DNA of 63,995 nucleotides, filler included, from Hyphochytrium catenoides (lineage: Eukaryota > Protista > Hyphochytriomycota): the NCBI GenBank assembly GCA_900088475.1. It is 6 parts of 6 records of this genome, joined end to end, with 100 filler letters (N's around TTAATTAATTAA, not from the genome) between each part and the next. Parts side by side here need not be neighbours in the genome. Positions count along the whole stretch, not along the records: positions 11,650 to 35,021 come from FLMG01003890.1; 5 more parts are not named here. One strand, written 5' to 3'. Positions 1 through 63,995 of this stretch are shown one piece after another; within the stretch, counting starts at the first letter, position 1; every line of letters starts with the position of its first letter. Below the pieces are notes generated by a model, which made no database searches, was not told the origin of the DNA, and saw nothing but the letters and a program-made list of their open reading frames with translations. Made by a program: the position numbers and the translations under genes.

Positions 1-628
1 GAAGACCAACCTCATGCGCGTCGTCTGAGTGTTTACGTTGATTAGAACGACTACTAATCCATTCAATATCTGAGGAAGCAGTATTCTTATCTATCTACAG
101 CAATGAAGTGCGTGATAGGCGGGAGATAGTGTCCTGTCTGTACCTGGGGATTGCCTAGGGGAACGATGGCTATTAATCACTCAGAGTAAAATGCTGAAGG
201 CGGCGTGGAGAGTTCTTTTATGGATAATAGACGTAGGACCATCTGGTGACGTTGTTCCCGCATCGAAATCTCTTGAATGATGGTCACAAGTAACGAGCGA
301 CTTCAGGAACAGGAGGAGCTGAGACGGGTGCGTGAGGAGCGAGGAAACTAGAGAAAAAGAGACGTTCAGCAGGACGAAGAGAGAGGAGAAGATGAAAGTA
401 GAAGAAAGGTTTTCAATCATCTTTGTCTGTCCTCGTACTGTTTGGCTCTGACTCACAACCCATTTCGCGCTATGATTCATGGGGCTAACGACACTGGGGT
501 GCTTTCAAAGCCTAGTGTTGGTAATGTAAAGACCCATTGGTTTCTGTTGCCCATGGGCAGACTAGTCCTCAGAAAACGTATCTTCAGAATCTTTTTCAAA
601 AGCTTCTCATAGAAGAGCGGCTGTCACT

Positions 629-653
629 TCTCCTTTCTCTCTCCCTCTCTCTG

Positions 654-722
<69 letters not shown>

Positions 723-745
723 CATCTCTTTTTCTCTCTCTCTCC
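629..745. repeat. (CT)n microsatellite upstream of the peroxiredoxin gene
   Basis: Long, near-perfect CT dinucleotide run. Representative of dozens of (CT)n/(GA)n tracts in the window. Confidence 0.95.
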
Positions 746-937
746 CGCTCTGCTTTCTAGATTTCTCAGCGGCCGCTGGCAGACTTGCAGACTTCTTCTT
801 TTGTCCAGCATCACTTCCTACATTTCGTCGGTGACACTGAGACGTGTGGAGGACCAGCACACAGGCCAGGCCATTCTGCTGCTATCTGGAAAGAAGCACA
901 AGCAATTAGAGAGAGAGGCAACCAAAAGAGAGGAACA

Positions 938-1702
938 ATGCCAACAACGAGAAGCAAGGCAGCGAAGGCTGAGGAGCATGTGGAGCTCCCGGCGCAGACC
1001 AAAAAGCGAGCGGGAGATAAAGCAAAAGGGGCGATAGGAGAGCAAAAAGAGAAAGAGACGAAGAAGCCCGCCACCGAAGCGTCCAAAGCTGCAGCAGCAA
1101 AAGATGCAAAGAGCGCGAAGCAGACTACTCCTCCATCTCCCTCAAAGGCAAGCAAGGAGAAGAAGGAGGAGAAAGCACCTGTTGGCTCCGCTCCAGCTGA
1201 GGCAGCCGAAGAGGAACAAACTCCCACTACCGCGTCCGGAGTAGGGAAGAAAGCTCCCATCGGCAAGTTAACAGTGGGAAGCACTCTTCCAGATCTGGAG
1301 CTTGAGACCGACCAAGCAGAGAAGGTCAAGCTCTCGTCTCTCTACAAAGACCAAGGAATGATTATCTTTTTCTATCCCAGAGCCAACACGCCTGGCTGCA
1401 CAACCCAAGCCTGCGGCTTCAGAGATAAGAGAGAAGAAGTGGAGACAAAGGGCTATAAGATCTATGGCGCGAGTGCAGATAAGCCCACATCGCAGTCAAA
1501 CTGGAAGAAGAAGCATGATTTTGGCTTCACTCTGCTCTGCGACCCCGAGCACAAGCTAATGAAGCCGCTAGGAGTCTCCAACGAAGAGAGAATCACGCGT
1601 TCGCATATTATTGTTGAGAAAGGAGGTAAAATCAAGGAGATGAACATCAAAGTCTCTCCCATGGATAGCGTTAATGGCGCTGTTGCCTCCGTCGTAGGAT
1701 GA
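938..1702 (+). CDS. BCP/PrxQ-type peroxiredoxin (Dot5-like) with a Lys/Ala/Glu-rich N-terminal extension
   Basis: Single-exon ORF, likely starting at ATG 938 (MPTTRSKAAK). Contains FFYPRANTPGCTTQACGFRD (PxxxTxxC plus the CxxxxC resolving Cys), YGASAD, FTLLCDP and RSHIIV, all typical of BCP/PrxQ. Confidence 0.93.
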   Translation: MPTTRSKAAKAEEHVELPAQTKKRAGDKAKGAIGEQKEKETKKPATEASKAAAAKDAKSAKQTTPPSPSKASKEKKEEKAPVGSAPAEAAEEEQTPTTASGVGKKAPIGKLTVGSTLPDLELETDQAEKVKLSSLYKDQGMIIFFYPRANTPGCTTQACGFRDKREEVETKGYKIYGASADKPTSQSNWKKKHDFGFTLLCDPEHKLMKPLGVSNEERITRSHIIVEKGGKIKEMNIKVSPMDSVNGAVASVVG

Positions 1703-2455
1703 TCCTCTTCTCTTTCGTTCTCAACACCTGAGAGTCCTATCTTTCTTTTCGCTTTCCTTATCTCTCGTGGTAGGGTCACTTCATCACTCACTGCGTGTCA
1801 ATAAAGATCCATATTGCACCTTGAAGACAAGGGTTGCTTTGTAGGGAAGGGGTCCTCCCTTTCTAACTTCAAAATCTTGAGACTCTCTCTTTCTCTCTCT
1901 GATTTTTCCGTGTCTCTTCTTCTCTCTCTCTCTCTCCCTCTTCTCTTGACAGCGTCACATTATAACTGCGAGTTTTCAAGGAGCCATATCTATTGCTCTT
2001 GGAGAAGAACAGCTTTCTTGGGTAAGGAGAGAATACCGAAGGAAGGAAGAAAAGAGTGCTCGCATCTTCTTATTTGACAAGAGAATGTATGTGAAGTGAC
2101 AAGGGTCTGCATACAATATAAAGGGTGCACTTGAGACTCCACTTCTCTTTTTACAGCTAGCATCTGCTTCTTCTACCACGCGACTTGCACATCAAAACGA
2201 CCAATATGCAACGGGAGGGGCGATAGAGCACTTCTCTTTGCAATGCCTTCAGAATAAGGATTTCTTCTCTTCTCCTCGCTTCTTCCTCTTCGAGGACCGA
2301 CCTCCCCTTCTGCCTTGCTAATGTTACCAGCTGAGAGAGGAAGTGTACAGAGAGAGTCAGACCCCGAGGGTTGAAGATTTCGGGTTGCCGGTTATGATAT
2401 TTGCTCTTCTTGCGCTACTTATCATGACTCATTGCCCTTCATTAGGAGCCGGTTA

Positions 2456-5400
2456 CTAGGATTCAAAGTCCACAAGGAAAGTTTGCATCTCGGAACCATC
2501 AAACCTGAGCGCGAAAGGTGTGAGAAGGATAGATAGCGGAAAGTGGCAATCTAGCCGTCCAGCTGGAGAGCGCCATGTGGGCAGGTAAACGTAGGAGAGA
2601 GAGACACGTGGAAGGTACGTACAGCAGCCACCATCTGGGAAATCGAAAGGCAATAGTGCTAAAGGGAACAGGGAACGACTCTCTTCGTTTCTGCATCCTC
2701 TCTTCCTCTGAGAGCAGCCTTACCTCGCTAAGTATTCTGAGAAACTCTGCGTTATCACGAACTCCTCACAGAACTGTCGCCAATGCTCTGGCACTGTCTG
2801 CAAGTATTCTTCCTGCTGAAAGACCACCTGGTGATAGGATGGAGATGAGGGCTAGTGAGAAAGAGAGAAACAGAGAGAAAGAGAGAGAGACACAGAGAGC
2901 ACTCGTTCCCTGCAATAGCTGGTCAGGAGCTTGTGCCTATGGAGTGCGACAGTGGAGAAACAAAGAAAAAGACAGCCAAATAAGAGGAGCAACAAGCAAC
3001 ATCAAGCAAAGTATAGCGGCAAGTTGAGCTGAATGTTGAGCAGGTACAGGAGAAAACCCAGTGGCTACTGGCTGGGCTCAGATCCTTACAACTGGTTCAT
3101 CGCTCTCTTCCTCTTTCAGACAGAACCTAAAACGTCCTATGGTTCCAACCAACCGAGCTAGGCAACGAGCAATTACCAATCGGACTTCATTTTCAGGGAA
3201 AGCTTTAGTCGCACTATAAGGAGCAATAGCATGTTACTTTCAATAAGCAAAGCAGTGGACTACGTCCAGGGGGCTAAAGCGAAGGTGATAAGCTGTAACA
3301 AACAGACAGAAGCATCATCCAAGATCACCTCAGATAGATGCCCTTTTCGAGAGTCGACTTTGCTTTAAAAACCCAAGAGACATTAGGGGGCACCACGACG
3401 AGAAAAAGAGAGGAAGGGAGAGCCACGGAGAGAAGCGGTCAATGACATATCAAAGAATTCTCTCTTTTCTTGGACCCCGGACGACATAAACGAAAGAAAG
3501 AGGAAAGAGCCGGAAGTTTGGGGAGAGACATGAAAGGAGAGAACTAAGAGATATGGAGATCTTTTACTGGTCTGGCTGGTGCTTGAAACTGTCAATCTCT
3601 ATAATGTGTGGATGAAGCAGCCGATGGAGTTCCCGCGTCGCTTCATGAAGTAGTTCGGGCGGGAGAGGAGTAGCTGTGAGCCCTGAATATTTGGGGGAAA
3701 ACGTTAGCACGGGAAAGTCAGCACCAGTCAATACTGAAGAGGATCGGAGAGACTCCCACAGCAGAACCCCAGGGACCCAACACATTCTCCTAAGTTTGTC
3801 TCGTGCTGCGTTTAATCTCTCTTTTCCAATATGTCCGCTTTCCATCTTTCTATGTTTCAGAAGTGAGATGGGCCCTGCCGGGTATGCTAGCATTTTATTG
3901 ACTTATTCGGCTCTCTGGTTGCCTACACATTTCTGTGTCCTTTCTTCCACACCGACTTCTCCCCCATGCTCTTCGCTCTTCTTACCTTGCGTGATTCTGC
4001 TGTTCAATAAGTCTATGACGATGACGTCCGGAGGGAGAGAATCCAAGACAGAAGGGTCGAGGTCTTCCCTCTGAATGCCAAAGAGGAAAGGTGTAGGACA
4101 GTGCAAGTAGTCTATCAAAGAGTCAGGGAGAAGAGGGACAAAGATATGCAACCAAAAGAAGGGAAAGAGAAGTGAACGCAAAGCCTCCGCACAGTAGGAG
4201 AGCAAAGAGAAGAAGGGCGAGAGAAGCAGGACTTTTCTCTCCAAGAGAAGGGCCGATAGAGCTTCTAGAACCACTGGAACTGTCATAGAGTCAAATAGAA
4301 GAGAGATAGGGAAATCTGTCGCAGGTAGAGTGGCTATTGTGGACGGAAGAGCTCTCCGGCGAAAATAGCTCTCTCTCTCGATGGCATCCAATGGCCGGGA
4401 AAGCAAAGAAATAGAAGAGCGAGAGAGCCCCTTCTCCAGCTCTCCAGGAAGGCACTGAGCCACAAACTGAGACAGCCGTCGTCTCAATGTGTCTAGCGCG
4501 GGATACTTCGAGTAGATGCAAACGCCATAGGGGAGCCAGCTTGAGCCTTGGTGTACCTCTATCTCGTGCTGCTTCTCCCCCATCGCATCGCTCTCTCTTC
4601 CTCCTCCTCTCCCCACCTCATAAAGCTTATAGTAAAAGACAGCACAGACGCCGAAGAGCTCAAGTCTCACTCTGTCTCCAAGATGCGTGTTAAAGATGAC
4701 GGGCGCGGGTGCCTGAAGCGACCTACGGGAGAAAAGAAGAGGGCGTCAGGATAGACTCACGTCAGAGCTCTAGGAAATAAGCCTGAGCGGCGAGAAGGCA
4801 AAGAGACACAAGACTGCGAAACCGGAAAGCTAGATAGGGAAAAAGGGAGATCTTATGCATGCGGAACCAGGACAGAGAAGAGTGCAGAGGAGAGTCTATG
4901 CCGACCGGAATGGCTTGAGCTGTCCTCGGCTCATGGTTGGAAGAAAGAACGCCTCAAAATGTGCGGGCAGCGGTTCGTATGTAGGGTCAAGACCTTCTAA
5001 CCCATACTCCTTCACGTCTAGGGACAAAGGAAGAACATCCGCATCTGGCCATGGAGTCGTAGAGACATTCTGCAGTTGAAGCGACAGCGGGGAAGGCGAG
5101 TGCTCGAATTAGTGCGCATCTTAGGATTAGAAGACAGTTGAGAGGGCGTATGTACCCCAGCAAAAGAAAGACAGAAAAAGGCAAAGGATCAACTGAATAA
5201 GCGCAAGGAAAGAGATAGAGAAGATCCTAGTAATGGGAGCCAGCTAGTATAGAAGAGCAACGTGAGACAGGCAGCCCAAAATGTAAAACAGAACTAAAGA
5301 GAAGAGGAGACCGATAGAAAAGAAAAGAGAGATGGGCGAAAGAGAGCTTGCGTATGATGAGAAAGCTGCGTTGAGAAAATGCTCTCCTCACCACTCTAAA

Positions 5401-6094
5401 GGAGACAATATTGCAGATAAGAGCCTTCCACTCCTCCGGGCCAAAAAGTTGAAGCAGGTCATATGCTTCTCCTCTTTCTCTCATAACGCACTGGGAGCGG
5501 ACATGGAAGGGAAGTTTGGCCAATTGAAGTGCGTTGATTAAAAGGGGCTCTCTCCGGTCCACCTGAGTGCCAGAACTATCACCGCCGCTGCTCCCCTGTT
5601 TCGTTTCGTCTTGAACTTCAATCTTCTTTTGCTTGACCTTTCCGTCTGGCTCCATTGACCGTCGGAAGGCTGCATAAATCTCCGACGCAAAGAAGCTGGA
5701 CACAATGCCAAGCAGGAAGACGACGCAAACATGAATAAAGCGGAGGCAAGCTTAACAACAAGACTATAGTGAAGACAAAAACGGACGGAAAGCTACGAAG
5801 TGCGAAGGGAGATAAGACCAAGAAGCGATAAAGGACTTTATTCCTACTGCTGGGAGAGGTTCTCGGTCTCGGAAAGACGTTGGATGATCGCTGCCTGGTC
5901 TAGTAGCAATCCCTGTGCGATATCAACCAGCAGCTTGTGTGCAGTAGAGACCGAGCTTGGCTCCAAACGTTGTCTTCTTTCTCTAGTGCAATCGGCAGTT
6001 GAACCTGCTCCCAGCATCTTGCAAGATATAGCTTCTTAGTGAGTCAACACTTGGCTGTGGCTACTTTCCCAGATCCTGAACCAACAGTCAATTC

Positions 6095-6133
<39 letters not shown>

Positions 6134-6258
6134 GTCTCTCTGTCTCTCTCTCTCTCTCTGTCTCTCTCTCTCTGTCTCTCTGTGTCTCTCTCTCTCTGTC
6201 TCTCTGTGTGTCTCTCTCTCTGTCTCTCTGTCTCTCTCTCTCTCTCTGTCTCTCTGTG

Positions 6259-6297
<39 letters not shown>

Positions 6298-9200
6298 GTC
6301 TCTTTCTTTCTCTCTCTCTCTCTCTCTCCCCCTGCCGTCCTTCTAGCGCTCGCTCGCTCCCTCTATTTCACGCTCTCTCTCTCTACTTTGCTCTCTCTCT
6401 CTCCATCGCGCTCTCTCTCTGTCTCTTACTCCTTCTGAAACGTGGCTGCAATGAATCTCTACCACGACGGGCTGTATGCGCTTCTACTCACCTCCAGATG
6501 TATTGCGGTTTCGTAGCACTGCGTAATCCTTTTAAGTACGAGCTTAAACTGATACCAGAGCTGGTCCTTCTCTCCAAGCAGGCTGATGTCTTCCACACTA
6601 TTCTCCTGTTCTTTCACGATATCAATCTGTTCTGCCAAACACAATCGGGTGTACAGCGGCTTTAACTCAAACTCAACCTAGAAAAAGACATTGGGGCAAT
6701 GGGTTGGAACGGTAAGAGAGAAAAATGAAAAGGGTATAAGGCGAGTTGCAAGGTAATAACGTGAAATGGGAGAAGAACAGTGAGAGAGAAAAGCGCCATA
6801 AGCACCGTGCCAGAAGAACGGCAAAGAGAGAGTGGGCGAGATTCTGGTGGCAGCTGAACAATTGTTCCTTTTTGGCCTTTCCCATGGTCCCTCTCTGTCT
6901 ACGTCCCCATTTTCTAAGTGTTATCGGTCGAAATTTAGCGGAGCTCCGCAGCCTTCTTTCTCTCTCTGTAGCGTCTACGCTCTGCTCCGCCTCTTTCTCG
7001 CGGCACAGGTGCCCAGTCCTTACCTCCATCCACTTACTCAGCAATGCTTCTCTCCTATTTGCGCGTAGGAAGATCCAGAAAGCATTGGCCCCTTGTCTGC
7101 TGCTGAGTAGCTCGTCCAAGGCCATCGTCTCAGAAGTCTCTTGAACCATAGAACTATAGGCAGAACTGAACAGTGCGGGGGAATGTGCACGAGTCCGTGG
7201 AAAGTAAAGCGAACAATGCGTGAGATAGCGAAAAGAAGAGAGAGGAGACAGAAAGCAGGTGACAGGAGAGAAGAGGCCAACGCTTGGAGCTACACCTGGC
7301 TTTGTAGTCATTGTATCTTTTCATGACTTTCTCTTGGACGGTGCTTTCTAGATGGTCAAAGATGTCTCTCATTCGCTCCCCTCCTCTTTCTGCCAGTCCA
7401 TTGAGCGCGTCTTCTTCTTCAGGAGGTAACTGGAGAGAGAAAACGCCTGCCGGAGAAATGAACTTTTCTAGCATCACTTTGCCATAATCTACAGCGTCCT
7501 TTTCTGCAGTCGCTCGTTCCATTGTTCGCTCTTCTCTCCTTTCTAAAGCAAGGCCTGGAGGCGCCGTAGACGGAGATTGTGCCAAGTCGGTAGAAGATCG
7601 CGCTAGATGGATAGTGGTGGGGGAGACGAGGCTAATCGCGTCAACTCTCTCCCACAAAGCCCTGCAACAAATAGAAGACAAGCAAAGTGACCTTAGCGTC
7701 TGAAGAGGTACATGGGGAGCGAAGAGGAAGATAAAGGCGCCCGCTGCCTATAGATGGCAATGGATGGCAATATCACTGAAAGTGAGCAGCATACTCTGCT
7801 GTAGGAGCCGCAGCCAGCATGGGCAGGTGAGATCTTTCCCAAGAGCTAACTTAACGATGTCCCACATGAGAGAGAAAACGAGAGACTGCCAGAAGATGTC
7901 CTCAATCCTTAACAGCGAAGGCGGACAAGAGAAAGAGGAAGGGAGAGAAGTGTCTTGAAAGGTCTCAGCTTGCAACCTGTATTCCTTCAGGCTGCAAAGA
8001 AATAGGAGACAGTTGACACCGTCACCTTTCAGCCATTCCAGGAAGCGTTGCATCTTCTTTGAGTCTGCAAGCACTTCTTCGAGAGAGTACTGCCGTAGAA
8101 GAGGGCGGAGTATAGGGGAAGAGAGTGCTCTCTCTTCCTTTTCAGCTTCTAGCGGCTCCTCTGCCTCTGCCTCTTCCGTTGAGAAGGCAACCCCTTTTCG
8201 ATCAAACCAGGTTGTCATTAAGCCTCCCACATTGCCCATAAGAAAAGTCATTCCGGACCTGACATTTGAGAGCTGAGCAGATGTCTTCAGTGCATTTGAA
8301 CATGCCCAGAGTTCAAACAGGAACTACTACGGGGACAGGAAAGGGAGTGGACGGCTGCCAATTCCTTAGAGTTAACGGAATCAAGGAGAAAGAGGTAGGC
8401 GAAAAACGTGGAGAGTGCACGAGGGAGAAGAGATAGATAGACAACGATAAGTTTGAGAAGAGATGATGAAAGAAGGGAGACAAAGACAGAGTGAGCGAGA
8501 GGGCTTAAGAGAGGCAATGACCTCCCGTCTGCCAACAAATAAACGACGAGATGCCACTAGAGAAACAACTAGTCACCAGGTCGGCGGATAGGGTTGGACG
8601 GCTGACGGTGTATTTATGTCTAATGATGTCGGAGGCCACCGAACCTTCGTTGGTTCCTCCGCATTTTCGCCTTCACTCTCCGTTACTCTGCTCTGGTCCG
8701 TCCCTTCGCCCGCGGTGGCAAAAAAGAGCGAATATAGAGCTTGCGGAGTATTCGATGTCCACGTCCACGACCGTCGAGGGCCCGGCTTATCAAAGATGAG
8801 AGAAAATGAGGACGAGAGAGAAGGCGCGGCACTAAGTCACCGAGAGCAAACTATGCACGTTATTGATGAGAAAACAGAACACAAAGAGACATACAACTGC
8901 TAACTTGGCGGCAAGATTGAAAAGTAGAGCAAGACGAGCCACTTCAACGACCACACTGAGAGAGATTGGCCGCCGATGGAATACTAGACGCCAATCTGAG
9001 CATCAAAGGGCAGATGAAGATAGAGAGGAAATAGCTCTCTGCCTTACCTCCGCAGCCGTGGCGGGTTCTTCCTCTTTGCCTGCGGTTTCCGTGGGCCTCG
9101 GACTGGAGGGCGCAAACTGACTGAAGGGATGGTACGTTACCCGTGGAGTTGAGATAAATTCCAACCGAGGAGAGAGGTCACTAATTTCTTCTTGACAGCT

Positions 9201-10265
9201 GGCCCTCCTGTTTCTCTCTAGCGCCAGACTGCCATCTGCTCTGGGGGTACTCAGATAACCCGTCTTTCTTGCGTCTTCACTCCACAGGGATGAGACAGCT
9301 GCATTATGTTCTGCCAGAAGAAGCACATGAATTAACAGTGACACAAGAGCAGAGCCTATGTTCGTCGACCCTCCTTTCTCCTCTTGTGCCTCTGCTGACG
9401 GACAATTTCACGAACTTCACTAGCCCTAAAAGGTAGGAGAGCCGCTTCAAATCCTCGCGCTCACATTTACGTGGCCTCTTGCTGTTCCGGCCCGACTGTT
9501 CCTTCTTCTATACTATTTTGCCGCTGTGTCTCTCGCTTGCCATACCTTTCATGTCCTCCGGCCGCACAGGCTGGCTGGTGCTCCTGTTTCTCCTTATCGT
9601 GCTCTCAGACAGACGACGCTGAAAAGGATGCGAAGCCGGTAGGAGCGATGGGGACGAGATGGGTGAGAAAGAGAAAGGGGACAGCGTCATCTGCGGATGG
9701 AACGTGGTCCACATTGCTTGTGACTCTCTTGAGTTACTCTCAGCTCGTCCTCCTAGGCGTGATTGGAGCGGAGAAACAGAGAATAAGGTGAGTGCTAAAC
9801 ATGGAAGGAGACATAGACAGGAGCTAGTCCGAGACACACCAAGAAAGATGCTGACAAAAGACGAAGGAAGGCTTGATTTCTGCCACTGTAATCTAAAGAA
9901 GAGAGAGAACCTAGTTTTGATAGAGGTGAGACTTTCGTAGGGCGAAAGAGGAAGAGAGAGAAGAAAGAGAGAAGAAAGAAAGGAAAGGACAAAAGAAGAG
10001 AGAGTGAGAGAGTGAGAGAGAAAGAGATTGAGAGAGAGCGGAGAGAGAGAGAGAGAGAGAGAGACAGGAAGGCTAGGAGATAAAGAAGGGCAAGTTACTC
10101 ACTGGTCCTGTGCTTGTGACCCTCACCAAAGCCTGAGAAGGTTCCACTTCGCCGTCGGACTGCCTCTATGGTGCTACCAACGGCTCGAACCTCTTCGTCT
10201 TCGTGCACAATCGGCCCGTCTTGGCCGATAGCGACCGGCATGCCTCCACCTCCTGACTTGTGCAT
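2456..10265 (-). CDS. Multi-exon RGS-RGS-DENN domain protein (putative Rab GEF); 5' exons approximate
   Basis: cDENN at 3903-4670 (ALLLERKVLL..LLSYCAEALRSLLFPFFWLHIFVPLLPDSLIDYLHCPTPFLFGI). uDENN-like exons at about 4640-5075 (PLPAHFEAFFLP; FNTHLGDRVRLELFGVCAVF). dDENN exon at about 2724-2830 (FQQEEYLQTVPEHWRQFCEEFVITQSFSEYL), spliced GT-AG to RFDGSEMQTFLVDFES*. RGS-like segments at about 7950-8100 (LEEVLAD..FLEWLK..CLLFLCSLKEY), about 7300-7500 (MLEKFISPAGVFSLQLP), about 7020-7130 (LDELLSS..AFWIFLR) and about 5660-5700 (FFASEIYAAF). Candidate first exon 10265-10101 with a GTGAGT donor. Confidence 0.8.
6095..6430. repeat. Compound (CT)n/(CTGT)n microsatellite inside the RGS-DENN gene span
   Basis: About 330 nt of CT-dominated repeats. 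Confidence 0.9.
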
Positions 10266-11549
10266 ACCGTCCCTCAGTGTTTTATCTAGTTTAGGCGCCT
10301 ATAACTCTACTTTAGCTCTGCATATTCCTGCTCTCCCTTGCCAGTGTCTTTTCCTCGTGACGGGAGGCCTCTTAGCTCTCCGGTTCGGTGACTGCAGCTG
10401 TGGGAGCAATCCTCTTGGCGCCGCCCTCATGGTATCTGCGTATCTTTCTCATGGCTCCCTTGCTGTATGGCTTGTCTCTCTCCTGCAAGGCATACGAGAA
10501 GGGCTAGAAATGCGTAGGCTGAGCCTTCCTAGAGAAGTAGAGCCCATGCGCGGGGGGGCGGCATCAGCCTCCCTCAAGGTTGCGAGTATGCAAAGGTAGA
10601 AGACAGATCAAGCCTATAAACATGAAGCCAGTAAGGGGTTGACAGACAGCCCCGAGATCACCATAGACAAGGCAATGCAGTGGCCTGCGGAGCGCGGGTG
10701 GAGAAGCAGAGAGCGAGATAGGAAAGAAGTGCTGTTGGGCAGGGGCAGGCGAGGGTCCGGAGCCAGGGCTAGGAGCCAGGCGCCAGGGCCCGGAGCCAGG
10801 CGCAGGCGCTTCGTTGCTGTACAAGTAACCTTTCATCTTCCTCCCGCCCATAAAATCTTAAATAAACCTTACAAAAGAAAAAAGAACTCTATACAGGATA
10901 AAGATGAACACCCCTTTTTCTCCTCCTATAAGCGCTTGCAATGTACTGTAATCAAGACCGAGATCATCAGGCCTCCCCTATGGCTTTCCCTGCCCTCACT
11001 CAATTCAGGATTCTTCCCCACCAGATCTAGAATATTTAAATGCTGATTATACTGGTAGCCCTTTTTACAAAACAAATTGTCCTCCTTGAATTTATCAATA
11101 AAACGAGCTCCTCCTCCCATCGTCCAACGCTGTTGCCCACTCGAAGGCCGAGGAGGCAGAAGAAGCTGTTAGGCGCAGGCCCGTGCCGCGGAGCGAGTGA
11201 GGACGGAGGATCCCCCTGGCCCGGACTGCCAAGCGCATTGAAGAAGGCGCTTCGCTTCTTCCCTGAGAAAGGCAGATGAACCAGCCGCGGCAGTCGTCAG
11301 AGTGTCGATAAGACAAAGGGTTGAATGTGAGCGGACAGAAACCTAACCGTGGAAGGTTGCAGATGTGAAGGGCGCAAAAAGTTTGAGCCCCCATAGCAAA
11401 GCATGGAAGAGGAGGATGGAGAGGAGCTCAGCTTGAATGATTCTGAAAAAGCAAAGAAGCCCAATACGAGACAGCGCCCGAGCGGGCTTTCGTCCTCTCC
11501 AATTGATCCGCAAGTTGGAGCACTTCTGAGACAAGGAAGGAGCTCCTAC

Positions 11550-11649
11550 NNNNNNNNNNNNNNNNNNNNNNNNNNNNNNNNNNNNNNNNNNNNTTAATTA
11601 ATTAANNNNNNNNNNNNNNNNNNNNNNNNNNNNNNNNNNNNNNNNNNNN
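11550..11649. other. Artificial contig linker (N44-TTAATTAATTAA-N44)
   Basis: 100-nt spacer with a six-frame stop sequence, identical at five positions. Confidence 0.97.
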
Positions 11650-11689
11650 CTAGTAAAAAAAATAGAATATATATAATCTATAATTTTAT

Positions 11690-12050
11690 ACTTATTGCTA
11701 CTACTATCGCTAGTAACGGACTAATGCTAGAAGAAGAAGAAAGAGAAGAAGAAGAGGAAGAAGAAGAGAAGAAAAGCTAAAAAGCCTTAGGCTCATCCAT
11801 CATCTCAGCTCGAACCTGCTTTTTTATGGTTTACGGTTGATGTCATAACAATGAAAAACTACTACTATCACTACTAACAGACTAATTCAAGAAGAAGAAG
11901 AAAGTGAAGAAGAAGAAGAGGAAGAAGAAGAGAAGAAAAGCTAAGAAGCCTTAGGCTCTTCCATCATCTCAACTCGACCTGCTCCCTGCTCATTCATCAT
12001 CAGAAAAAGAAGAATCATAGTTGAATTCCTCAGTAATGATGATTTTGTGT
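11690..12050 (-). mobile_element. Two tandem 3'-tail fragments of the CRE-like retroelement
   Basis: Reverse complement of 12845-13070. Shares AAGCCTTAGGCTC..CATCATCTCA.CTCGA.CCTGCT and the GAAGAA-rich tail. Confidence 0.7.
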
Positions 12051-12399
12051 GTGATGATTATAAAGAAGTACTCCGTACAGCTCTCCGTACTACTTTTACT
12101 GACCACTCTTAGAAGGCTCTTACTACTACTAGAAAGCATTAGAGAGTGCTACTACAAATCTCTATGCTACCCTGCTAGTAATACCCCTACCACCTCTTAA
12201 GGCCTATACTAAAATCTCTGGACCGCGGCTCCACCACCACCTCTCCTCCGTCGTCGGATCTGCTGCTGCAGTTGTTGCTGTTGCTGTAGAACATCATCCT
12301 CGCGAATTGCCCGTGGCAAAAAAGGAAGGCGACTGCGCACCATCTGTGCATTACAGCGCTGGATATGTTTTGATATCTTCACTCATAAGCTTACTAATG

Positions 12400-12670
12400 T
12401 CTACTAAGAAGAAATAAAAGATGAAGAAAGAAGAAGGAGAAGAAGACAAAGAAGAGAAGAAGAAGAGGAAGAAGAAAAGAAAGCAGGAAGGCTATGACGC
12501 CTTGGTCTCTTCCTCCTCAACCTGATCTCCTCCACACTCATCATCAATGAAGGAAGAATCATAATTGATCTCTTCAGTAATAATAAGGGGAGAAGGAGAA
12601 GGAGGAGGATGTGAAACATCAACCATAATGTCATCCTCAGCAACTTCAAACGCCGCGAGGCAAGCAAGAG
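12400..12670 (-). mobile_element. 3'-tail fragment of the CRE-like retroelement
   Basis: Homologous to 14200-14420 (GCTAT.ACGCCTTGGTCTC..GATCTCCTCCA..CTCATCATCA..GGAAGAATCATA..TGATCTC.TCAGT.ATAATAA.GGGAGAAG). Confidence 0.72.
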
Positions 12671-12780
12671 AAGGGTTTTATTATGATAAATAAATATACA
12701 TATTCTGGTATTATTATATCTATCTTTCTACGCTTTCTTTTTCTCCTTTCTACAAAGGAACAAAAAAGTTGAGCTCGACG

Positions 12781-12843
12781 GTGTTGACATGATGGTTGCT
12801 GGCGATGACATGGTTGCTGGTGATGAGATGGTTGCTGATGGTT
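12781..12843. repeat. About 18-nt minisatellite, 3 copies (GATGGTTGCTGG.GATGA)
   Basis: Direct reading of tandem units. Confidence 0.75.
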
Positions 12844-12844
12844 C

Positions 12845-13070
12845 ACCTCTTCCTCCCTCCTCCTTCTTCTCCGCTCATCATTACTGAGGACATCAACTAT
12901 GATTCTTCTTTTACTGGTGATGAGCAGGGAGCAGGTTCGATGTGGGATGCTGGAAGAGCCTAAGGCTTCTTAGTTTTTCTTTCCTTCTTCTTCCTCTTCT
13001 TCTTCTCTTTCTTCTTCTTCTAGAATTAGTCTGTTAGTAGCGATAGTAGTAGCAATAAACATAAGAAATA
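12845..13070 (+). mobile_element. 3'-tail fragment of the CRE-like retroelement (opposite orientation)
   Basis: CCTCCTTCTTCTCC..CATTACTGAGGACATCAACTATGATTCTTC..GATGAGCAGGGAGCAGG followed by a TTC-rich tail, as in the other copies. Confidence 0.72.
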
Positions 13071-13194
13071 AAACCCAGAAAAAAAAGGAGGAGAATAAAA
13101 AAGGAAGAAAAGCATAATTTTTAAGAGCTACAAAGTCCTCGTCTCTTCATCAAATCTCTCTCTCTCTCTCTCTCTCTTTTTCTCTCTCTCCGTT

Positions 13195-14000
13195 ATGAGC
13201 CATGATCATCCGCAGAAAAGGAAGAAAGAATCAGTTGTTGTCGACAAACAAAGTAGTCTCTCGTGAACCTCCTCGTCGGCACCTCCTTTCTGGTGTCGGT
13301 TCGTGGCTTCTCATCCTTTATTACTTTCTCCAATGAGCAGTACACGACGGCCTGTGATGCGTCCATCACGCGGAAATGCTGCGATCCACAACATCCGTTC
13401 CCTATGCAGCTGACCATGCCGGCGAGCAAGGTCCTCTGTCTGTGAAGGCGAAGAAGGAAGTTAGTTGAAGAAGAAGTACGAGGGTCTTCCCCGTCCAGCC
13501 GTAGTAGGGCTGCAGTAGTTTGGTCCGCCGCCGGTTCGGGACTCGTGGGGAAGAGCCATGTCTTGTGTCCTTGACTGTTGTGTGCAACAACTGATGAATG
13601 CCCTTGCATGTGTTGTCCTTCTCGGCAACATGGTCGCTGGTCTCGGTTGTTGTCCGCCAAGGTGTTAACTCTGGTGGATAGTAGTAGACTCCCCTTCGCC
13701 ATTCATGATGATGAGAAGAATGCGCTACAGAAGCTTATTGCGCTTCAGATGTTGGACCCTGGGCTTGCTTGCCAGATCGAACATGATGATGTTGATGATC
13801 TCGGCGGCGTCTTGACGACGTTCTTTGTCTCCTCCTCCTTCTCCTTTTGCTATCGCTAAGAAATTCAAATATGATTCTTCTTCCACTACTACTGATAACG
13901 ATGATGGAGGAGAAGAGCGAGTTGGAGAAAGATCAGGGCTTTGTAGGTCTTGCTGTCTCTTCTTCTTCTCCCTCCTCCTCTTTTTATCAGGCGTAGTATC
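13195..14000 (+). mobile_element. Degenerate 5'-truncated CRE-like (RLE) non-LTR retrotransposon, copy A
   Basis: Frameshifted homolog of copy C (SREPPRRHLLSG, HPFPMQ, KKKYEG, GTAGTAGGGCTGCAG) with the same 3' tail. Confidence 0.72.
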
Positions 14001-14149
14001 CTTCTTATAGCAGTGGACAAAGAAGCAGGCAGGAGTTCGATAAAGCAAAGAAACTCGTCAGCTCCTGTTTACTTTTCACTCTTTTATGTGCATTCGCTGG
14101 CCGTTTATCGAGAGATCAATTGGTAGGGATGATAGCGACTACAAAGCCT

Positions 14150-15010
14150 TATTTAACCTCATGAAAAAGGAAGTAGAAGAAAAGAAAGAAGGAGGGGAAG
14201 AAGAAGGGAAAGACGATGAAGAAGATGAAGTAGGAGAAGAGAAGAAGAGCTATAACGCCTTGGTCTCGACCTCCGCTCGATCTCCTCCATGCTCATCATC
14301 AGTACAAAAGGAAGAATCATAGCTGATCTCCTCAGTGATAATAACGGGAGAAGAAGAAGGAGGAGGTGAACCCCCGACCACTCTGTCGCTACCATCATCA
14401 ACCTCGACCGCCGCAAGGGAAGAAGCAAGCGAACGGTCCAGCTGCTCACAAGGAATACGCTTCAGAATCTGAAGCGCATTTTTTTTTGTCAACGAATCGC
14501 CATAGATTCTCGCGTGAAGGCGTAAAGCCATCGCCAAGCGAGACCGACCATTGACCAAGATGCCGCGAAGCATCAAGAGCAGAGCGGTCACATTGAAGCT
14601 TCACTAGATGATGTCTTACACAATCAACGACGCCCGGCATAGCTCCCCCAAACGACGCCCAAACTAGCGGGACAAAGTGCAGCCCTACAGCCTTACAAGG
14701 AAGACCAACGACCTTGATGGCCCGCAAGGACTGCTGCATAAGGAAGGGATCTAGATTGCTGCAGCGAGGCCGTGACGGACGCATCAAAGGCTGTATGCGG
14801 ATACCCGGCGGAGAAGCCACGAACCACGACATCTCCCGGTTTTCAGATCTGACCCCGGGAGGAGGTGATGGGGTTTGTTGAAAAGCTTTAGGGCCAGAGT
14901 CCTGAGAAGCATGAAAGAGAAGATCCTGAACACGACGCTGACGCTGATGAGCGCCACTACCACGGCGACAGATGATACCGTGATCTCCAAAAACATCCAG
15001 AGGCGCTCTT
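14150..15010 (-). mobile_element. Degenerate 5'-truncated CRE-like (RLE) non-LTR retrotransposon, copy B
   Basis: DVFGDHGIICRRGSGAHQRQRRVQDLL (zinc-knuckle region), KPHHLLPGSDLKTG, PCKAVGLHFVPLVWASFGGAMP, then a 3' tail ending in a TTC-rich tract. Confidence 0.82.
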
Positions 15011-15039
15011 CTTCTTCTTCTCCATTCACTTCTTCTTAG

Positions 15040-16170
15040 TTAGTTATAATAGTAGAAGATATATGTATATAAGAAGAAGAAGGAGAAGAAAATGAAGAGG
15101 AGACGAGAGCGACAAAGCCCTCGACTTTTCGACAGGTTCTCCTGCTCCCTCACCATCAATGACAGGAAAGAAAGAAGATTCATAGTTGAACTCTTCCGCA
15201 ATATTGATAGGAGACGGAGGAGGAGAAGAAGAAGAAGGCGTGGCACCGAGACCATCATCATCGCCGTGCTCACACATGCAAGCTAGAGCGGCGTCCAGCT
15301 GCTGAACAGAAATAAGCTTCAGAATCTGAATCGCATTCTCTCCATGGATGTGCGACAGACATTCTGGCATTGAAAGTCAGAGTTTTTGCCAACCGAGACC
15401 AATGACCAAGAGGACGGGACGCCTCAAAAGCGGCACGAACACACTGAAGCTTGACCAGCTGTTGCACAGAGTCTAGGACATGCGGCATAGCAGCACCACC
15501 AAAAGACTCCCAGACGAGCGGCACAACTTATAGCCCCACAGCCTGACAGGGACGCTCATACTTCCTCCTCAACTTCGCTTTCTCAGACAAACGACCTTGA
15601 TAGCCGGGGTGGACTGCTGCATAGGGAACGGTTCTGGATGGCAGCGAATCCGTGACGGACACATCAACGGCCGAGTACTGATAGGAAGGTGACAATCCAC
15701 GAACCAACCAATCTCCGGGCGTCCGATTGGAGCCCGGAAGAAGGTGGCGAGGTTCGCGGGAGGAGACTCTGAGACCAGAGTCCCGCAAGCATGAATGAGA
15801 AGGTCTTGTACACGGCGGTAACCTTGATGAGCGCCACCACCCCGACAACAGACTGTGCTATGATCGCCAAAGACATCCATTGTTCAACGGGCACAGGACA
15901 GGCAAGAGGCTGGAGTGCGGACAAGAGCGAGAAACCTAGAAATCGCCCCAACAGCATCACCCGGAGCACCAACCGGAGACGGAACCTTCAACTGCAACCA
16001 GTGTATTTCCGAAGGAAAGCAGCCCCTGCGTGCGGGAGAGAAGCAGCCTGCACGCGAGCCTTCGAGCACAAGTCCAGGCCAGCATCATGCAGAAGACAGG
16101 AGAACATCGGAAGCCGTCATCCAAGCAAAGCGTCACAGGTAACATTTACCTGGATTCTCCCAGCTTGAAA
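15040..16170 (-). mobile_element. Degenerate 5'-truncated CRE-like (RLE) non-LTR retrotransposon, copy C
   Basis: ACPVP..MDVFGDHSTVCCRGGGAHQGYRRVQDLL (CCHC-type knuckle), then REPRHLLPGSNRTPGDWLV..SAVDVSV..SEKAKLRRKYERPCQAVGL..PLVWESFGG. This is the restriction-like endonuclease (PD..D..K) C-terminus of CRE-type elements. Frameshifts and stops are present. Confidence 0.85.
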
Positions 16171-18111
16171 AACCCTTAATAAAAAAGTGAGTAGTTCTAC
16201 TATTCGTCGTCAGAAAAAGGAGAAGAAGAAAGAGAAGAAGGAGAAGACGAGGAAGAGGAAGAAAGAAGAAGAAGAGACAACATCTTCCCTTATTATAATT
16301 ATAGATGACCAGTTTTTTCTCCTTCCGACTCCTTGGTCTGCCTTTCTATTGTCTAAGAAGGAGGAGCCGGAGTTCCTGCTATGATTCTACTGCAGAAAGG
16401 GCTCTCTCTTTCTCTCTCTCTCGCTCGCTATATATATATATATATATCACTCTCTCTCTCTTCTCCAGCTGCCGGACGAACAGACATTGACCGCAAGAAG
16501 TGTACAATGGGAAGGAAGAGAGCCAGAGAAGGAGAGCGAACGTGAGTGTGTACGAGAGAGAGAAAGAAAGAGAAAGAGAGAGTCATGGGACCAGAGAGGG
16601 AGAGAAGAGAAGGGAAAAGAAGGGTGCAGAAAAAGCATCTAACAAGTAGACGGAGAGAGAAAGACTGAATGGAGACGAAGACTGGGAAAGCTCGTCTAGT
16701 TCTTCTCCACTTCTTCAAAGCTGTGTTGGCATTTCGTGCTGGCCGTCTAGTTCTACCCTCTCGAGTTCTGTTGCCTGCTTCCCAGCAGTTCTCCTGATAT
16801 CTTACTGGCATCACGAGTTTTTTTCTTGTTCTGTCATCCGTATTGCTTGCTTCCTCTTTCTTCTCTCTCTTTCTTCTTCTTTCTTTCTTTCTTCCCTCTC
16901 TGACCCGCCCGCCTTTCTCTGCCAAGATATGTTGGACAGGGACCCTAGTGCTTGATGCAATGCATTGACTCATCTTTCTCCGAAAAAAGTTCTTATCTCC
17001 TCCTCTTTCATCTTTTTTTCTACTCTCCCTCCTTGTTTCCTTGCTTCTCTTTCTCCACTCTCCATTCTCCCTCTCTCTCTCCCTCCTCTCTCTCTCTCTC
17101 TTCAAATCAGAACTCTCTCTTCTTTATCTATAGAAGACAGCAAGAGACTCTTCGGATCAGAGTCCTATCTTCTTTTTTATAGGAGTAGAAGATTAACGGC
17201 CCCGTTCTGGAGAAGAAAAACGGAAGAAGACTCTTTGCTCGGAGCAACCCTCCCGCCTTTCGCTGCCCAGATAACGTTTGATGCGCTTTATCGGTCATCT
17301 TTCTGCTAAGTTCTTGTTGTCTCTTCTTCATTCCCCTTTCCCTTCTACTTGCGTCCTCGCTTCTCTCTGTCTCTCTCCACTCTCCATTCTCTCTCTCTGT
17401 CTCTCTCTCTCCCCTCCTCTCTTCTCCTCTGTTCTCTCTCTTTTTTCTTTTCTAGAATATTGGATCCGCTCTGGAGGAAGACAGAAGAATATTCGGAAGG
17501 ACTCTTCCCATTGAGGACAAAAGAGATGATGCCTTCTCGCTGCCTCACCACCATTCTCCGTTTGCTAACATGACCACCAGTGTGTAAAACTGTCGAGAGA
17601 GAGAGAGACAAAAGAGGAGAGATGGACAATGAGAGAGAAAAGCAGGCAGACAGAATACGACGGTGTCCCACCTCAGGACTATAGATATTTCAGAGAAGCT
17701 CCGACTTTCTTCCTCTGTTTTCACTCTCTGCTGGACTGTCACCTTCCATAGGTAGACTCCGGGGATGAGTTCGCAATCTCTTTTCTTTTCTATCTTCTAT
17801 ATTGAAGGGCTCTCTTCTCTCTCTCTCTCTCTTTCTTCGCCTCCTCTCTTTCTCACTCCTTGTCTCTCTTACTGACAATCTCTCTCGCTACCTATTCCCA
17901 GATAAGCAGATAAGTCTACCTCCTACTCCCCATCATTGTTCTTTGTCTGCTGGACTTCACACCTCTCTTTGTCACAGAGAAGCCGCTGTCCTCCATGCGA
18001 AGCTTCTCGTCAATGGAGTGATCTCTGTCTTTGTCTCTCTCTCTGTTGGATCAAAGAAAAGCGACTTGGCAGGCATCATCATCACGGTGAAGAAGGTGGA
18101 AGAGAAGAAGG

Positions 18112-19998
18112 ATGGCGGCCAACAGACGGCCGAGAAGCTCGCGCCTAACGGCAAGACCGCTGCTGGTGTCCTCCCTACTTTTCTCTCTTCTCTCCCTTCT
18201 TTTTCTGATCTCTTTCTCTTCACTTCCTTCTTTCATCCACGCTGCTGCTCCACTATCTCCTAACCCTACTAAGCATTCCAAAACGTTAAGAGCTCTGGTT
18301 GCCGGCGGTAAACCACCACCGAAAGCGTTGGCAAAGACAACAAAGACTCCTCTTCCACCCAACAAGGAACCTGCGACGACGCGGCAATCAAAGGTTCCTG
18401 GGCGAACATGGAAGCAATGGGGGCAACAGCAGGTAGAAGGAGCACGAAGATGGGTGGTATCATTGTGGCGTCAAGAGACTATGAAAGAAAGACAAGCCAT
18501 GGCTGCACTAGAGGATGTCATCTCTAATGCAAGACAAAAGTATATGGGATGGAAGGAAGCCAAAGCTGCTTTTCTTAGTCTGATTACTGCGCGCCAACCG
18601 CAACAGGAGGTGGGGTTAGAGAAGGGCATGATCACTTTTCCGCGAATAGATCCAGAAGAGTACCGGACACTTCGGGACCAGGTCGAAAAAGGTCATGCCA
18701 ATGCCGATACTCTCGTCTTCCAAAGGCTCGATAAAGAAAACCAACGACGAGAACTAGGCCGATACATGGCGAGCTTATCGTCAGCTCCGAAAGCCATTTA
18801 CTTGATATTCCTTCGCAATCTCTCAAAAGATCAGCTGGAGGCGTACCTCAGTTTGGGACGCGAAGAAAGAGCAGAGTTCGAGTTTATAAAAGGACTCACA
18901 GAAGAGGAGCGGGAGCAGTATCTCACGATGACTCCTGATCAACAAAAGCAAAAGAAATTTGATCTTTATGCCACAGAAAAGGAGAAGGAGTTCTACAACA
19001 GCTTGAAGCTGCAGCCTGATGATCAACGGGAATACATGGAATTCCTTACCGCGCTCAGTCCTGCGGATCTGGTGAACTATCACGCCTATCCACCCCACGA
19101 TCGCTACATGGATTTCAAGTTCCACAAGCAGCTCACAGTTGATGAGCTGAATCACTATCTCACCTTGGACCCGCGTGAACAAATGGATTATAAGGCTTTT
19201 TTCAAGAGCCTCCGCCCTGAGGACCTCGAGGTCTATCGCAAGTTTCGCCCTTTTGATAAAAGGGATTTCGAGTTTCGAAAAGGGCTCACAGAAGAGGAAC
19301 TGAAGACGTATAACGTCGATAGCTCTACGCAAAACTTCGTAGGACATTTTTGGCGAGACCCAACTGCTTATCGACGGCGGTTCAATTTATTTAAGAGGTT
19401 CTTCACAGCGGCGGAGAAAGATTACTTTGACAAGGACAGGCCTTATTTTTATTCATCACAACGAGACGACGCCTTCGAGCCTTTTATACGAAAGCACATC
19501 AAAGGAGATCCCAAGTTCAACAATGCGATAAGCGAGGTTATTCAGTTTGTGGCACAAGCAAAAAACCTTAACGCGGAGAATCTTCAACTCTTTACTGAGC
19601 AGCTCTACACCATGTGGCGGATCCTAGACGTGTTAGACAACAATCCCTTGGGCCTGAAAGGCTATGACGAATCCATCCGACAACGGGACTTCATTAAGGG
19701 TGATTCAAATAAGTACGATATGCAGGCCGACCAAACGGTCTTTCTTCATAGAGCGGTAGCAGACCTGGAACAACTCTTAGAAAAAGTCAGTCCTCTCTTG
19801 GTGGCCGATGCGCCTCATCAGGACCACCCTGTTTTAGTTGCCTCTCTCCTCAGAGTCCTGCAGAGTGGGACGGAAGCCAGCAGAGCCAGGCTGACCCAGC
19901 TTCGCCAAGTCCTTGACTACGTTGTGGATAAGAGGATACAAGAATATTACCAATCGTCAGGTACAAGGACTTGGGACAGGAAGCAAGAGAAGCCCTAA
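18112..19998 (+). CDS. Predicted secreted 628-aa protein with about 7 tandem ~26-aa helical repeats; function unknown
   Basis: Intact single-exon ORF. Basic n-region and hydrophobic h-region ending FSSLPSFIHAA. Internal repeats F.K.LT.EEL..Y..L.P.EQ. Confidence 0.85.
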   Translation: MAANRRPRSSRLTARPLLVSSLLFSLLSLLFLISFSSLPSFIHAAAPLSPNPTKHSKTLRALVAGGKPPPKALAKTTKTPLPPNKEPATTRQSKVPGRTWKQWGQQQVEGARRWVVSLWRQETMKERQAMAALEDVISNARQKYMGWKEAKAAFLSLITARQPQQEVGLEKGMITFPRIDPEEYRTLRDQVEKGHANADTLVFQRLDKENQRRELGRYMASLSSAPKAIYLIFLRNLSKDQLEAYLSLGREERAEFEFIKGLTEEEREQYLTMTPDQQKQKKFDLYATEKEKEFYNSLKLQPDDQREYMEFLTALSPADLVNYHAYPPHDRYMDFKFHKQLTVDELNHYLTLDPREQMDYKAFFKSLRPEDLEVYRKFRPFDKRDFEFRKGLTEEELKTYNVDSSTQNFVGHFWRDPTAYRRRFNLFKRFFTAAEKDYFDKDRPYFYSSQRDDAFEPFIRKHIKGDPKFNNAISEVIQFVAQAKNLNAENLQLFTEQLYTMWRILDVLDNNPLGLKGYDESIRQRDFIKGDSNKYDMQADQTVFLHRAVADLEQLLEKVSPLLVADAPHQDHPVLVASLLRVLQSGTEASRARLTQLRQVLDYVVDKRIQEYYQSSGTRTWDRKQEKP

Positions 19999-21136
19999 GC
20001 CAGAGGAGGGTGGTGAAGTAGGAGAAGAAGAAGCTGTAGCTGCTACCACCACCACCACAAATGCCTAATAAAGCGAAAGATTAAGAGCCATCATCATCAT
20101 CGTCGTAACATGCACGCGGCTCCGCTGCGTCTTGCTCATCCGTCCAGCCACGACCGACTAACCAACGTCGGGAAGGGAAGCTTCAATGTCTTCTATATCT
20201 CTGGGATCTATTTCATCTTTTACTGCTGCTCATTATGTCGCAGCGGGGGAGAGGACAAAGAGAAGAAGAAGAAAGAGAGGAAGGACACGCGAGTTGAGAC
20301 ATGCTCTGTTCCTTCTTCAATGGAGGATCAGAAAAGCAACGTCCCTTCGCCGTCGTTCTCTTTCGCTCCACAGCTTTTCTCTTTTATCTTCCTGCCATCA
20401 TCACCATCATTGCTAGTATTTCTTCTCCCTACGAGGACGAGATAAGGTAGCAAATCGTAGGAGGGCCAGCAGTCTTTGCCAAGAAGTCCGTGCTATGCAT
20501 CCATCCAGGACTGAGAGTCATGGAAGAAAAGTGGCCATTCTCCGGAACCCTTTCTTTCCATTTCTCTCTATGGCTATAGAGCTGCTGCTGAGAAGAGGAA
20601 GAGATGGGAAGAGTGAGAGACAGAAAGAAGGACAGAAACAGAGAGCAAACGAAGATGTCGGACAGACTTCAAAGAGCAACTCCAACTCTATTCCCTTTCT
20701 CTTCTCTGCTGCCAGTGTCGCCGCCAACGATGAGTCTCCAGCCTCTCAACGGCGCTTTCTTCTTCACTCTCTACACCTTCGTATACCCTTTCTCTCTCTA
20801 CCTACCTCTTTGCGTCTCTCTCTCTCTCCTTCTCTTGCTCACGTCTTGACGTACACCAATCTACTCTCTCTTCTCTCTCTCGCCCTCTCTTTCCCCTGTC
20901 CCAGCAGATATCCTCTCCTCTTCTAATCTACTTTTTCAATGTTAGGGAAGAGCCATCCGTCCTTTCTGCCGCGGCGCCGTTCCTGTCGCCGGTGCCAAGC
21001 CCACCATAAGGAACATCGAGGACGTCTTCTTTCTTCTGTTTGTCTCTTCCTTTGTGTCATTTGGATCCAGAGAAAAGAGATCGCAAGGGCCAGTCATCCC
21101 GCTAGACAAAGAAGGCTCAAAAGAAGAAGAAGAAGA

Positions 21137-21928
21137 ATGGGAGTCCGCCACCAAAGGAGACGCTCTTCGTGTGCGACGGGTCCGCTGCGGCGGCTCTTTC
21201 TCTTTCCTTCTTTGCCTGCTTATGATCTCTTTCTCTTCTCTTCGCTTCGTCCACGGCGCGCTGCTAGGTCGCACCAAAGCACCCCTCGGACACCAGATGC
21301 GGAAGGAAAGCACCTTCAAGAATAAAAAGAATAGGGAAGTGTCTTTTAAGAGATGGTTTCAGGCGCTTAAGGGAAAGCGAAACCAAGCTCTACCAAGGGC
21401 GTTTGAGCCACCACCAGAAGCTCCACAAAGAGCCTTTGCGCCGCCAGCTCCACCGGCTTTTGAAGAAGAGGCTCTTCCACTACGAGGTGCATCGAATGCC
21501 GACAGGTTTAGAGCAGAATTAGCTGCTTTGAACGCTTTGGATCCGAGGGAAGCACATTGGCGGCCAGATCCAGACGACAGCATCGCCTTAGAGCTCTTCG
21601 ACGCGGTAGGGCATCCAACTTCTGATGGAATCTTGCGAAAAATGGCAAGAAGCGATATCCGTCATCCCTGGGCATGATCTAAGAATTGTCAGCGCATACC
21701 TGGCAGGACAGGGTAAGAAGATTCCCTAGCGTTTCTTAGATCCAGACCTCTATCGCGGTCCTTGGGAAACCTGTTCGATTGTCGACAGTGGTGGAGCAGA
21801 CTTAGCTGCTTTGGATCTGGACGGCGGAGCACATTGGCGCTCATAGCCAGACAACCAGCTTGGACAGCCTCTCTCTCTCTCTCTCTCTCTCTCNNNNNNN
21901 NNNNNNNNNNNNNNNNNNNNNNNNNNNN

Positions 21929-21965
<37 letters not shown>

Positions 21966-22070
21966 TCGACGCGCTAGCCTATCAAAGTCTCGACCATCAT
22001 CGCTGGGAAGAAACGGCACCGATCTCAATGATCCCTGGCTTGTTGAGACCTGAGACAGGTCAGCAGGAAA
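21137..22070 (+). pseudogene. Frameshifted member of the shared-leader secreted family, with 'HPW' repeats
   Basis: MGVRHQRRRSSCATGPLRRLFLF (frameshift) LLCLLMISFSSLRFVHGA. Cargo LELFDAVGHPTSDGILRKMARSDIRHPW (frameshift) HDLRIVSAYLAGQG. A second repeat unit at about 21790-22040 is broken by a (CT)n expansion. Upstream 20500-21130 is homologous to 27850-28460. Confidence 0.68.
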
Positions 22071-22392
22071 TAACTGGGAGAAGAAGAGGGCAAGACGAAG
22101 CTCAACGACTTTTCGATAGTTCTAACTCGCTGTGGAGATCACTGAAGCCAACCATAATAGGGACCATCGTAGCCAGGAGATTGACAGAAGAGACGGGAAC
22201 ACGGACGGGAGAACATAGGAGAAGAAGAAGTGCGAGAATCATAGGAGACACTTCCAGAAAGTCAAAGTGAGAAATGCGACAGAAGCGTGACGAGAGAGAG
22301 AGAGAAAGAAAGAGAGAGAGAGAGAGANNNNNNNNNNNNNNNNNNNNNNNNNNNNNNNNNNNNNNNNNNNNNNNNNNNNNNNNNNNNNNNNN

Positions 22393-22423
<31 letters not shown>

Positions 22424-22896
22424 GTGAGAATGAGAGTGAGAGAGTAGAGCGGAGACATCGGGGCAAATGGCGACATCAGAGTGAGAGGAGAGACGTCCGT
22501 AAAGAGAGAGGAGGAGAAGATAGATAAGTCACAGACGCCCGAAGCACCTTTCACTGGGCAAACCTGCCCCGGACGCTGTACATTCAATATCATTTCGCCT
22601 CTTTGACGCCGGCGCCTTCTCCCTCCTCTAGTTTCTTCTCATCCTAGTCATTCATGTGGTCTTCCCGCCGTCTGTCTCTCCCTATTTATATGTATAGATA
22701 TATATCACTCTCTCTCTCACTCACTTCCTTTTCTCTTTCTCTCTCCCTCTTTCTCTCTCTTCTCTTTATTGTCTATTAGAAGGTTGGACGAAACATAGTG
22801 AGACTCTACGTAGCACATCTCAAAGAATCATCTCTTCAACGTTTCCCTGTTGTTCCTTAGAATTACATGGCTATAGGGCTGCCAAGAGAATAAAAG

Positions 22897-22934
<38 letters not shown>

Positions 22935-24154
22935 CGAGATCGTCTGAGCAAAGAGGAGCTCTAACTCTGTTACTCTTTCTTCTTTTCTCCCTGCTGCTAA
23001 TACATTGTGGCTAGCACGGAAAGCATGCACAAAAAGTCGTCGCGTGGCACCTGAGGCGAGATCTTTCCATCATCTCTGCTTTTATTTTTGTCTGTCAAAG
23101 AAAGATCTCTTTTTTCCATGTCGAGAGGGACAACGCAATGAAAGATAGACTGCTGCGGCCATTAGATGAGCCACGGCGGTAAAAGAGAGGAGCTTCTCAA
23201 TTTATTTCTCTCTTCTTCCTCCTCCGTCCATCAAGTCCTTCACTGACATTATCATCAGAACAACATCATCATCCCCACCAATAATGCGTGATGAGCAGGG
23301 AGCAGTGACCATCATATGATTGCCACGACGACGGTTCGGCTTAGGCATCATCATCACATCATCCTACCGTTTTCTCATGACGGCATCGATCATCATCTCC
23401 TGTGCTGCCTCTTCTTTCGTTTGCTCTCGTGCTGCGCTGCTGCTAGATGCTTTTGTTCAATGGGGATCACGGCTTATCAGTCCGCCGTCGACCGCGCCGG
23501 TGGTGAGCGGTGCTACGCAACGGCATCAGCGTATTATCATCGCGTCCAACCATCCTCTCCTCTTCGTCCAAGTCCATATAATAGTAGTAGGGACTTGTTT
23601 GTTACTTTCTTCATCGTCACGTCCAGAAAAAGCAGAAGATCCCTGCTGGGTCGAGACGCTTGCACCACTTACGATCACCTCTTTCTCACATAGCATATTA
23701 TTATAAAGAAGAACCGTAGAGTTACCTTCGACTCTCACACAGTGCCCGTACTCTATATCTCCTCTCTGTTCTTAGGCCCCAGGCCGTCCTATGATTTGCT
23801 ATCAGCAGGGCTGTCAGTTAGCTAAAGTTCTTTCTCTTAGTCCTCTCTTTTCCGCTTTGAGGGAGGAGGAGGAAGCAGCAGCAGCATCAAAGCAAAGGGA
23901 GGAAGACAGCCAGGGAAGGAGATAGAGCTTTTAAATAGCAGCAGGTATGCAGCTGCTGCTGCCGCTCGGGAAGCCAAGAAGAGAGAGGACGATCGTCGAC
24001 GAAAAAATAGACAGATAGATAGATANNNNNNNNNNNNNNNNNNNNNNNNNNNNNNNNNNNNNNNNNNNNNNNNNNNNNNNNNNNNNNNNNNNNNNNNNNN
24101 NNNNNNNNNNNNNNNNNNNNNNNNNNNNNNNNNNNNNNNNNNNNNNNNNNNNNN

Positions 24155-24480
24155 TTACTTATGAAGACCAACAGATATTGAATACGCTGTTGGAGGCGAT
24201 AGTAGGGCTGCACTACTACTCGTTTCCCATTATCACTACGCGCTATGTCACGATTTTTGAAGCAAGTGTGTCCTTTTCAAGCTCTTTCAGAGCGTCATTT
24301 AGTCAGTTGTTGCACTCTCCATATGTAGATTATTGGTGTTGTCCGCTTCGGCCATGGCTCTACGGGTTCTTCTTCCCGATCAGTTGTTGAATGATCCTTC
24401 TTTTCTTCTTCTTGTGGCAGAGAGTAGTGGAGATGATAGCCTTGGCGATTACTCTTCTCCTTCTTGTTCTTCTCCCTCTT
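24155..24480 (+). mobile_element. Highly decayed remnant of the CRE-like element
   Basis: TAGTAGGGCTGCACT and the following sequence weakly match copies A and B. Confidence 0.35.
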
Positions 24481-25202
24481 TTTTTAAAGTTTTGTTGCTG
24501 AGAAACCTAACTAAGATATTATCCTTTCTGCTGAATGATGAGGTCAAAGGAGAGAGAAAGAGGGAAAAACTTGTCTTTTCTTCTTTCTCTTACTTATGGC
24601 TGAGAAGTAGATATCGATCAAAACGACAAGAAGGACAGAGTAGACGTTTATCTTAGATCTTATAAGGAGGATGAAGACGAAGAAGAAAAGAGAGGGGAAG
24701 AGACCCCTCATCTCTCTCTTCTACCTATCAGAATTATCCTATGAAAGAGGAAATCAGATAGTATGTTCTTTATGAAAGACGTTAAGCTCTAGCTTTATTG
24801 ATCCACTACCATTGCACTTTCTCTCTCTCTCTCTCTCTCTGTGCCATATGGTGAACAAGAAGAAGAGCAAGAAGAGAAGAGAAGAAAGATTGAAAGAAAA
24901 AGGTAGAGACGACAAGGAGAAGAGAAGTGAAGAAATAACAAAAGCTAACATCTCTTAACATCTTTAGCAGTAAAAGAATAGGCCCTTGACATGTCTCCTG
25001 TGGAGAAGGAGAAGATGGAAAGAGTAGCAGCGGAAAACAAGCCACGAACCTGGGACAACTTCAAGTCAAGCCAACATGATGTCCTCCCATCGTCCAGCTT
25101 CCGAAGCAGCTACTTCAGGACCAAGCAGACCTTATGCTCTCTGATGCCGGTGCTTCCATCATTTCCTCCTTCTTGCCGAGGAAAGCGGCGGAGGCCCAGG
25201 CT

Positions 25203-25571
25203 TTATCTATTTTTCTGCGCTTGTGCCTCTGGTTGCTGCCGGAGCGGCGGGTTGCTTTGCTGGCGCTTTTGATGCGCTACCATCGCTGGAACTCTGTTTT
25301 TCCCTAAGTAGACGTCGGCTAACTCATTTTGCTGTGCTGTCCATTTTTGTCTGTGGTGTCTATGCCATTGCTTGATTGCTTGTGCCGACTTTTTGATAGG
25401 AGAGAACAGCTTTTTGGGAGTCCACTTAAATCCCATGCCATAAATCTGAACGGAGGGAAGAGAAGAGAGAGAGACCGTGATAACGGAGAGAAGAAAAAGG
25501 AGAGAGAGTACTAGCCGTTGTCCCATCTTCCGGGGCGACCGGTAGTACCTCTTGTTGGCTGGTGGTATCAT
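25203..25571 (-). CDS. Small predicted secreted protein of the shared-leader family (possibly truncated by a frameshift)
   Basis: MIPPANKRYYRSPRKMGQRLVLSLLFLLSVITVSLSSLPSVQIYG aligns with MAANRRPRSSRLTARPLLVSSLLFSLLSLLFLISFSSLPSFIHA of the 18112 ORF. Confidence 0.6.
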   Translation of the reverse strand: MIPPANKRYYRSPRKMGQRLVLSLLFLLSVITVSLSSLPSVQIYGMGFKWTPKKLFSPIKKSAQAIKQWHRHHRQKWTAQQNELADVYLGKNRVPAMVAHQKRQQSNPPLRQQPEAQAQKNR

Positions 25572-26714
25572 TTAGTCCTATTAACGTCCTTCCTTAGAGA
25601 GTGTTTTCTTGGTTCCTGCGGGCTCTGCAGAATTCCCGTTCAACTGACAGCGCCTGCGTTTCTCTTCTTTGTCTTCGTCAAGGATTTTCTCCGAGGGATT
25701 CACGGCTGACACATGGCAGCAGCGGGGATTAAGGAATGCTTTATCATCCACTGGGGAAGAGTGTAAAATGAAGCGGTGGAAAGGCCGGTGTTAGAAGACC
25801 TCTCTTTGCCTAGCTCCATTGTTTTGAGAAAGGACACGGAAGGTCCTATGCCCAATAGTAGTGTGGGTGAAAAAGGAAGGGAGAAAGAGCAAGAGAGAGA
25901 GAGAGAGGTGAGGAAGATAGCAAGAGAGAGAAGCGAGTGAAGGAGAGAGAGAGAAGGGCAAAAAGATAGAAAGAAACATCCGAAGGGAGAAAGACGGGGA
26001 AAGAGACTGACGACGGCTTCACCTCGTGACTTGGCAGCAGGAGAGCAAGAAAAAAGCAAAACTTACGAGCTGCCGAGGACAGACCGGACCTCCTTCTACA
26101 GTTCTAAAGGTGGGTTCTTCTGAGGAGCTCTCTGCGACAAGAATTTTTTTTCTTCCTCTTCCCTCATCCACTCATGCTCCTCTTCTATTACTATTATCCT
26201 TTCTAATCGAGTCGTTTTGTCGGGAAGAGGAGAAGCCGGAGGAGGGAAGAAGGCCAGCACCTCCATGTTCTGTTGCGACTCTCTTCTTCTTCTTCTTCGG
26301 CACGGTGAATGGAAAAAGAATAACTGTTTCCATAGATCATCGACGGAAGCGAGTGAGAGAAAGAAGAAAGGAGAACAACTACGTGCTTGTACAATATCTT
26401 TATAGAAAGAAGTGTGATTCACTTTCTAGGCGCAAAAAGTAGTCATCCTCCTCCCCCGACTATATTACTCAGGGCCATGGCTCGCATCAAGCACACTTAC
26501 AACGAGTCTTAGAACGATAATAAAGGAGGAAAGAGCCCGATGATGATGATACGAAGAATGACTCTTTACATCCGTCGTCCTCCTACAATTATTAATGCAA
26601 AGCAATGGCTTACTCTATCCCCCAGTTAAACTTCCAAGGAGTACAAGGATTCTTCCACGCCATCCTTGGGAACCACTAGTCGTACCAGACTACGAATCAT
26701 CGCTATATATATTA

Positions 26715-26955
26715 TGTATGGCAAAGTCTTGGTTCTCTTCCCACTCGTCGCTCTCTTCGTCCTCCACCATCAATATCAGCAAAGGTAGAATCATCATCAG
26801 GTCGAACTCCTCAGCAATAATAACAACAGGAGAAGGAGCGAGGGAGAAGCGATCCATCATCACATACACTCGACAAGGCAATCAAGAGCAGGACCCAACG
26901 GCTGTGGAGGAGAAACATGCTTCACCATCTGTCTCGCATTCTCATCATGGGTGCC
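26715..26955 (-). mobile_element. Decayed 3' fragment of the CRE-like element
   Basis: GAACTCCTCAGCAATAATAAC..GGAGAAGGAG and AAACATGCTTCACCATCTGTCTCGCATTCTCATCATGG match 15190-15350. Confidence 0.6.
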
Positions 26956-27317
26956 AATAGACACTACTTCTAGTCTTTTTATAGAGAAGAACTACCACTC
27001 TACTGACCGTAGCTCTACCACAACCAATAACCCTTGTACTACGATTATTATAACTGGTAACTGGGGACTAGTGAAGGAGAGAAGGGGCCTAGACACTGCC
27101 TCGACTATCTGGTGGTACGTCATGTCAAATTCTTTCTTTATTAGCTGAACGAGAGCTTCTTTCCCTTGATGTCTGTCTTTCTATCGCTCCATCTCCTACC
27201 ACCCGAGCTGTCTCTCTCTCTGCTCCGCAAGAATGATGAAAGACGAGGTTATACTCCGGAGTAAATAAAAGTAACTACGGAGTAAAGTGAAGTGCAGAAG
27301 ATGACTTAAGACGGGAC

Positions 27318-27352
<35 letters not shown>

Positions 27353-27375
27353 TATAGGGGGGGGGGAGAGAGAGA

Positions 27376-27449
<74 letters not shown>

Positions 27450-27763
27450 GGGAACTGGGATGGAGAACGCGACGGGAGAGCAAGATGGAACAAAGAGGAA
27501 GAGAAGGCCCGTCTTGGCTTTTTATCCCGGCCATTCCCGTCTCTTTCCGCTCTCTTTTTTCAATCTTCTTGCTCTCTCGCTCTCTCTCGCTCTCTTCGGT
27601 TCTCTATCTCTTTCTTCCCCTGGCTTTCCCTTCTTTGAACTGTTCCAGACAGATCTATGGTGATGCCTCCGAAGCTTGCCGTGCCCTTTCTCGCCTTCTC
27701 TCCGGTCAAACTCCTTCTTCTTTCCAATCAGCCTTCTTTCCTCCTCTTCCGGATCTCTCTCTA

Positions 27764-27802
<39 letters not shown>

Positions 27803-28469
27803 TCCTGTCTTCGATATATCTTGTCCTAGAAGGAAAGAGAGGCTCTATCTATGACTCAGGTTCGTAAAAGAAAAGATGCCATTCTTCTTCACCATTTCCC
27901 TTCTCTCTACGACTGTTAGAACTGCTGCTGAGAAGTGGGGTTAGGGGAGAGAGAGACAGAAAGGAGGACAGACAGAGACAGAGAGAAAGAAAACCAAGCC
28001 GTCGAACAGAGCTTCAGACCCTTTCATAGAGCCGCTACGACTATTCCCCCTATCTTCCTCTCTGCTGCTTTGTCGCCGCCAAGGATGAGGCTCCAGCCCT
28101 TCAATGTCTACACCTTCTTTTTCTGCCTGTCTCTCTACTTTCTCGGTCTGTCTGCCTGTCTCTCTCTCTCTTGCTCACTCTTTACGGTACACCTTCCTAC
28201 TCTCTCCTTCCTCTCCCTCGCTCTCTCTCGACCATGTCTCAGCAGATGTACTCTCATCATCGCTTCTCATCATTTATTTATTTTTGCGAGTCGTACGTCT
28301 TTCTGCCGCGATGCCCTTGCCGCCGGTGCGGCGCCCATCATAAGGCAATCAAGGAGATCCTTTCTATCTCTTCAGTTTGTCTCTCATTTCTTTCCTTTGC
28401 AAACAAAAAAAGGAGGAAAGAAGGATCATTAAGGCAGTACCGGAGATAAAGAAGGAGAAAATGACAAGG

Positions 28470-29153
28470 ATGGAAGTTCCGCAAGCGAAAACGCTCTTCC
28501 TCGGCGACGAGTCACCTGGGGCGGCGGCTCTTTCTAATTTTCTCTTTTCTTATGATCTTTGTCTCTTCTCGTTTCATCGTCCACAGTCGTCGGACCCGTC
28601 TTACCCGTGATCGTTCCTCATCGCCAGTCAGAAGGTCCTCATCGCAACCATTATCGCCGCAATCAAAAGTTCCCTTATCGATAATGCCTTCCGCAGCACG
28701 GCTTCTAGTGAAAAGACAGATCCAAGCAATTGGGAGAGGATGAGGAGGATAACGGAGCCTCATCCAGTGGGTCAGTATAACCCTCAGGTCCTACAGCTCT
28801 GTGACGACGTAGGCTATCGTATTCCCGAGCAGGTCTTACGAGGAATGGCAGAGGACAAAGCCCATCCTTGGAATAACTTGGCTGGCCTCTTCAAAGAACT
28901 GCAAAGAAAGCGTCTCACTCTTCCTGAGTGTCTACTGGAAAGTAATTACGGGAGGATGATAATGCTTATCGGGAGCGAGGGCATCCAAGGGAACTTGTAT
29001 GACCTTGAGGTCCTACGGCTCTGTGACGACGCAGGCTATCGTATTCCCGAGCAGGTCTTACGAGGAATGGCAACGAACGGAGCCGATCCTTGGAATAACG
29101 CCAATATCGTCATCGTACAACTGGTTTCTCAGGGGTTTCTGCACACCCCGTGA
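28470..29153 (+). pseudogene. Frameshifted member of the shared-leader secreted family, with two 'HPW/DPW' repeats
   Basis: Removing 1 nt after ATGGAAGT gives MEVRKRKRSSSATSHLGRRLFLIFSFLMIFVSSRFIVHS. A second shift occurs near 28740. Cargo contains two near-identical units, VLQLCDDVGYRIPEQVLRGMAEDKAHPWNN and VLRLCDDAGYRIPEQVLRGMATNGADPWNN. Confidence 0.7.
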
Positions 29154-29731
29154 GTACTTAACACAGCCAAGGATGAGCGCAAAAACACGCGGCGTTTGAT
29201 GAAGAAGCCCCTCAACGCGGCATTGGAAGCAATGAGGAGTGGGGCCCAGACTATGAAGTGAGAAGGATGAAGGAGAAGGAGCGCGCTGACAAACAACCAG
29301 AAGGTAAAGTTCGTTCTTGGCGTCCGAGGTGAGAGGATCGGTCGGACCTCGCCTCCATGATTCTCAAAGGTGTTGCTGCTCTGTCAGTCTCCTCCCTCAG
29401 CCTCTGTCGTCTGCCGCCAAGAACCTGGAAGTCATCTTCCTTGTTCGGCTTCTTCTCTCTTCCACTCTACAACGATGTTATTTATCTAATCAATAAAAAG
29501 AAGTGAAAAAGGTTCTGCAGTGGTGGTTACCTTCCTAAGAGATGCTTTGACCCGCAGAGGGCAGTTTGTTGGCCTCACTGCTCCGAGCATTAGTGGCAAT
29601 CATCTACAGCTGAATGAATAAGAGAGAGGTTTGAAGTGGAAGAAGTGGAGAAAGAACGTTAGATAGGAGTGTTGTGCTCTTACCTCTCTCTCTCTCTCNN
29701 NNNNNNNNNNNNNNNNNNNNNNNNNNNNNNN

Positions 29732-29764
<33 letters not shown>

Positions 29765-29896
29765 GCGTCATCACCAGCAATAAGGGAGGACGGTTGTTAT
29801 CTCTGTTTATTGGGGACTAAAGGTGAACGTTGCGGATGGTACCGCGACGCTTCTAAGAGAAAGAGAGAAGAAGAAAGGGAAAGAAAGGGTAGACAT

Positions 29897-30080
29897 CTAG
29901 CTGCTCCAAGTCTTTTCTCTCTCTCTTCTGCTTCTCCAAAAAGAGAAGAGAAAGGCCGAAGAGAAGACAGAAGAGAGACTGAAGGCTACCAGCCACGGAA
30001 ATTGCTGCGGCCGATGAAAGACAATTCCTAGGCCTAACATTAGGACGGAGCACACTTGAGACAGAGCCACCTGCAGCAGC

Positions 30081-30126
<46 letters not shown>

Positions 30127-30285
30127 TCCGGGCAGTGTGTACGGAGAGAGAGAGAATCAGAGATAGACAGACAGACAGAGCAGGGAGAGAGAGAGAGAAG
30201 GGGGGAAGAAAAAGGATATGAGAGGCCGATAAAGACATTAGAGAGAATGTGGCAGAGATGGCAAAAGATAGACAGGAGGTTGTGT

Positions 30286-30317
<32 letters not shown>

Positions 30318-31432
30318 TGAGAAAGAGAGTCCGAGAACGGGGACGGCACAGGAGGTGGTATATAGAAGGAACGAGAGAATAAAGAGAGAGAGAGAGAAAG
30401 AGGACGAAAAAGAAGAGACAAGTCAAGGAGGAAAGTTTGGAGAGAAAACGCCAAACGATAGTGGAAAGGAGAAGGATCATGTTTCCCCCATGTGCCCTGT
30501 CGCTCTTCTCTCTCTCTCCCTCCCTCTCTCTCTTTCTCTTTCTCTCTTTCTTTTTCTCTCTGTGGCTCTTACCTGTGCGCCGTTGATAGTCCCTCGCAGC
30601 TCTGCCTGCACTTGTTCCTGCATAATCTGTGTCTCTGCCAGGTCTACCGTCCAGAGAGAGAAGCGAGAGAGAAATTGACAGATGAGGAGAGAATAGTCCG
30701 TCGAGAGAGACGCACCAGCTTGAGATGAGACAGATGAAGAGAGATATTATTAGAGGGAGAAAGAGAGAGAGAGAGAGCGATGGAGACAATGATGAAAGGA
30801 ATATGTTAGGCAAGGCAGCATTCGCAGAGCTCCTAGGAAAGTGTCTGGAAAATAGGGAGAAGGAACAGGCCAAAGAGAGGGNNNNNNNNNNNNNNNNNNN
30901 NNNNNNNNNNNNNNNNNNNNNNNNNNNNNNNNNNNNNNNNNNNNNNNNNNNNNNNNNNNNNNNNNNNNNNNAGAGGAAGAGACGAGAGAAAAGACCGAGA
31001 GACTGAACCATAAAAGTTGGAGAGAGAGAGATGAGAGAAATCCAACTAAATGAGAAAAGGGATCGTAAGAAAAGACATGCAGTTAATCAAGAGATAAGGG
31101 AGAGATACACAGAAAAGAGAGAAAGAGGACGGGGACAACAGAGAGAAGAGCAAGAGCACGGGCGGAGACTAGTAGGAAGAAGAAGATGCGATACAAAGCG
31201 AGACCAAGGAACACGGAGAAAGAGAGAGAGAATGAGAGAGAGCTCACCGAGGACAAAAGTGACTCCGATCGGAAGGAGAGACGCCCAGAAGGCCCAGGCC
31301 GCGGTCACCGCGATGGTCTCACAGTCTCCACCCAGTCGTCCTACCGCCAGAGGATAAAATAACGTTGCGCCTAAGCCTAAGATTGCGCCTAAACCTTGAC
31401 TGAGAGCGATCAGAGACGTCGGCACCTGCCAG

Positions 31433-31495
<63 letters not shown>

Positions 31496-32140
31496 GACGA
31501 ACAATTGTCAGACTCTTTTTCTCTCTCGTTTTCGCCTTCTTTCGCTAGCTTCGCCATTTGGCCTTGTACTAATCTTCTGCTGGCTCTGGTTCTCTTTCTC
31601 TATGCTCTCGCATTCTCAGTATCTTAGGGTTTTTACTTCCCATTCTGCGCGCTCTCTCTCACTTTTCTCTCTCTCTCCCCCCTCTCCCCCTTCTCTCTCT
31701 CTCTTTATGTATATATACGTCTATGTCTCTCTCTAATTCCTTTCATTCTGTTTCCTAACCTACTTCACCACCTCAGAGTCTACCCTGAACCTTCCTTGCC
31801 ATCTCTTGTTCTGCCATTCTCTATATTTGATTGCTTCTTTCTTCTTCTTCTTCTCTCTCTCTCTCTCTCTCTCCCTCTTTATGTTTGGCGTGTGTTGTTC
31901 TCTCTTACCTTCCGCCAGGTGAGATAAGAAGTATTAAGCGCTCCCTGGTCGAGCACTGACATGAAAAGAAGGCAGAAGGCCACAGAGGCGAGAAAGACAG
32001 GGTGCGAGCGGTAGAGAGAGAGAGAAGAGAAAAGAGAGGAAGAGGGAGAAGAAGCGGAAGAGACGGAAAGAGAAGGGATCCGTTTTGTTTCTGCGAGGCA
32101 GAGACAGTGAAATAGTGACAAAGTTGTTAGGGATTGTGAA

Positions 32141-32203
<63 letters not shown>

Positions 32204-32441
32204 AGGAGCCAACATTGGAAAGAAAGCAATTGAGACAGCGAAGAAAACAGGGAGAGAAAGAAAGACAACGAGAAAAGGAGAGAGAGATTTATTTGCTTAC
32301 GAAGAGCTTTAGAACTATAAAAGACTTCGGTCAGAAAGACATATTCCAGAGGGAGAGACATCAGATTCCACGCTCCTGGTGACAGTCACAGGGAGGGCGA
32401 GAGAGAGTGAGAGAGGAAGAAAGAGAGAGAAACAGAGAGAA

Positions 32442-32478
<37 letters not shown>

Positions 32479-33542
32479 AAGGCAGGTGGAGATGTAGAGA
32501 GTGCGCGGCAAAAAAGAGAGCCAGAGCGCACGAGAGATATTGTGAGAGAGTGTGAGAGCAAGAGCGAGAGAGATAGTGAGAGAGAAAGGAGACAAAAGGA
32601 AAGGTTGACTTACAGGAGAGAATGTGGAAGGGACACAGAGAGAGAGGGGAAAAAAGAAGGAGAGAGAGAGAGCAGGAAAGTGAGAGGAAGAGAGACAACT
32701 CCCAAAGACAGGTCGACAGGCGAGAGAGAGAGAGAGAAATATACATCTCAAAACCACTCGCAGGTAGATAAAACACAGAGGAAGAGGAAGCCATAGAGAA
32801 AAAAATTGAGAGAGCAAGGGAATGAGAGAAAGAGAGAGACAGAGAGAAAGTGAGAGAAAGAGAGAGAGAGAGTTCCCACCTACTACGATGGCGCCTGTCA
32901 CTCCTCGGGCCAGAGGTGTCTGACCGCAGTACTGATACGTCAAACCAAAGGCACAAGGGGCCAAGACCTTTAGGGAATAAGGAACGTACATCAAACAACG
33001 AGAGAGACAGAGAAGGAGAGAGAGAGAGAGAAAAGGAGAGAGAGAGAGAGAAAAGGGGAGAAAAAGAGACAATAGCGGCAGATCGGCAAAAGAAGAGAGG
33101 CGCCCAACGGAATGAGAACAGGGAAAGAGAATACGAACAAGGGACACACCCGAATAGGGAAAGAGAGAGAGAGGGAATGACATACAAGGGTCTTTAGCGT
33201 GGGGGAGAGAAAAGAGCTCTCAGAGAAAGGGATATAGTGAAAGACGAGTAGCCAAAGGGGAGAAAGAGGAAGGCATATGAAAAAAAAAGAAGGGCGTGAG
33301 AGCAAAGAGAGAGAAGAGAGTGAGAAAGAGATATTGTTTGGGTGGAAGAATTAAGAGACTAAGAGAGAGAGAGGCGCAGCGATAGAGCCAGAGAGAGAGA
33401 GAAAGGAGAAGGGGCAACAGCAAGGACCGGAGAAACCAAAATAGCGAGGGGGAGAGAGAAAAGAGAAAGGGAGCCAAAGAAGGACCGGGACAACCAAAGC
33501 AGGAAGAGAGAGAGAGAGAATATATATAGAGAGAGAGACAAA

Positions 33543-33603
<61 letters not shown>

Positions 33604-35021
33604 GGAGGACTCAGGACACCTTGCAGGTGAGATCAATGGCTCTGATGTTGCTGTTAAGCGATGCGAGTTGCTGGCGATCCTCTCCGGAGAGAAGCGTCAC
33701 CCAGTCCCGCTCCACACAGAGAGTCTGCGCCTGACCCAGTGACTCTCCTGCAGATAACAGAAGAGAAAGAGAGAGAGAGAAAGAAAGAGAGAGAGAAAGA
33801 GAGAGAAAGAAAGGGAGAGAAATACAGTGAGGAGATTGCCAGAGAGATATAGGAGAGAGAAGAAGAGAGAAGGAGAGGATGTACACCAAACCTTAAGCGA
33901 AACGGTACCAGGAGAGAGAGAAAGAAGAAGAGAGAGTAAAAAGAGAGAGAGAGAATGGCAACAGCGCGTGAGAGAGAGAAGAGAGCCACATAAAAGAAAA
34001 AACACAAAGGATAACCACTTAACTGGAAAAAAGTGAGGACAGAGAGAGTAAATGCAGAGGCTAAGACAGAAATAGCAATTGAAAGAGAAGAGAACAAAAG
34101 GAGAAGAGAGCGAAAGGAAGAGAAAAAGACCAAGGGAAAAAGAGAGACGAGGAGAGAAGGACAAAAGAGGGAGAAAGAGAGAGAAGCAAAGGAGAGAAGG
34201 CCAAGGGGAGAAAGAGAGAGAGGGAGAACAAGAAACAGAAGGACAAAAGAAGGGATAAAGAGAGGGAGACGAAGGAGAGGAGGATAAAGAAAGAAAGGGG
34301 AGAAGGCGGAGGAGGGAAAGACCAAGCGAGTAAAGAGAAACAGGAAGGTTGCGATCAAAGACCTCTCTTTCTCTCTTTCTCTCATTCTTTCCTCTCTATT
34401 TCCCTCCCTGGCCTACCTATAATGCCACAAAGGACGAGGGCTGCGAAGAGAGAGACAAGGAGAGGGCTCCAGGAAGCGCCGTGAGCGCCATCAGCGTGAG
34501 AGAAGAAGAGGAGAAGGACCATCAAAGCGCTTGACAGAACTATCGCCGCATTCTCCCATAACAAAGCTAGTGTGGGAGAGAGAGAGAAAGAGAGAGGGAA
34601 AGAGAGAGAGAGAGAGAGAGTAGAGCAGAGCTTAGACACTAGAATGGGACAATGGCAATGAGAGAGAAAGGTAGGAGGATGAGAAGACGGCAATTAAGAA
34701 AGATATCCAGGGGCCTTTTAGAATAACAAAGAGCGACAGCAGAAGAGAGAGAGAGAGCAACAGAGAGGGAGAAAGAGACAGAGAGAGAGAAGGTTGAGGC
34801 TGTTTTTATCACAAAATAGAACCATTGAAGAGGAGGCATAGATTTCAAAAAGAGAGGTAAGAAGAGAAAGAGAAGCGGAGAGGAAGAGAGAGAAAAAGAG
34901 AGACTCTCGCTTAGTGAGAGAGACAGGGAGAGAAAGAGGGGAGGGAAGAGAAAGAGAAAAAAAGAGGGAGAGATGCTCGGGAGAGGTGCAATAAGAACAT
35001 ATCTCAATCCCAATTCCCGCA
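29897..35021 (-). CDS. FPN: Ferroportin (SLC40A1/IREG family) metal exporter, multi-exon, 5' end cut by the contig linker
   Basis: GT-AG exons at about 34412-34565, 33619-33748 (TLCVERDWVTLL..LASLNSNIRAIDLTCK), 32880-32967 (VLAPCAFG), 32300-32375 (GAWNLMSLPLEY), 31909-32090 (HPVFLASVAFCLLFMSVLDQGALNTSYL), 31247-31425 (SQGLGAILGLGATLFYP), 30572-30718 (SRFSLWTVDLAETQIMQEQV..RGTINGAQ) and 29897-30070 (LGIVFHRPQQFPWL). The signature motifs are in ferroportin order. Confidence 0.9.
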
Positions 35022-35121
35022 NNNNNNNNNNNNNNNNNNNNNNNNNNNNNNNNNNNNNNNNNNNNTTAATTAATTAANNNNNNNNNNNNNNNNNNNNNNN
35101 NNNNNNNNNNNNNNNNNNNNN
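35022..35121. other. Artificial contig linker
   Basis: N44-TTAATTAATTAA-N44. Confidence 0.97.
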
Positions 35122-35484
35122 AATAACGATCTGAGAGGTGAAGGAGATGAGGTGGAGGTGAAGCTATGGCCGATAGTGAAGGGCACACTCACTAAGATCT
35201 TGGTTGACCTGCTGAAGTCAGAGAAGAGGGCACAGGTAAGAAAGACAGCGAGAGAGCGACGTACAGCGAGAAAGAGAGAGAGCTCTAGAAAATGTTGCCC
35301 ATTTGCGGCTATCTTCTGCAATCTCCGCTGCTTTCTGACGACATCTTTTCTTCACCAGACTGAGAGTTTCGGGGCGCTGAAGGAGATGTATCGCGTTCTC
35401 CTCCTTCACACTCAGAAACCTGAGAGCCTCAGGAGGACCTGGACCGAGCTTGTTCAAGCTTTCGCCACGCTGCAACGCCCATGA
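35122..35484 (+). CDS. 3' end (last two exons) of a gene of unknown function, truncated by the linker
   Basis: Open frame ..LWPIVKGTLTKILVDLLKSEKRAQ, GTAAG intron 35236-35358 ending CAG, then TESFGALKEMYRVLL..LQRP*. Converges on the AIFM2-like gene. Confidence 0.5.
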   Translation, partial: NNDLRGEGDEVEVKLWPIVKGTLTKILVDLLKSEKRAQVRKTARERRTARKRESSRKCCPFAAIFCNLRCFLTTSFLHQTESFGALKEMYRVLLLHTQKPESLRRTWTELVQAFATLQRP

Positions 35485-35540
35485 TTTATGCTAAAAATTC
35501 TCTCCCTCCCGCTCTCTCTCTCTCTTCTCCACCCACATAT

Positions 35541-37106
35541 CTATTGCTCAAAGTATGCTTTCTCTCCCACCTGGGGCATGGTCTGCTTCAACTTCCTCCA
35601 CATCTCAGAAGAGAGAAGGTCTCTACCTTTCCTTTTCTTCAGAACCATTCCTCCTAGAACTGCTCCAAGTACGATGCCATTCACTTCCACCAGCTCGTCG
35701 TGCTGGCCAACGGAGACAGCGATACTTGGCTTACTGTCAGGTTTATACCTCAGTTTCGGAAGCCTGTTGTCTGCAATCCTTAGGGCATTCTTGGCAGCAA
35801 TCTCTGCATGGAGGAGAGCATGATGCGCTAATTTGGGCTCTGAGACGGCGGTACAATCTCCTATGGCGAGGACATTAGCCTGACGCACTTCAGGGATAAC
35901 AAGAAAGTCGTTAACAAGGATCTCTCCGTTGTCGTTCAGCCAACTCCGAGGAAAGACACTCTCTTTCTCTCCCTCCCAGCGTCCGACTTTCTTTTCCCGA
36001 AGCTCATCGTGGTTGCGACCCCTGGCTGCATCTGAAGAGGATGAGGCATCTGAACCCCGTCCGGTGGCAAATATAACCAGATCCGTGTCGATCTTCTCCC
36101 CTGTTGAGGTAGTGAAGACTCTGCGGGACGAGACAAATGGAGCGCATAGATCAGCCGGGAGAAAGTCTATTTTCTGGCCCATGAGCAATGTGACGCCCCT
36201 GGTCTTGAGCTTCTCTATTGCCTGTCTCTTTAGCTCCACCGACACCGAAGGATGTATGTTAGAAAGAAGAGAGTCCTTGTCCTGGATGAGAGTGATGTCT
36301 TTCTCAGGAAGTGCGTCTACTATCTCCCCTGCTAGCTCGATCCCCACTGGTCCTCCTCCTACTATGAGTATCCTGGTGCTCTGCTTGATGGCTCGCTGCA
36401 GGCTCTGATACAGCTTCGTTATGTTTTCTCTGCAAGAGAAAGCAGGAAGCAGCTCTGAGCTAGCACTCAAGGGAATCTCTGCCGGAAAGGGAGAGGGAGA
36501 GGCGGGAGAGCCAGTGGCAATGATAAGCACATCATAGTTATACTCCCGCTTGCTGTGGAGAATGACTTTGTTCTCTTGAGGCATGATCCTTGCCACCCTT
36601 CCCCGTACTATTATTCCTTTTCCACACTCTCTAGCGTCTGACTGAATTTCTTCCTTTGCCTCTTTCTCTAAGAGCTTATCGTAAGGAATCATTAGAGCTT
36701 TCTCCCAGTTTGGCACCACTGCTGCTCTCACAGCTGCCATTTTATGCAGCATGAAAGGCTGCGGCTCTATTAGCAGGATCCGATAGCCCTTTCTCTTGTT
36801 GCTTAGCTGCACTAGAGAGGAGACAACTGCCACCCCTCCATAACCTCCTCCTACAACGATGATGGTCTTCACGCTGGCGTTATGCGGTGAGGAGCAGGAG
36901 GATGAGCTAGACGAGACAACCCTTTCTCTGTCAGTTGGACTGTTCGGGGGACGCGTAGCCTCAGCCTCTTCATCCACGGCAAGCGCGCCATCGCCCTTCT
37001 CCTCTTTGTTACCTTCTTGGGTGCCACCGTCTCTTGGGTGGTCTGAGGAGGTCAGGGACGTAAAGGTGCCAGCCGCGAACGCTGGTGACGAGGGGTTGTT
37101 ACCCAT
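35541..37106 (-). CDS. AIFM2/FSP1(AMID)-like FAD/NAD(P)H-dependent oxidoreductase
   Basis: IIVVGGGYGG (FAD), YDVLIIATGS, ILIVGGGPVGIELAGEI (NAD), NVLAIGDC, EPKLAHHALLHAEIAAKN. Likely start MGNNPSS at 37106. Confidence 0.9.
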   Translation of the reverse strand: MGNNPSSPAFAAGTFTSLTSSDHPRDGGTQEGNKEEKGDGALAVDEEAEATRPPNSPTDRERVVSSSSSSCSSPHNASVKTIIVVGGGYGGVAVVSSLVQLSNKRKGYRILLIEPQPFMLHKMAAVRAAVVPNWEKALMIPYDKLLEKEAKEEIQSDARECGKGIIVRGRVARIMPQENKVILHSKREYNYDVLIIATGSPASPSPFPAEIPLSASSELLPAFSCRENITKLYQSLQRAIKQSTRILIVGGGPVGIELAGEIVDALPEKDITLIQDKDSLLSNIHPSVSVELKRQAIEKLKTRGVTLLMGQKIDFLPADLCAPFVSSRRVFTTSTGEKIDTDLVIFATGRGSDASSSSDAARGRNHDELREKKVGRWEGEKESVFPRSWLNDNGEILVNDFLVIPEVRQANVLAIGDCTAVSEPKLAHHALLHAEIAAKNALRIADNRLPKLRYKPDSKPSIAVSVGQHDELVEVNGIVLGAVLGGMVLKKRKGRDLLSSEMWRKLKQTMPQVGEKAYFEQ

Positions 37107-37799
37107 ATCCTCTTGATCGTGCCTCACCTAGGACACTGTGCTCTCTAGAAGCCCTCAACCCATGCGCCGCTTGACTTTACCTCTCCATAGCCAGCGCTGC
37201 GGTTCTTCCTTTCAGCGCCACAGAGGATTGCCTTCCCCCAGCTCAATCCTCTCTCTGGCGCCTCCGGTGCTGCTTAGGATGGCGCTGCCTCTCTGCAGGA
37301 GCTGATGTCTGGCCCTCGGGCCTTGAGACCAACGCGATCTGAGGCTCGAATCCAAAGGCAGCGTCCATCAGGAAGGAAAGGACCTTACCATCATGGGGAG
37401 ACACGAGGGGAGGAACAGAGAAAGAGGAGCACGAGATCTGGATCAACAGTGATTTCCAGTTAGGGAAGAGAGACAGAGTTTGTTTAGAGAGAGAGAGAGA
37501 GAGACAGAGCGTCATGGCCGCGTAATAGGGACAGTCGCGTTCTTGCTAGATGAGCAAGCTGCCTTCAGGCCCAAATGGTCCTAACCTGAAGGTAAAGCCG
37601 TTACAAGTAGATTGACAAACACTGTATGTCAATTGTCACGAGCTTCTCGGTGAAGAATCGGTGTTAATTGACAATTTCTCCCAAATTTACCCCATACCCA
37701 CTTGCGCACACTTTGTGAATTTATATCCAACTTTACAAAGACAGCAAATGTGCCAACAATGCGGTGCTATCTAGAACTTTCTATCAACAACCAGATGAT

Positions 37800-39350
37800 G
37801 GGAAGTAAATGATGATCTTCTCTGTACATTCTTAGGGGAAGAAGTGGCAGACGGGAAGGAAGTGAGCGGAGCTCTCTAAAAGTATAAGTACTTCATCATC
37901 TTCTTGCAAGCGAAGAGAGAGCTCCTCCTGTCTGCTTCAAGAATGTACAGCATTGCTACCAGCATAGTACATTAACAGTGCAAGTGACTTTGGAGGGGAG
38001 TGATAAGAACGTCCGCGGTTGTTGATGGCGGAAGAGGATTGACTTTCTAGGCTTCAGAGGTTTAGGCAACGAAAGTGCGGCGGGCGTTTGGCCAAAGAGA
38101 CGCATACCACGTTCTGTTCCAGTAGTGCCGTGCACTTGGTCTCATTAGGTTGTATATCGCCAAGCGAGTACAACTGTGTGTAGTAGACATTGAACCTCAA
38201 TGAGAAGTCTTATCAATGACAAGCACTTCTCTCAATACGTTCCGTTCGTCACTCAATTGTCATCCTAAAGTAAAGGGATGCTGCCAGATGCCAAAGCCCA
38301 TTCCTGCCGTAACAGAGCTCCAACCGCACTCTCCAAAAGAAGGCATCTACAGAAAACTGCAATAATGAACCCATAATAATTGATAGGTGAAGGACAATCG
38401 GTTAAAAAAATAGACGCCAGACAAACAATTTGGAAGTAACAGCTTAGCTGAAAAGGCAACAACAAAGGTTTTCTTTATAAAGAACTTGATCATTGTCCCC
38501 GCTACGTTTTGAAAAGCAAGTCTTCCGCTAGCTAAAGTGCGACGTTTTCTTTACCAACTTGCTAACAAGTATTTCCGACTCCCTAGCTAAGCGATGCCGC
38601 GTCATGTACAGTTTAAGCGCGTATGATGTATGGGAAAGGAAGAGAGACTGCTCCACAAACACTACATCTGGAGATGGATCCAGAAAGAAGCATGCAGTCA
38701 TGATGTCGTCTCTTCTCCTGGCGGCTGCGCCAGCTCACAGCCAGTCAATTTGGGTGACAAGCTGCAAGCAGACGCAAGAAGAAGGCTGCTCCATCACTAC
38801 GAACGTTTGGATGATCGTAGGTTATTACGGCCCAACACGTTGTGTTGTACATGCAAAGCTCAAAGTTCCTGCTGGAAGGCAAGAAGACACTCTTGAAAGA
38901 GAAGAAGAGAATCGCTTTGAGATCAAATACAGCGGTAGTATTCAAGAGCAGACAGTTAGCAGCTATTTAGCAGAATGGAAGACCGCCGATAGCTCAAGAA
39001 GAAGATCTTTCTCTATTATTGTTACAATCGAACATGCCTTGCATTAGCAGAACCTGGCAGACAACAGGAAGAGACCCTTTCTCTTGTCACCACTTATACC
39101 ATAGACTTTTATACCCAATGATGGCTAATAAGAAGTTCGATGATGGATGCCTTCAAGAATGGAGCTTCCTTCCAGGCTGCGAAGGCAGAGTTCATCCGCA
39201 TAGTATGGAAGGGGCTCCCAAGGTTCCAAGTGTATATCTCGTTAGTTAGCTGGTCGTAGAGTTACATACATAAGACGCCCTTCGAACGGAATAAACTTTC
39301 CATGAGGCCACAGCAACCAAGGTCAAGGTTGTGCTTGAGATGATCTCAAT
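37800..39350 (+). mobile_element. Possible decayed transposon or pseudogene sequence, family not assigned
   Basis: Microsatellite-free, high-complexity DNA with overlapping broken ORFs (38559-39249) and no intact gene. No diagnostic motif recognised. Confidence 0.3.
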
Positions 39351-41179
39351 AGTTTTATACCTTGTCTCCCTCGCTCTGTCTCGCTTTGCTCGCCGTCTCG
39401 TTCTCCAAGCTCCTCCAAAAGATCTGGGATAGAGTGCAGATCTGGAGACCTCTGCAGGCTTTTAACAGTGCACTTGGAGCTTCGCTCTGATTGGCGGCAA
39501 GGGCAGAGTCATCACTCTTTTTATTGGGCACAGGACTAATACGCCCACCCATCCTTTCCTCTACCAATGGATTATGCTGGACGGGGAGGGCGATGCGGTG
39601 GATGGGATATGTGGATAAAACCACATACTAATCCAAAAAAACAGAGCCAGTCATCAGTTAGCAACTACCCGAGAATAGCATCTCGTAAGGATCTTCTTAC
39701 GAATATAAGGGCTTTCTTCAAAACGTGAACCCACCGCAAGCCATGAGACCTATTTTGATAACGTTAATAAGTATATATATCTAAAATTGAGGGTAGGAAG
39801 ACCTAAAAATACTGCCACACAATCCCACCCCCTACCTCCTGGCCTCCTTAGAAGGCCTTGCGGGTTAGGTCTAGGGGTGGGTAGGACTTTTTTGGGTATC
39901 TACCAGTCCAATTTAGCCTCCTGAAACAAACAGGCACGAAAGTTATATTGGTTATAGGTTTCACGGTATGTGTCCAACCCTAAGTAGACTGTAAGAAATA
40001 AACAAACCAATATTTCACCCCCGGTCTTTTTGGAAGTGGCCATTTTATTGACGCCAGAATGAAAGGAGTCTGGCCAATTTTCCCACTTTGCTTCCTCTTC
40101 AACAACACGACTCGTAAAGCCCAACATCTTAGACGTAACCACTAAGATTTATTGGGTTGAAGTAGGTGCAGCTGTCCAGCAATATATCTGTAACATTTGT
40201 AAGGGAAAGGCGACGTCCTTTATAAACGCTAGCACTCTTGGTAGTACCGTAGTACTGTATGTACATTAAGAGATTGCTCTCTGTTTAGAAGAAAGCCTAA
40301 GGTTTTGCCCCTTCAACATCTTCCCTAAGCTTGTTGGTCCGATGCGCGCTGTGTATGTTGGACACAGACACAAGGGCAGCGCACATTCAGAGGCGTACTA
40401 TTTTGACAAAGCCAGTAGATGTGGCTAAAGAGTGGATCTAAGGTAAGGATTACTACTCGGGTATGACGATGTTGTGATGGATTGTCCTGTCATCTCTAAT
40501 AAGATTTGGGGCAGCGAGGCAAAAGCCAGAGCCAGAGGGTGCAGTGACAGAGTGAGGATGAGAGATGACTCTTGATGGCAGGGAGTCAAATGAGAGCCAA
40601 GACGATAATGACTTAGGCCTATGTGTTAGCTTGAAGAGATAGGACTAGATGCTCACCAGATCTAGAGATAGATGTGGGCGGAGAAGAAAGGAGGAAGAAG
40701 CTAGATAAATGGACAGATGTAAAAGGCCATTTTCCCTCATTTCCCTCCAGCTTTATGTGCCTGGTTTGATTTCTCTCATCCATTACCATGCACTCTCACA
40801 AGTAGTGATTGCCAACTCTGTCTTGCGTCTTACAAGTGTATAACATGAACTGAAAAATATCTTCATACCCATTAAGCCTTTTGTGTCGCTCTTTCTTCAA
40901 CGTTTCTGCCTCTTGCCCACTCTGTCTCCCTTTTGTACTCCCACGGTCTTGATCACCTCACAAACACCACATCATTGCTCTAATTCAATTACTGCCTAGA
41001 CATCCGCCGGACACCGATGACTTTATATAGAGGGTGGATTGTAATTACCTGATAGTACGCCGCATTCCACTCCTTGATTTTTTTGTGCAGAAGTGTTTGC
41101 CTCTGGATTGCGGACTTGAGGACTCTTCGAGGTGAAGGACAGGAAGACAGATTTACAGCTGCACACTTTCTGCTCTCTT

Positions 41180-41229
<50 letters not shown>

Positions 41230-42191
41230 CCTCTCTCTTTTGGTCTCTCTCTTTCTCTCGCTTTCTCACTCCCTCTCTCGTTCTCACTTTATCTCTCTCT
41301 CTTTCTCTGTCTCACACACTCTCTCTCTCTCTCTTTCTTTTTCTCTCTTCCTCCAAAGCAACCCACTGTTTCTCCGTCGTTTTCTCTCTCTCTCTCTCTC
41401 CTTCTCACTGTCCATCTCTTTCCTCCCTTGTCCTCCCCTCCATGGTTGCATCCCAAGCCATAGACCGACGACCTCGTACTCTGATGATATAGAGGAAAGG
41501 AAAGAAAGGCGCTCCTTTCTGCGAGCAGGAGGGGAGCAGAGAGAGAAACGGAGGGAGAAAGAGAGAGAGAGCGAAAGAGAGAAACTAGGAGAAGGGAGGA
41601 GGAACAGAGAAACGAGGAAGAGCCCCCAGCGACCTGCTAAAGAGAAAAGAGAGAAAGTCCTAAGTGTCCCATTTCTCGCCGCGAAGCTGAAGCTCCAGGT
41701 CGAGATCGCGCATCATCATCGTCGCATCATCAGAACGCTGTCAGTTCCACATTTGCCTCATCTGAACACACAGCCAACATTACCTTAGAACGAGAGAGAG
41801 AGAGAGAGAGAGAGAAAGAAAGAGTCAACCATCAGTGATCACCCGCACGACGCGACTCCGCTGGCCTCGATTGTATCCAGAAGCCGAAGGAGATAAAGAG
41901 ACGCTGCAATCTTCTCTTCTTTTCTCAGCTCGGCGCTCCTCTCCTGCTGCTACAGAGAGCAACTTACACCTCTTTCTCTTTGATCTCTCTCTTGCGCGCT
42001 TATCAGCGCTTCAACGTCACATCGTCGCTTCTCTCAACTCATGGAGAACGAGAAAAGAATGCATTAGCACTTGGCATTCTCCCATCTAAAAGGAGCTTGA
42101 AGAGCCGCGTGTGAGACATCAACGCCTGCTTGTCCCTCCATCGTCACGTCTAGAGACCGACAGCCTTGTCTCTTCCTCTCCTTCCGAAAGG

Positions 42192-42509
42192 ATGACCTGC
42201 TCTCAAATAGAAAGAAGATCAAAATCTCAGATCCAGTCTCTCTCTCTCGTTGAGAGAGACAATGCCAAATCTCACGCTTTTTCCAAGCCTCGGATTATCA
42301 TACATCGGAAGCCTCTGTCTCAATGCAAGTCACGCTCGTCCTATACTCCGTCTCTCCCGCCTGTACCGGAAGACACAGTGTTACGACAGGGAAAGGTACC
42401 TCAGAGCCCTGGATCTTCTGCCTCCTACGAGGCAATCTTCGTCCCTCCCGGATACACTCTCTGCAGATCCGTGCAACAAAGACTGGCTACTATGCAGTCG
42501 TCCCACTGA
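42192..42509 (+). CDS. Hypothetical small protein
   Basis: ATG-initiated ORF in high-complexity sequence (SYTPSLPPVPED). No recognisable domain. Confidence 0.3.
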   Translation: MTCSQIERRSKSQIQSLSLVERDNAKSHAFSKPRIIIHRKPLSQCKSRSSYTPSLPPVPEDTVLRQGKVPQSPGSSASYEAIFVPPGYTLCRSVQQRLATMQSSH

Positions 42510-43030
42510 GAGAGAGAGAGAGACTCTTCGTTTTTGTCACGAAGTCAAGGATCTCTCTCCTTCCCGCCCTGGATATAGAAGAAAAGGAGAGAGGTGACAA
42601 ACGAGCTAGTCCGCTGTCATTGTCTTCTCTCCTTCATGTGCGGCTATGGACATCAACAGATCCAGCGCTGTTACTTCCAGAACTTGTCACTTCGATTCTT
42701 TGTGTTCTTTTATAAGTTTATGTCTCTTCCGTCGTTTGTCTCTTTCATCTTTCTCTCTGTGTGTCTCTCCCTATGGTACCGTCTTTGGATTTCCACCGAG
42801 GTGGGAGGAGACGGGCATAGAGCTAGAGAGCCGGTGGTGTCTTGGCTTTATGATGGCACCTGTAGGTGCCTCTGTACTTTTAGACCATTGTAGCATAACC
42901 TGTATAGTACAAGATACTCTTTGACCTCTGAGCTACTAGATCAATCTTGCACCTCTCGCCCGTCGATAGTCCTGTCTTTCCTGTCTATCTGGCTTTTGAT
43001 GCCTTGTGCTGAGAGGCTTAGTGCAGTATG

Positions 43031-45772
43031 TCAGGATACGCTTTTCTCTCTCTCTCTCCCGCTCCCTCTCTCTCTTTCACTTCCTTCTATCTTGGTCGGC
43101 TCCGTACTTAGCAAGGTAATGACGACCTTGTCATGGCAGCCTTGGAAGAGCATGTCTCCTTCATAAATAACCTTGTTTCTCTTCTTTGCTCTCAGCAAGA
43201 TGCCTACCAGAGTGTCAGAGATGTCTTGATACAAGTAGAATAACTCTCCAAACGTAATGGAAGCTATGCCCTGCAGTGAGAGAGAGGATAGAGGTGAAAG
43301 TTAGGAGTCGGCTGCCATCGATGTAGCGCTCGCTGATTCAATAATGTTAAAAAGTAAGAGGCAAAGAAGGAAAGTTGAAGGAAGAACAGACAGCGAGGAC
43401 GTAGAAAAAAGAAAAAAGAGAGGTGGGGACTTCCGGGAGCAAGAGAGACAGATAATTCCAGAGAGAGGGAAATCCAGAGAGAGGGAAATCCAGAGAGAGG
43501 GACAGAAGGAAGAAGAGAAGAGACACATATATACACCGAAGATCAAGAAGAGACCGGAGGCAAAAAGAAACAGAGAAAAGACAAGGCAGGGCAACGAATT
43601 CCTTCGGCATGCTCCGACATCTTACCTCGCCTTCTGGCTTTCTCCCTTGATCTCTGATGATATATAGAAGCTTTTGCATCTGCTCTTCCACCCACATCTG
43701 CGCTCTCTCCGCTCGTTGCGCGCTGAGAGAGCCTTCCTCTGGCCTACCGTAAGTTGAGCTTCTGTCCCTCTCCCATTCTTCTCTTTCTCTCCGTATTTCT
43801 GTCTTGGCGAGTGAAGGGTCGAAATGCTTAGAGAAAGGATTAGTCTTCGTCGACTTGATAACGTCAGCTGCCCGCCGCTCCCACAGCTTTTTAAGCTCTG
43901 CTGTCTGAGAAGGCCCGATCAACTCCTTCTTGGATGGTGGAGAGAGGTGGCAAGACGAAGGTAGGGGAGGGGAGAAAGAGGAAGGTGGGCAGGGACTAGG
44001 GGAAAGATCCGTTGAAGAACAGTCCGCACCACCCAGCAGATGTTCGTCCTTCTGGATCGTCTTCTTCTTTTCTTCTTCAAAGGTTGAAGGCGACACTGGA
44101 CGGCGACATGGACTCACTGGAGGAGGAAGAGGTGCTGCAAAGGTAGAAATGGTAGAGGACGAAGGAGACAGAGGCGGCGGAGGACAGAAAGCGAGAGAAG
44201 AGTCAACACCGCAGGTAGCTTCATTGCTCTCAACATCTAAGCTACTAGCCGAGCCTGGTGTGAACGACGTGGAAAGAGGGTACTCCGTCTTGATCTCTTT
44301 TGTCTCCCCGTCTTCGTCGTCCCCGAACGCCCCTCTTCTGGTTCGTTCTTCTCCATTCTTTTTAGTGCTTTTGCTTTCTTGCTCTCCATTTCTTCTCTCA
44401 GCGGTCTGCACGTCAGACGACGCTGATGTAATAGAGGGACCTCCGGAAAGAGGGTCATCTCTTGGTACTGGTGTATTGGTGACGGTCACCGAGTCGGTAC
44501 GAGATGAGGAAGACGATGGACCGGATGGCAGTAGACCAGGAGAATAGAGAGTCTGGACAGGGGTTTCTCCAGCCGAAGGAGCAGAGGATGGTGTTCCAAC
44601 ATCTTCTTCTTTCCTAAGCTCTCCTACATTCAGCATCTTGACGTCTGCATACTGAAGGGCGACATTCTGCTCCTCAGTATGGAGACGGCGTATGACTCCA
44701 GCAATTGTGTGCATCCAAAACATCTTTTGCTCAGCATTGCAAGCCGCGAGGTAGTAAGTGGTGGTCTCTAGATCGGATACCTAGCAAAAGGGAAGGCCAA
44801 GCCAACAGAGAGTGCTTGTTTATTGAGTATCTGTGAGCTCTCCAGACGGAGAGGAGGCTGCAAAGAAGGTAAGGACGGCGAAACAGGTGCAAAGAGAAGA
44901 AGAACCTTTTACTTAGGATGACAGCAGGCATACGTTAGCAAGACATTTGGGACTAGGGAGCCACAGATTGCCATGTCCTTTCGAGAAAGTCAAGGCAAGC
45001 GGAAGTGAGAGGATGAGATTTCGGTCACTTGTAAGACAGAGAAAAAGAGACAGTGTTGGAGCGGACAGAGAGAGAGCTATAATAAAAGACAGAGGGGGAA
45101 GAAGGGACAGCGTCCAGAGACGGCTTACCTGGAAAGCATATTTTCTCAAGGTGGAGTCTCCTACGAAGAACTCTGTAGAGAGCTGCATGACTCCTTTGGG
45201 CACTTTGGCTCCTTTCTTGGTGAAGTAGTAGAGGGAAGCATTAGGATAGAGAACAAAGTACCGCTGCTTCCAGTTGATGCCACTCTTTATTGCTCTCTAC
45301 ATAGCCAACAGTGGGAAGAAGGAAAGAGCGCGGAGAAGCTGTCAGAAGAAAGACCTCACAGGTCATATTCTATGCGCAAGTGGAGCTCTTGGTTGACTGT
45401 CAGGAGGTCACGGTTACCGCCCATCATCTCTGGACAGTCACCCTGGTCAAAAATACTCTCAATCTATGAGTGTGACCTCCCTTCCCTCCCTTCCTCACCC
45501 TTTTGCGCTCATCAGGAAGAAGCACTCCTCTTTCTCTCCCTGTGGTGCTTTGCTCTCGCTAAGACCGTCTGCCTTCTGACTGTCAGACCTTCCCAGATCG
45601 TTCAGTTGCTGATGGAAAGTAGTAGTAGAAGGCTCATGACCCGCGACGGAAGGGTCCACCAGCCAGATTGTGGACCTCGACCCACCTTCAGCAGGTAGCC
45701 TTCGATCACCGGCTTGTCTGAGGATTTAGTGATTGGAGTCATGCCTTCTTGGCCCTTGGTCTTCGCTATCAT
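43031..45772 (-). CDS. PH domain + Costars/ABRA(STARS)-like protein, 4 exons, about 549 aa
   Basis: Exons 45772-45686 (..VIEGYLLK), 45296-45129 (RAIKSGINWKQRYFVL..LYYF..PKGVMQL..YAFQ), 44780-43626 (YYLAACNAEQKMFWMHTI..NPFS..YGRPEEGSLSAQRA) and 43270-43031 (ITFGELFYLYQDISDTLVGILLRAKKRNKVIYEGDMLFQGCHDKVVITLL). All introns are phase 0 and GT-AG. Confidence 0.9.
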
Positions 45773-46604
45773 CGATCGACAGGCTGCAACTGGCGTGTAT
45801 CAGAACCCAGCTGGTGGAAGAACGACAAACAAAAAGCCCATCAGCAGGAGGAGGAGCGCCTTTGCTCGAGCTTCAACAACCTCACAATCAGGTTCCTTTC
45901 GTCGTGAGCCTACTCTTCTTATGGCAGAGATGAAGGCGTTGTTGGGATGCGGGATGATGGGAGAGACGGGGAGAGAGAGACAACAAGAAGAGATAAGAGA
46001 CGGACAGAGCTAAAAATAGGGAACTCCGAGCTTCACTAAAAGACGCGAACGAAGGCGAGAAAATATTGCACAGCAATAATCGCCAGACACAGGTCAGAAC
46101 CAGATCCATAGCTTGCGTTTGTAAGCTAAACACTGACCATAAACCATATAACAAACACCAAACGCAAGGCAATATCAAACCCACTACTCTCTCCGGCGGC
46201 GCTACTACTGATGGAAGTGTTTGATCATTTGGAGCGCCAACACACGCAAACACTGAGATCATCACAAGGCAAAAAAATTGGGGCACGGGAAATTCACCTA
46301 GTGCCCAAATCACCAAGGTATTATCAATAATGTAGAAGTGATTCATCACTTGCCTCGGATGACGACGTAGACTAATCATCGTCCTCCTCCCTCCTTCTGT
46401 CAAACGACCCCTTCATCTTCATCATGATGGTGGTGGTGCTACTCTTTCTGATTGCCAAATGTCGTATTATAACATCACCACGTCCCTTCTTTCTTTTCTG
46501 CTGAGTGATGACAACAAGAAGAAGGCGCTGCCGCTCTCCTCGGAGGAACGAACTCTTATTTACCGTTTTTTCTTCTAATAATATGCAATCAAAATTCAAA
46601 ATTC

Positions 46605-47155
46605 TTATATATCTAGAATTAACCCAGTTCGGTACTGTTGATCATCGCCTCCTCCACCCCTCAAATAATCAGCAATAAAATGATCATCAACAATCAACCC
46701 AGTTCGGTACTGCAGATCATCGCCTCCACCCCTATTATAATAATCAGCATCATCAACAATCAACCCAGTTCGGTACTGTAGATCATCGCCTCCACTACTG
46801 CTACTCGCAGCTTTGGTTAGGCATGAGTTGTCCCAGGCCCAGCATTTAGATTTGAACTTGCCCGCGTTACCGCTGGTCTGCACCGCGGCACTGGCCTCTA
46901 CTATAGAGCTCTGACCCCCCTTGTTCTCCTTCTGCAGCTGCAAGCTCAAGTAGAATATCGTACTCGGCGGGTTGGTTAGCTGCTGTTGGCTGGAGGAGAG
47001 AACCTTTGTGAGCTTGAGCTTTGGATCACTTCCGGATCTTTGCCGATTGTTATACATCCAAACCGCGTGTTTAGCTGCTGTCTCAACTTCGCCGCCCCCT
47101 GACGTCTGAGTGTTCTCATCACGTTTCGAGAGAGGAGAAGGTGTTGGCGTAGAAG
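46605..47155 (-). CDS. 5'-truncated ORF with a cystatin-like pattern and a C-terminal GGGDDLQYRTGL repeat
   Basis: Frame is open to the contig end: EVETAAKHAVWMYNNR..LKLTKVLSSSQQQL..FYLSLQL resembles the cystatin helix and beta strands. The QxVxG motif is degenerate. Confidence 0.45.
46620..46795. repeat. Minisatellite, 3 copies of a 66-75 nt unit
   Basis: AACCCAGTTCGGTACTG.AGATCATCGCCTCC occurs three times with related spacers. Confidence 0.9.
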
Positions 47156-47255
47156 NNNNNNNNNNNNNNNNNNNNNNNNNNNNNNNNNNNNNNNNNNNNT
47201 TAATTAATTAANNNNNNNNNNNNNNNNNNNNNNNNNNNNNNNNNNNNNNNNNNNN
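47156..47255. other. Artificial contig linker
   Basis: N44-TTAATTAATTAA-N44. Confidence 0.97.
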
Positions 47256-48320
47256 TCTCTCTCTCTCTCTCTCCCTCCGTCTCTCTCTCCCCGTCTTTCT
47301 ATTACCCTCACTAGGTCTATGCTGTCTTCCATGTGTCTTCTCTCTCCCTCTCTTTCTTGCTCTGTTGGCTGCTTTCCTTGCGCTCCCCTCTCTCTCTTCT
47401 GTCTTCCCTGTCGTCTTCCTGCTCTCTTTCTGGTCTTTCTTCCCCTCTTCTCCGCCCCCTTTCCTTCTTCTCTCTCTCTCGTTCTTTCTCTCTCGTTCTT
47501 TCTCTCTCTCTCTGTCTCTCTTTCTCCCTCCACTTTTTGTTCTCTCTCCACCTCTCAATATCAATTCCATTCTTCTTCGCTTTGTCTGTCTTCTCTGTTA
47601 TAAATCCGATGGAGAAAAGTGAATAATCCTTTCTATGATTGAATTGGCAGCTCAAATGAGAGTCTCTCCCCAATAATAGACAGAAAAGGAGAGTAAAGAA
47701 GAGGAGAAAAAGAGAAGAGAAGAGAAAGAAATGACTGAAAAAGACAGCTCAAGAAAGTCTCTCCAGTTTTAGGGAGAAAGGAAAGTGCGAGATGAGAGAG
47801 AAAAGTGAAAGAAGGAGAAAGAAAAGACAAAGGAAGATAAAGAAACAGAGAAAGGGAGAAAGAAGAGACTACTAATTGGAAGGTGAGAGGTAGAAGAGAG
47901 AGAGAGCGAGAAAGAAAGAGACATCCTACAAAGAGATCACAAGAAGAAAGGAAGGAGAAATTGTGATAAGCAGAGAGAAAGATAGATAAGAGAGAGCAAG
48001 AGAAAGAAGTCAAAAGAGCGAGGGAGGGAGAGAGAGCAAGAGAGAGAGAGAGAATGAAAGAGAGATACAGGACACGGAAGGAAACTGGCTCACAATCCGC
48101 CCAAAAGAGAAGACGAAGAAGAGGAAACGGTATGAAAGAAGAAGGGAAGAAGAAGAAGAACTGAGCTGCTAAGGAGAGGAGAATGAAAAGAAAGAAAAGA
48201 CAGCAATAAGAAGGAAGATCATGAAGAGTAGAAGAGAAGAGAGAAGTGTCGAGAGAAGAGAGAGGAGAGGAGACGGTCAACATTTATCTCATGCATGACT
48301 CCTCTCTATATTTACTGTTG

Positions 48321-49128
48321 GAGCAGTTGCTCAGATGAGGCGAATGTCTTGCAAGAGGTTGATTGGATGGTGTGATACCACCAAGAAGTCTCTGCTGGTA
48401 AATTGTTGAGTGAGATTGATCGCTGTTTCGATAGAACTGCTTGTTATTATTAGAGCTGGTGGCAGGCAGTACTGCTGTCTACAGATAGAAGAAGCAAGCG
48501 ATGAGAAGAAGGGGAAACAAACAGTAAGAAGGTGATAAGATGCTGTCAACAATGCGGACTTGACTCCTCCTGGGATGATGATGGTGTCGAAGGTGCCTGA
48601 CTGAGGCGCGAGCTCCTTCTCCTGGACAGCAGCATGTGATGATGATATGCCGAACCATTGTAGCTGCCAACCAACCAATCTGCTATAATACTCATCATGT
48701 TCGGTGACATTCTTCTTTCTACTCCTCCCACACTGATGAGTGTGAGAGTCCTCCTACTGCTCCAACACTTCCTCCCCTGACTCTTGCTGCGCTCTAATAC
48801 TCTGGAGGAGTAATGGTTCTGCCTACTAACTGCTGACAGAAGGTTAGGCGCCTCAGGCACCTTCGACACCATCATCCCAGGAGTCAAGAAGTCCACATTG
48901 TTGACAGCATCTTATCACCTTCTTACTGTTTGCCCTTCTTCTCATCGCTTGCTTCTATCTGTAGACAGCAGTACTGCCTGCCACCAGCTCTAATAATAAC
49001 AAGCAGTTCTTCTATCGAAACAGCGATCAATCTCACTCAACAATTTACCAGCAGAAGATAGTTCTTGGTATCAGACCAATCAACAACCTCTTGCAAGACA
49101 TTCGCCTCATCTGAGGAGCAACTCGCTC
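48321..49128. repeat. Long inverted repeat: arms 48321-48609 and 48848-49128, loop about 240 nt
   Basis: The arms are reverse complements over about 285 nt and differ mostly by small indels. Confidence 0.95.
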
Positions 49129-49284
49129 TATTTTTTGAACAGTGATGATGAGAGACAGAAGAAGAAGAAGAGAAAGAGGAGGAAGTGAGTACGTAACAAG
49201 AGTCTCTGGTGGACGAGAATGTATCAAAAGGAACAAGAAACATATTATTTTATAGAAGAAAAGAAAGAACGAGAGAGAGAGAAA

Positions 49285-49316
<32 letters not shown>

Positions 49317-50260
49317 AAGAGAGAGCAAGAGAGAGAGAAAGAAGTATTCTTCAATAAAATAGGTAGACAAAGGGAGAGAAGAGAAGAGAGTGGCGGGGGG
49401 CAGCGATAGAGAAGTGAGAAGAAAGGCATAAAGACGATGAGAGAGAGGGGGAGAGAAAGAGAAGAAGAGAGACCTCTCCTGTTCTCTAACTGTTTCTTGA
49501 AGTGAAGATGACAATTCACGTCAATGATCAAGAGAGAAACGATGCATAGTACTACTATCGCCAGGGGGACAAGAAGCGGGAAACCAAGAAAGGAGAAAAA
49601 AAAATGAACGAGAGAGAGAGAGAGAGAGAGAGAGATGTTGATTAGGAGAAGAAGATAATAGATAGAAAGAAAGAGAAAAAAGATGATATATGGGAGAGAA
49701 GAAGAGGAGAACGCAAAGGAAGAGGAAGAGAGGCGAGAGGAAAGAAAAGTAGCCCTAAGCTGTCGTCATCTCTTCCGTGACGACCACATCTTCTGCTGAC
49801 CGCGCGGCGGCGGCGGCAGAGGCCAGAAAAAGCGAGAGAGGGAAAAGATAAGAAAGAGACACCGAAATAATGTAGCGCTTAGTAGGTACGTGTCTCATGT
49901 TGAATGCTGCTTGGAGAGAGAGAGAGAGAGAGGCTGAGAGAGAGAGACGAATAAGAGAGAACTGAATTTCCCACTTTCTCAAGCTCCTCGCCTTGCAAAG
50001 AGTAGGCTCACCTCTCTGACGTCATTGAGACTCAGAACTTAACAGAAGTGAAGGAAGCCCGCAATGTCTCTCTTTTACCTCTAGTCTCTTCTTTCTCTCT
50101 CTCTCTCTCTCTCTCTCCCTCTCTCTCTCGTCTGATAACTTTTTTATTCTTTTTTGCAAAGAAGACTGCTGTTTAGTGACATCATCACATTTCTCTGCAT
50201 AAGAAATCTGAATCCTGCTGTATCTTTCTTCTCTTCTTCTGCGTCCTGGCTGCCTTCTGA

Positions 50261-50291
<31 letters not shown>

Positions 50292-50570
50292 TGTAAACTA
50301 GTAGTGCTCGACTTCCCTCTTCCCTGCTTCCTCTTCTCTCTCCCTCTAACTTCTTCTCCATCTCTTTTTAGCCTCTCTTGTGCTGGTGCCCCGCGTGGTA
50401 CAAAGGTAAGAGAGACGAATGCACGTGACGATGAACGGAAAGGAGGATGTTAATATGATATCATCATGATCCAAAGCGGCTGATGAGACGGAAACCGTGG
50501 AGCCAGAGCTGAAGAGGAGAAAGAAGAGTGAGAGAGAAAGAGAGAGAAGAAAAAAAGAGAGCCAGAGCGA

Positions 50571-50611
<41 letters not shown>

Positions 50612-51014
50612 GCGATGATAAACGTTTTCCAATTTTTGGATCCTGGAGACAGGCTGTCACGTTAGCACATAGGAAGGTGGATGATGAGGTCCAATTAGCA
50701 GATGGATTATAGAGTTCCTTTACAGATTGACCGGAAGAGAAAAGACGCGACCCTTTGCTGGCTTCTTCTTTTTTCTCTCTCTCTCTCTTTCTCTCTTTCT
50801 CTCTTCTTGTGTCTCCATTTGTCTCTTCTTCTTGTTCACGATCTCAACGGCCTCGTGTTGGCCAAAACATGGACTACTACGCGCGGTGGAGAAGGAACAA
50901 TCGTTTGCATGACAAAAGCAGAAAGAGAGAGCGTTAGAAAGGCTTTTCCTTCTCTCTCTTTCTTTATCCCTACATCTTTCCTGTTGGCTGCGGTTTCTCT
51001 TCTTTCCATTCATT

Positions 51015-51051
<37 letters not shown>

Positions 51052-51449
51052 CTCTCTCTCTTTGTTCAAAGATGAAGCGCGAGGCTTATGCACAAATCTC
51101 TGATAATAATAGAAGAAAGTTGTTGAGATGTTTATTACTCGCTGCACACTGAGCAGAAGAAGAGAGAGAAAGAAAGAGAGAGATTGACGATGAAGAGAGA
51201 AAGGAGAGAGAGAGAGAGAGAGAAAGGAATGAGGGATAAGTCAGACACGTGAGAGAGAGAGAGAGAAGAGGAGGAGAAGAGAGAGGAAGAAGAGAGAGAC
51301 CAAAGAGAGATTGACGCGCCAGTCAAGCTGATAGAAGCAAAAGATCAGAGGATAGCTCTGTGCGTCACTAACCTTCACAAAGGAGCCTCCTCCGTCTGAC
51401 ACGGCCAAGGCTGACATTTGAGTAACAAGGAGAAAGAGGAAAGAAAGAA

Positions 51450-51491
<42 letters not shown>

Positions 51492-52913
51492 GGAGTTAAG
51501 AAGAGCTAGTAGTGACTTCGCTATCCTTCTTTCCACTGCCAGGACGAGTCAAAGCTCTAGGTAGGATAAAGAAAAAGTGGTGTGTGAGAGAGAGAGAACG
51601 AGAGATGGGGAAAGAGAGAGAGAGAGAGAAAGAGAGAAAGAAAGAGAGCAGGTAGAGTTTCATCAGCGCAGCTACCTGCGCGACAAGGCGGTTGGCTAGG
51701 TGGACAGGCACGCGCGCGGCCCATAAAATGTGGCGAAGCACGGCACTTTGTCTGCACCTTCGGTACAAAGACGTAAAGAGAGAGAGAGAAAAAGAGAAAG
51801 TAAGAGAGAGACACGTCTTCCTAGTTCCTATCCTTGGTTGACACATGAATGGAGAAGAGAGAGAGAGAGAGAGAGCGTAGTTGGCGGCCAGGTGCGCGCT
51901 GCAACGCTGCGGCCTGGCATCACGAGATTCTTTTCTGGTGGCGTTGCAGCGGAGAGGAACATGTAAGCAAACTCTCTCTCTCTTTTCTCTCTCTCTCTCT
52001 CTCTCTCCCTCTTCTGCCGTCTTCCCAAGCGTTTGCTCCAAATCCTATCTTTTGATGAATTGATGCTGTCCAACCTGCGAGGAATTGCTTACAAATGACG
52101 GTGATACAAAAGAGATATCTAGAAGAGAGAGATAGGCTTCACTATCCAGTGTCTCTGTCTCTCTCTCTCTCTCTTCTGCATCCTAGAAGTTGTTGCTGCA
52201 TGTGACGTGAGCAGAGAGACAGAAAAGAATCCTTCTGGGAAGTGAGATCGAAGGTCCAATGGCAACTGTCTCGAGGGGCGAAGTGGTTGGCACAGAAGAG
52301 AGAGAGAGAGAGAATGACCGCGACAGCCAGGAGAGAGACACAAAAGCCTCTCCTTCTCTCTCTCTCTCTCTTGCCGTTCCACATTGATGGTCCCAGGATT
52401 TCCTGGTACACTTGAAGGCCAAAGCAACGGCAGCAAAGAGACCAATAGTGTCACCACGTGCGACTATCTAACAGTAAGGTCTCTCTCTCTCTCCCTCTTA
52501 CTCTCTTTCCCTCTTTCTCTTCCCTCTCTCTCTCTCTCTCTCTCTCCTCTCTCTCCTCCCCCCACAACGCCGATCGCTTCCGCGTGGCATGTGCCATGAC
52601 GTCCGGTGCTCTCCTCATATCTGCTGTGGGGTCAGCTCTGTTTCTTAAACCATTTGCCTTCCTTCTGCACTGGCCATGTCTCTCTCTTCTCTCGCTCTCT
52701 CAATCTCTCTCTCTCTCTCTCTCCGTCTCTCTTTATCTCTCTCTCTGCCTTTCCCTCTTTCCTCTTCTAATCTCCGGCCATGCGAGCCGTTGCTTGGAAT
52801 AGAACTTGGAACTTTGCTGGGGAGGTGAAGAAGGAGAGAGAGAGAAGCACCTGGCAGATGGTCTCTGGGATCCTCTCGTGCAGAGACTTCAACTGAAAGA
52901 TCTTTGCTATTGA

Positions 52914-52949
<36 letters not shown>

Positions 52950-54272
52950 ATCTCCTCTGTCCTTCCCCTTTCTCGTCCAGCAGGGCATTGGATTTCATGG
53001 GCTATGCGTGTACCTCGGGAGATTGTGTCTCTCTCTTCTTTGTCCTCTCTCTCTCTCTCTCTCTCTNNNNNNNNNNNNNNNNNNNNNNNNNNNNNNNNNN
53101 NNNNNNNNNNNNNNNNGTCACTGTCGTTTATCCTGCTTTTTGTACTGGCATCTCTGTTACTGTTTCTCTGTCTTTCTCAGGTTTTCCATCCACATTCTTA
53201 CTACACCCTTCACTCCATCTCTCTCTCTTTCTCTCTCTCTTTCTTTTTCTCTCTCTTCTCCCCTCTTTACTTTCTATGAACTCTATCTCTTTTGTTTTTC
53301 CTTCTCTGTCTCTCTGTCTTTTCCTTCTCTGTCTCTCACTTTCTCTGTCTTCCCCTAGTTGTTTTCCCACTGCCGAATCCACCCTATCTTTCTACCTCTT
53401 ACACTCTCTCTCTCTCTCTCTTTCTCTTTCTCTCTCTCTCTTCTCTCTCTCTGTCTGCCTACACTGCCTGGCAACAACCCCCAAAACAAGGTCCAAAGGT
53501 TCTCTTGGGAGGTCCCGAATGTCCCTTCGTCACACGAATTTGTTCAGCACATAAGAGGTGGCCCTCTGAATGGGGGTTATATTTAGAATCCAGAGAGGAC
53601 TTTCCGTTAGGAAGGGTCCATTGCGGTTGGTAGATTCAGAATATTCTGCCTCGCATCCAGCTGACGCTAGTTTTTGGGGTTCTGGTGGTGGCTGAGCGTT
53701 GGACATTTGCAGGTCTTTCTATGCACCTGTGTCTCTCTCTCTTCTTTCTTTCCCTGTTTATTTCTCTGGCTCGCAGTGACTCTGTCTCGGGCCACGATTG
53801 CTCTATTGCCTTATGTTTATTGTGAAACTTGTCACTTCCATCTCCCTTCTCTCTATTTTTAGCTTCGTTTCTGTCCTTATGTCAGCTTTTCAAAGACTAG
53901 CAGGAAGAGGTTGAAGCAAGACAGGCGAATAAATAAGGACACCTAACATCTCTCTTACTCTGTCTTATTATTTTAAGTATAAATAAAATCTACAGACTGA
54001 GGTAGAATGCATCTCCGTCTGATCTGACTTGAACCTATTTCTCGTTTTGCTGTATCTACACTCTAGGTAATATATGTATAGCTGGACGGTTATATTCGGG
54101 TACTGGTTTTTATCGCATTTGAAAAGAATCTATATGATCGAGTAGCTTTTGCCCCTCACAGCTAAATTCGGTTGAATTGGTGGTGATGTACCCCCCGAAA
54201 GCGACGAAGTAGGGTCTACTGGTTCAAGGTGCAGGTGTAGAGACAGCGGAAGGGGGCGCTAATGTACTGCCT

Positions 54273-54355
<83 letters not shown>

Positions 54356-55307
54356 TTCTCTCTCTTTTCTGTCCAGTGGCTGCGCTGTCTTGTACTCAGC
54401 TCTGTCTCACCTTTGTCGGCCTGAACGTGCCAGCAGACAGAAGAGAAGGGGCAAAAGGGACGCAGCGGCGATTGAGTGGAAGTAGAAGATTCAAGAAAAG
54501 ACAGCTGTTTGAGTGGTCCGTCGGCTTCGTCCCTCTCTCTTCTCCGCATTGGCTTGCCTGTCCATCCTCTTGCTCTCTCTCTCCCTCTCTCTCTCTNNNN
54601 NNNNNNNNNNNNNNNNNNNNNNNNNTTACACATCTCTCTTATGCTCACCTCTTTTATACCCCTCATTCTGCTCGTCACCGCTGCCCGAATGGCGGGTCTA
54701 AGAGATATCTGGAAAAGGCAAAACAGCACCTGAGGAGTCTCTTTCTCTCTCTCTCTCCCTCTCTCTCTCTGTGCTTCTCTCTCTCTCTCTCTTTCCCTCC
54801 CAATATTGAAGGTTGTCCTCAGGTGACTAGCTATCGGCACTCTATTTCCTAGAAATGCTGCCAATCGGGGCGATGACATAAGCTTGGAAGAGAGAGAAAG
54901 AGAGAGAGCAGAAATCATATCTTCACTGAAAAGAAAGAGGATAACAGCAGGATACTTATTGTCCTTCCCTGCCCTCCTCGACAGGCAGCTGCGTCTCTTT
55001 CCCAGCTCTCTTGGACTCGTTTTTGGCTCTTTGGGGATTGGTCAGGCCACATGCCCCGCCATCTTTCTCTCTCCCAGATTGTTTGTACACGAAGAGAGAG
55101 AGAGACAAAAAGAGAGAGAGAGAGAGATGACTGGATTCGGTGCTGCTGACGTTGTGTCTCTCTCTCCCTTTTATAAACAATCTGTGCTGTGACTGCCTGT
55201 TGCCCTCTGCTGGATCTCTCTCTGTCTCTGTCTCTCCTCTTTCCTGGTCGCTTGCGTGCGTTTAGCGTCCGCATAGATCTTTCTTTGTCAGTTACCTTAA
55301 CCGGCAT

Positions 55308-55343
<36 letters not shown>

Positions 55344-56001
55344 CTCTAGTGACTTCTCTGCTGTCTCTGTCTCACCTGTTTCCACTACTCTTTTTTCACT
55401 TGTCCCTTGACGCTGGAGGATACTTCTAGATCACATGCCTCTCCCTGTCTCTCCCTGTCTCTCTCTCTCTGTGTCCAATCTCTCTCCACTCGTGACAGCC
55501 AAAAGACACTGCTGGTGGCTCCATCTCTCCCCATGCGTTACAAAGGACAACGCAGGAGAGAGAGGAGAGGGGAAAGAGACATTCTGAAAGAGAGAAGAGA
55601 GAGAGAGAGAGTGCCAGAGACAGGAAGAGACAAGGCTCTGGGCTGCGTCTCTTTTCCCAGCTGTGGAAGTTTCACTTTCAAATCTCCCACGCGCCGATCA
55701 AGTGGATTCCCATTATCTGCCCAAGAAAGAAGAGAGCCGCCCGGCCGCTGGCACCAAGCAAGAAAGAAAGAGCTTTTCTCTCTCTCTCAAATTTTGTCAT
55801 CCATCTGTCAACGAAACAAAAGAAAGAGAAAAGCCAATTTTGTCTCTCTTTCTCTCTCTCTCTCTCTTCTCCTCAAGCCAACAACAACAACCAACAACAA
55901 AGAATCTGTCTTCTCTACAACCTCTCTTTCTCTCTCTCTCTCTCTCCTGGTGAAGACACTAGCAAACTAGCTGGAAAGAAGATAAAGAGAGAAGAGGAAA
56001 G

Positions 56002-57297
56002 ATGGCACAAGCAGTTCTTAGAAGCCCAGCCTTTCTCCAGTCTCTCTCTCCTGCTCTCTCTCCTTCTTTCTCTCTCCCTCCTAACAAGACCGCCGCAGAC
56101 ATTCTCTCCTCCCTTGTCATCCCGCATCCTCCCACCACCGCTACTTTCGTGAAGAAGCTATTCGATCTGGTAAATTCGGAACCTGATGATCTCGTATGCT
56201 GGGTGCAGAACGGGACGGCTTTCGAAATTAAAGACCCGAAAAGATTGGAAAAGACGGTCCTGCCGCGCTACTTTCGGCATTCCAAGTTCAAGAGCTTTGC
56301 CCGTCAGTTGTGCTTCTACTCCTTCAGGAATATTAGCCAGGGGAAGAGAAGCTGGATCTACAAGCATGATCTCTTCAGACAGGGACATCCGCAGCTTCTC
56401 GACCTGATGAGAAGAAGAACAGCAAGCGGAGCAAGCAAGCAACTTGCAGACTCTGTCGCGGCAAAGGCTCTGGCTGTCGTCAATGCCCAGCAGCAGCAGA
56501 GGGAACAAGCTGCAGAGAGAAGTCATGAGCTTAAGACGCCCGATCTCTCTCCTCAGCCCATCACAACCAAGCCTCTGGGCCTTACACTGAACACGGCAAT
56601 TGATCCAGCGCAGTTCCTCACTCCTTTCGCCTATACCACGCCCCGCACTGGCATGAAGAGGACCTTCCAAGACCTCTCTCTCCCTCTTGACATGGGACAG
56701 AAGAAGCTCAAGAGCCAGAACAGCTTCTCTTCTCTCCTTGCCGAGACAGACAGCACGGGAAAGAAGCTCTCTTCTACCTGGTCCGCAAAGAACCTCTTTG
56801 GTGCTCTTGCAGAGGAAGAGAAGAACAACGCCGAGCTTCTGATCAATCAGTCTATGTTCCAAGAAATTGCCAAGTATACGGATCTTCTCAATGATCCCGA
56901 AGTACACCAGCTGGATGTGAATGTAGATGTCTCTCTCGATGGTCTCAGCGCTGATGCCATCTTTAACGGCGACTATGACGATTATATGGAGATCCTTGCC
57001 GCGCCTTTTGAAGCCGCAGCAGAGGTTCCATCTGCTGCCAAGGTGGAGCAGCAGCCAGCAATGCAGGAACCTGCAGCAGTGAAGGTTGAAGTGCAGGAGG
57101 AGGTGTTAGTACAGAACTCTTCTCTCTCTTCTTCTTCCACGGCAGAGGAAGAGGAGAGAACCAGCCAAGATGGCGCTGATCCCTCTCCCGAAGCACAGGA
57201 AAATCCCTCAGCTCCGGAGGAAGGAGAAGAGGAGGAGGAGGAAGAAGTGTCAGCTCTTCCAGATGACATTGCCTCCTGGTTCGATGGCTCTCTCTAA
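56002..57297 (+). CDS. HSF-type DNA-binding transcription factor
   Basis: TFVKKLFDLVN..LVCWVQNGTAFEIKDP..VLPRYFRHSKFKSFARQLCFYSFR..YKHDLFRQGHPQLLDLMRRR. Acidic C-terminus ending DDIASWFDGSL. Confidence 0.93.
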   Translation: MAQAVLRSPAFLQSLSPALSPSFSLPPNKTAADILSSLVIPHPPTTATFVKKLFDLVNSEPDDLVCWVQNGTAFEIKDPKRLEKTVLPRYFRHSKFKSFARQLCFYSFRNISQGKRSWIYKHDLFRQGHPQLLDLMRRRTASGASKQLADSVAAKALAVVNAQQQQREQAAERSHELKTPDLSPQPITTKPLGLTLNTAIDPAQFLTPFAYTTPRTGMKRTFQDLSLPLDMGQKKLKSQNSFSSLLAETDSTGKKLSSTWSAKNLFGALAEEEKNNAELLINQSMFQEIAKYTDLLNDPEVHQLDVNVDVSLDGLSADAIFNGDYDDYMEILAAPFEAAAEVPSAAKVEQQPAMQEPAAVKVEVQEEVLVQNSSLSSSSTAEEEERTSQDGADPSPEAQENPSAPEEGEEEEEEEVSALPDDIASWFDGSL

Positions 57298-58640
57298 GGA
57301 AAGAAAAAGTTAACCTCCTATCATCATCTCAAGGTTAAGAGAGAGTTTAACTGCCATGCAGTTGCTTTCACTCTCTCTCTCTTTCTCCTCATTGCAAATG
57401 GCGCAAGAGAATGCCTGCAATTTGCAGAAAGAGACAACGGATATCTAGCGCCATCGGCTCCTTGCACTACCGCCCTTAACGACTTATCTCGATGTTATGG
57501 ATAGGAAGCTCGCCAGTGAGACCAGGCTGTTTCTCTTTTGAAGAAGAGAAGAATAAAGAGAGGGACATAGGCGTTTCCTTCTCTCTTCTCTTTCCCACAA
57601 CCATCCGCACAGCTCTCGCTTATCTCTGAAGGAAGCAACGTCTTCCCTGGCGCTCTTTCGCGCTGTTTTGCCTTGCCGTCTTTATATCGTCTCCATATAG
57701 TTTTGTCGACGGTTAATAATCATAATAAGCTGTTGAGGATCGTCTCTCTCTCAGGAGAGAGTAGACTCATCAGCGTTTTGAATGAACTATTATCTTCCAT
57801 TGCTTTCTTAGACTTTCTACGTGCTAGTGATGAGGATTGTATCTCTTTAGAGTGAGAGAAAGAAATTTGCTAAGATTTCTTTCTCCATTCTTCGCCGACA
57901 ATGCAGTGAGACAGACGCAGCTGTAGAGTCATTAGATACTAAGAGAGACAGTTGAACCATGAGTTAATTGCCCGAGACTCAACGATTCTTTGCGCTAGAG
58001 GCTGGGGAAAGTTCATTGCTCTTTTCTCCGAGCAGGTAATAGTAGTAAACGTCTCATTGGGTGCGGAGAATGGCTGTACCAAGAGACAAGGGAACGAGTA
58101 TCTCAAAGACTGGCATCATTCATGCACTGATCTGCATCTTCCTGCCGCAGACAGATTTTCCATAGTAGTACTACTACCCTGCGAGGTTGATGATTGATCT
58201 CTTCCTCTTTCGCTCTTCTCAAAGGGAGACAACAGTTCTGCAGAAACTCCTAGCCGTGTGGTGCTTGTGGACGGCTCTACACTATGGCTGAATAATAATC
58301 CCAGTCCTCTGCTCGACTGTTTTACCCTTACCTGTCATCATCTATCCGGATCCAAGAGTATAGCCAAGCATTTAGCACGTCATCCAAACAACCGTCAGCT
58401 TTCTCTTCCTGCTGCAGAGAACCTATTGGCGAGATAATAATAATATATTATACCGACCGCTGCTGTTGTTGACGAAGACTACTCTTCTCCTTACGATCGA
58501 TCTGTGGAGATAATCCTGGAACTCTTCTGATTGTTCTCCTCCCAGTGTCGGCAGCGGCGGCGGCGTTCCGGAGAATTCAGCGGTGGACTTCTGCTCCGTT
58601 CCTTCCTACTAACACTGTCTGCTCGTATATCCTACTATGT

Positions 58641-58712
58641 CAAATCTCCATAATAGATTTTCAAAACTTCATAATAAATCTTCAAAACTCCACAATAATA
58701 AATCTTCAAGAT
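58641..58712. repeat. About 21-nt AT-rich tandem repeat, 3 copies (CAAAACTTCATAATAAATCTT)
   Basis: Direct reading. Confidence 0.75.
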
Positions 58713-59048
58713 CTTCCTCTGCAGACATTTTCTGTGTGGAGACTGTTGAGAAGCTTTATTTTTCATATAAAGTTCAATTGTTTTTGATAAATAAAGGTGG
58801 GTTTGGAGTGGCCCAGATACCGTACGAGTAGGAATACCGTAGGGCGAGAAATACTTTTTATGCTCCTCTCTCATAAACAATTAAACCTTTTTATTCTTAT
58901 TCAGTATTTATTCCTCTTTATTGGAAAATTGCCAGTGCATATGTTTGCTGTCAATGTGACAGATTGCGTGATCTAAAGAAACATACTTGGTACCTTGATG
59001 ATGATGGCACCTTGATAGGACGCCATGCTTCTGTTCTTCAGGCCCTTA

Positions 59049-59148
59049 NNNNNNNNNNNNNNNNNNNNNNNNNNNNNNNNNNNNNNNNNNNNTTAATTAA
59101 TTAANNNNNNNNNNNNNNNNNNNNNNNNNNNNNNNNNNNNNNNNNNNN
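59049..59148. other. Artificial contig linker
   Basis: N44-TTAATTAATTAA-N44. Confidence 0.97.
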
Positions 59149-59831
59149 TGACTGACGACAACCTTCCAACTCTCACTTGGCTGCTGGCGCCCTACTTACT
59201 CTTCTCAAGCCAGAAGACAGACCGGGTCTATTCCGTAAGGAAGAGAGATGGGGGGAGAGAGGGAGAGAGAGACGAGATCTTGCTGTGGGCGATGGTGCAA
59301 TGGTGGATGAGACAAGGCCTGGAGACAGCCAAGTGATTGCGGCCACGAGCCACGGAAAGAGGTGAGAAGCTTGGAATGTGATGGCTTCTCTCTTCGCTTT
59401 CAGGCTCTCAAATCTCTCTAACGTGATCTCTCTCCTCTCACATTCCTATTTATCCCTTATCTTGAGTGTACAAAGAGTGTAGTAATACTACTCTGTCTCA
59501 CTGTAAAAATACTCTGTCTTCATGCCTCTCTCCTCTGTCTCGGTGCCTGCCCCATCTAGGAAGCTCGCTAATCAAGTGGAGGACCAATCCATCAATATGA
59601 CCAAAACGCTCCCAATCCGTCATTTTCCCATTTCGGTGATTTTGTTCTCCCACAGATGACAGCAAAGAGGAGATGCCGAAACTGTATTTTACTTCTCAGA
59701 ATCAGGTAATTTTCGGGTTGGTGCTTTAAGGGGACAAGCGAATCCCTGACAGCAGCATAAAACTCAAACGTCAGAACAATATGCATGTTTAAAGCTCTCT
59801 ATTGGCTTACTCTGAACAAGTGAAAGAAGAA

Positions 59832-60325
59832 AGAGCGCAAGAATATTTCTTGGGGATTCTTTGTTCTCTTCCATCTTCTCTCTTCATCATCATTACTATT
59901 TATTATCGTTCTTTATTCTAGCCAGTGCTATCATGTCCGCCACCAGTGACGATAAAGGTCGTCGCTCAGTCCCTTTCTTACTACTGCGCCCCCATATTAG
60001 TCTGCTTGGTCCCAATTATCAGTGCTTACTTCTTTATAATAAATTTTATAGTCCTTAGCTCTTTCTTTAATTTTATACCATCACCACCATCACCCCGCAG
60101 AGGACGACAGACAGAGCTCAAGAATATTACTTAGGAGATTCTTTGTTCTTCCATCTTCTCTCTTCATCATCATTATTTATTATCGTTCTTTCTTTTAGCC
60201 AGTGCTATCATGTCCCTTTCTTACTACTACGCGCCCACTATTATTAGTCTGCTTGGTCCCAATAATCAGTAAGTGCTTGCTTCTTATAGTCCTCAGCTCT
60301 TTCTTTATTTTAATATTATCACTTC
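59832..60325. repeat. Tandem direct duplication (units about 59832-60113 and 60114-60325)
   Basis: GAGC.CAAGAATATT..GATTCTTTGTTC..TAGCCAGTGCTATCATGTCC..AGTCTGCTTGGTCCCAA is present twice. Confidence 0.9.
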
Positions 60326-61758
60326 CATCCTCTCGCAGACGACGTGGCCCACGATGATGATGTTGAAGGCGGTGTCGATACTCGTTCTCTGCTTGATCCG
60401 CCCCCGTTCTTCTTGGTGATGAGGAGGCTCTCTTCCGCACCGGGTGAGTGATGATGTCTCCACTCTTCTCTGCTTGGTTCTTTCATTATAAGAAGTAATG
60501 TCGAGCTTCATAAGGCTGTTTGTAGTGAACAACAAATTACTGTTAGGATTAATCTACTTATTGCTTCTTCAGTCCTCTTCTGCTACTTGTCCTCACAGTA
60601 CTCCTGCTTGTTGCTATGATAGAGGACGAAACAATACCACCACTAGTTTGCTCTTTCCAATATCTGTCTTCCCTCTTCTTCCTTATGTATTATTTACTAT
60701 TGTCCATGTGGGCGAGGACATTCTTCTCTTAGTGATGTTAGACAGGTATCAATAAAGACTGCAAAAGGTAGAGAAGTAAGAGGAAGGATTATGAACGAAG
60801 CTCCCCTACTGGTGGTCGTAGTACAGTAGTAATAGTGTACATATAGTAGAAGCAGCAGCAGCAGGAACCACAAAGCTCTTAGTCTAAGAAGCTCCCTCCT
60901 TTCTCCTCTTCTAACAGAGGGAGATTAAGCGTTCAACAAGGAGTCACTCCCCTCATAGAAAAGTCCTTGCCGGAAGACTAAAACATAAAGTTATGTGCGG
61001 AGCAGCCGGCGGAAGTTTGCCAAGACCACCAAATACAGACTGCTAGAGCTAGTTTGCTCTTCTTGCTTGTTTTGATAGCCTTCTTCTTCAGTGTTGATGA
61101 GGTTTGCTCCTCGATCCTATTCTTGCTTTTTTGTTGGAGGGGGCATCCCGTCGCCACCTTAGGGTACCGCAGCAGCAAACAAAGAAGAACAAGAAGCGTG
61201 ACCTTTTGTGGTCTTCTCAGCAGACTTCTTCGGCCGCCCGGCCGCGCCGTCCTCAGGAATCTATATCTTGCACCATAATAAATGAAGATCAGGAGGTGAG
61301 AAGCAGCCGCCATCATCAACATTGATTCCTTAATGATTTCATGATGATGAACATCATGCTGCTGGCAATAATTTCTTTTCTTGTTTATAGTACTTTGGTG
61401 ATGGCAGCCGCAATAATTACCGCGCTCAACAACAACAACTAATAAATAATCAACAACATCACTCCTCTATCTGTAAGAGGAAGAAAAGCTAAGGCCAGGG
61501 CCTACCGTGGTTTGGTATGGAACATAAAGACTGTCTTAACCCTCTGTCTCACATACAACATCTAACATGTTCGTCGGCAGTTCAAAAAAGATGATCAACC
61601 GCCTGTCTGACACAGGGAGTTACTCACACAGGACGACACCCGTCACTTCCCCCAGGAGTAGACAGTTGTCTCCATACAGAAACTCTCAGTTGGAAAGCTT
61701 CTACAGTAAATGTTAGGCAATCGGCATTTCCTAGGCTTCATAATATCTCCACACACCG

Positions 61759-61985
61759 GATGAGTAATGAGTATGATGAGTGGGTTATGAGTGAGTATCG
61801 GGCTTTTCTGTGTACACGAGTAACTCATGTTCTATGAGTACTGGTTACTCATAGAGCCTCCCCTATGAGTATGAGTGCGTACAATGTACTCGTGAGTACT
61901 TTTAAGCCCTCCTATGAGTAGGCTATGAGTAAGATGAGGCGTAGGCCATGAGTAAAATAATAATGAGTAGGCTGGCTATGAGTAG
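61759..61985. repeat. Dispersed array of about 18 ATGAGTA/TACTCAT motifs in both orientations
   Basis: Direct count by eye. A few copies read CGAGTA/TACTCG. Confidence 0.85.
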
Positions 61986-62647
61986 CCTGATGATAAGTAA
62001 AGGATTAGATAATGACTGTTAAGTTAGTAAGCTGTTGAGGCGGCGGTCTTCTGAGAAGACAATGACGAAGGAAGGATGACTACAGTGCTGGCTGAGGGCA
62101 TAGTTCTAGTCGTAGAAGTTAGAGGAGAAGGGAAATCTGCAGCTAGTAGGGGCATTATTTATCGGTTGCTGCTGAAGAACGACGACGAGGAGGCGAGGGA
62201 GGACGCCAACAAGAAGGAAATGAAGACTACTGCTGGTTGTTACTTAACTTTTTCCTGTTCTTCGAAGATGCTCCTCGTCGGCTTTATTTCTTGTTATGGA
62301 GGGTGCAACCATCATTGAAGAACCAGAACTGCAGAAAGAAGAATAATCCGATCATCCACTCATGGAGTGGAAGAAGAGGAGAGGCATCATCAGGCACTAG
62401 GTGCGTCTTCTTCGTCTTCTCATAGTCTTCTTCTTCTTCGACGCTTCGCTCTCCTCCTTTCTCTCAGTCATCCTAACAAAATCATTGTTCCTCCTCCTAC
62501 TATGTACCTGTTGTTATATTCTCATGTCATGCCAGTCCCTTCCTTTCTTCCAAATTGGTGGCTCTTCTTCTTTAACTTCTTTTGTACATCCTGGGCATTC
62601 AAGGGCTAGTAGTGATTATAAGAATGATTATGATTCCCCTCCATTAC

Positions 62648-62747
62648 NNNNNNNNNNNNNNNNNNNNNNNNNNNNNNNNNNNNNNNNNNNNTTAATTAAT
62701 TAANNNNNNNNNNNNNNNNNNNNNNNNNNNNNNNNNNNNNNNNNNNN
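62648..62747. other. Artificial contig linker
   Basis: N44-TTAATTAATTAA-N44. Confidence 0.97.
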
Positions 62748-62754
62748 TCATCAA

Positions 62755-62915
62755 TGAAGGAAAGAACAATGTTCCAGCAGGCGACGACAACGGGGATCCC
62801 TTCCAATACTTCTTCCTCCTCCTGGCCGCGAAGGCCAACAAGTCATCAATGGAGGGAAGAACAATGTTCCAGCAGGCGACGACGACGAGGATCCCTTCCA
62901 ATACTTGTTCCTTCT
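62755..62915. repeat. Tandem duplication, period about 97 nt
   Basis: AAGAACAATGTTCCAGCAGGCGACGAC..GGATCCCTTCCAATACTT.TTCCT occurs twice. Confidence 0.88.
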
Positions 62916-63403
62916 GCTAGCGGTTCCTCTTCCCTCCGACGTCCCATGATGCACTTGTCAGGGCAGCAGCAAGGCTTGACTGACGACCATCACTCTTCTC
63001 TATGATGAGCTCTCATCCCCAGGCCCACAAGCAGCCAAGGCACAGAGCCTGAAGGTTGATGGTGCTTGCACATTGCGCAGGGATGGCACGCCTAGTCCAT
63101 AGATAATATTAGGCGTCTTTGTCCGCGCTAATGAAACAAGTGTTTGTCGCTGTTGAGAGCGCCAAGGAAGTGACGACGACCGCGTACTCTGCTGTACAGA
63201 GGAAGGAGAGTGTACACAGACCACAACAGCGTAGACGGGATCGGCGATATGACGAAGTTTAGGAAGGTTATTCCTGATATGGATGTGTTGGTGTATATTG
63301 GTTGCTCCGTTCTGAAGTTCCGTTTCATCTTTTGGGATTCTCATCCTTTGGCTATCAATGGAAGGACCTTCTTCCCCAGAGAGAGAGAGAGAGACAGACA
63401 GAC

Positions 63404-63434
<31 letters not shown>

Positions 63435-63995
63435 GAGAGAGAGAGAAAGCAGAGAGAGAAAGCAGAGAGAGAAAGAAGGGGGGAGAGAGACAGAGAGAGA
63501 GACAGCAGAGAGAAATAGACAGAGAAAAAGACAGGAAGGAGAGAGAGAAAGGAGGGAGGAAGCGAGCAGAAGCTGTAAGCTAGGAGGCCAGGAAATGCTT
63601 GGAGACTGGAGTTGAACAAGAAAGAAGATCAAAACAGGAAGGAGCCGAAGTGAGATAGCTGGGGGAGAATGCGTGGCTGCTGCTTTGTCAAGCAAACGAA
63701 TGGGAGGGACAGGAGCGCCGAAGAGAGAGAGACCAGAGAAGCGATACCCTCTCGTGATATTGCACTGACGAAGGAGCGAGACGGGAAGAACGAGAGAGAG
63801 AAATAGAGGAAAGGAAAGATAAAGATAGAGGAGAGAAGTAGAGCGAAGTGAACTCTTCTACCCGTAGACAGAGCCATAAAGACGAGGCCACTACGGTGAG
63901 AGAGAGAGGAGAGAAAAGGAGACAGAAGGAGAGCCTTCTGCCCAGTCAGCCATCTCTTCCTCATCAGAATGCACCATTCTCGCTAACGATCACGA

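Follow-up and report, generated by a model that had tools for sequence, protein, structure and literature searches.

A probable lineage-specific gene family of Hyphochytrium catenoides that joins one upstream and leader module to varied bodies

The secreted salivary gland protein (SSGP) genes of the Hessian fly, an insect plant parasite, form tandem clusters; their 5' flank and signal peptide are strongly conserved, and the mature region is highly diversified. Many copies are pseudogenised, the proteins are small, and their expression in the gland is documented. Frog dermaseptin precursors and the conotoxin superfamilies of cone snails pair a conserved signal module with hypervariable mature peptides, and the boundary between the two lies near a processing site. 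Here we describe a locus of comparable build in Hyphochytrium catenoides, within a window (the whole stretch of DNA analysed) of 63,995 nucleotides, filler included. We judge it probable that its genes belong to a lineage-specific multigene family in which one upstream and leader module, the leader probably encoding a signal peptide, precedes varied bodies. The family is a real yet fairly ordinary case of fast, lineage-specific evolution.

Four loci in the window open with one homologous leader, as the earlier note had read them, and alignment and profile searching agree on its layout: a basic n-region leads into a 16-20-residue hydrophobic core, and an SSLPxV(H/Q)(G/A) end follows. The copies start at 18112 (+, gene A), 21137 (+, B), 28470 (+, C) and 25571 (-, G), with genome-wide profile E values of 1e-15, 7e-11, 5e-12 and 4e-18, respectively (Table 1). 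Searched against the 61 Mb genome, the profile of about 45 residues recovers this family only. The nine significant copies all lie on three contigs, the five outside the window being on C2994 and C655, and no other hit reaches significance. Primed names (B', C', D', E', G') denote the paralogous copies on C2994, and C2953 is the contig that holds A, B, C and G. The profile also matches G', which was absent from the seed alignment. The cassette DNA and leader profile match C2953, C2994 and C655 and, beyond these, only a single doubtful relic on C1424. Intact reading frames opening at the leader ATG run to 628, 296, 246 (plus 467), at least 299, 122 and 126 residues; they are uninterrupted from that ATG in A, B', F (up to its contig end) and G, and nothing in the family's reading frames points to a separate exon for the signal.

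Table 1. Coordinates of family features in the window.
Feature	Position	Strand	Description
Upstream block, gene A	17512..18111	+	Weak homology; collinear profile match ends 2 nt before ATG, 97.5 bits
Gene A	18112..19998	+	Intact single-exon ORF, 628 aa
Leader of A	18112..18243	+	Residues 1-44; net +5 n-region, hydrophobic core, SSLPSFIHA
Repeat array of A	18787..19296	+	About 6.5 repeats of 25-26 residues, residues 226-395
C-terminal domain of A	19372..19947	+	Residues 421-612
Upstream block, pseudogene B	20429..21136	+	Profile and nucleotide matches, 277 bits masked
Pseudogene B (HPW-repeat class)	21137..22053	+	Alignment to intact paralogue B'; tblastn pieces in three frames
(CT)n insertion within pseudogene B	21868..21961	.	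Contains assembly gap 1 (21894-21928)
Possible leaderless upstream-block relic	22396..22999	+	Weak, 30-45 bits; may be CT-rich similarity only
Gene G	25203..25571	-	Intact ORF, 122 aa; leader and short, very basic, Cys-free body
Upstream region of G	25572..26283	-	Clear homology only to G' upstream
Upstream block, pseudogene C	27808..28469	+	Nucleotide and profile matches, 269 bits masked
Leader of pseudogene C	28470..28602	+	Profile E=5e-12 in shifted frame
Body remnant of C	28740..29153	+	Open, 137 aa, two HPW/DPW repeats of about 70 aa

Judged by its sequence features, the leader is most likely a cleavable ER signal peptide, and the products would then enter the secretory pathway. Ahead of the hydrophobic stretch lies an n-region of 15-20 residues with a net charge of +2 to +6 in A, B', E', F and G. 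The 19-residue Kyte-Doolittle hydropathy maximum reaches 2.2-2.5, and 21-27 residues are free of charge and of H, Q and N (2.49 and 27 residues in A). Residues -3 to -1 read V-H-G, I-H-A, V-H-A, V-Q-S or I-Y-G, each behind a conserved SSLP turn, and small residues at -1 and -3 are kept across body classes; the leader of A is likely cut after A44. Generic eukaryotic Sec-type signal peptides and anchors likewise have a positive n-region, a hydrophobic core, a polar c-region and small residues at -1 and -3. The h-region of a typical signal peptide spans about 7-15 residues, whereas the longer core found here also fits a signal anchor. Since both the n-region and the hydrophobic stretch exceed those of typical signal peptides, cleavage is uncertain. 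Pooled over the 11-codon leader core, pN/pS is 0.54 and pS 0.37, weak signs of selection on the peptide.

These features can also be read, for the same family, as an uncleaved signal anchor, which would make the products type II membrane proteins rather than soluble secreted ones, with the short basic tail in the cytosol and the variable body toward the lumen or the outside. The long uncharged stretch, its hydropathy maximum and the long, strongly positive n-region speak for this reading, as does the AlphaFold2 model of B', in which residues 12-36 form one confident helix (pLDDT 79-91). The conserved Ser-Ser-Leu-Pro turn and the small -1/-3 residues (VHG, IHA, VHA, VQS) found across classes resemble instead a signal-peptidase site, and we regard an anchor as unlikely.

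Homology between copies ends sharply at the site where a signal peptide is predicted to be cleaved. In the four pairs measured (B-C, B'-D', B'-F and E'-F), nucleotide homology stops 112-124 nt after the ATG, and mean pairwise identity passes from 0.5-0.6 upstream, through 0.76 in the leader core, to the alignment baseline of 0.38-0.41 just past the site. Pairs of different class have no detectable nucleotide similarity in the 900 nt past the leader, and at the protein level they share leader similarity only. The earlier claims that the products diverge downstream of the leader, and that the leader and 5' flank are better conserved than the mature protein, thus agree with these profiles, although CT/GA content weakens the second for the 5' flanks of A, E' and G. 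We distinguish at least four unrelated body classes: helical repeats plus a common C-terminal domain (A and E'), HPW repeats (B, B' and C), repeats of about 85 residues (F) and a short basic protein (G and G'). The mature proteins are Cys-free and charged, the majority of bodies consist of internal repeats, and the two modelled with AlphaFold2 (A and B') are predicted to be helical. None of the bodies occurs elsewhere in the genome, none of the mature proteins matches a Pfam family, and searches of 5.8 billion and of 1.84 billion proteins, and of the PDB, found no homologue of the bodies. At a leader-core pS of 0.37 neutral bodies should still align and do not, which suggests that remodelling or replacement of the bodies has outpaced point substitution. 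We further note a faint basic Trp motif 30-55 residues past the leader in A, B' and E', which hints that some homology may reach beyond it.

An older family whose bodies have diverged past recognition, with gene conversion homogenising the 5' ends so that upstream region and leader look younger than they are, offers another account of this boundary. If conversion tracts were delimited by loss of homology, the four pairs would share one endpoint, as they do, and the Trp-rich motif suggests ancient common descent for part of the body. The comparison between contigs points the other way. The window from 20.5 to 30.9 kb is a segmental duplicate of C2994 (71-84% identical), and counterparts across the two contigs (B-B' 79%, C-C' 79%, G-G' 75%) are closer than the same-contig neighbours B and C (68%), so that no homogenisation has taken place within a contig since the duplication. 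Synonymous divergence in the leader core is, moreover, similar to the upstream divergence and not lower, and we find conversion improbable.

The family as we reconstruct it would have expanded through duplications of three kinds (local tandem, inverted and segmental), every copy beginning with a common module some 0.7-0.8 kb long, a CT/GA-rich upstream region followed by about 130 nt of leader-coding sequence. Copies die by frameshift, as B and C have done in the window and D' and C' on C2994. Intact and decayed copies lie side by side and bodies are unalike across classes, in keeping with the birth-and-death family proposed in the earlier note.

The cargo types described there also stand. Gene A consists, in order, of leader, Pro/Lys-rich linker, helical repeats and C-terminal domain. 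Its 26-residue array has a period of 25-26, with autocorrelation peaks at lags 25 and 52 that exceed 500 of 500 shuffles (0.30 against a shuffled maximum of 0.04). The sole relative of its C-terminal domain is a twice-repeated domain downstream of the leader copy E' (E=1.8e-5, 27% identity). The AlphaFold2 model of A is all-helical but of low confidence (pLDDT 40.8), and protein databases returned no homologue from outside the genome. Gene G encodes the short basic peptide (pI 11.5) and shares 63% protein identity with G'. The dN/dS of this pair, 0.94 overall, gives little evidence of constraint on G; with 0.63 for the mature part and 0.59 for the domain duplicates of E', evolution is fast yet not above 1, the other pairs being too diverged to measure.

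Both B and C contain HPW/DPW repeats (E=1e-8 for B' against the C reading frame), and alignments confirm that both are frameshifted pseudogenes. Compared with B', B has an 8-nt deletion in the leader, further indels whose lengths are not divisible by three, stop codons in frame and an inserted microsatellite, whose flanks adjoin in B' at C2994 16119/16120. The B leader sequence recurs without indels in contigs of two DNA runs (X1 and X2). In C, a single additional base 8 nt past the ATG shifts the leader out of the frame of the start codon, 12 nt are missing in frame from the hydrophobic core, and the body remnant lies in a third frame relative to ATG and leader. D' and C' are also dead by frameshift.

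Upstream of the leader, the collinear blocks reported for the three plus-strand loci are solid for B against C but not for A, which is unmatched once CT/GA runs are masked. B and C are 68% identical over 797 nt (E=9e-59, DUST on), and their similarity persists after all CT/GA runs are masked (277 bits for the B block and 269 for C), a treatment under which controls score nothing. Homology in B, C, B', D' and F survives this masking; matches of A, E' and G to other classes vanish, and the case for a single block common to the copies is therefore firm in B, B', C, C', D' and part of F alone. The profile score of the A block is inflated by its CT/GA content, unmasked upstream queries scoring 40-95 bits against unrelated CT-rich loci. 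Homology can still be argued for A, despite this low complexity, from collinear blocks and a rare 15-mer: its local alignments lie at equal distance from the ATG (z = 5-11 against shuffles keeping local composition), and the non-repetitive 15-mer (17699-17713 in A) falls between -413 and -465 in A, B, B' and E', four of its eight matches in the genome. After masking, G retains 55-88 bits to G' and zero to the other copies, and its likeness to the latter is inseparable from GA/CT composition. The C2994 counterpart of the possible leaderless relic keeps just 5-8 bits. The upstream block is a putative promoter and 5' UTR.

Composition might account for more than this, in that the similarity could be largely a by-product of CT/GA-rich DNA, with neither shared descent nor function behind it. 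Pyrimidine tracts translate to Leu, Ser, Phe and Pro, and leader-like peptides and similar upstream regions would thus arise; the leader core does lie in a CT-rich tract, unrelated loci of that kind reach the scores given above, and the A, E' and G matches to other classes are lost on masking. The alignment nonetheless holds specific non-repetitive leader positions, and the profile matches this family only in 61 Mb. The upstream homology of B, C, B', D' and F outlasts masking that silences controls, long reading frames begin exactly at the leader ATG, and the rare 15-mer keeps its offset in four copies. These observations argue largely against composition for the leader and the B/C class, and we hold it very unlikely overall.

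The earlier note further placed the island among retroelement debris, which the surroundings do not support. Positions 22450-27320 have no dispersed copies; apart from the paralogous contig, they match nothing but simple GA sequence. A dispersed-repeat nest lies elsewhere, at 11.7-16.4 kb, upstream of the island and adjoining gene A. Ten ORFs, eight from the nest and two within the island, contain no Pfam domain, and hence no reverse transcriptase, gag or integrase. Three assembly gaps fall in or beside microsatellites and none within an intact gene: gap 1, inside pseudogene B, and gap 2 lie in (CT)n and (GA)n arrays, respectively, and gap 3 is bordered on the left by a (GATA)n array, gaps 2 and 3 being intergenic. 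In three DNA runs no contig bridges any of the gaps; C2994 is collinear across all three. A transposon fragment scattered genome-wide is ruled out, copies being on three or four contigs only. It is scarcely credible that the cassette is a mobile-element end, for which the adjoining nest would speak and the few contigs and repeat-free island do not, or that the leader serves as a bipartite mitochondrial sorting signal, since its Arg/Ser-rich N-terminus and hydrophobic stretch resemble intermembrane-space signals but a clustered, fast-evolving, repeat-built family is atypical of mitochondrial proteins.

An effector or toxin role, which the earlier note had favoured, is unsupported. Hyphochytrium catenoides has been described as putatively free-living in a published analysis. 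When the first 150 residues of every intact member were scanned with regular expressions, neither an RxLR nor an LxLFLAK (Crinkler) motif was found; Pfam searches gave no RXLR or WY match and no similarity to toxins or antimicrobials, and the elicitin family was not found in the genome. As a separate observation, the genome's HSP90 is closest to oomycete HSP90 (82-85%).

The oomycete RXLR and Crinkler (CRN) effectors likewise join an N-terminal targeting module to C-termini that are divergent, contain little Cys, are helical and often consist of repeats; their clusters also gain and lose copies, and the host lineage here is related to oomycetes; the Hyphochytrium family differs in having neither motif, no Pfam match and no sequence relatives. 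Unlike the dermaseptin and conotoxin precursors, it has no propeptide, cysteine framework or sign of a separate signal exon, although here too there is one conserved signal-encoding module and a conservation boundary near the (predicted) processing site. The likeness to Hessian fly SSGP genes extends to clustering, a conserved 5' flank and leader, diversified bodies and pseudogenes; in contrast to these, the present family belongs to a probably free-living protist and has large helical repeat bodies.

All four leader-bearing loci picked out in the earlier note are present in the window (table), on the piece at window 11650-35021, which is contig C2953 and consists of eukaryotic DNA with ~48% G+C and packed with (CT)n and (GA)n tracts. 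Further leader copies fall on two other contigs, with B', D', E', G' and a degenerate C' on C2994 and F on C655, and all copies align as one leader composed of a Met, a basic n-region (often with RRRSS), a hydrophobic core and a c-region SSLPxV(H/Q)(G/A). Searched against the whole genome (61.03 Mb in 4759 records), a leader profile built from eight seed copies finds nine significant places (E-values 5e-21 to 4e-10), all confined to these three contigs, and recovers G' even though this copy lies outside the seed alignment. The only additional match, on contig C1424, is doubtful and truncated (E=0.007). With nine genome-wide matches, all on three contigs, the leader is thus no chance resemblance and no dispersed repeat. 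The truncated C1424 locus (L039), which may be a family relic on a fourth contig, retains a basic n-region and the beginning of a hydrophobic core, followed by GA-rich sequence and then a stop; an upstream-like stretch immediately precedes its leader-like start.

Leader-bearing copies and associated features (window coordinates unless another contig is named; ORFs counted from the leader ATG unless stated otherwise)
Feature	Location	Strand	ORF or state	Body class or character
A	18112	+	628 aa, intact	with E': common C-terminal domain of ~190 residues
B	21137	+	pseudogene	with B' and C: common HPW/DPW repeats
C	28470	+	one extra base 8 nt past the ATG; leader frame without in-frame start codon; 12-nt deletion in hydrophobic core	with B and B'
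G	25571	-	122 aa, intact	with G': short, basic
B'	C2994		296 aa, intact	with B and C
C'	C2994		without most of the leader	
D'	C2994		frameshifted	
E'	C2994		246 aa, then a 467-aa ORF in another frame	with A
G'	C2994		126 aa, intact	with G
F	C655		at least 299 aa, runs off the contig end	~85-residue repeats
E' region (L024)	C2994 20096-22196		246-aa and 467-aa ORFs overlap	
Truncated leader-like start (L039)	C1424 5447-5524	-		
(CT)n insertion in B relative to B'	21868-21961			
Gap 1	21894-21928			within the (CT)n insertion of B
Gap 2	22328-22392			intergenic
Gap 3	24026-24154			intergenic
~1.1 kb unit, in triplicate	29734-30835; C2994 11700-12740 and 269-1191			72-80% identity
~1.07 kb repeat unit	15071-16141			on more than 25 contigs, 73-84% identity
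~300 nt repeat unit	12768-13062; inverted partner 11859-12042			88-96% identity
Purine-rich stretch (~3.4 kb)	31600-35021		low-complexity ORFs only	+ strand AT skew ~0.65, GC skew ~0.47

Across the leaders, the n-region carries a net charge of +2 to +6, 19-residue Kyte-Doolittle hydropathy maxima are 2.2-2.5, and small residues stand at -3 and -1 behind a conserved SSLP turn. As predicted from these features, the anatomy is that of a cleavable signal peptide, although a hydrophobic stretch of this length would be compatible with a signal anchor too. Over an 11-codon leader core, pooled pS is 0.37 and pN 0.20 (ratio 0.54, from a small sample of non-independent pairs), which points to constraint at the peptide level. 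Divergence of the leader core is similar to that of the upstream DNA.

Homology between copies ends where the leader does. BLAST alignments (DUST on) stop after the ATG at +117/+114 for B-C, +112 for B'-D', +124/+121 for B'-F and +121/+121 for E'-F, in all four measured pairs at the V(H/Q)(G/A) codons. Mean pairwise identity in the nine-copy alignment is 0.5-0.6 upstream, 0.76 in the leader core and 0.38-0.41 beyond it, this last value being the level that MAFFT yields for unrelated bodies (the body being the protein part after the leader). Pairwise nhmmer over the 900 nt after the leader detects no similarity between any pair of different classes, B'-C being the only match, and at the protein level matches between classes are limited to the leader. 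The bodies fall into four classes (table), and those that can be measured evolve fast: dN/dS is 0.63 between the mature parts of G and G' and 0.59 between the duplicated domains of E'. Neutral bodies at the divergence of the leader core should still align by nucleotide, yet they do not; the bodies must therefore have been either reshaped through repeat turnover and indels or exchanged for others.

The bodies have no other occurrence in the rest of the genome, and no relatives were found in Pfam, the Atlas, the PDB or large protein collections, among which the proteome of the H. catenoides assembly was not included. These searches included a word-indexed protein search with A and B' and an exhaustive HMMER search with A. 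The single hit, P0121, was rejected as a relative, as it arises from six or seven identical repeats of ~30 bits each. Mature proteins of the family lack Cys, contain 0-1 N-glycosylation sequons and are charged, in most cases basic. AlphaFold2 without an alignment predicts all-helical structures for A (pLDDT 40.8) and B' (pLDDT 50.8), at a confidence too low to support a fold search. We infer that the products are secreted or surface-exposed helical repeat proteins.

Intact and broken copies lie side by side. We note that the ORFs of A, B', F and G are uninterrupted and reach 1.9 kb; the end of contig C4306 carries an F-type repeat (78% identical) and a stop. B is a pseudogene that, relative to B', has an 8-nt deletion within the leader, several further frameshifting indels, and in-frame stops. 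Its leader region is recovered without indels in contigs assembled from two DNA runs (X1 and X2), which rules out an assembly error as the source of the frameshift. The remnant of C, a 137-aa HPW ORF, sits in a third frame. Either a frameshift or an intron that escaped recognition accounts for the break in E'; inspection of the printed sequence by eye found no GT..AG interval of fitting length and phase that would join E' to the downstream 467-aa ORF. This downstream ORF contains two copies of the A-type C-terminal domain.

The upstream DNA calls for more caution. An initial upstream profile search gave collinear matches up to the ATG in all copies (A at E=3e-30). We rejected raw nhmmer E-values as evidence of upstream homology because unrelated CT-rich loci score equally high (40-95 bits with the same queries). 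One of these controls, L039, may itself be a family relic. When all pyrimidine runs and all purine runs of at least 8 nt are masked, upstream homology is strong in B, C, B', C' and D', partial in F and clear for G-G', and the masked control loci give no upstream match; the upstream regions of A, E' and G then have no match to other classes. Loss of similarity on CT-repeat masking was a refuting condition set in the earlier note, and the upstream block withstands it only in part, for similarity survives in the B/C/D/F group and is lost across classes for A, E' and G. Best local alignments of A to C, B', B, F and E' nevertheless lie at near-equal distances from the ATG (e.g. -513 vs -523) and score above local-composition shuffles (z = 5-11), with a small margin over reversed sequences for A-E'. 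Further, A, B, B' and E' all carry the 15-mer CTCCRACTYTMTTCC between -413 and -465 and supply four of its only eight genome matches (a reversed control pattern has nine); the pattern was derived from the same copies, and the informative point is the common position of a non-repetitive block. We conclude that the upstream block is firmly common to the B/C/D/F group, and that A and E' probably have it as well, if weakly. We make no claim for the 'relic' upstream copies at 27264-27635(-), 29897-30562(-) and 22396-22999, as those tested within the three contigs were lost on masking.

The gene cluster on C2953 has a counterpart elsewhere in the assembly. From 20.5 to 30.9 kb the window matches C2994 17.6-0.3 kb collinearly but inverted, with 71-84% identity, and C2994 has additional sequence, D' included. 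Copies at corresponding positions on the two contigs are more alike than neighbours on one contig, which speaks against any recent homogenisation of the 5' ends. The two contigs are either paralogous segments or extremely diverged haplotypes. Across three DNA runs, window 21000-26900 has only ~12 variant positions in 5.9 kb, far fewer than the reported genome-wide SNP frequency near 0.0275 (~2.75%) (PMC5795050) would give. Hemizygosity may explain so few variants, or else C2953 and C2994 may represent two haplotypes that have diverged strongly. A ~1.1 kb unit present in triplicate sits downstream of a cassette copy each time and may be the 3' part of an ancestral duplication unit.

Three gaps are bridged by no contig from the three DNA runs, whose contigs stop at the flanking microsatellites. 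C2994 is collinear over all three, gap 1 lies downstream of earlier lesions in B, and no conclusion rests on reading across them. The DNA runs containing the C2953 stretch are dated 2011 and 2017, and a search for RNA runs that contain it found none. The published assembly comprises 4758 scaffolds and one mitochondrial record, built on a GAIIx library with a HiSeq library added later, and its size is given as 65.7 Mb, against 61.0 Mb for the genome used here (PMC5795050).

Upstream of A, window 11.7-16.4 kb consists of dispersed repeats, which have at least 129 matches spread over dozens of contigs. The ~300 nt unit found there, with its inverted partner, looks MITE-like. Within the cluster, the only matches of window 22450-27320 are to C2994 and to GA simple sequence, and a Pfam scan of ten ORFs (eight from the 11.7-16.4 kb region, two inside the cluster) found no domain; the description of the cluster as interleaved with retroelement debris is therefore unsupported. 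Beyond the cluster, the + strand of the last ~3.4 kb of the piece is extremely purine-rich.

Taken together, the family is real, clustered and evolving by birth and death. The earlier note's proposal of a birth-and-death family with a conserved 5' module is borne out by the clustering of intact and frameshifted copies, the unrelated bodies and the end of homology at the leader end. Its suggestion of an effector- or toxin-like function finds no support; RxLR and LFLAK motifs are absent from the first 150 residues of all intact members.

A more far-reaching reading, which we consider unlikely, is that the cassette (the CT/GA-rich upstream block plus the ~130 nt leader) is a self-contained promoter and secretion-leader module with a CT-born core, attached to new repeat-expanded coding sequence in a nursery of de novo secreted proteins. 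The hydrophobic core would have its origin in a CT-rich tract that runs on from the CT-rich DNA upstream, and each local duplication would have placed the module in front of new coding sequence grown out of short repeats, so that the bodies would not be diverged copies of one ancestral body. Bodies that are absent elsewhere in the genome, mostly repeat-built and all Cys-free would fit such an origin, as would the helical models of A and B' and the end of homology at the putative cleavage site in the four measured pairs.

Birth and death around a conserved 5' module, the reading we favour, has a bearing on the hyphochytrids, a scarcely studied group closely related to the oomycetes. The nearest relatives of an intronless HSP90 gene in the same genome are oomycete HSP90s (82-85% identity, against 79-81% for ochrophyte HSP90), and a search of the genome for the elicitin family found none. 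The practical value is modest: a clean leader set for testing secretion, and a locus marked for long-read assembly. The family might also show how signal peptides can be seeded by CT-rich DNA. A conserved 5' module with unrelated bodies is an architecture already known, met here in a lineage that has had little study. H. catenoides is putatively free-living according to a figure legend (PMC5795050), and a taxon-restricted family that keeps its secretory 5' module while its bodies change would offer a compact free-living comparison for modular secreted repertoires, one that would bear on the origin of such repertoires as the RXLR and CRN effectors.
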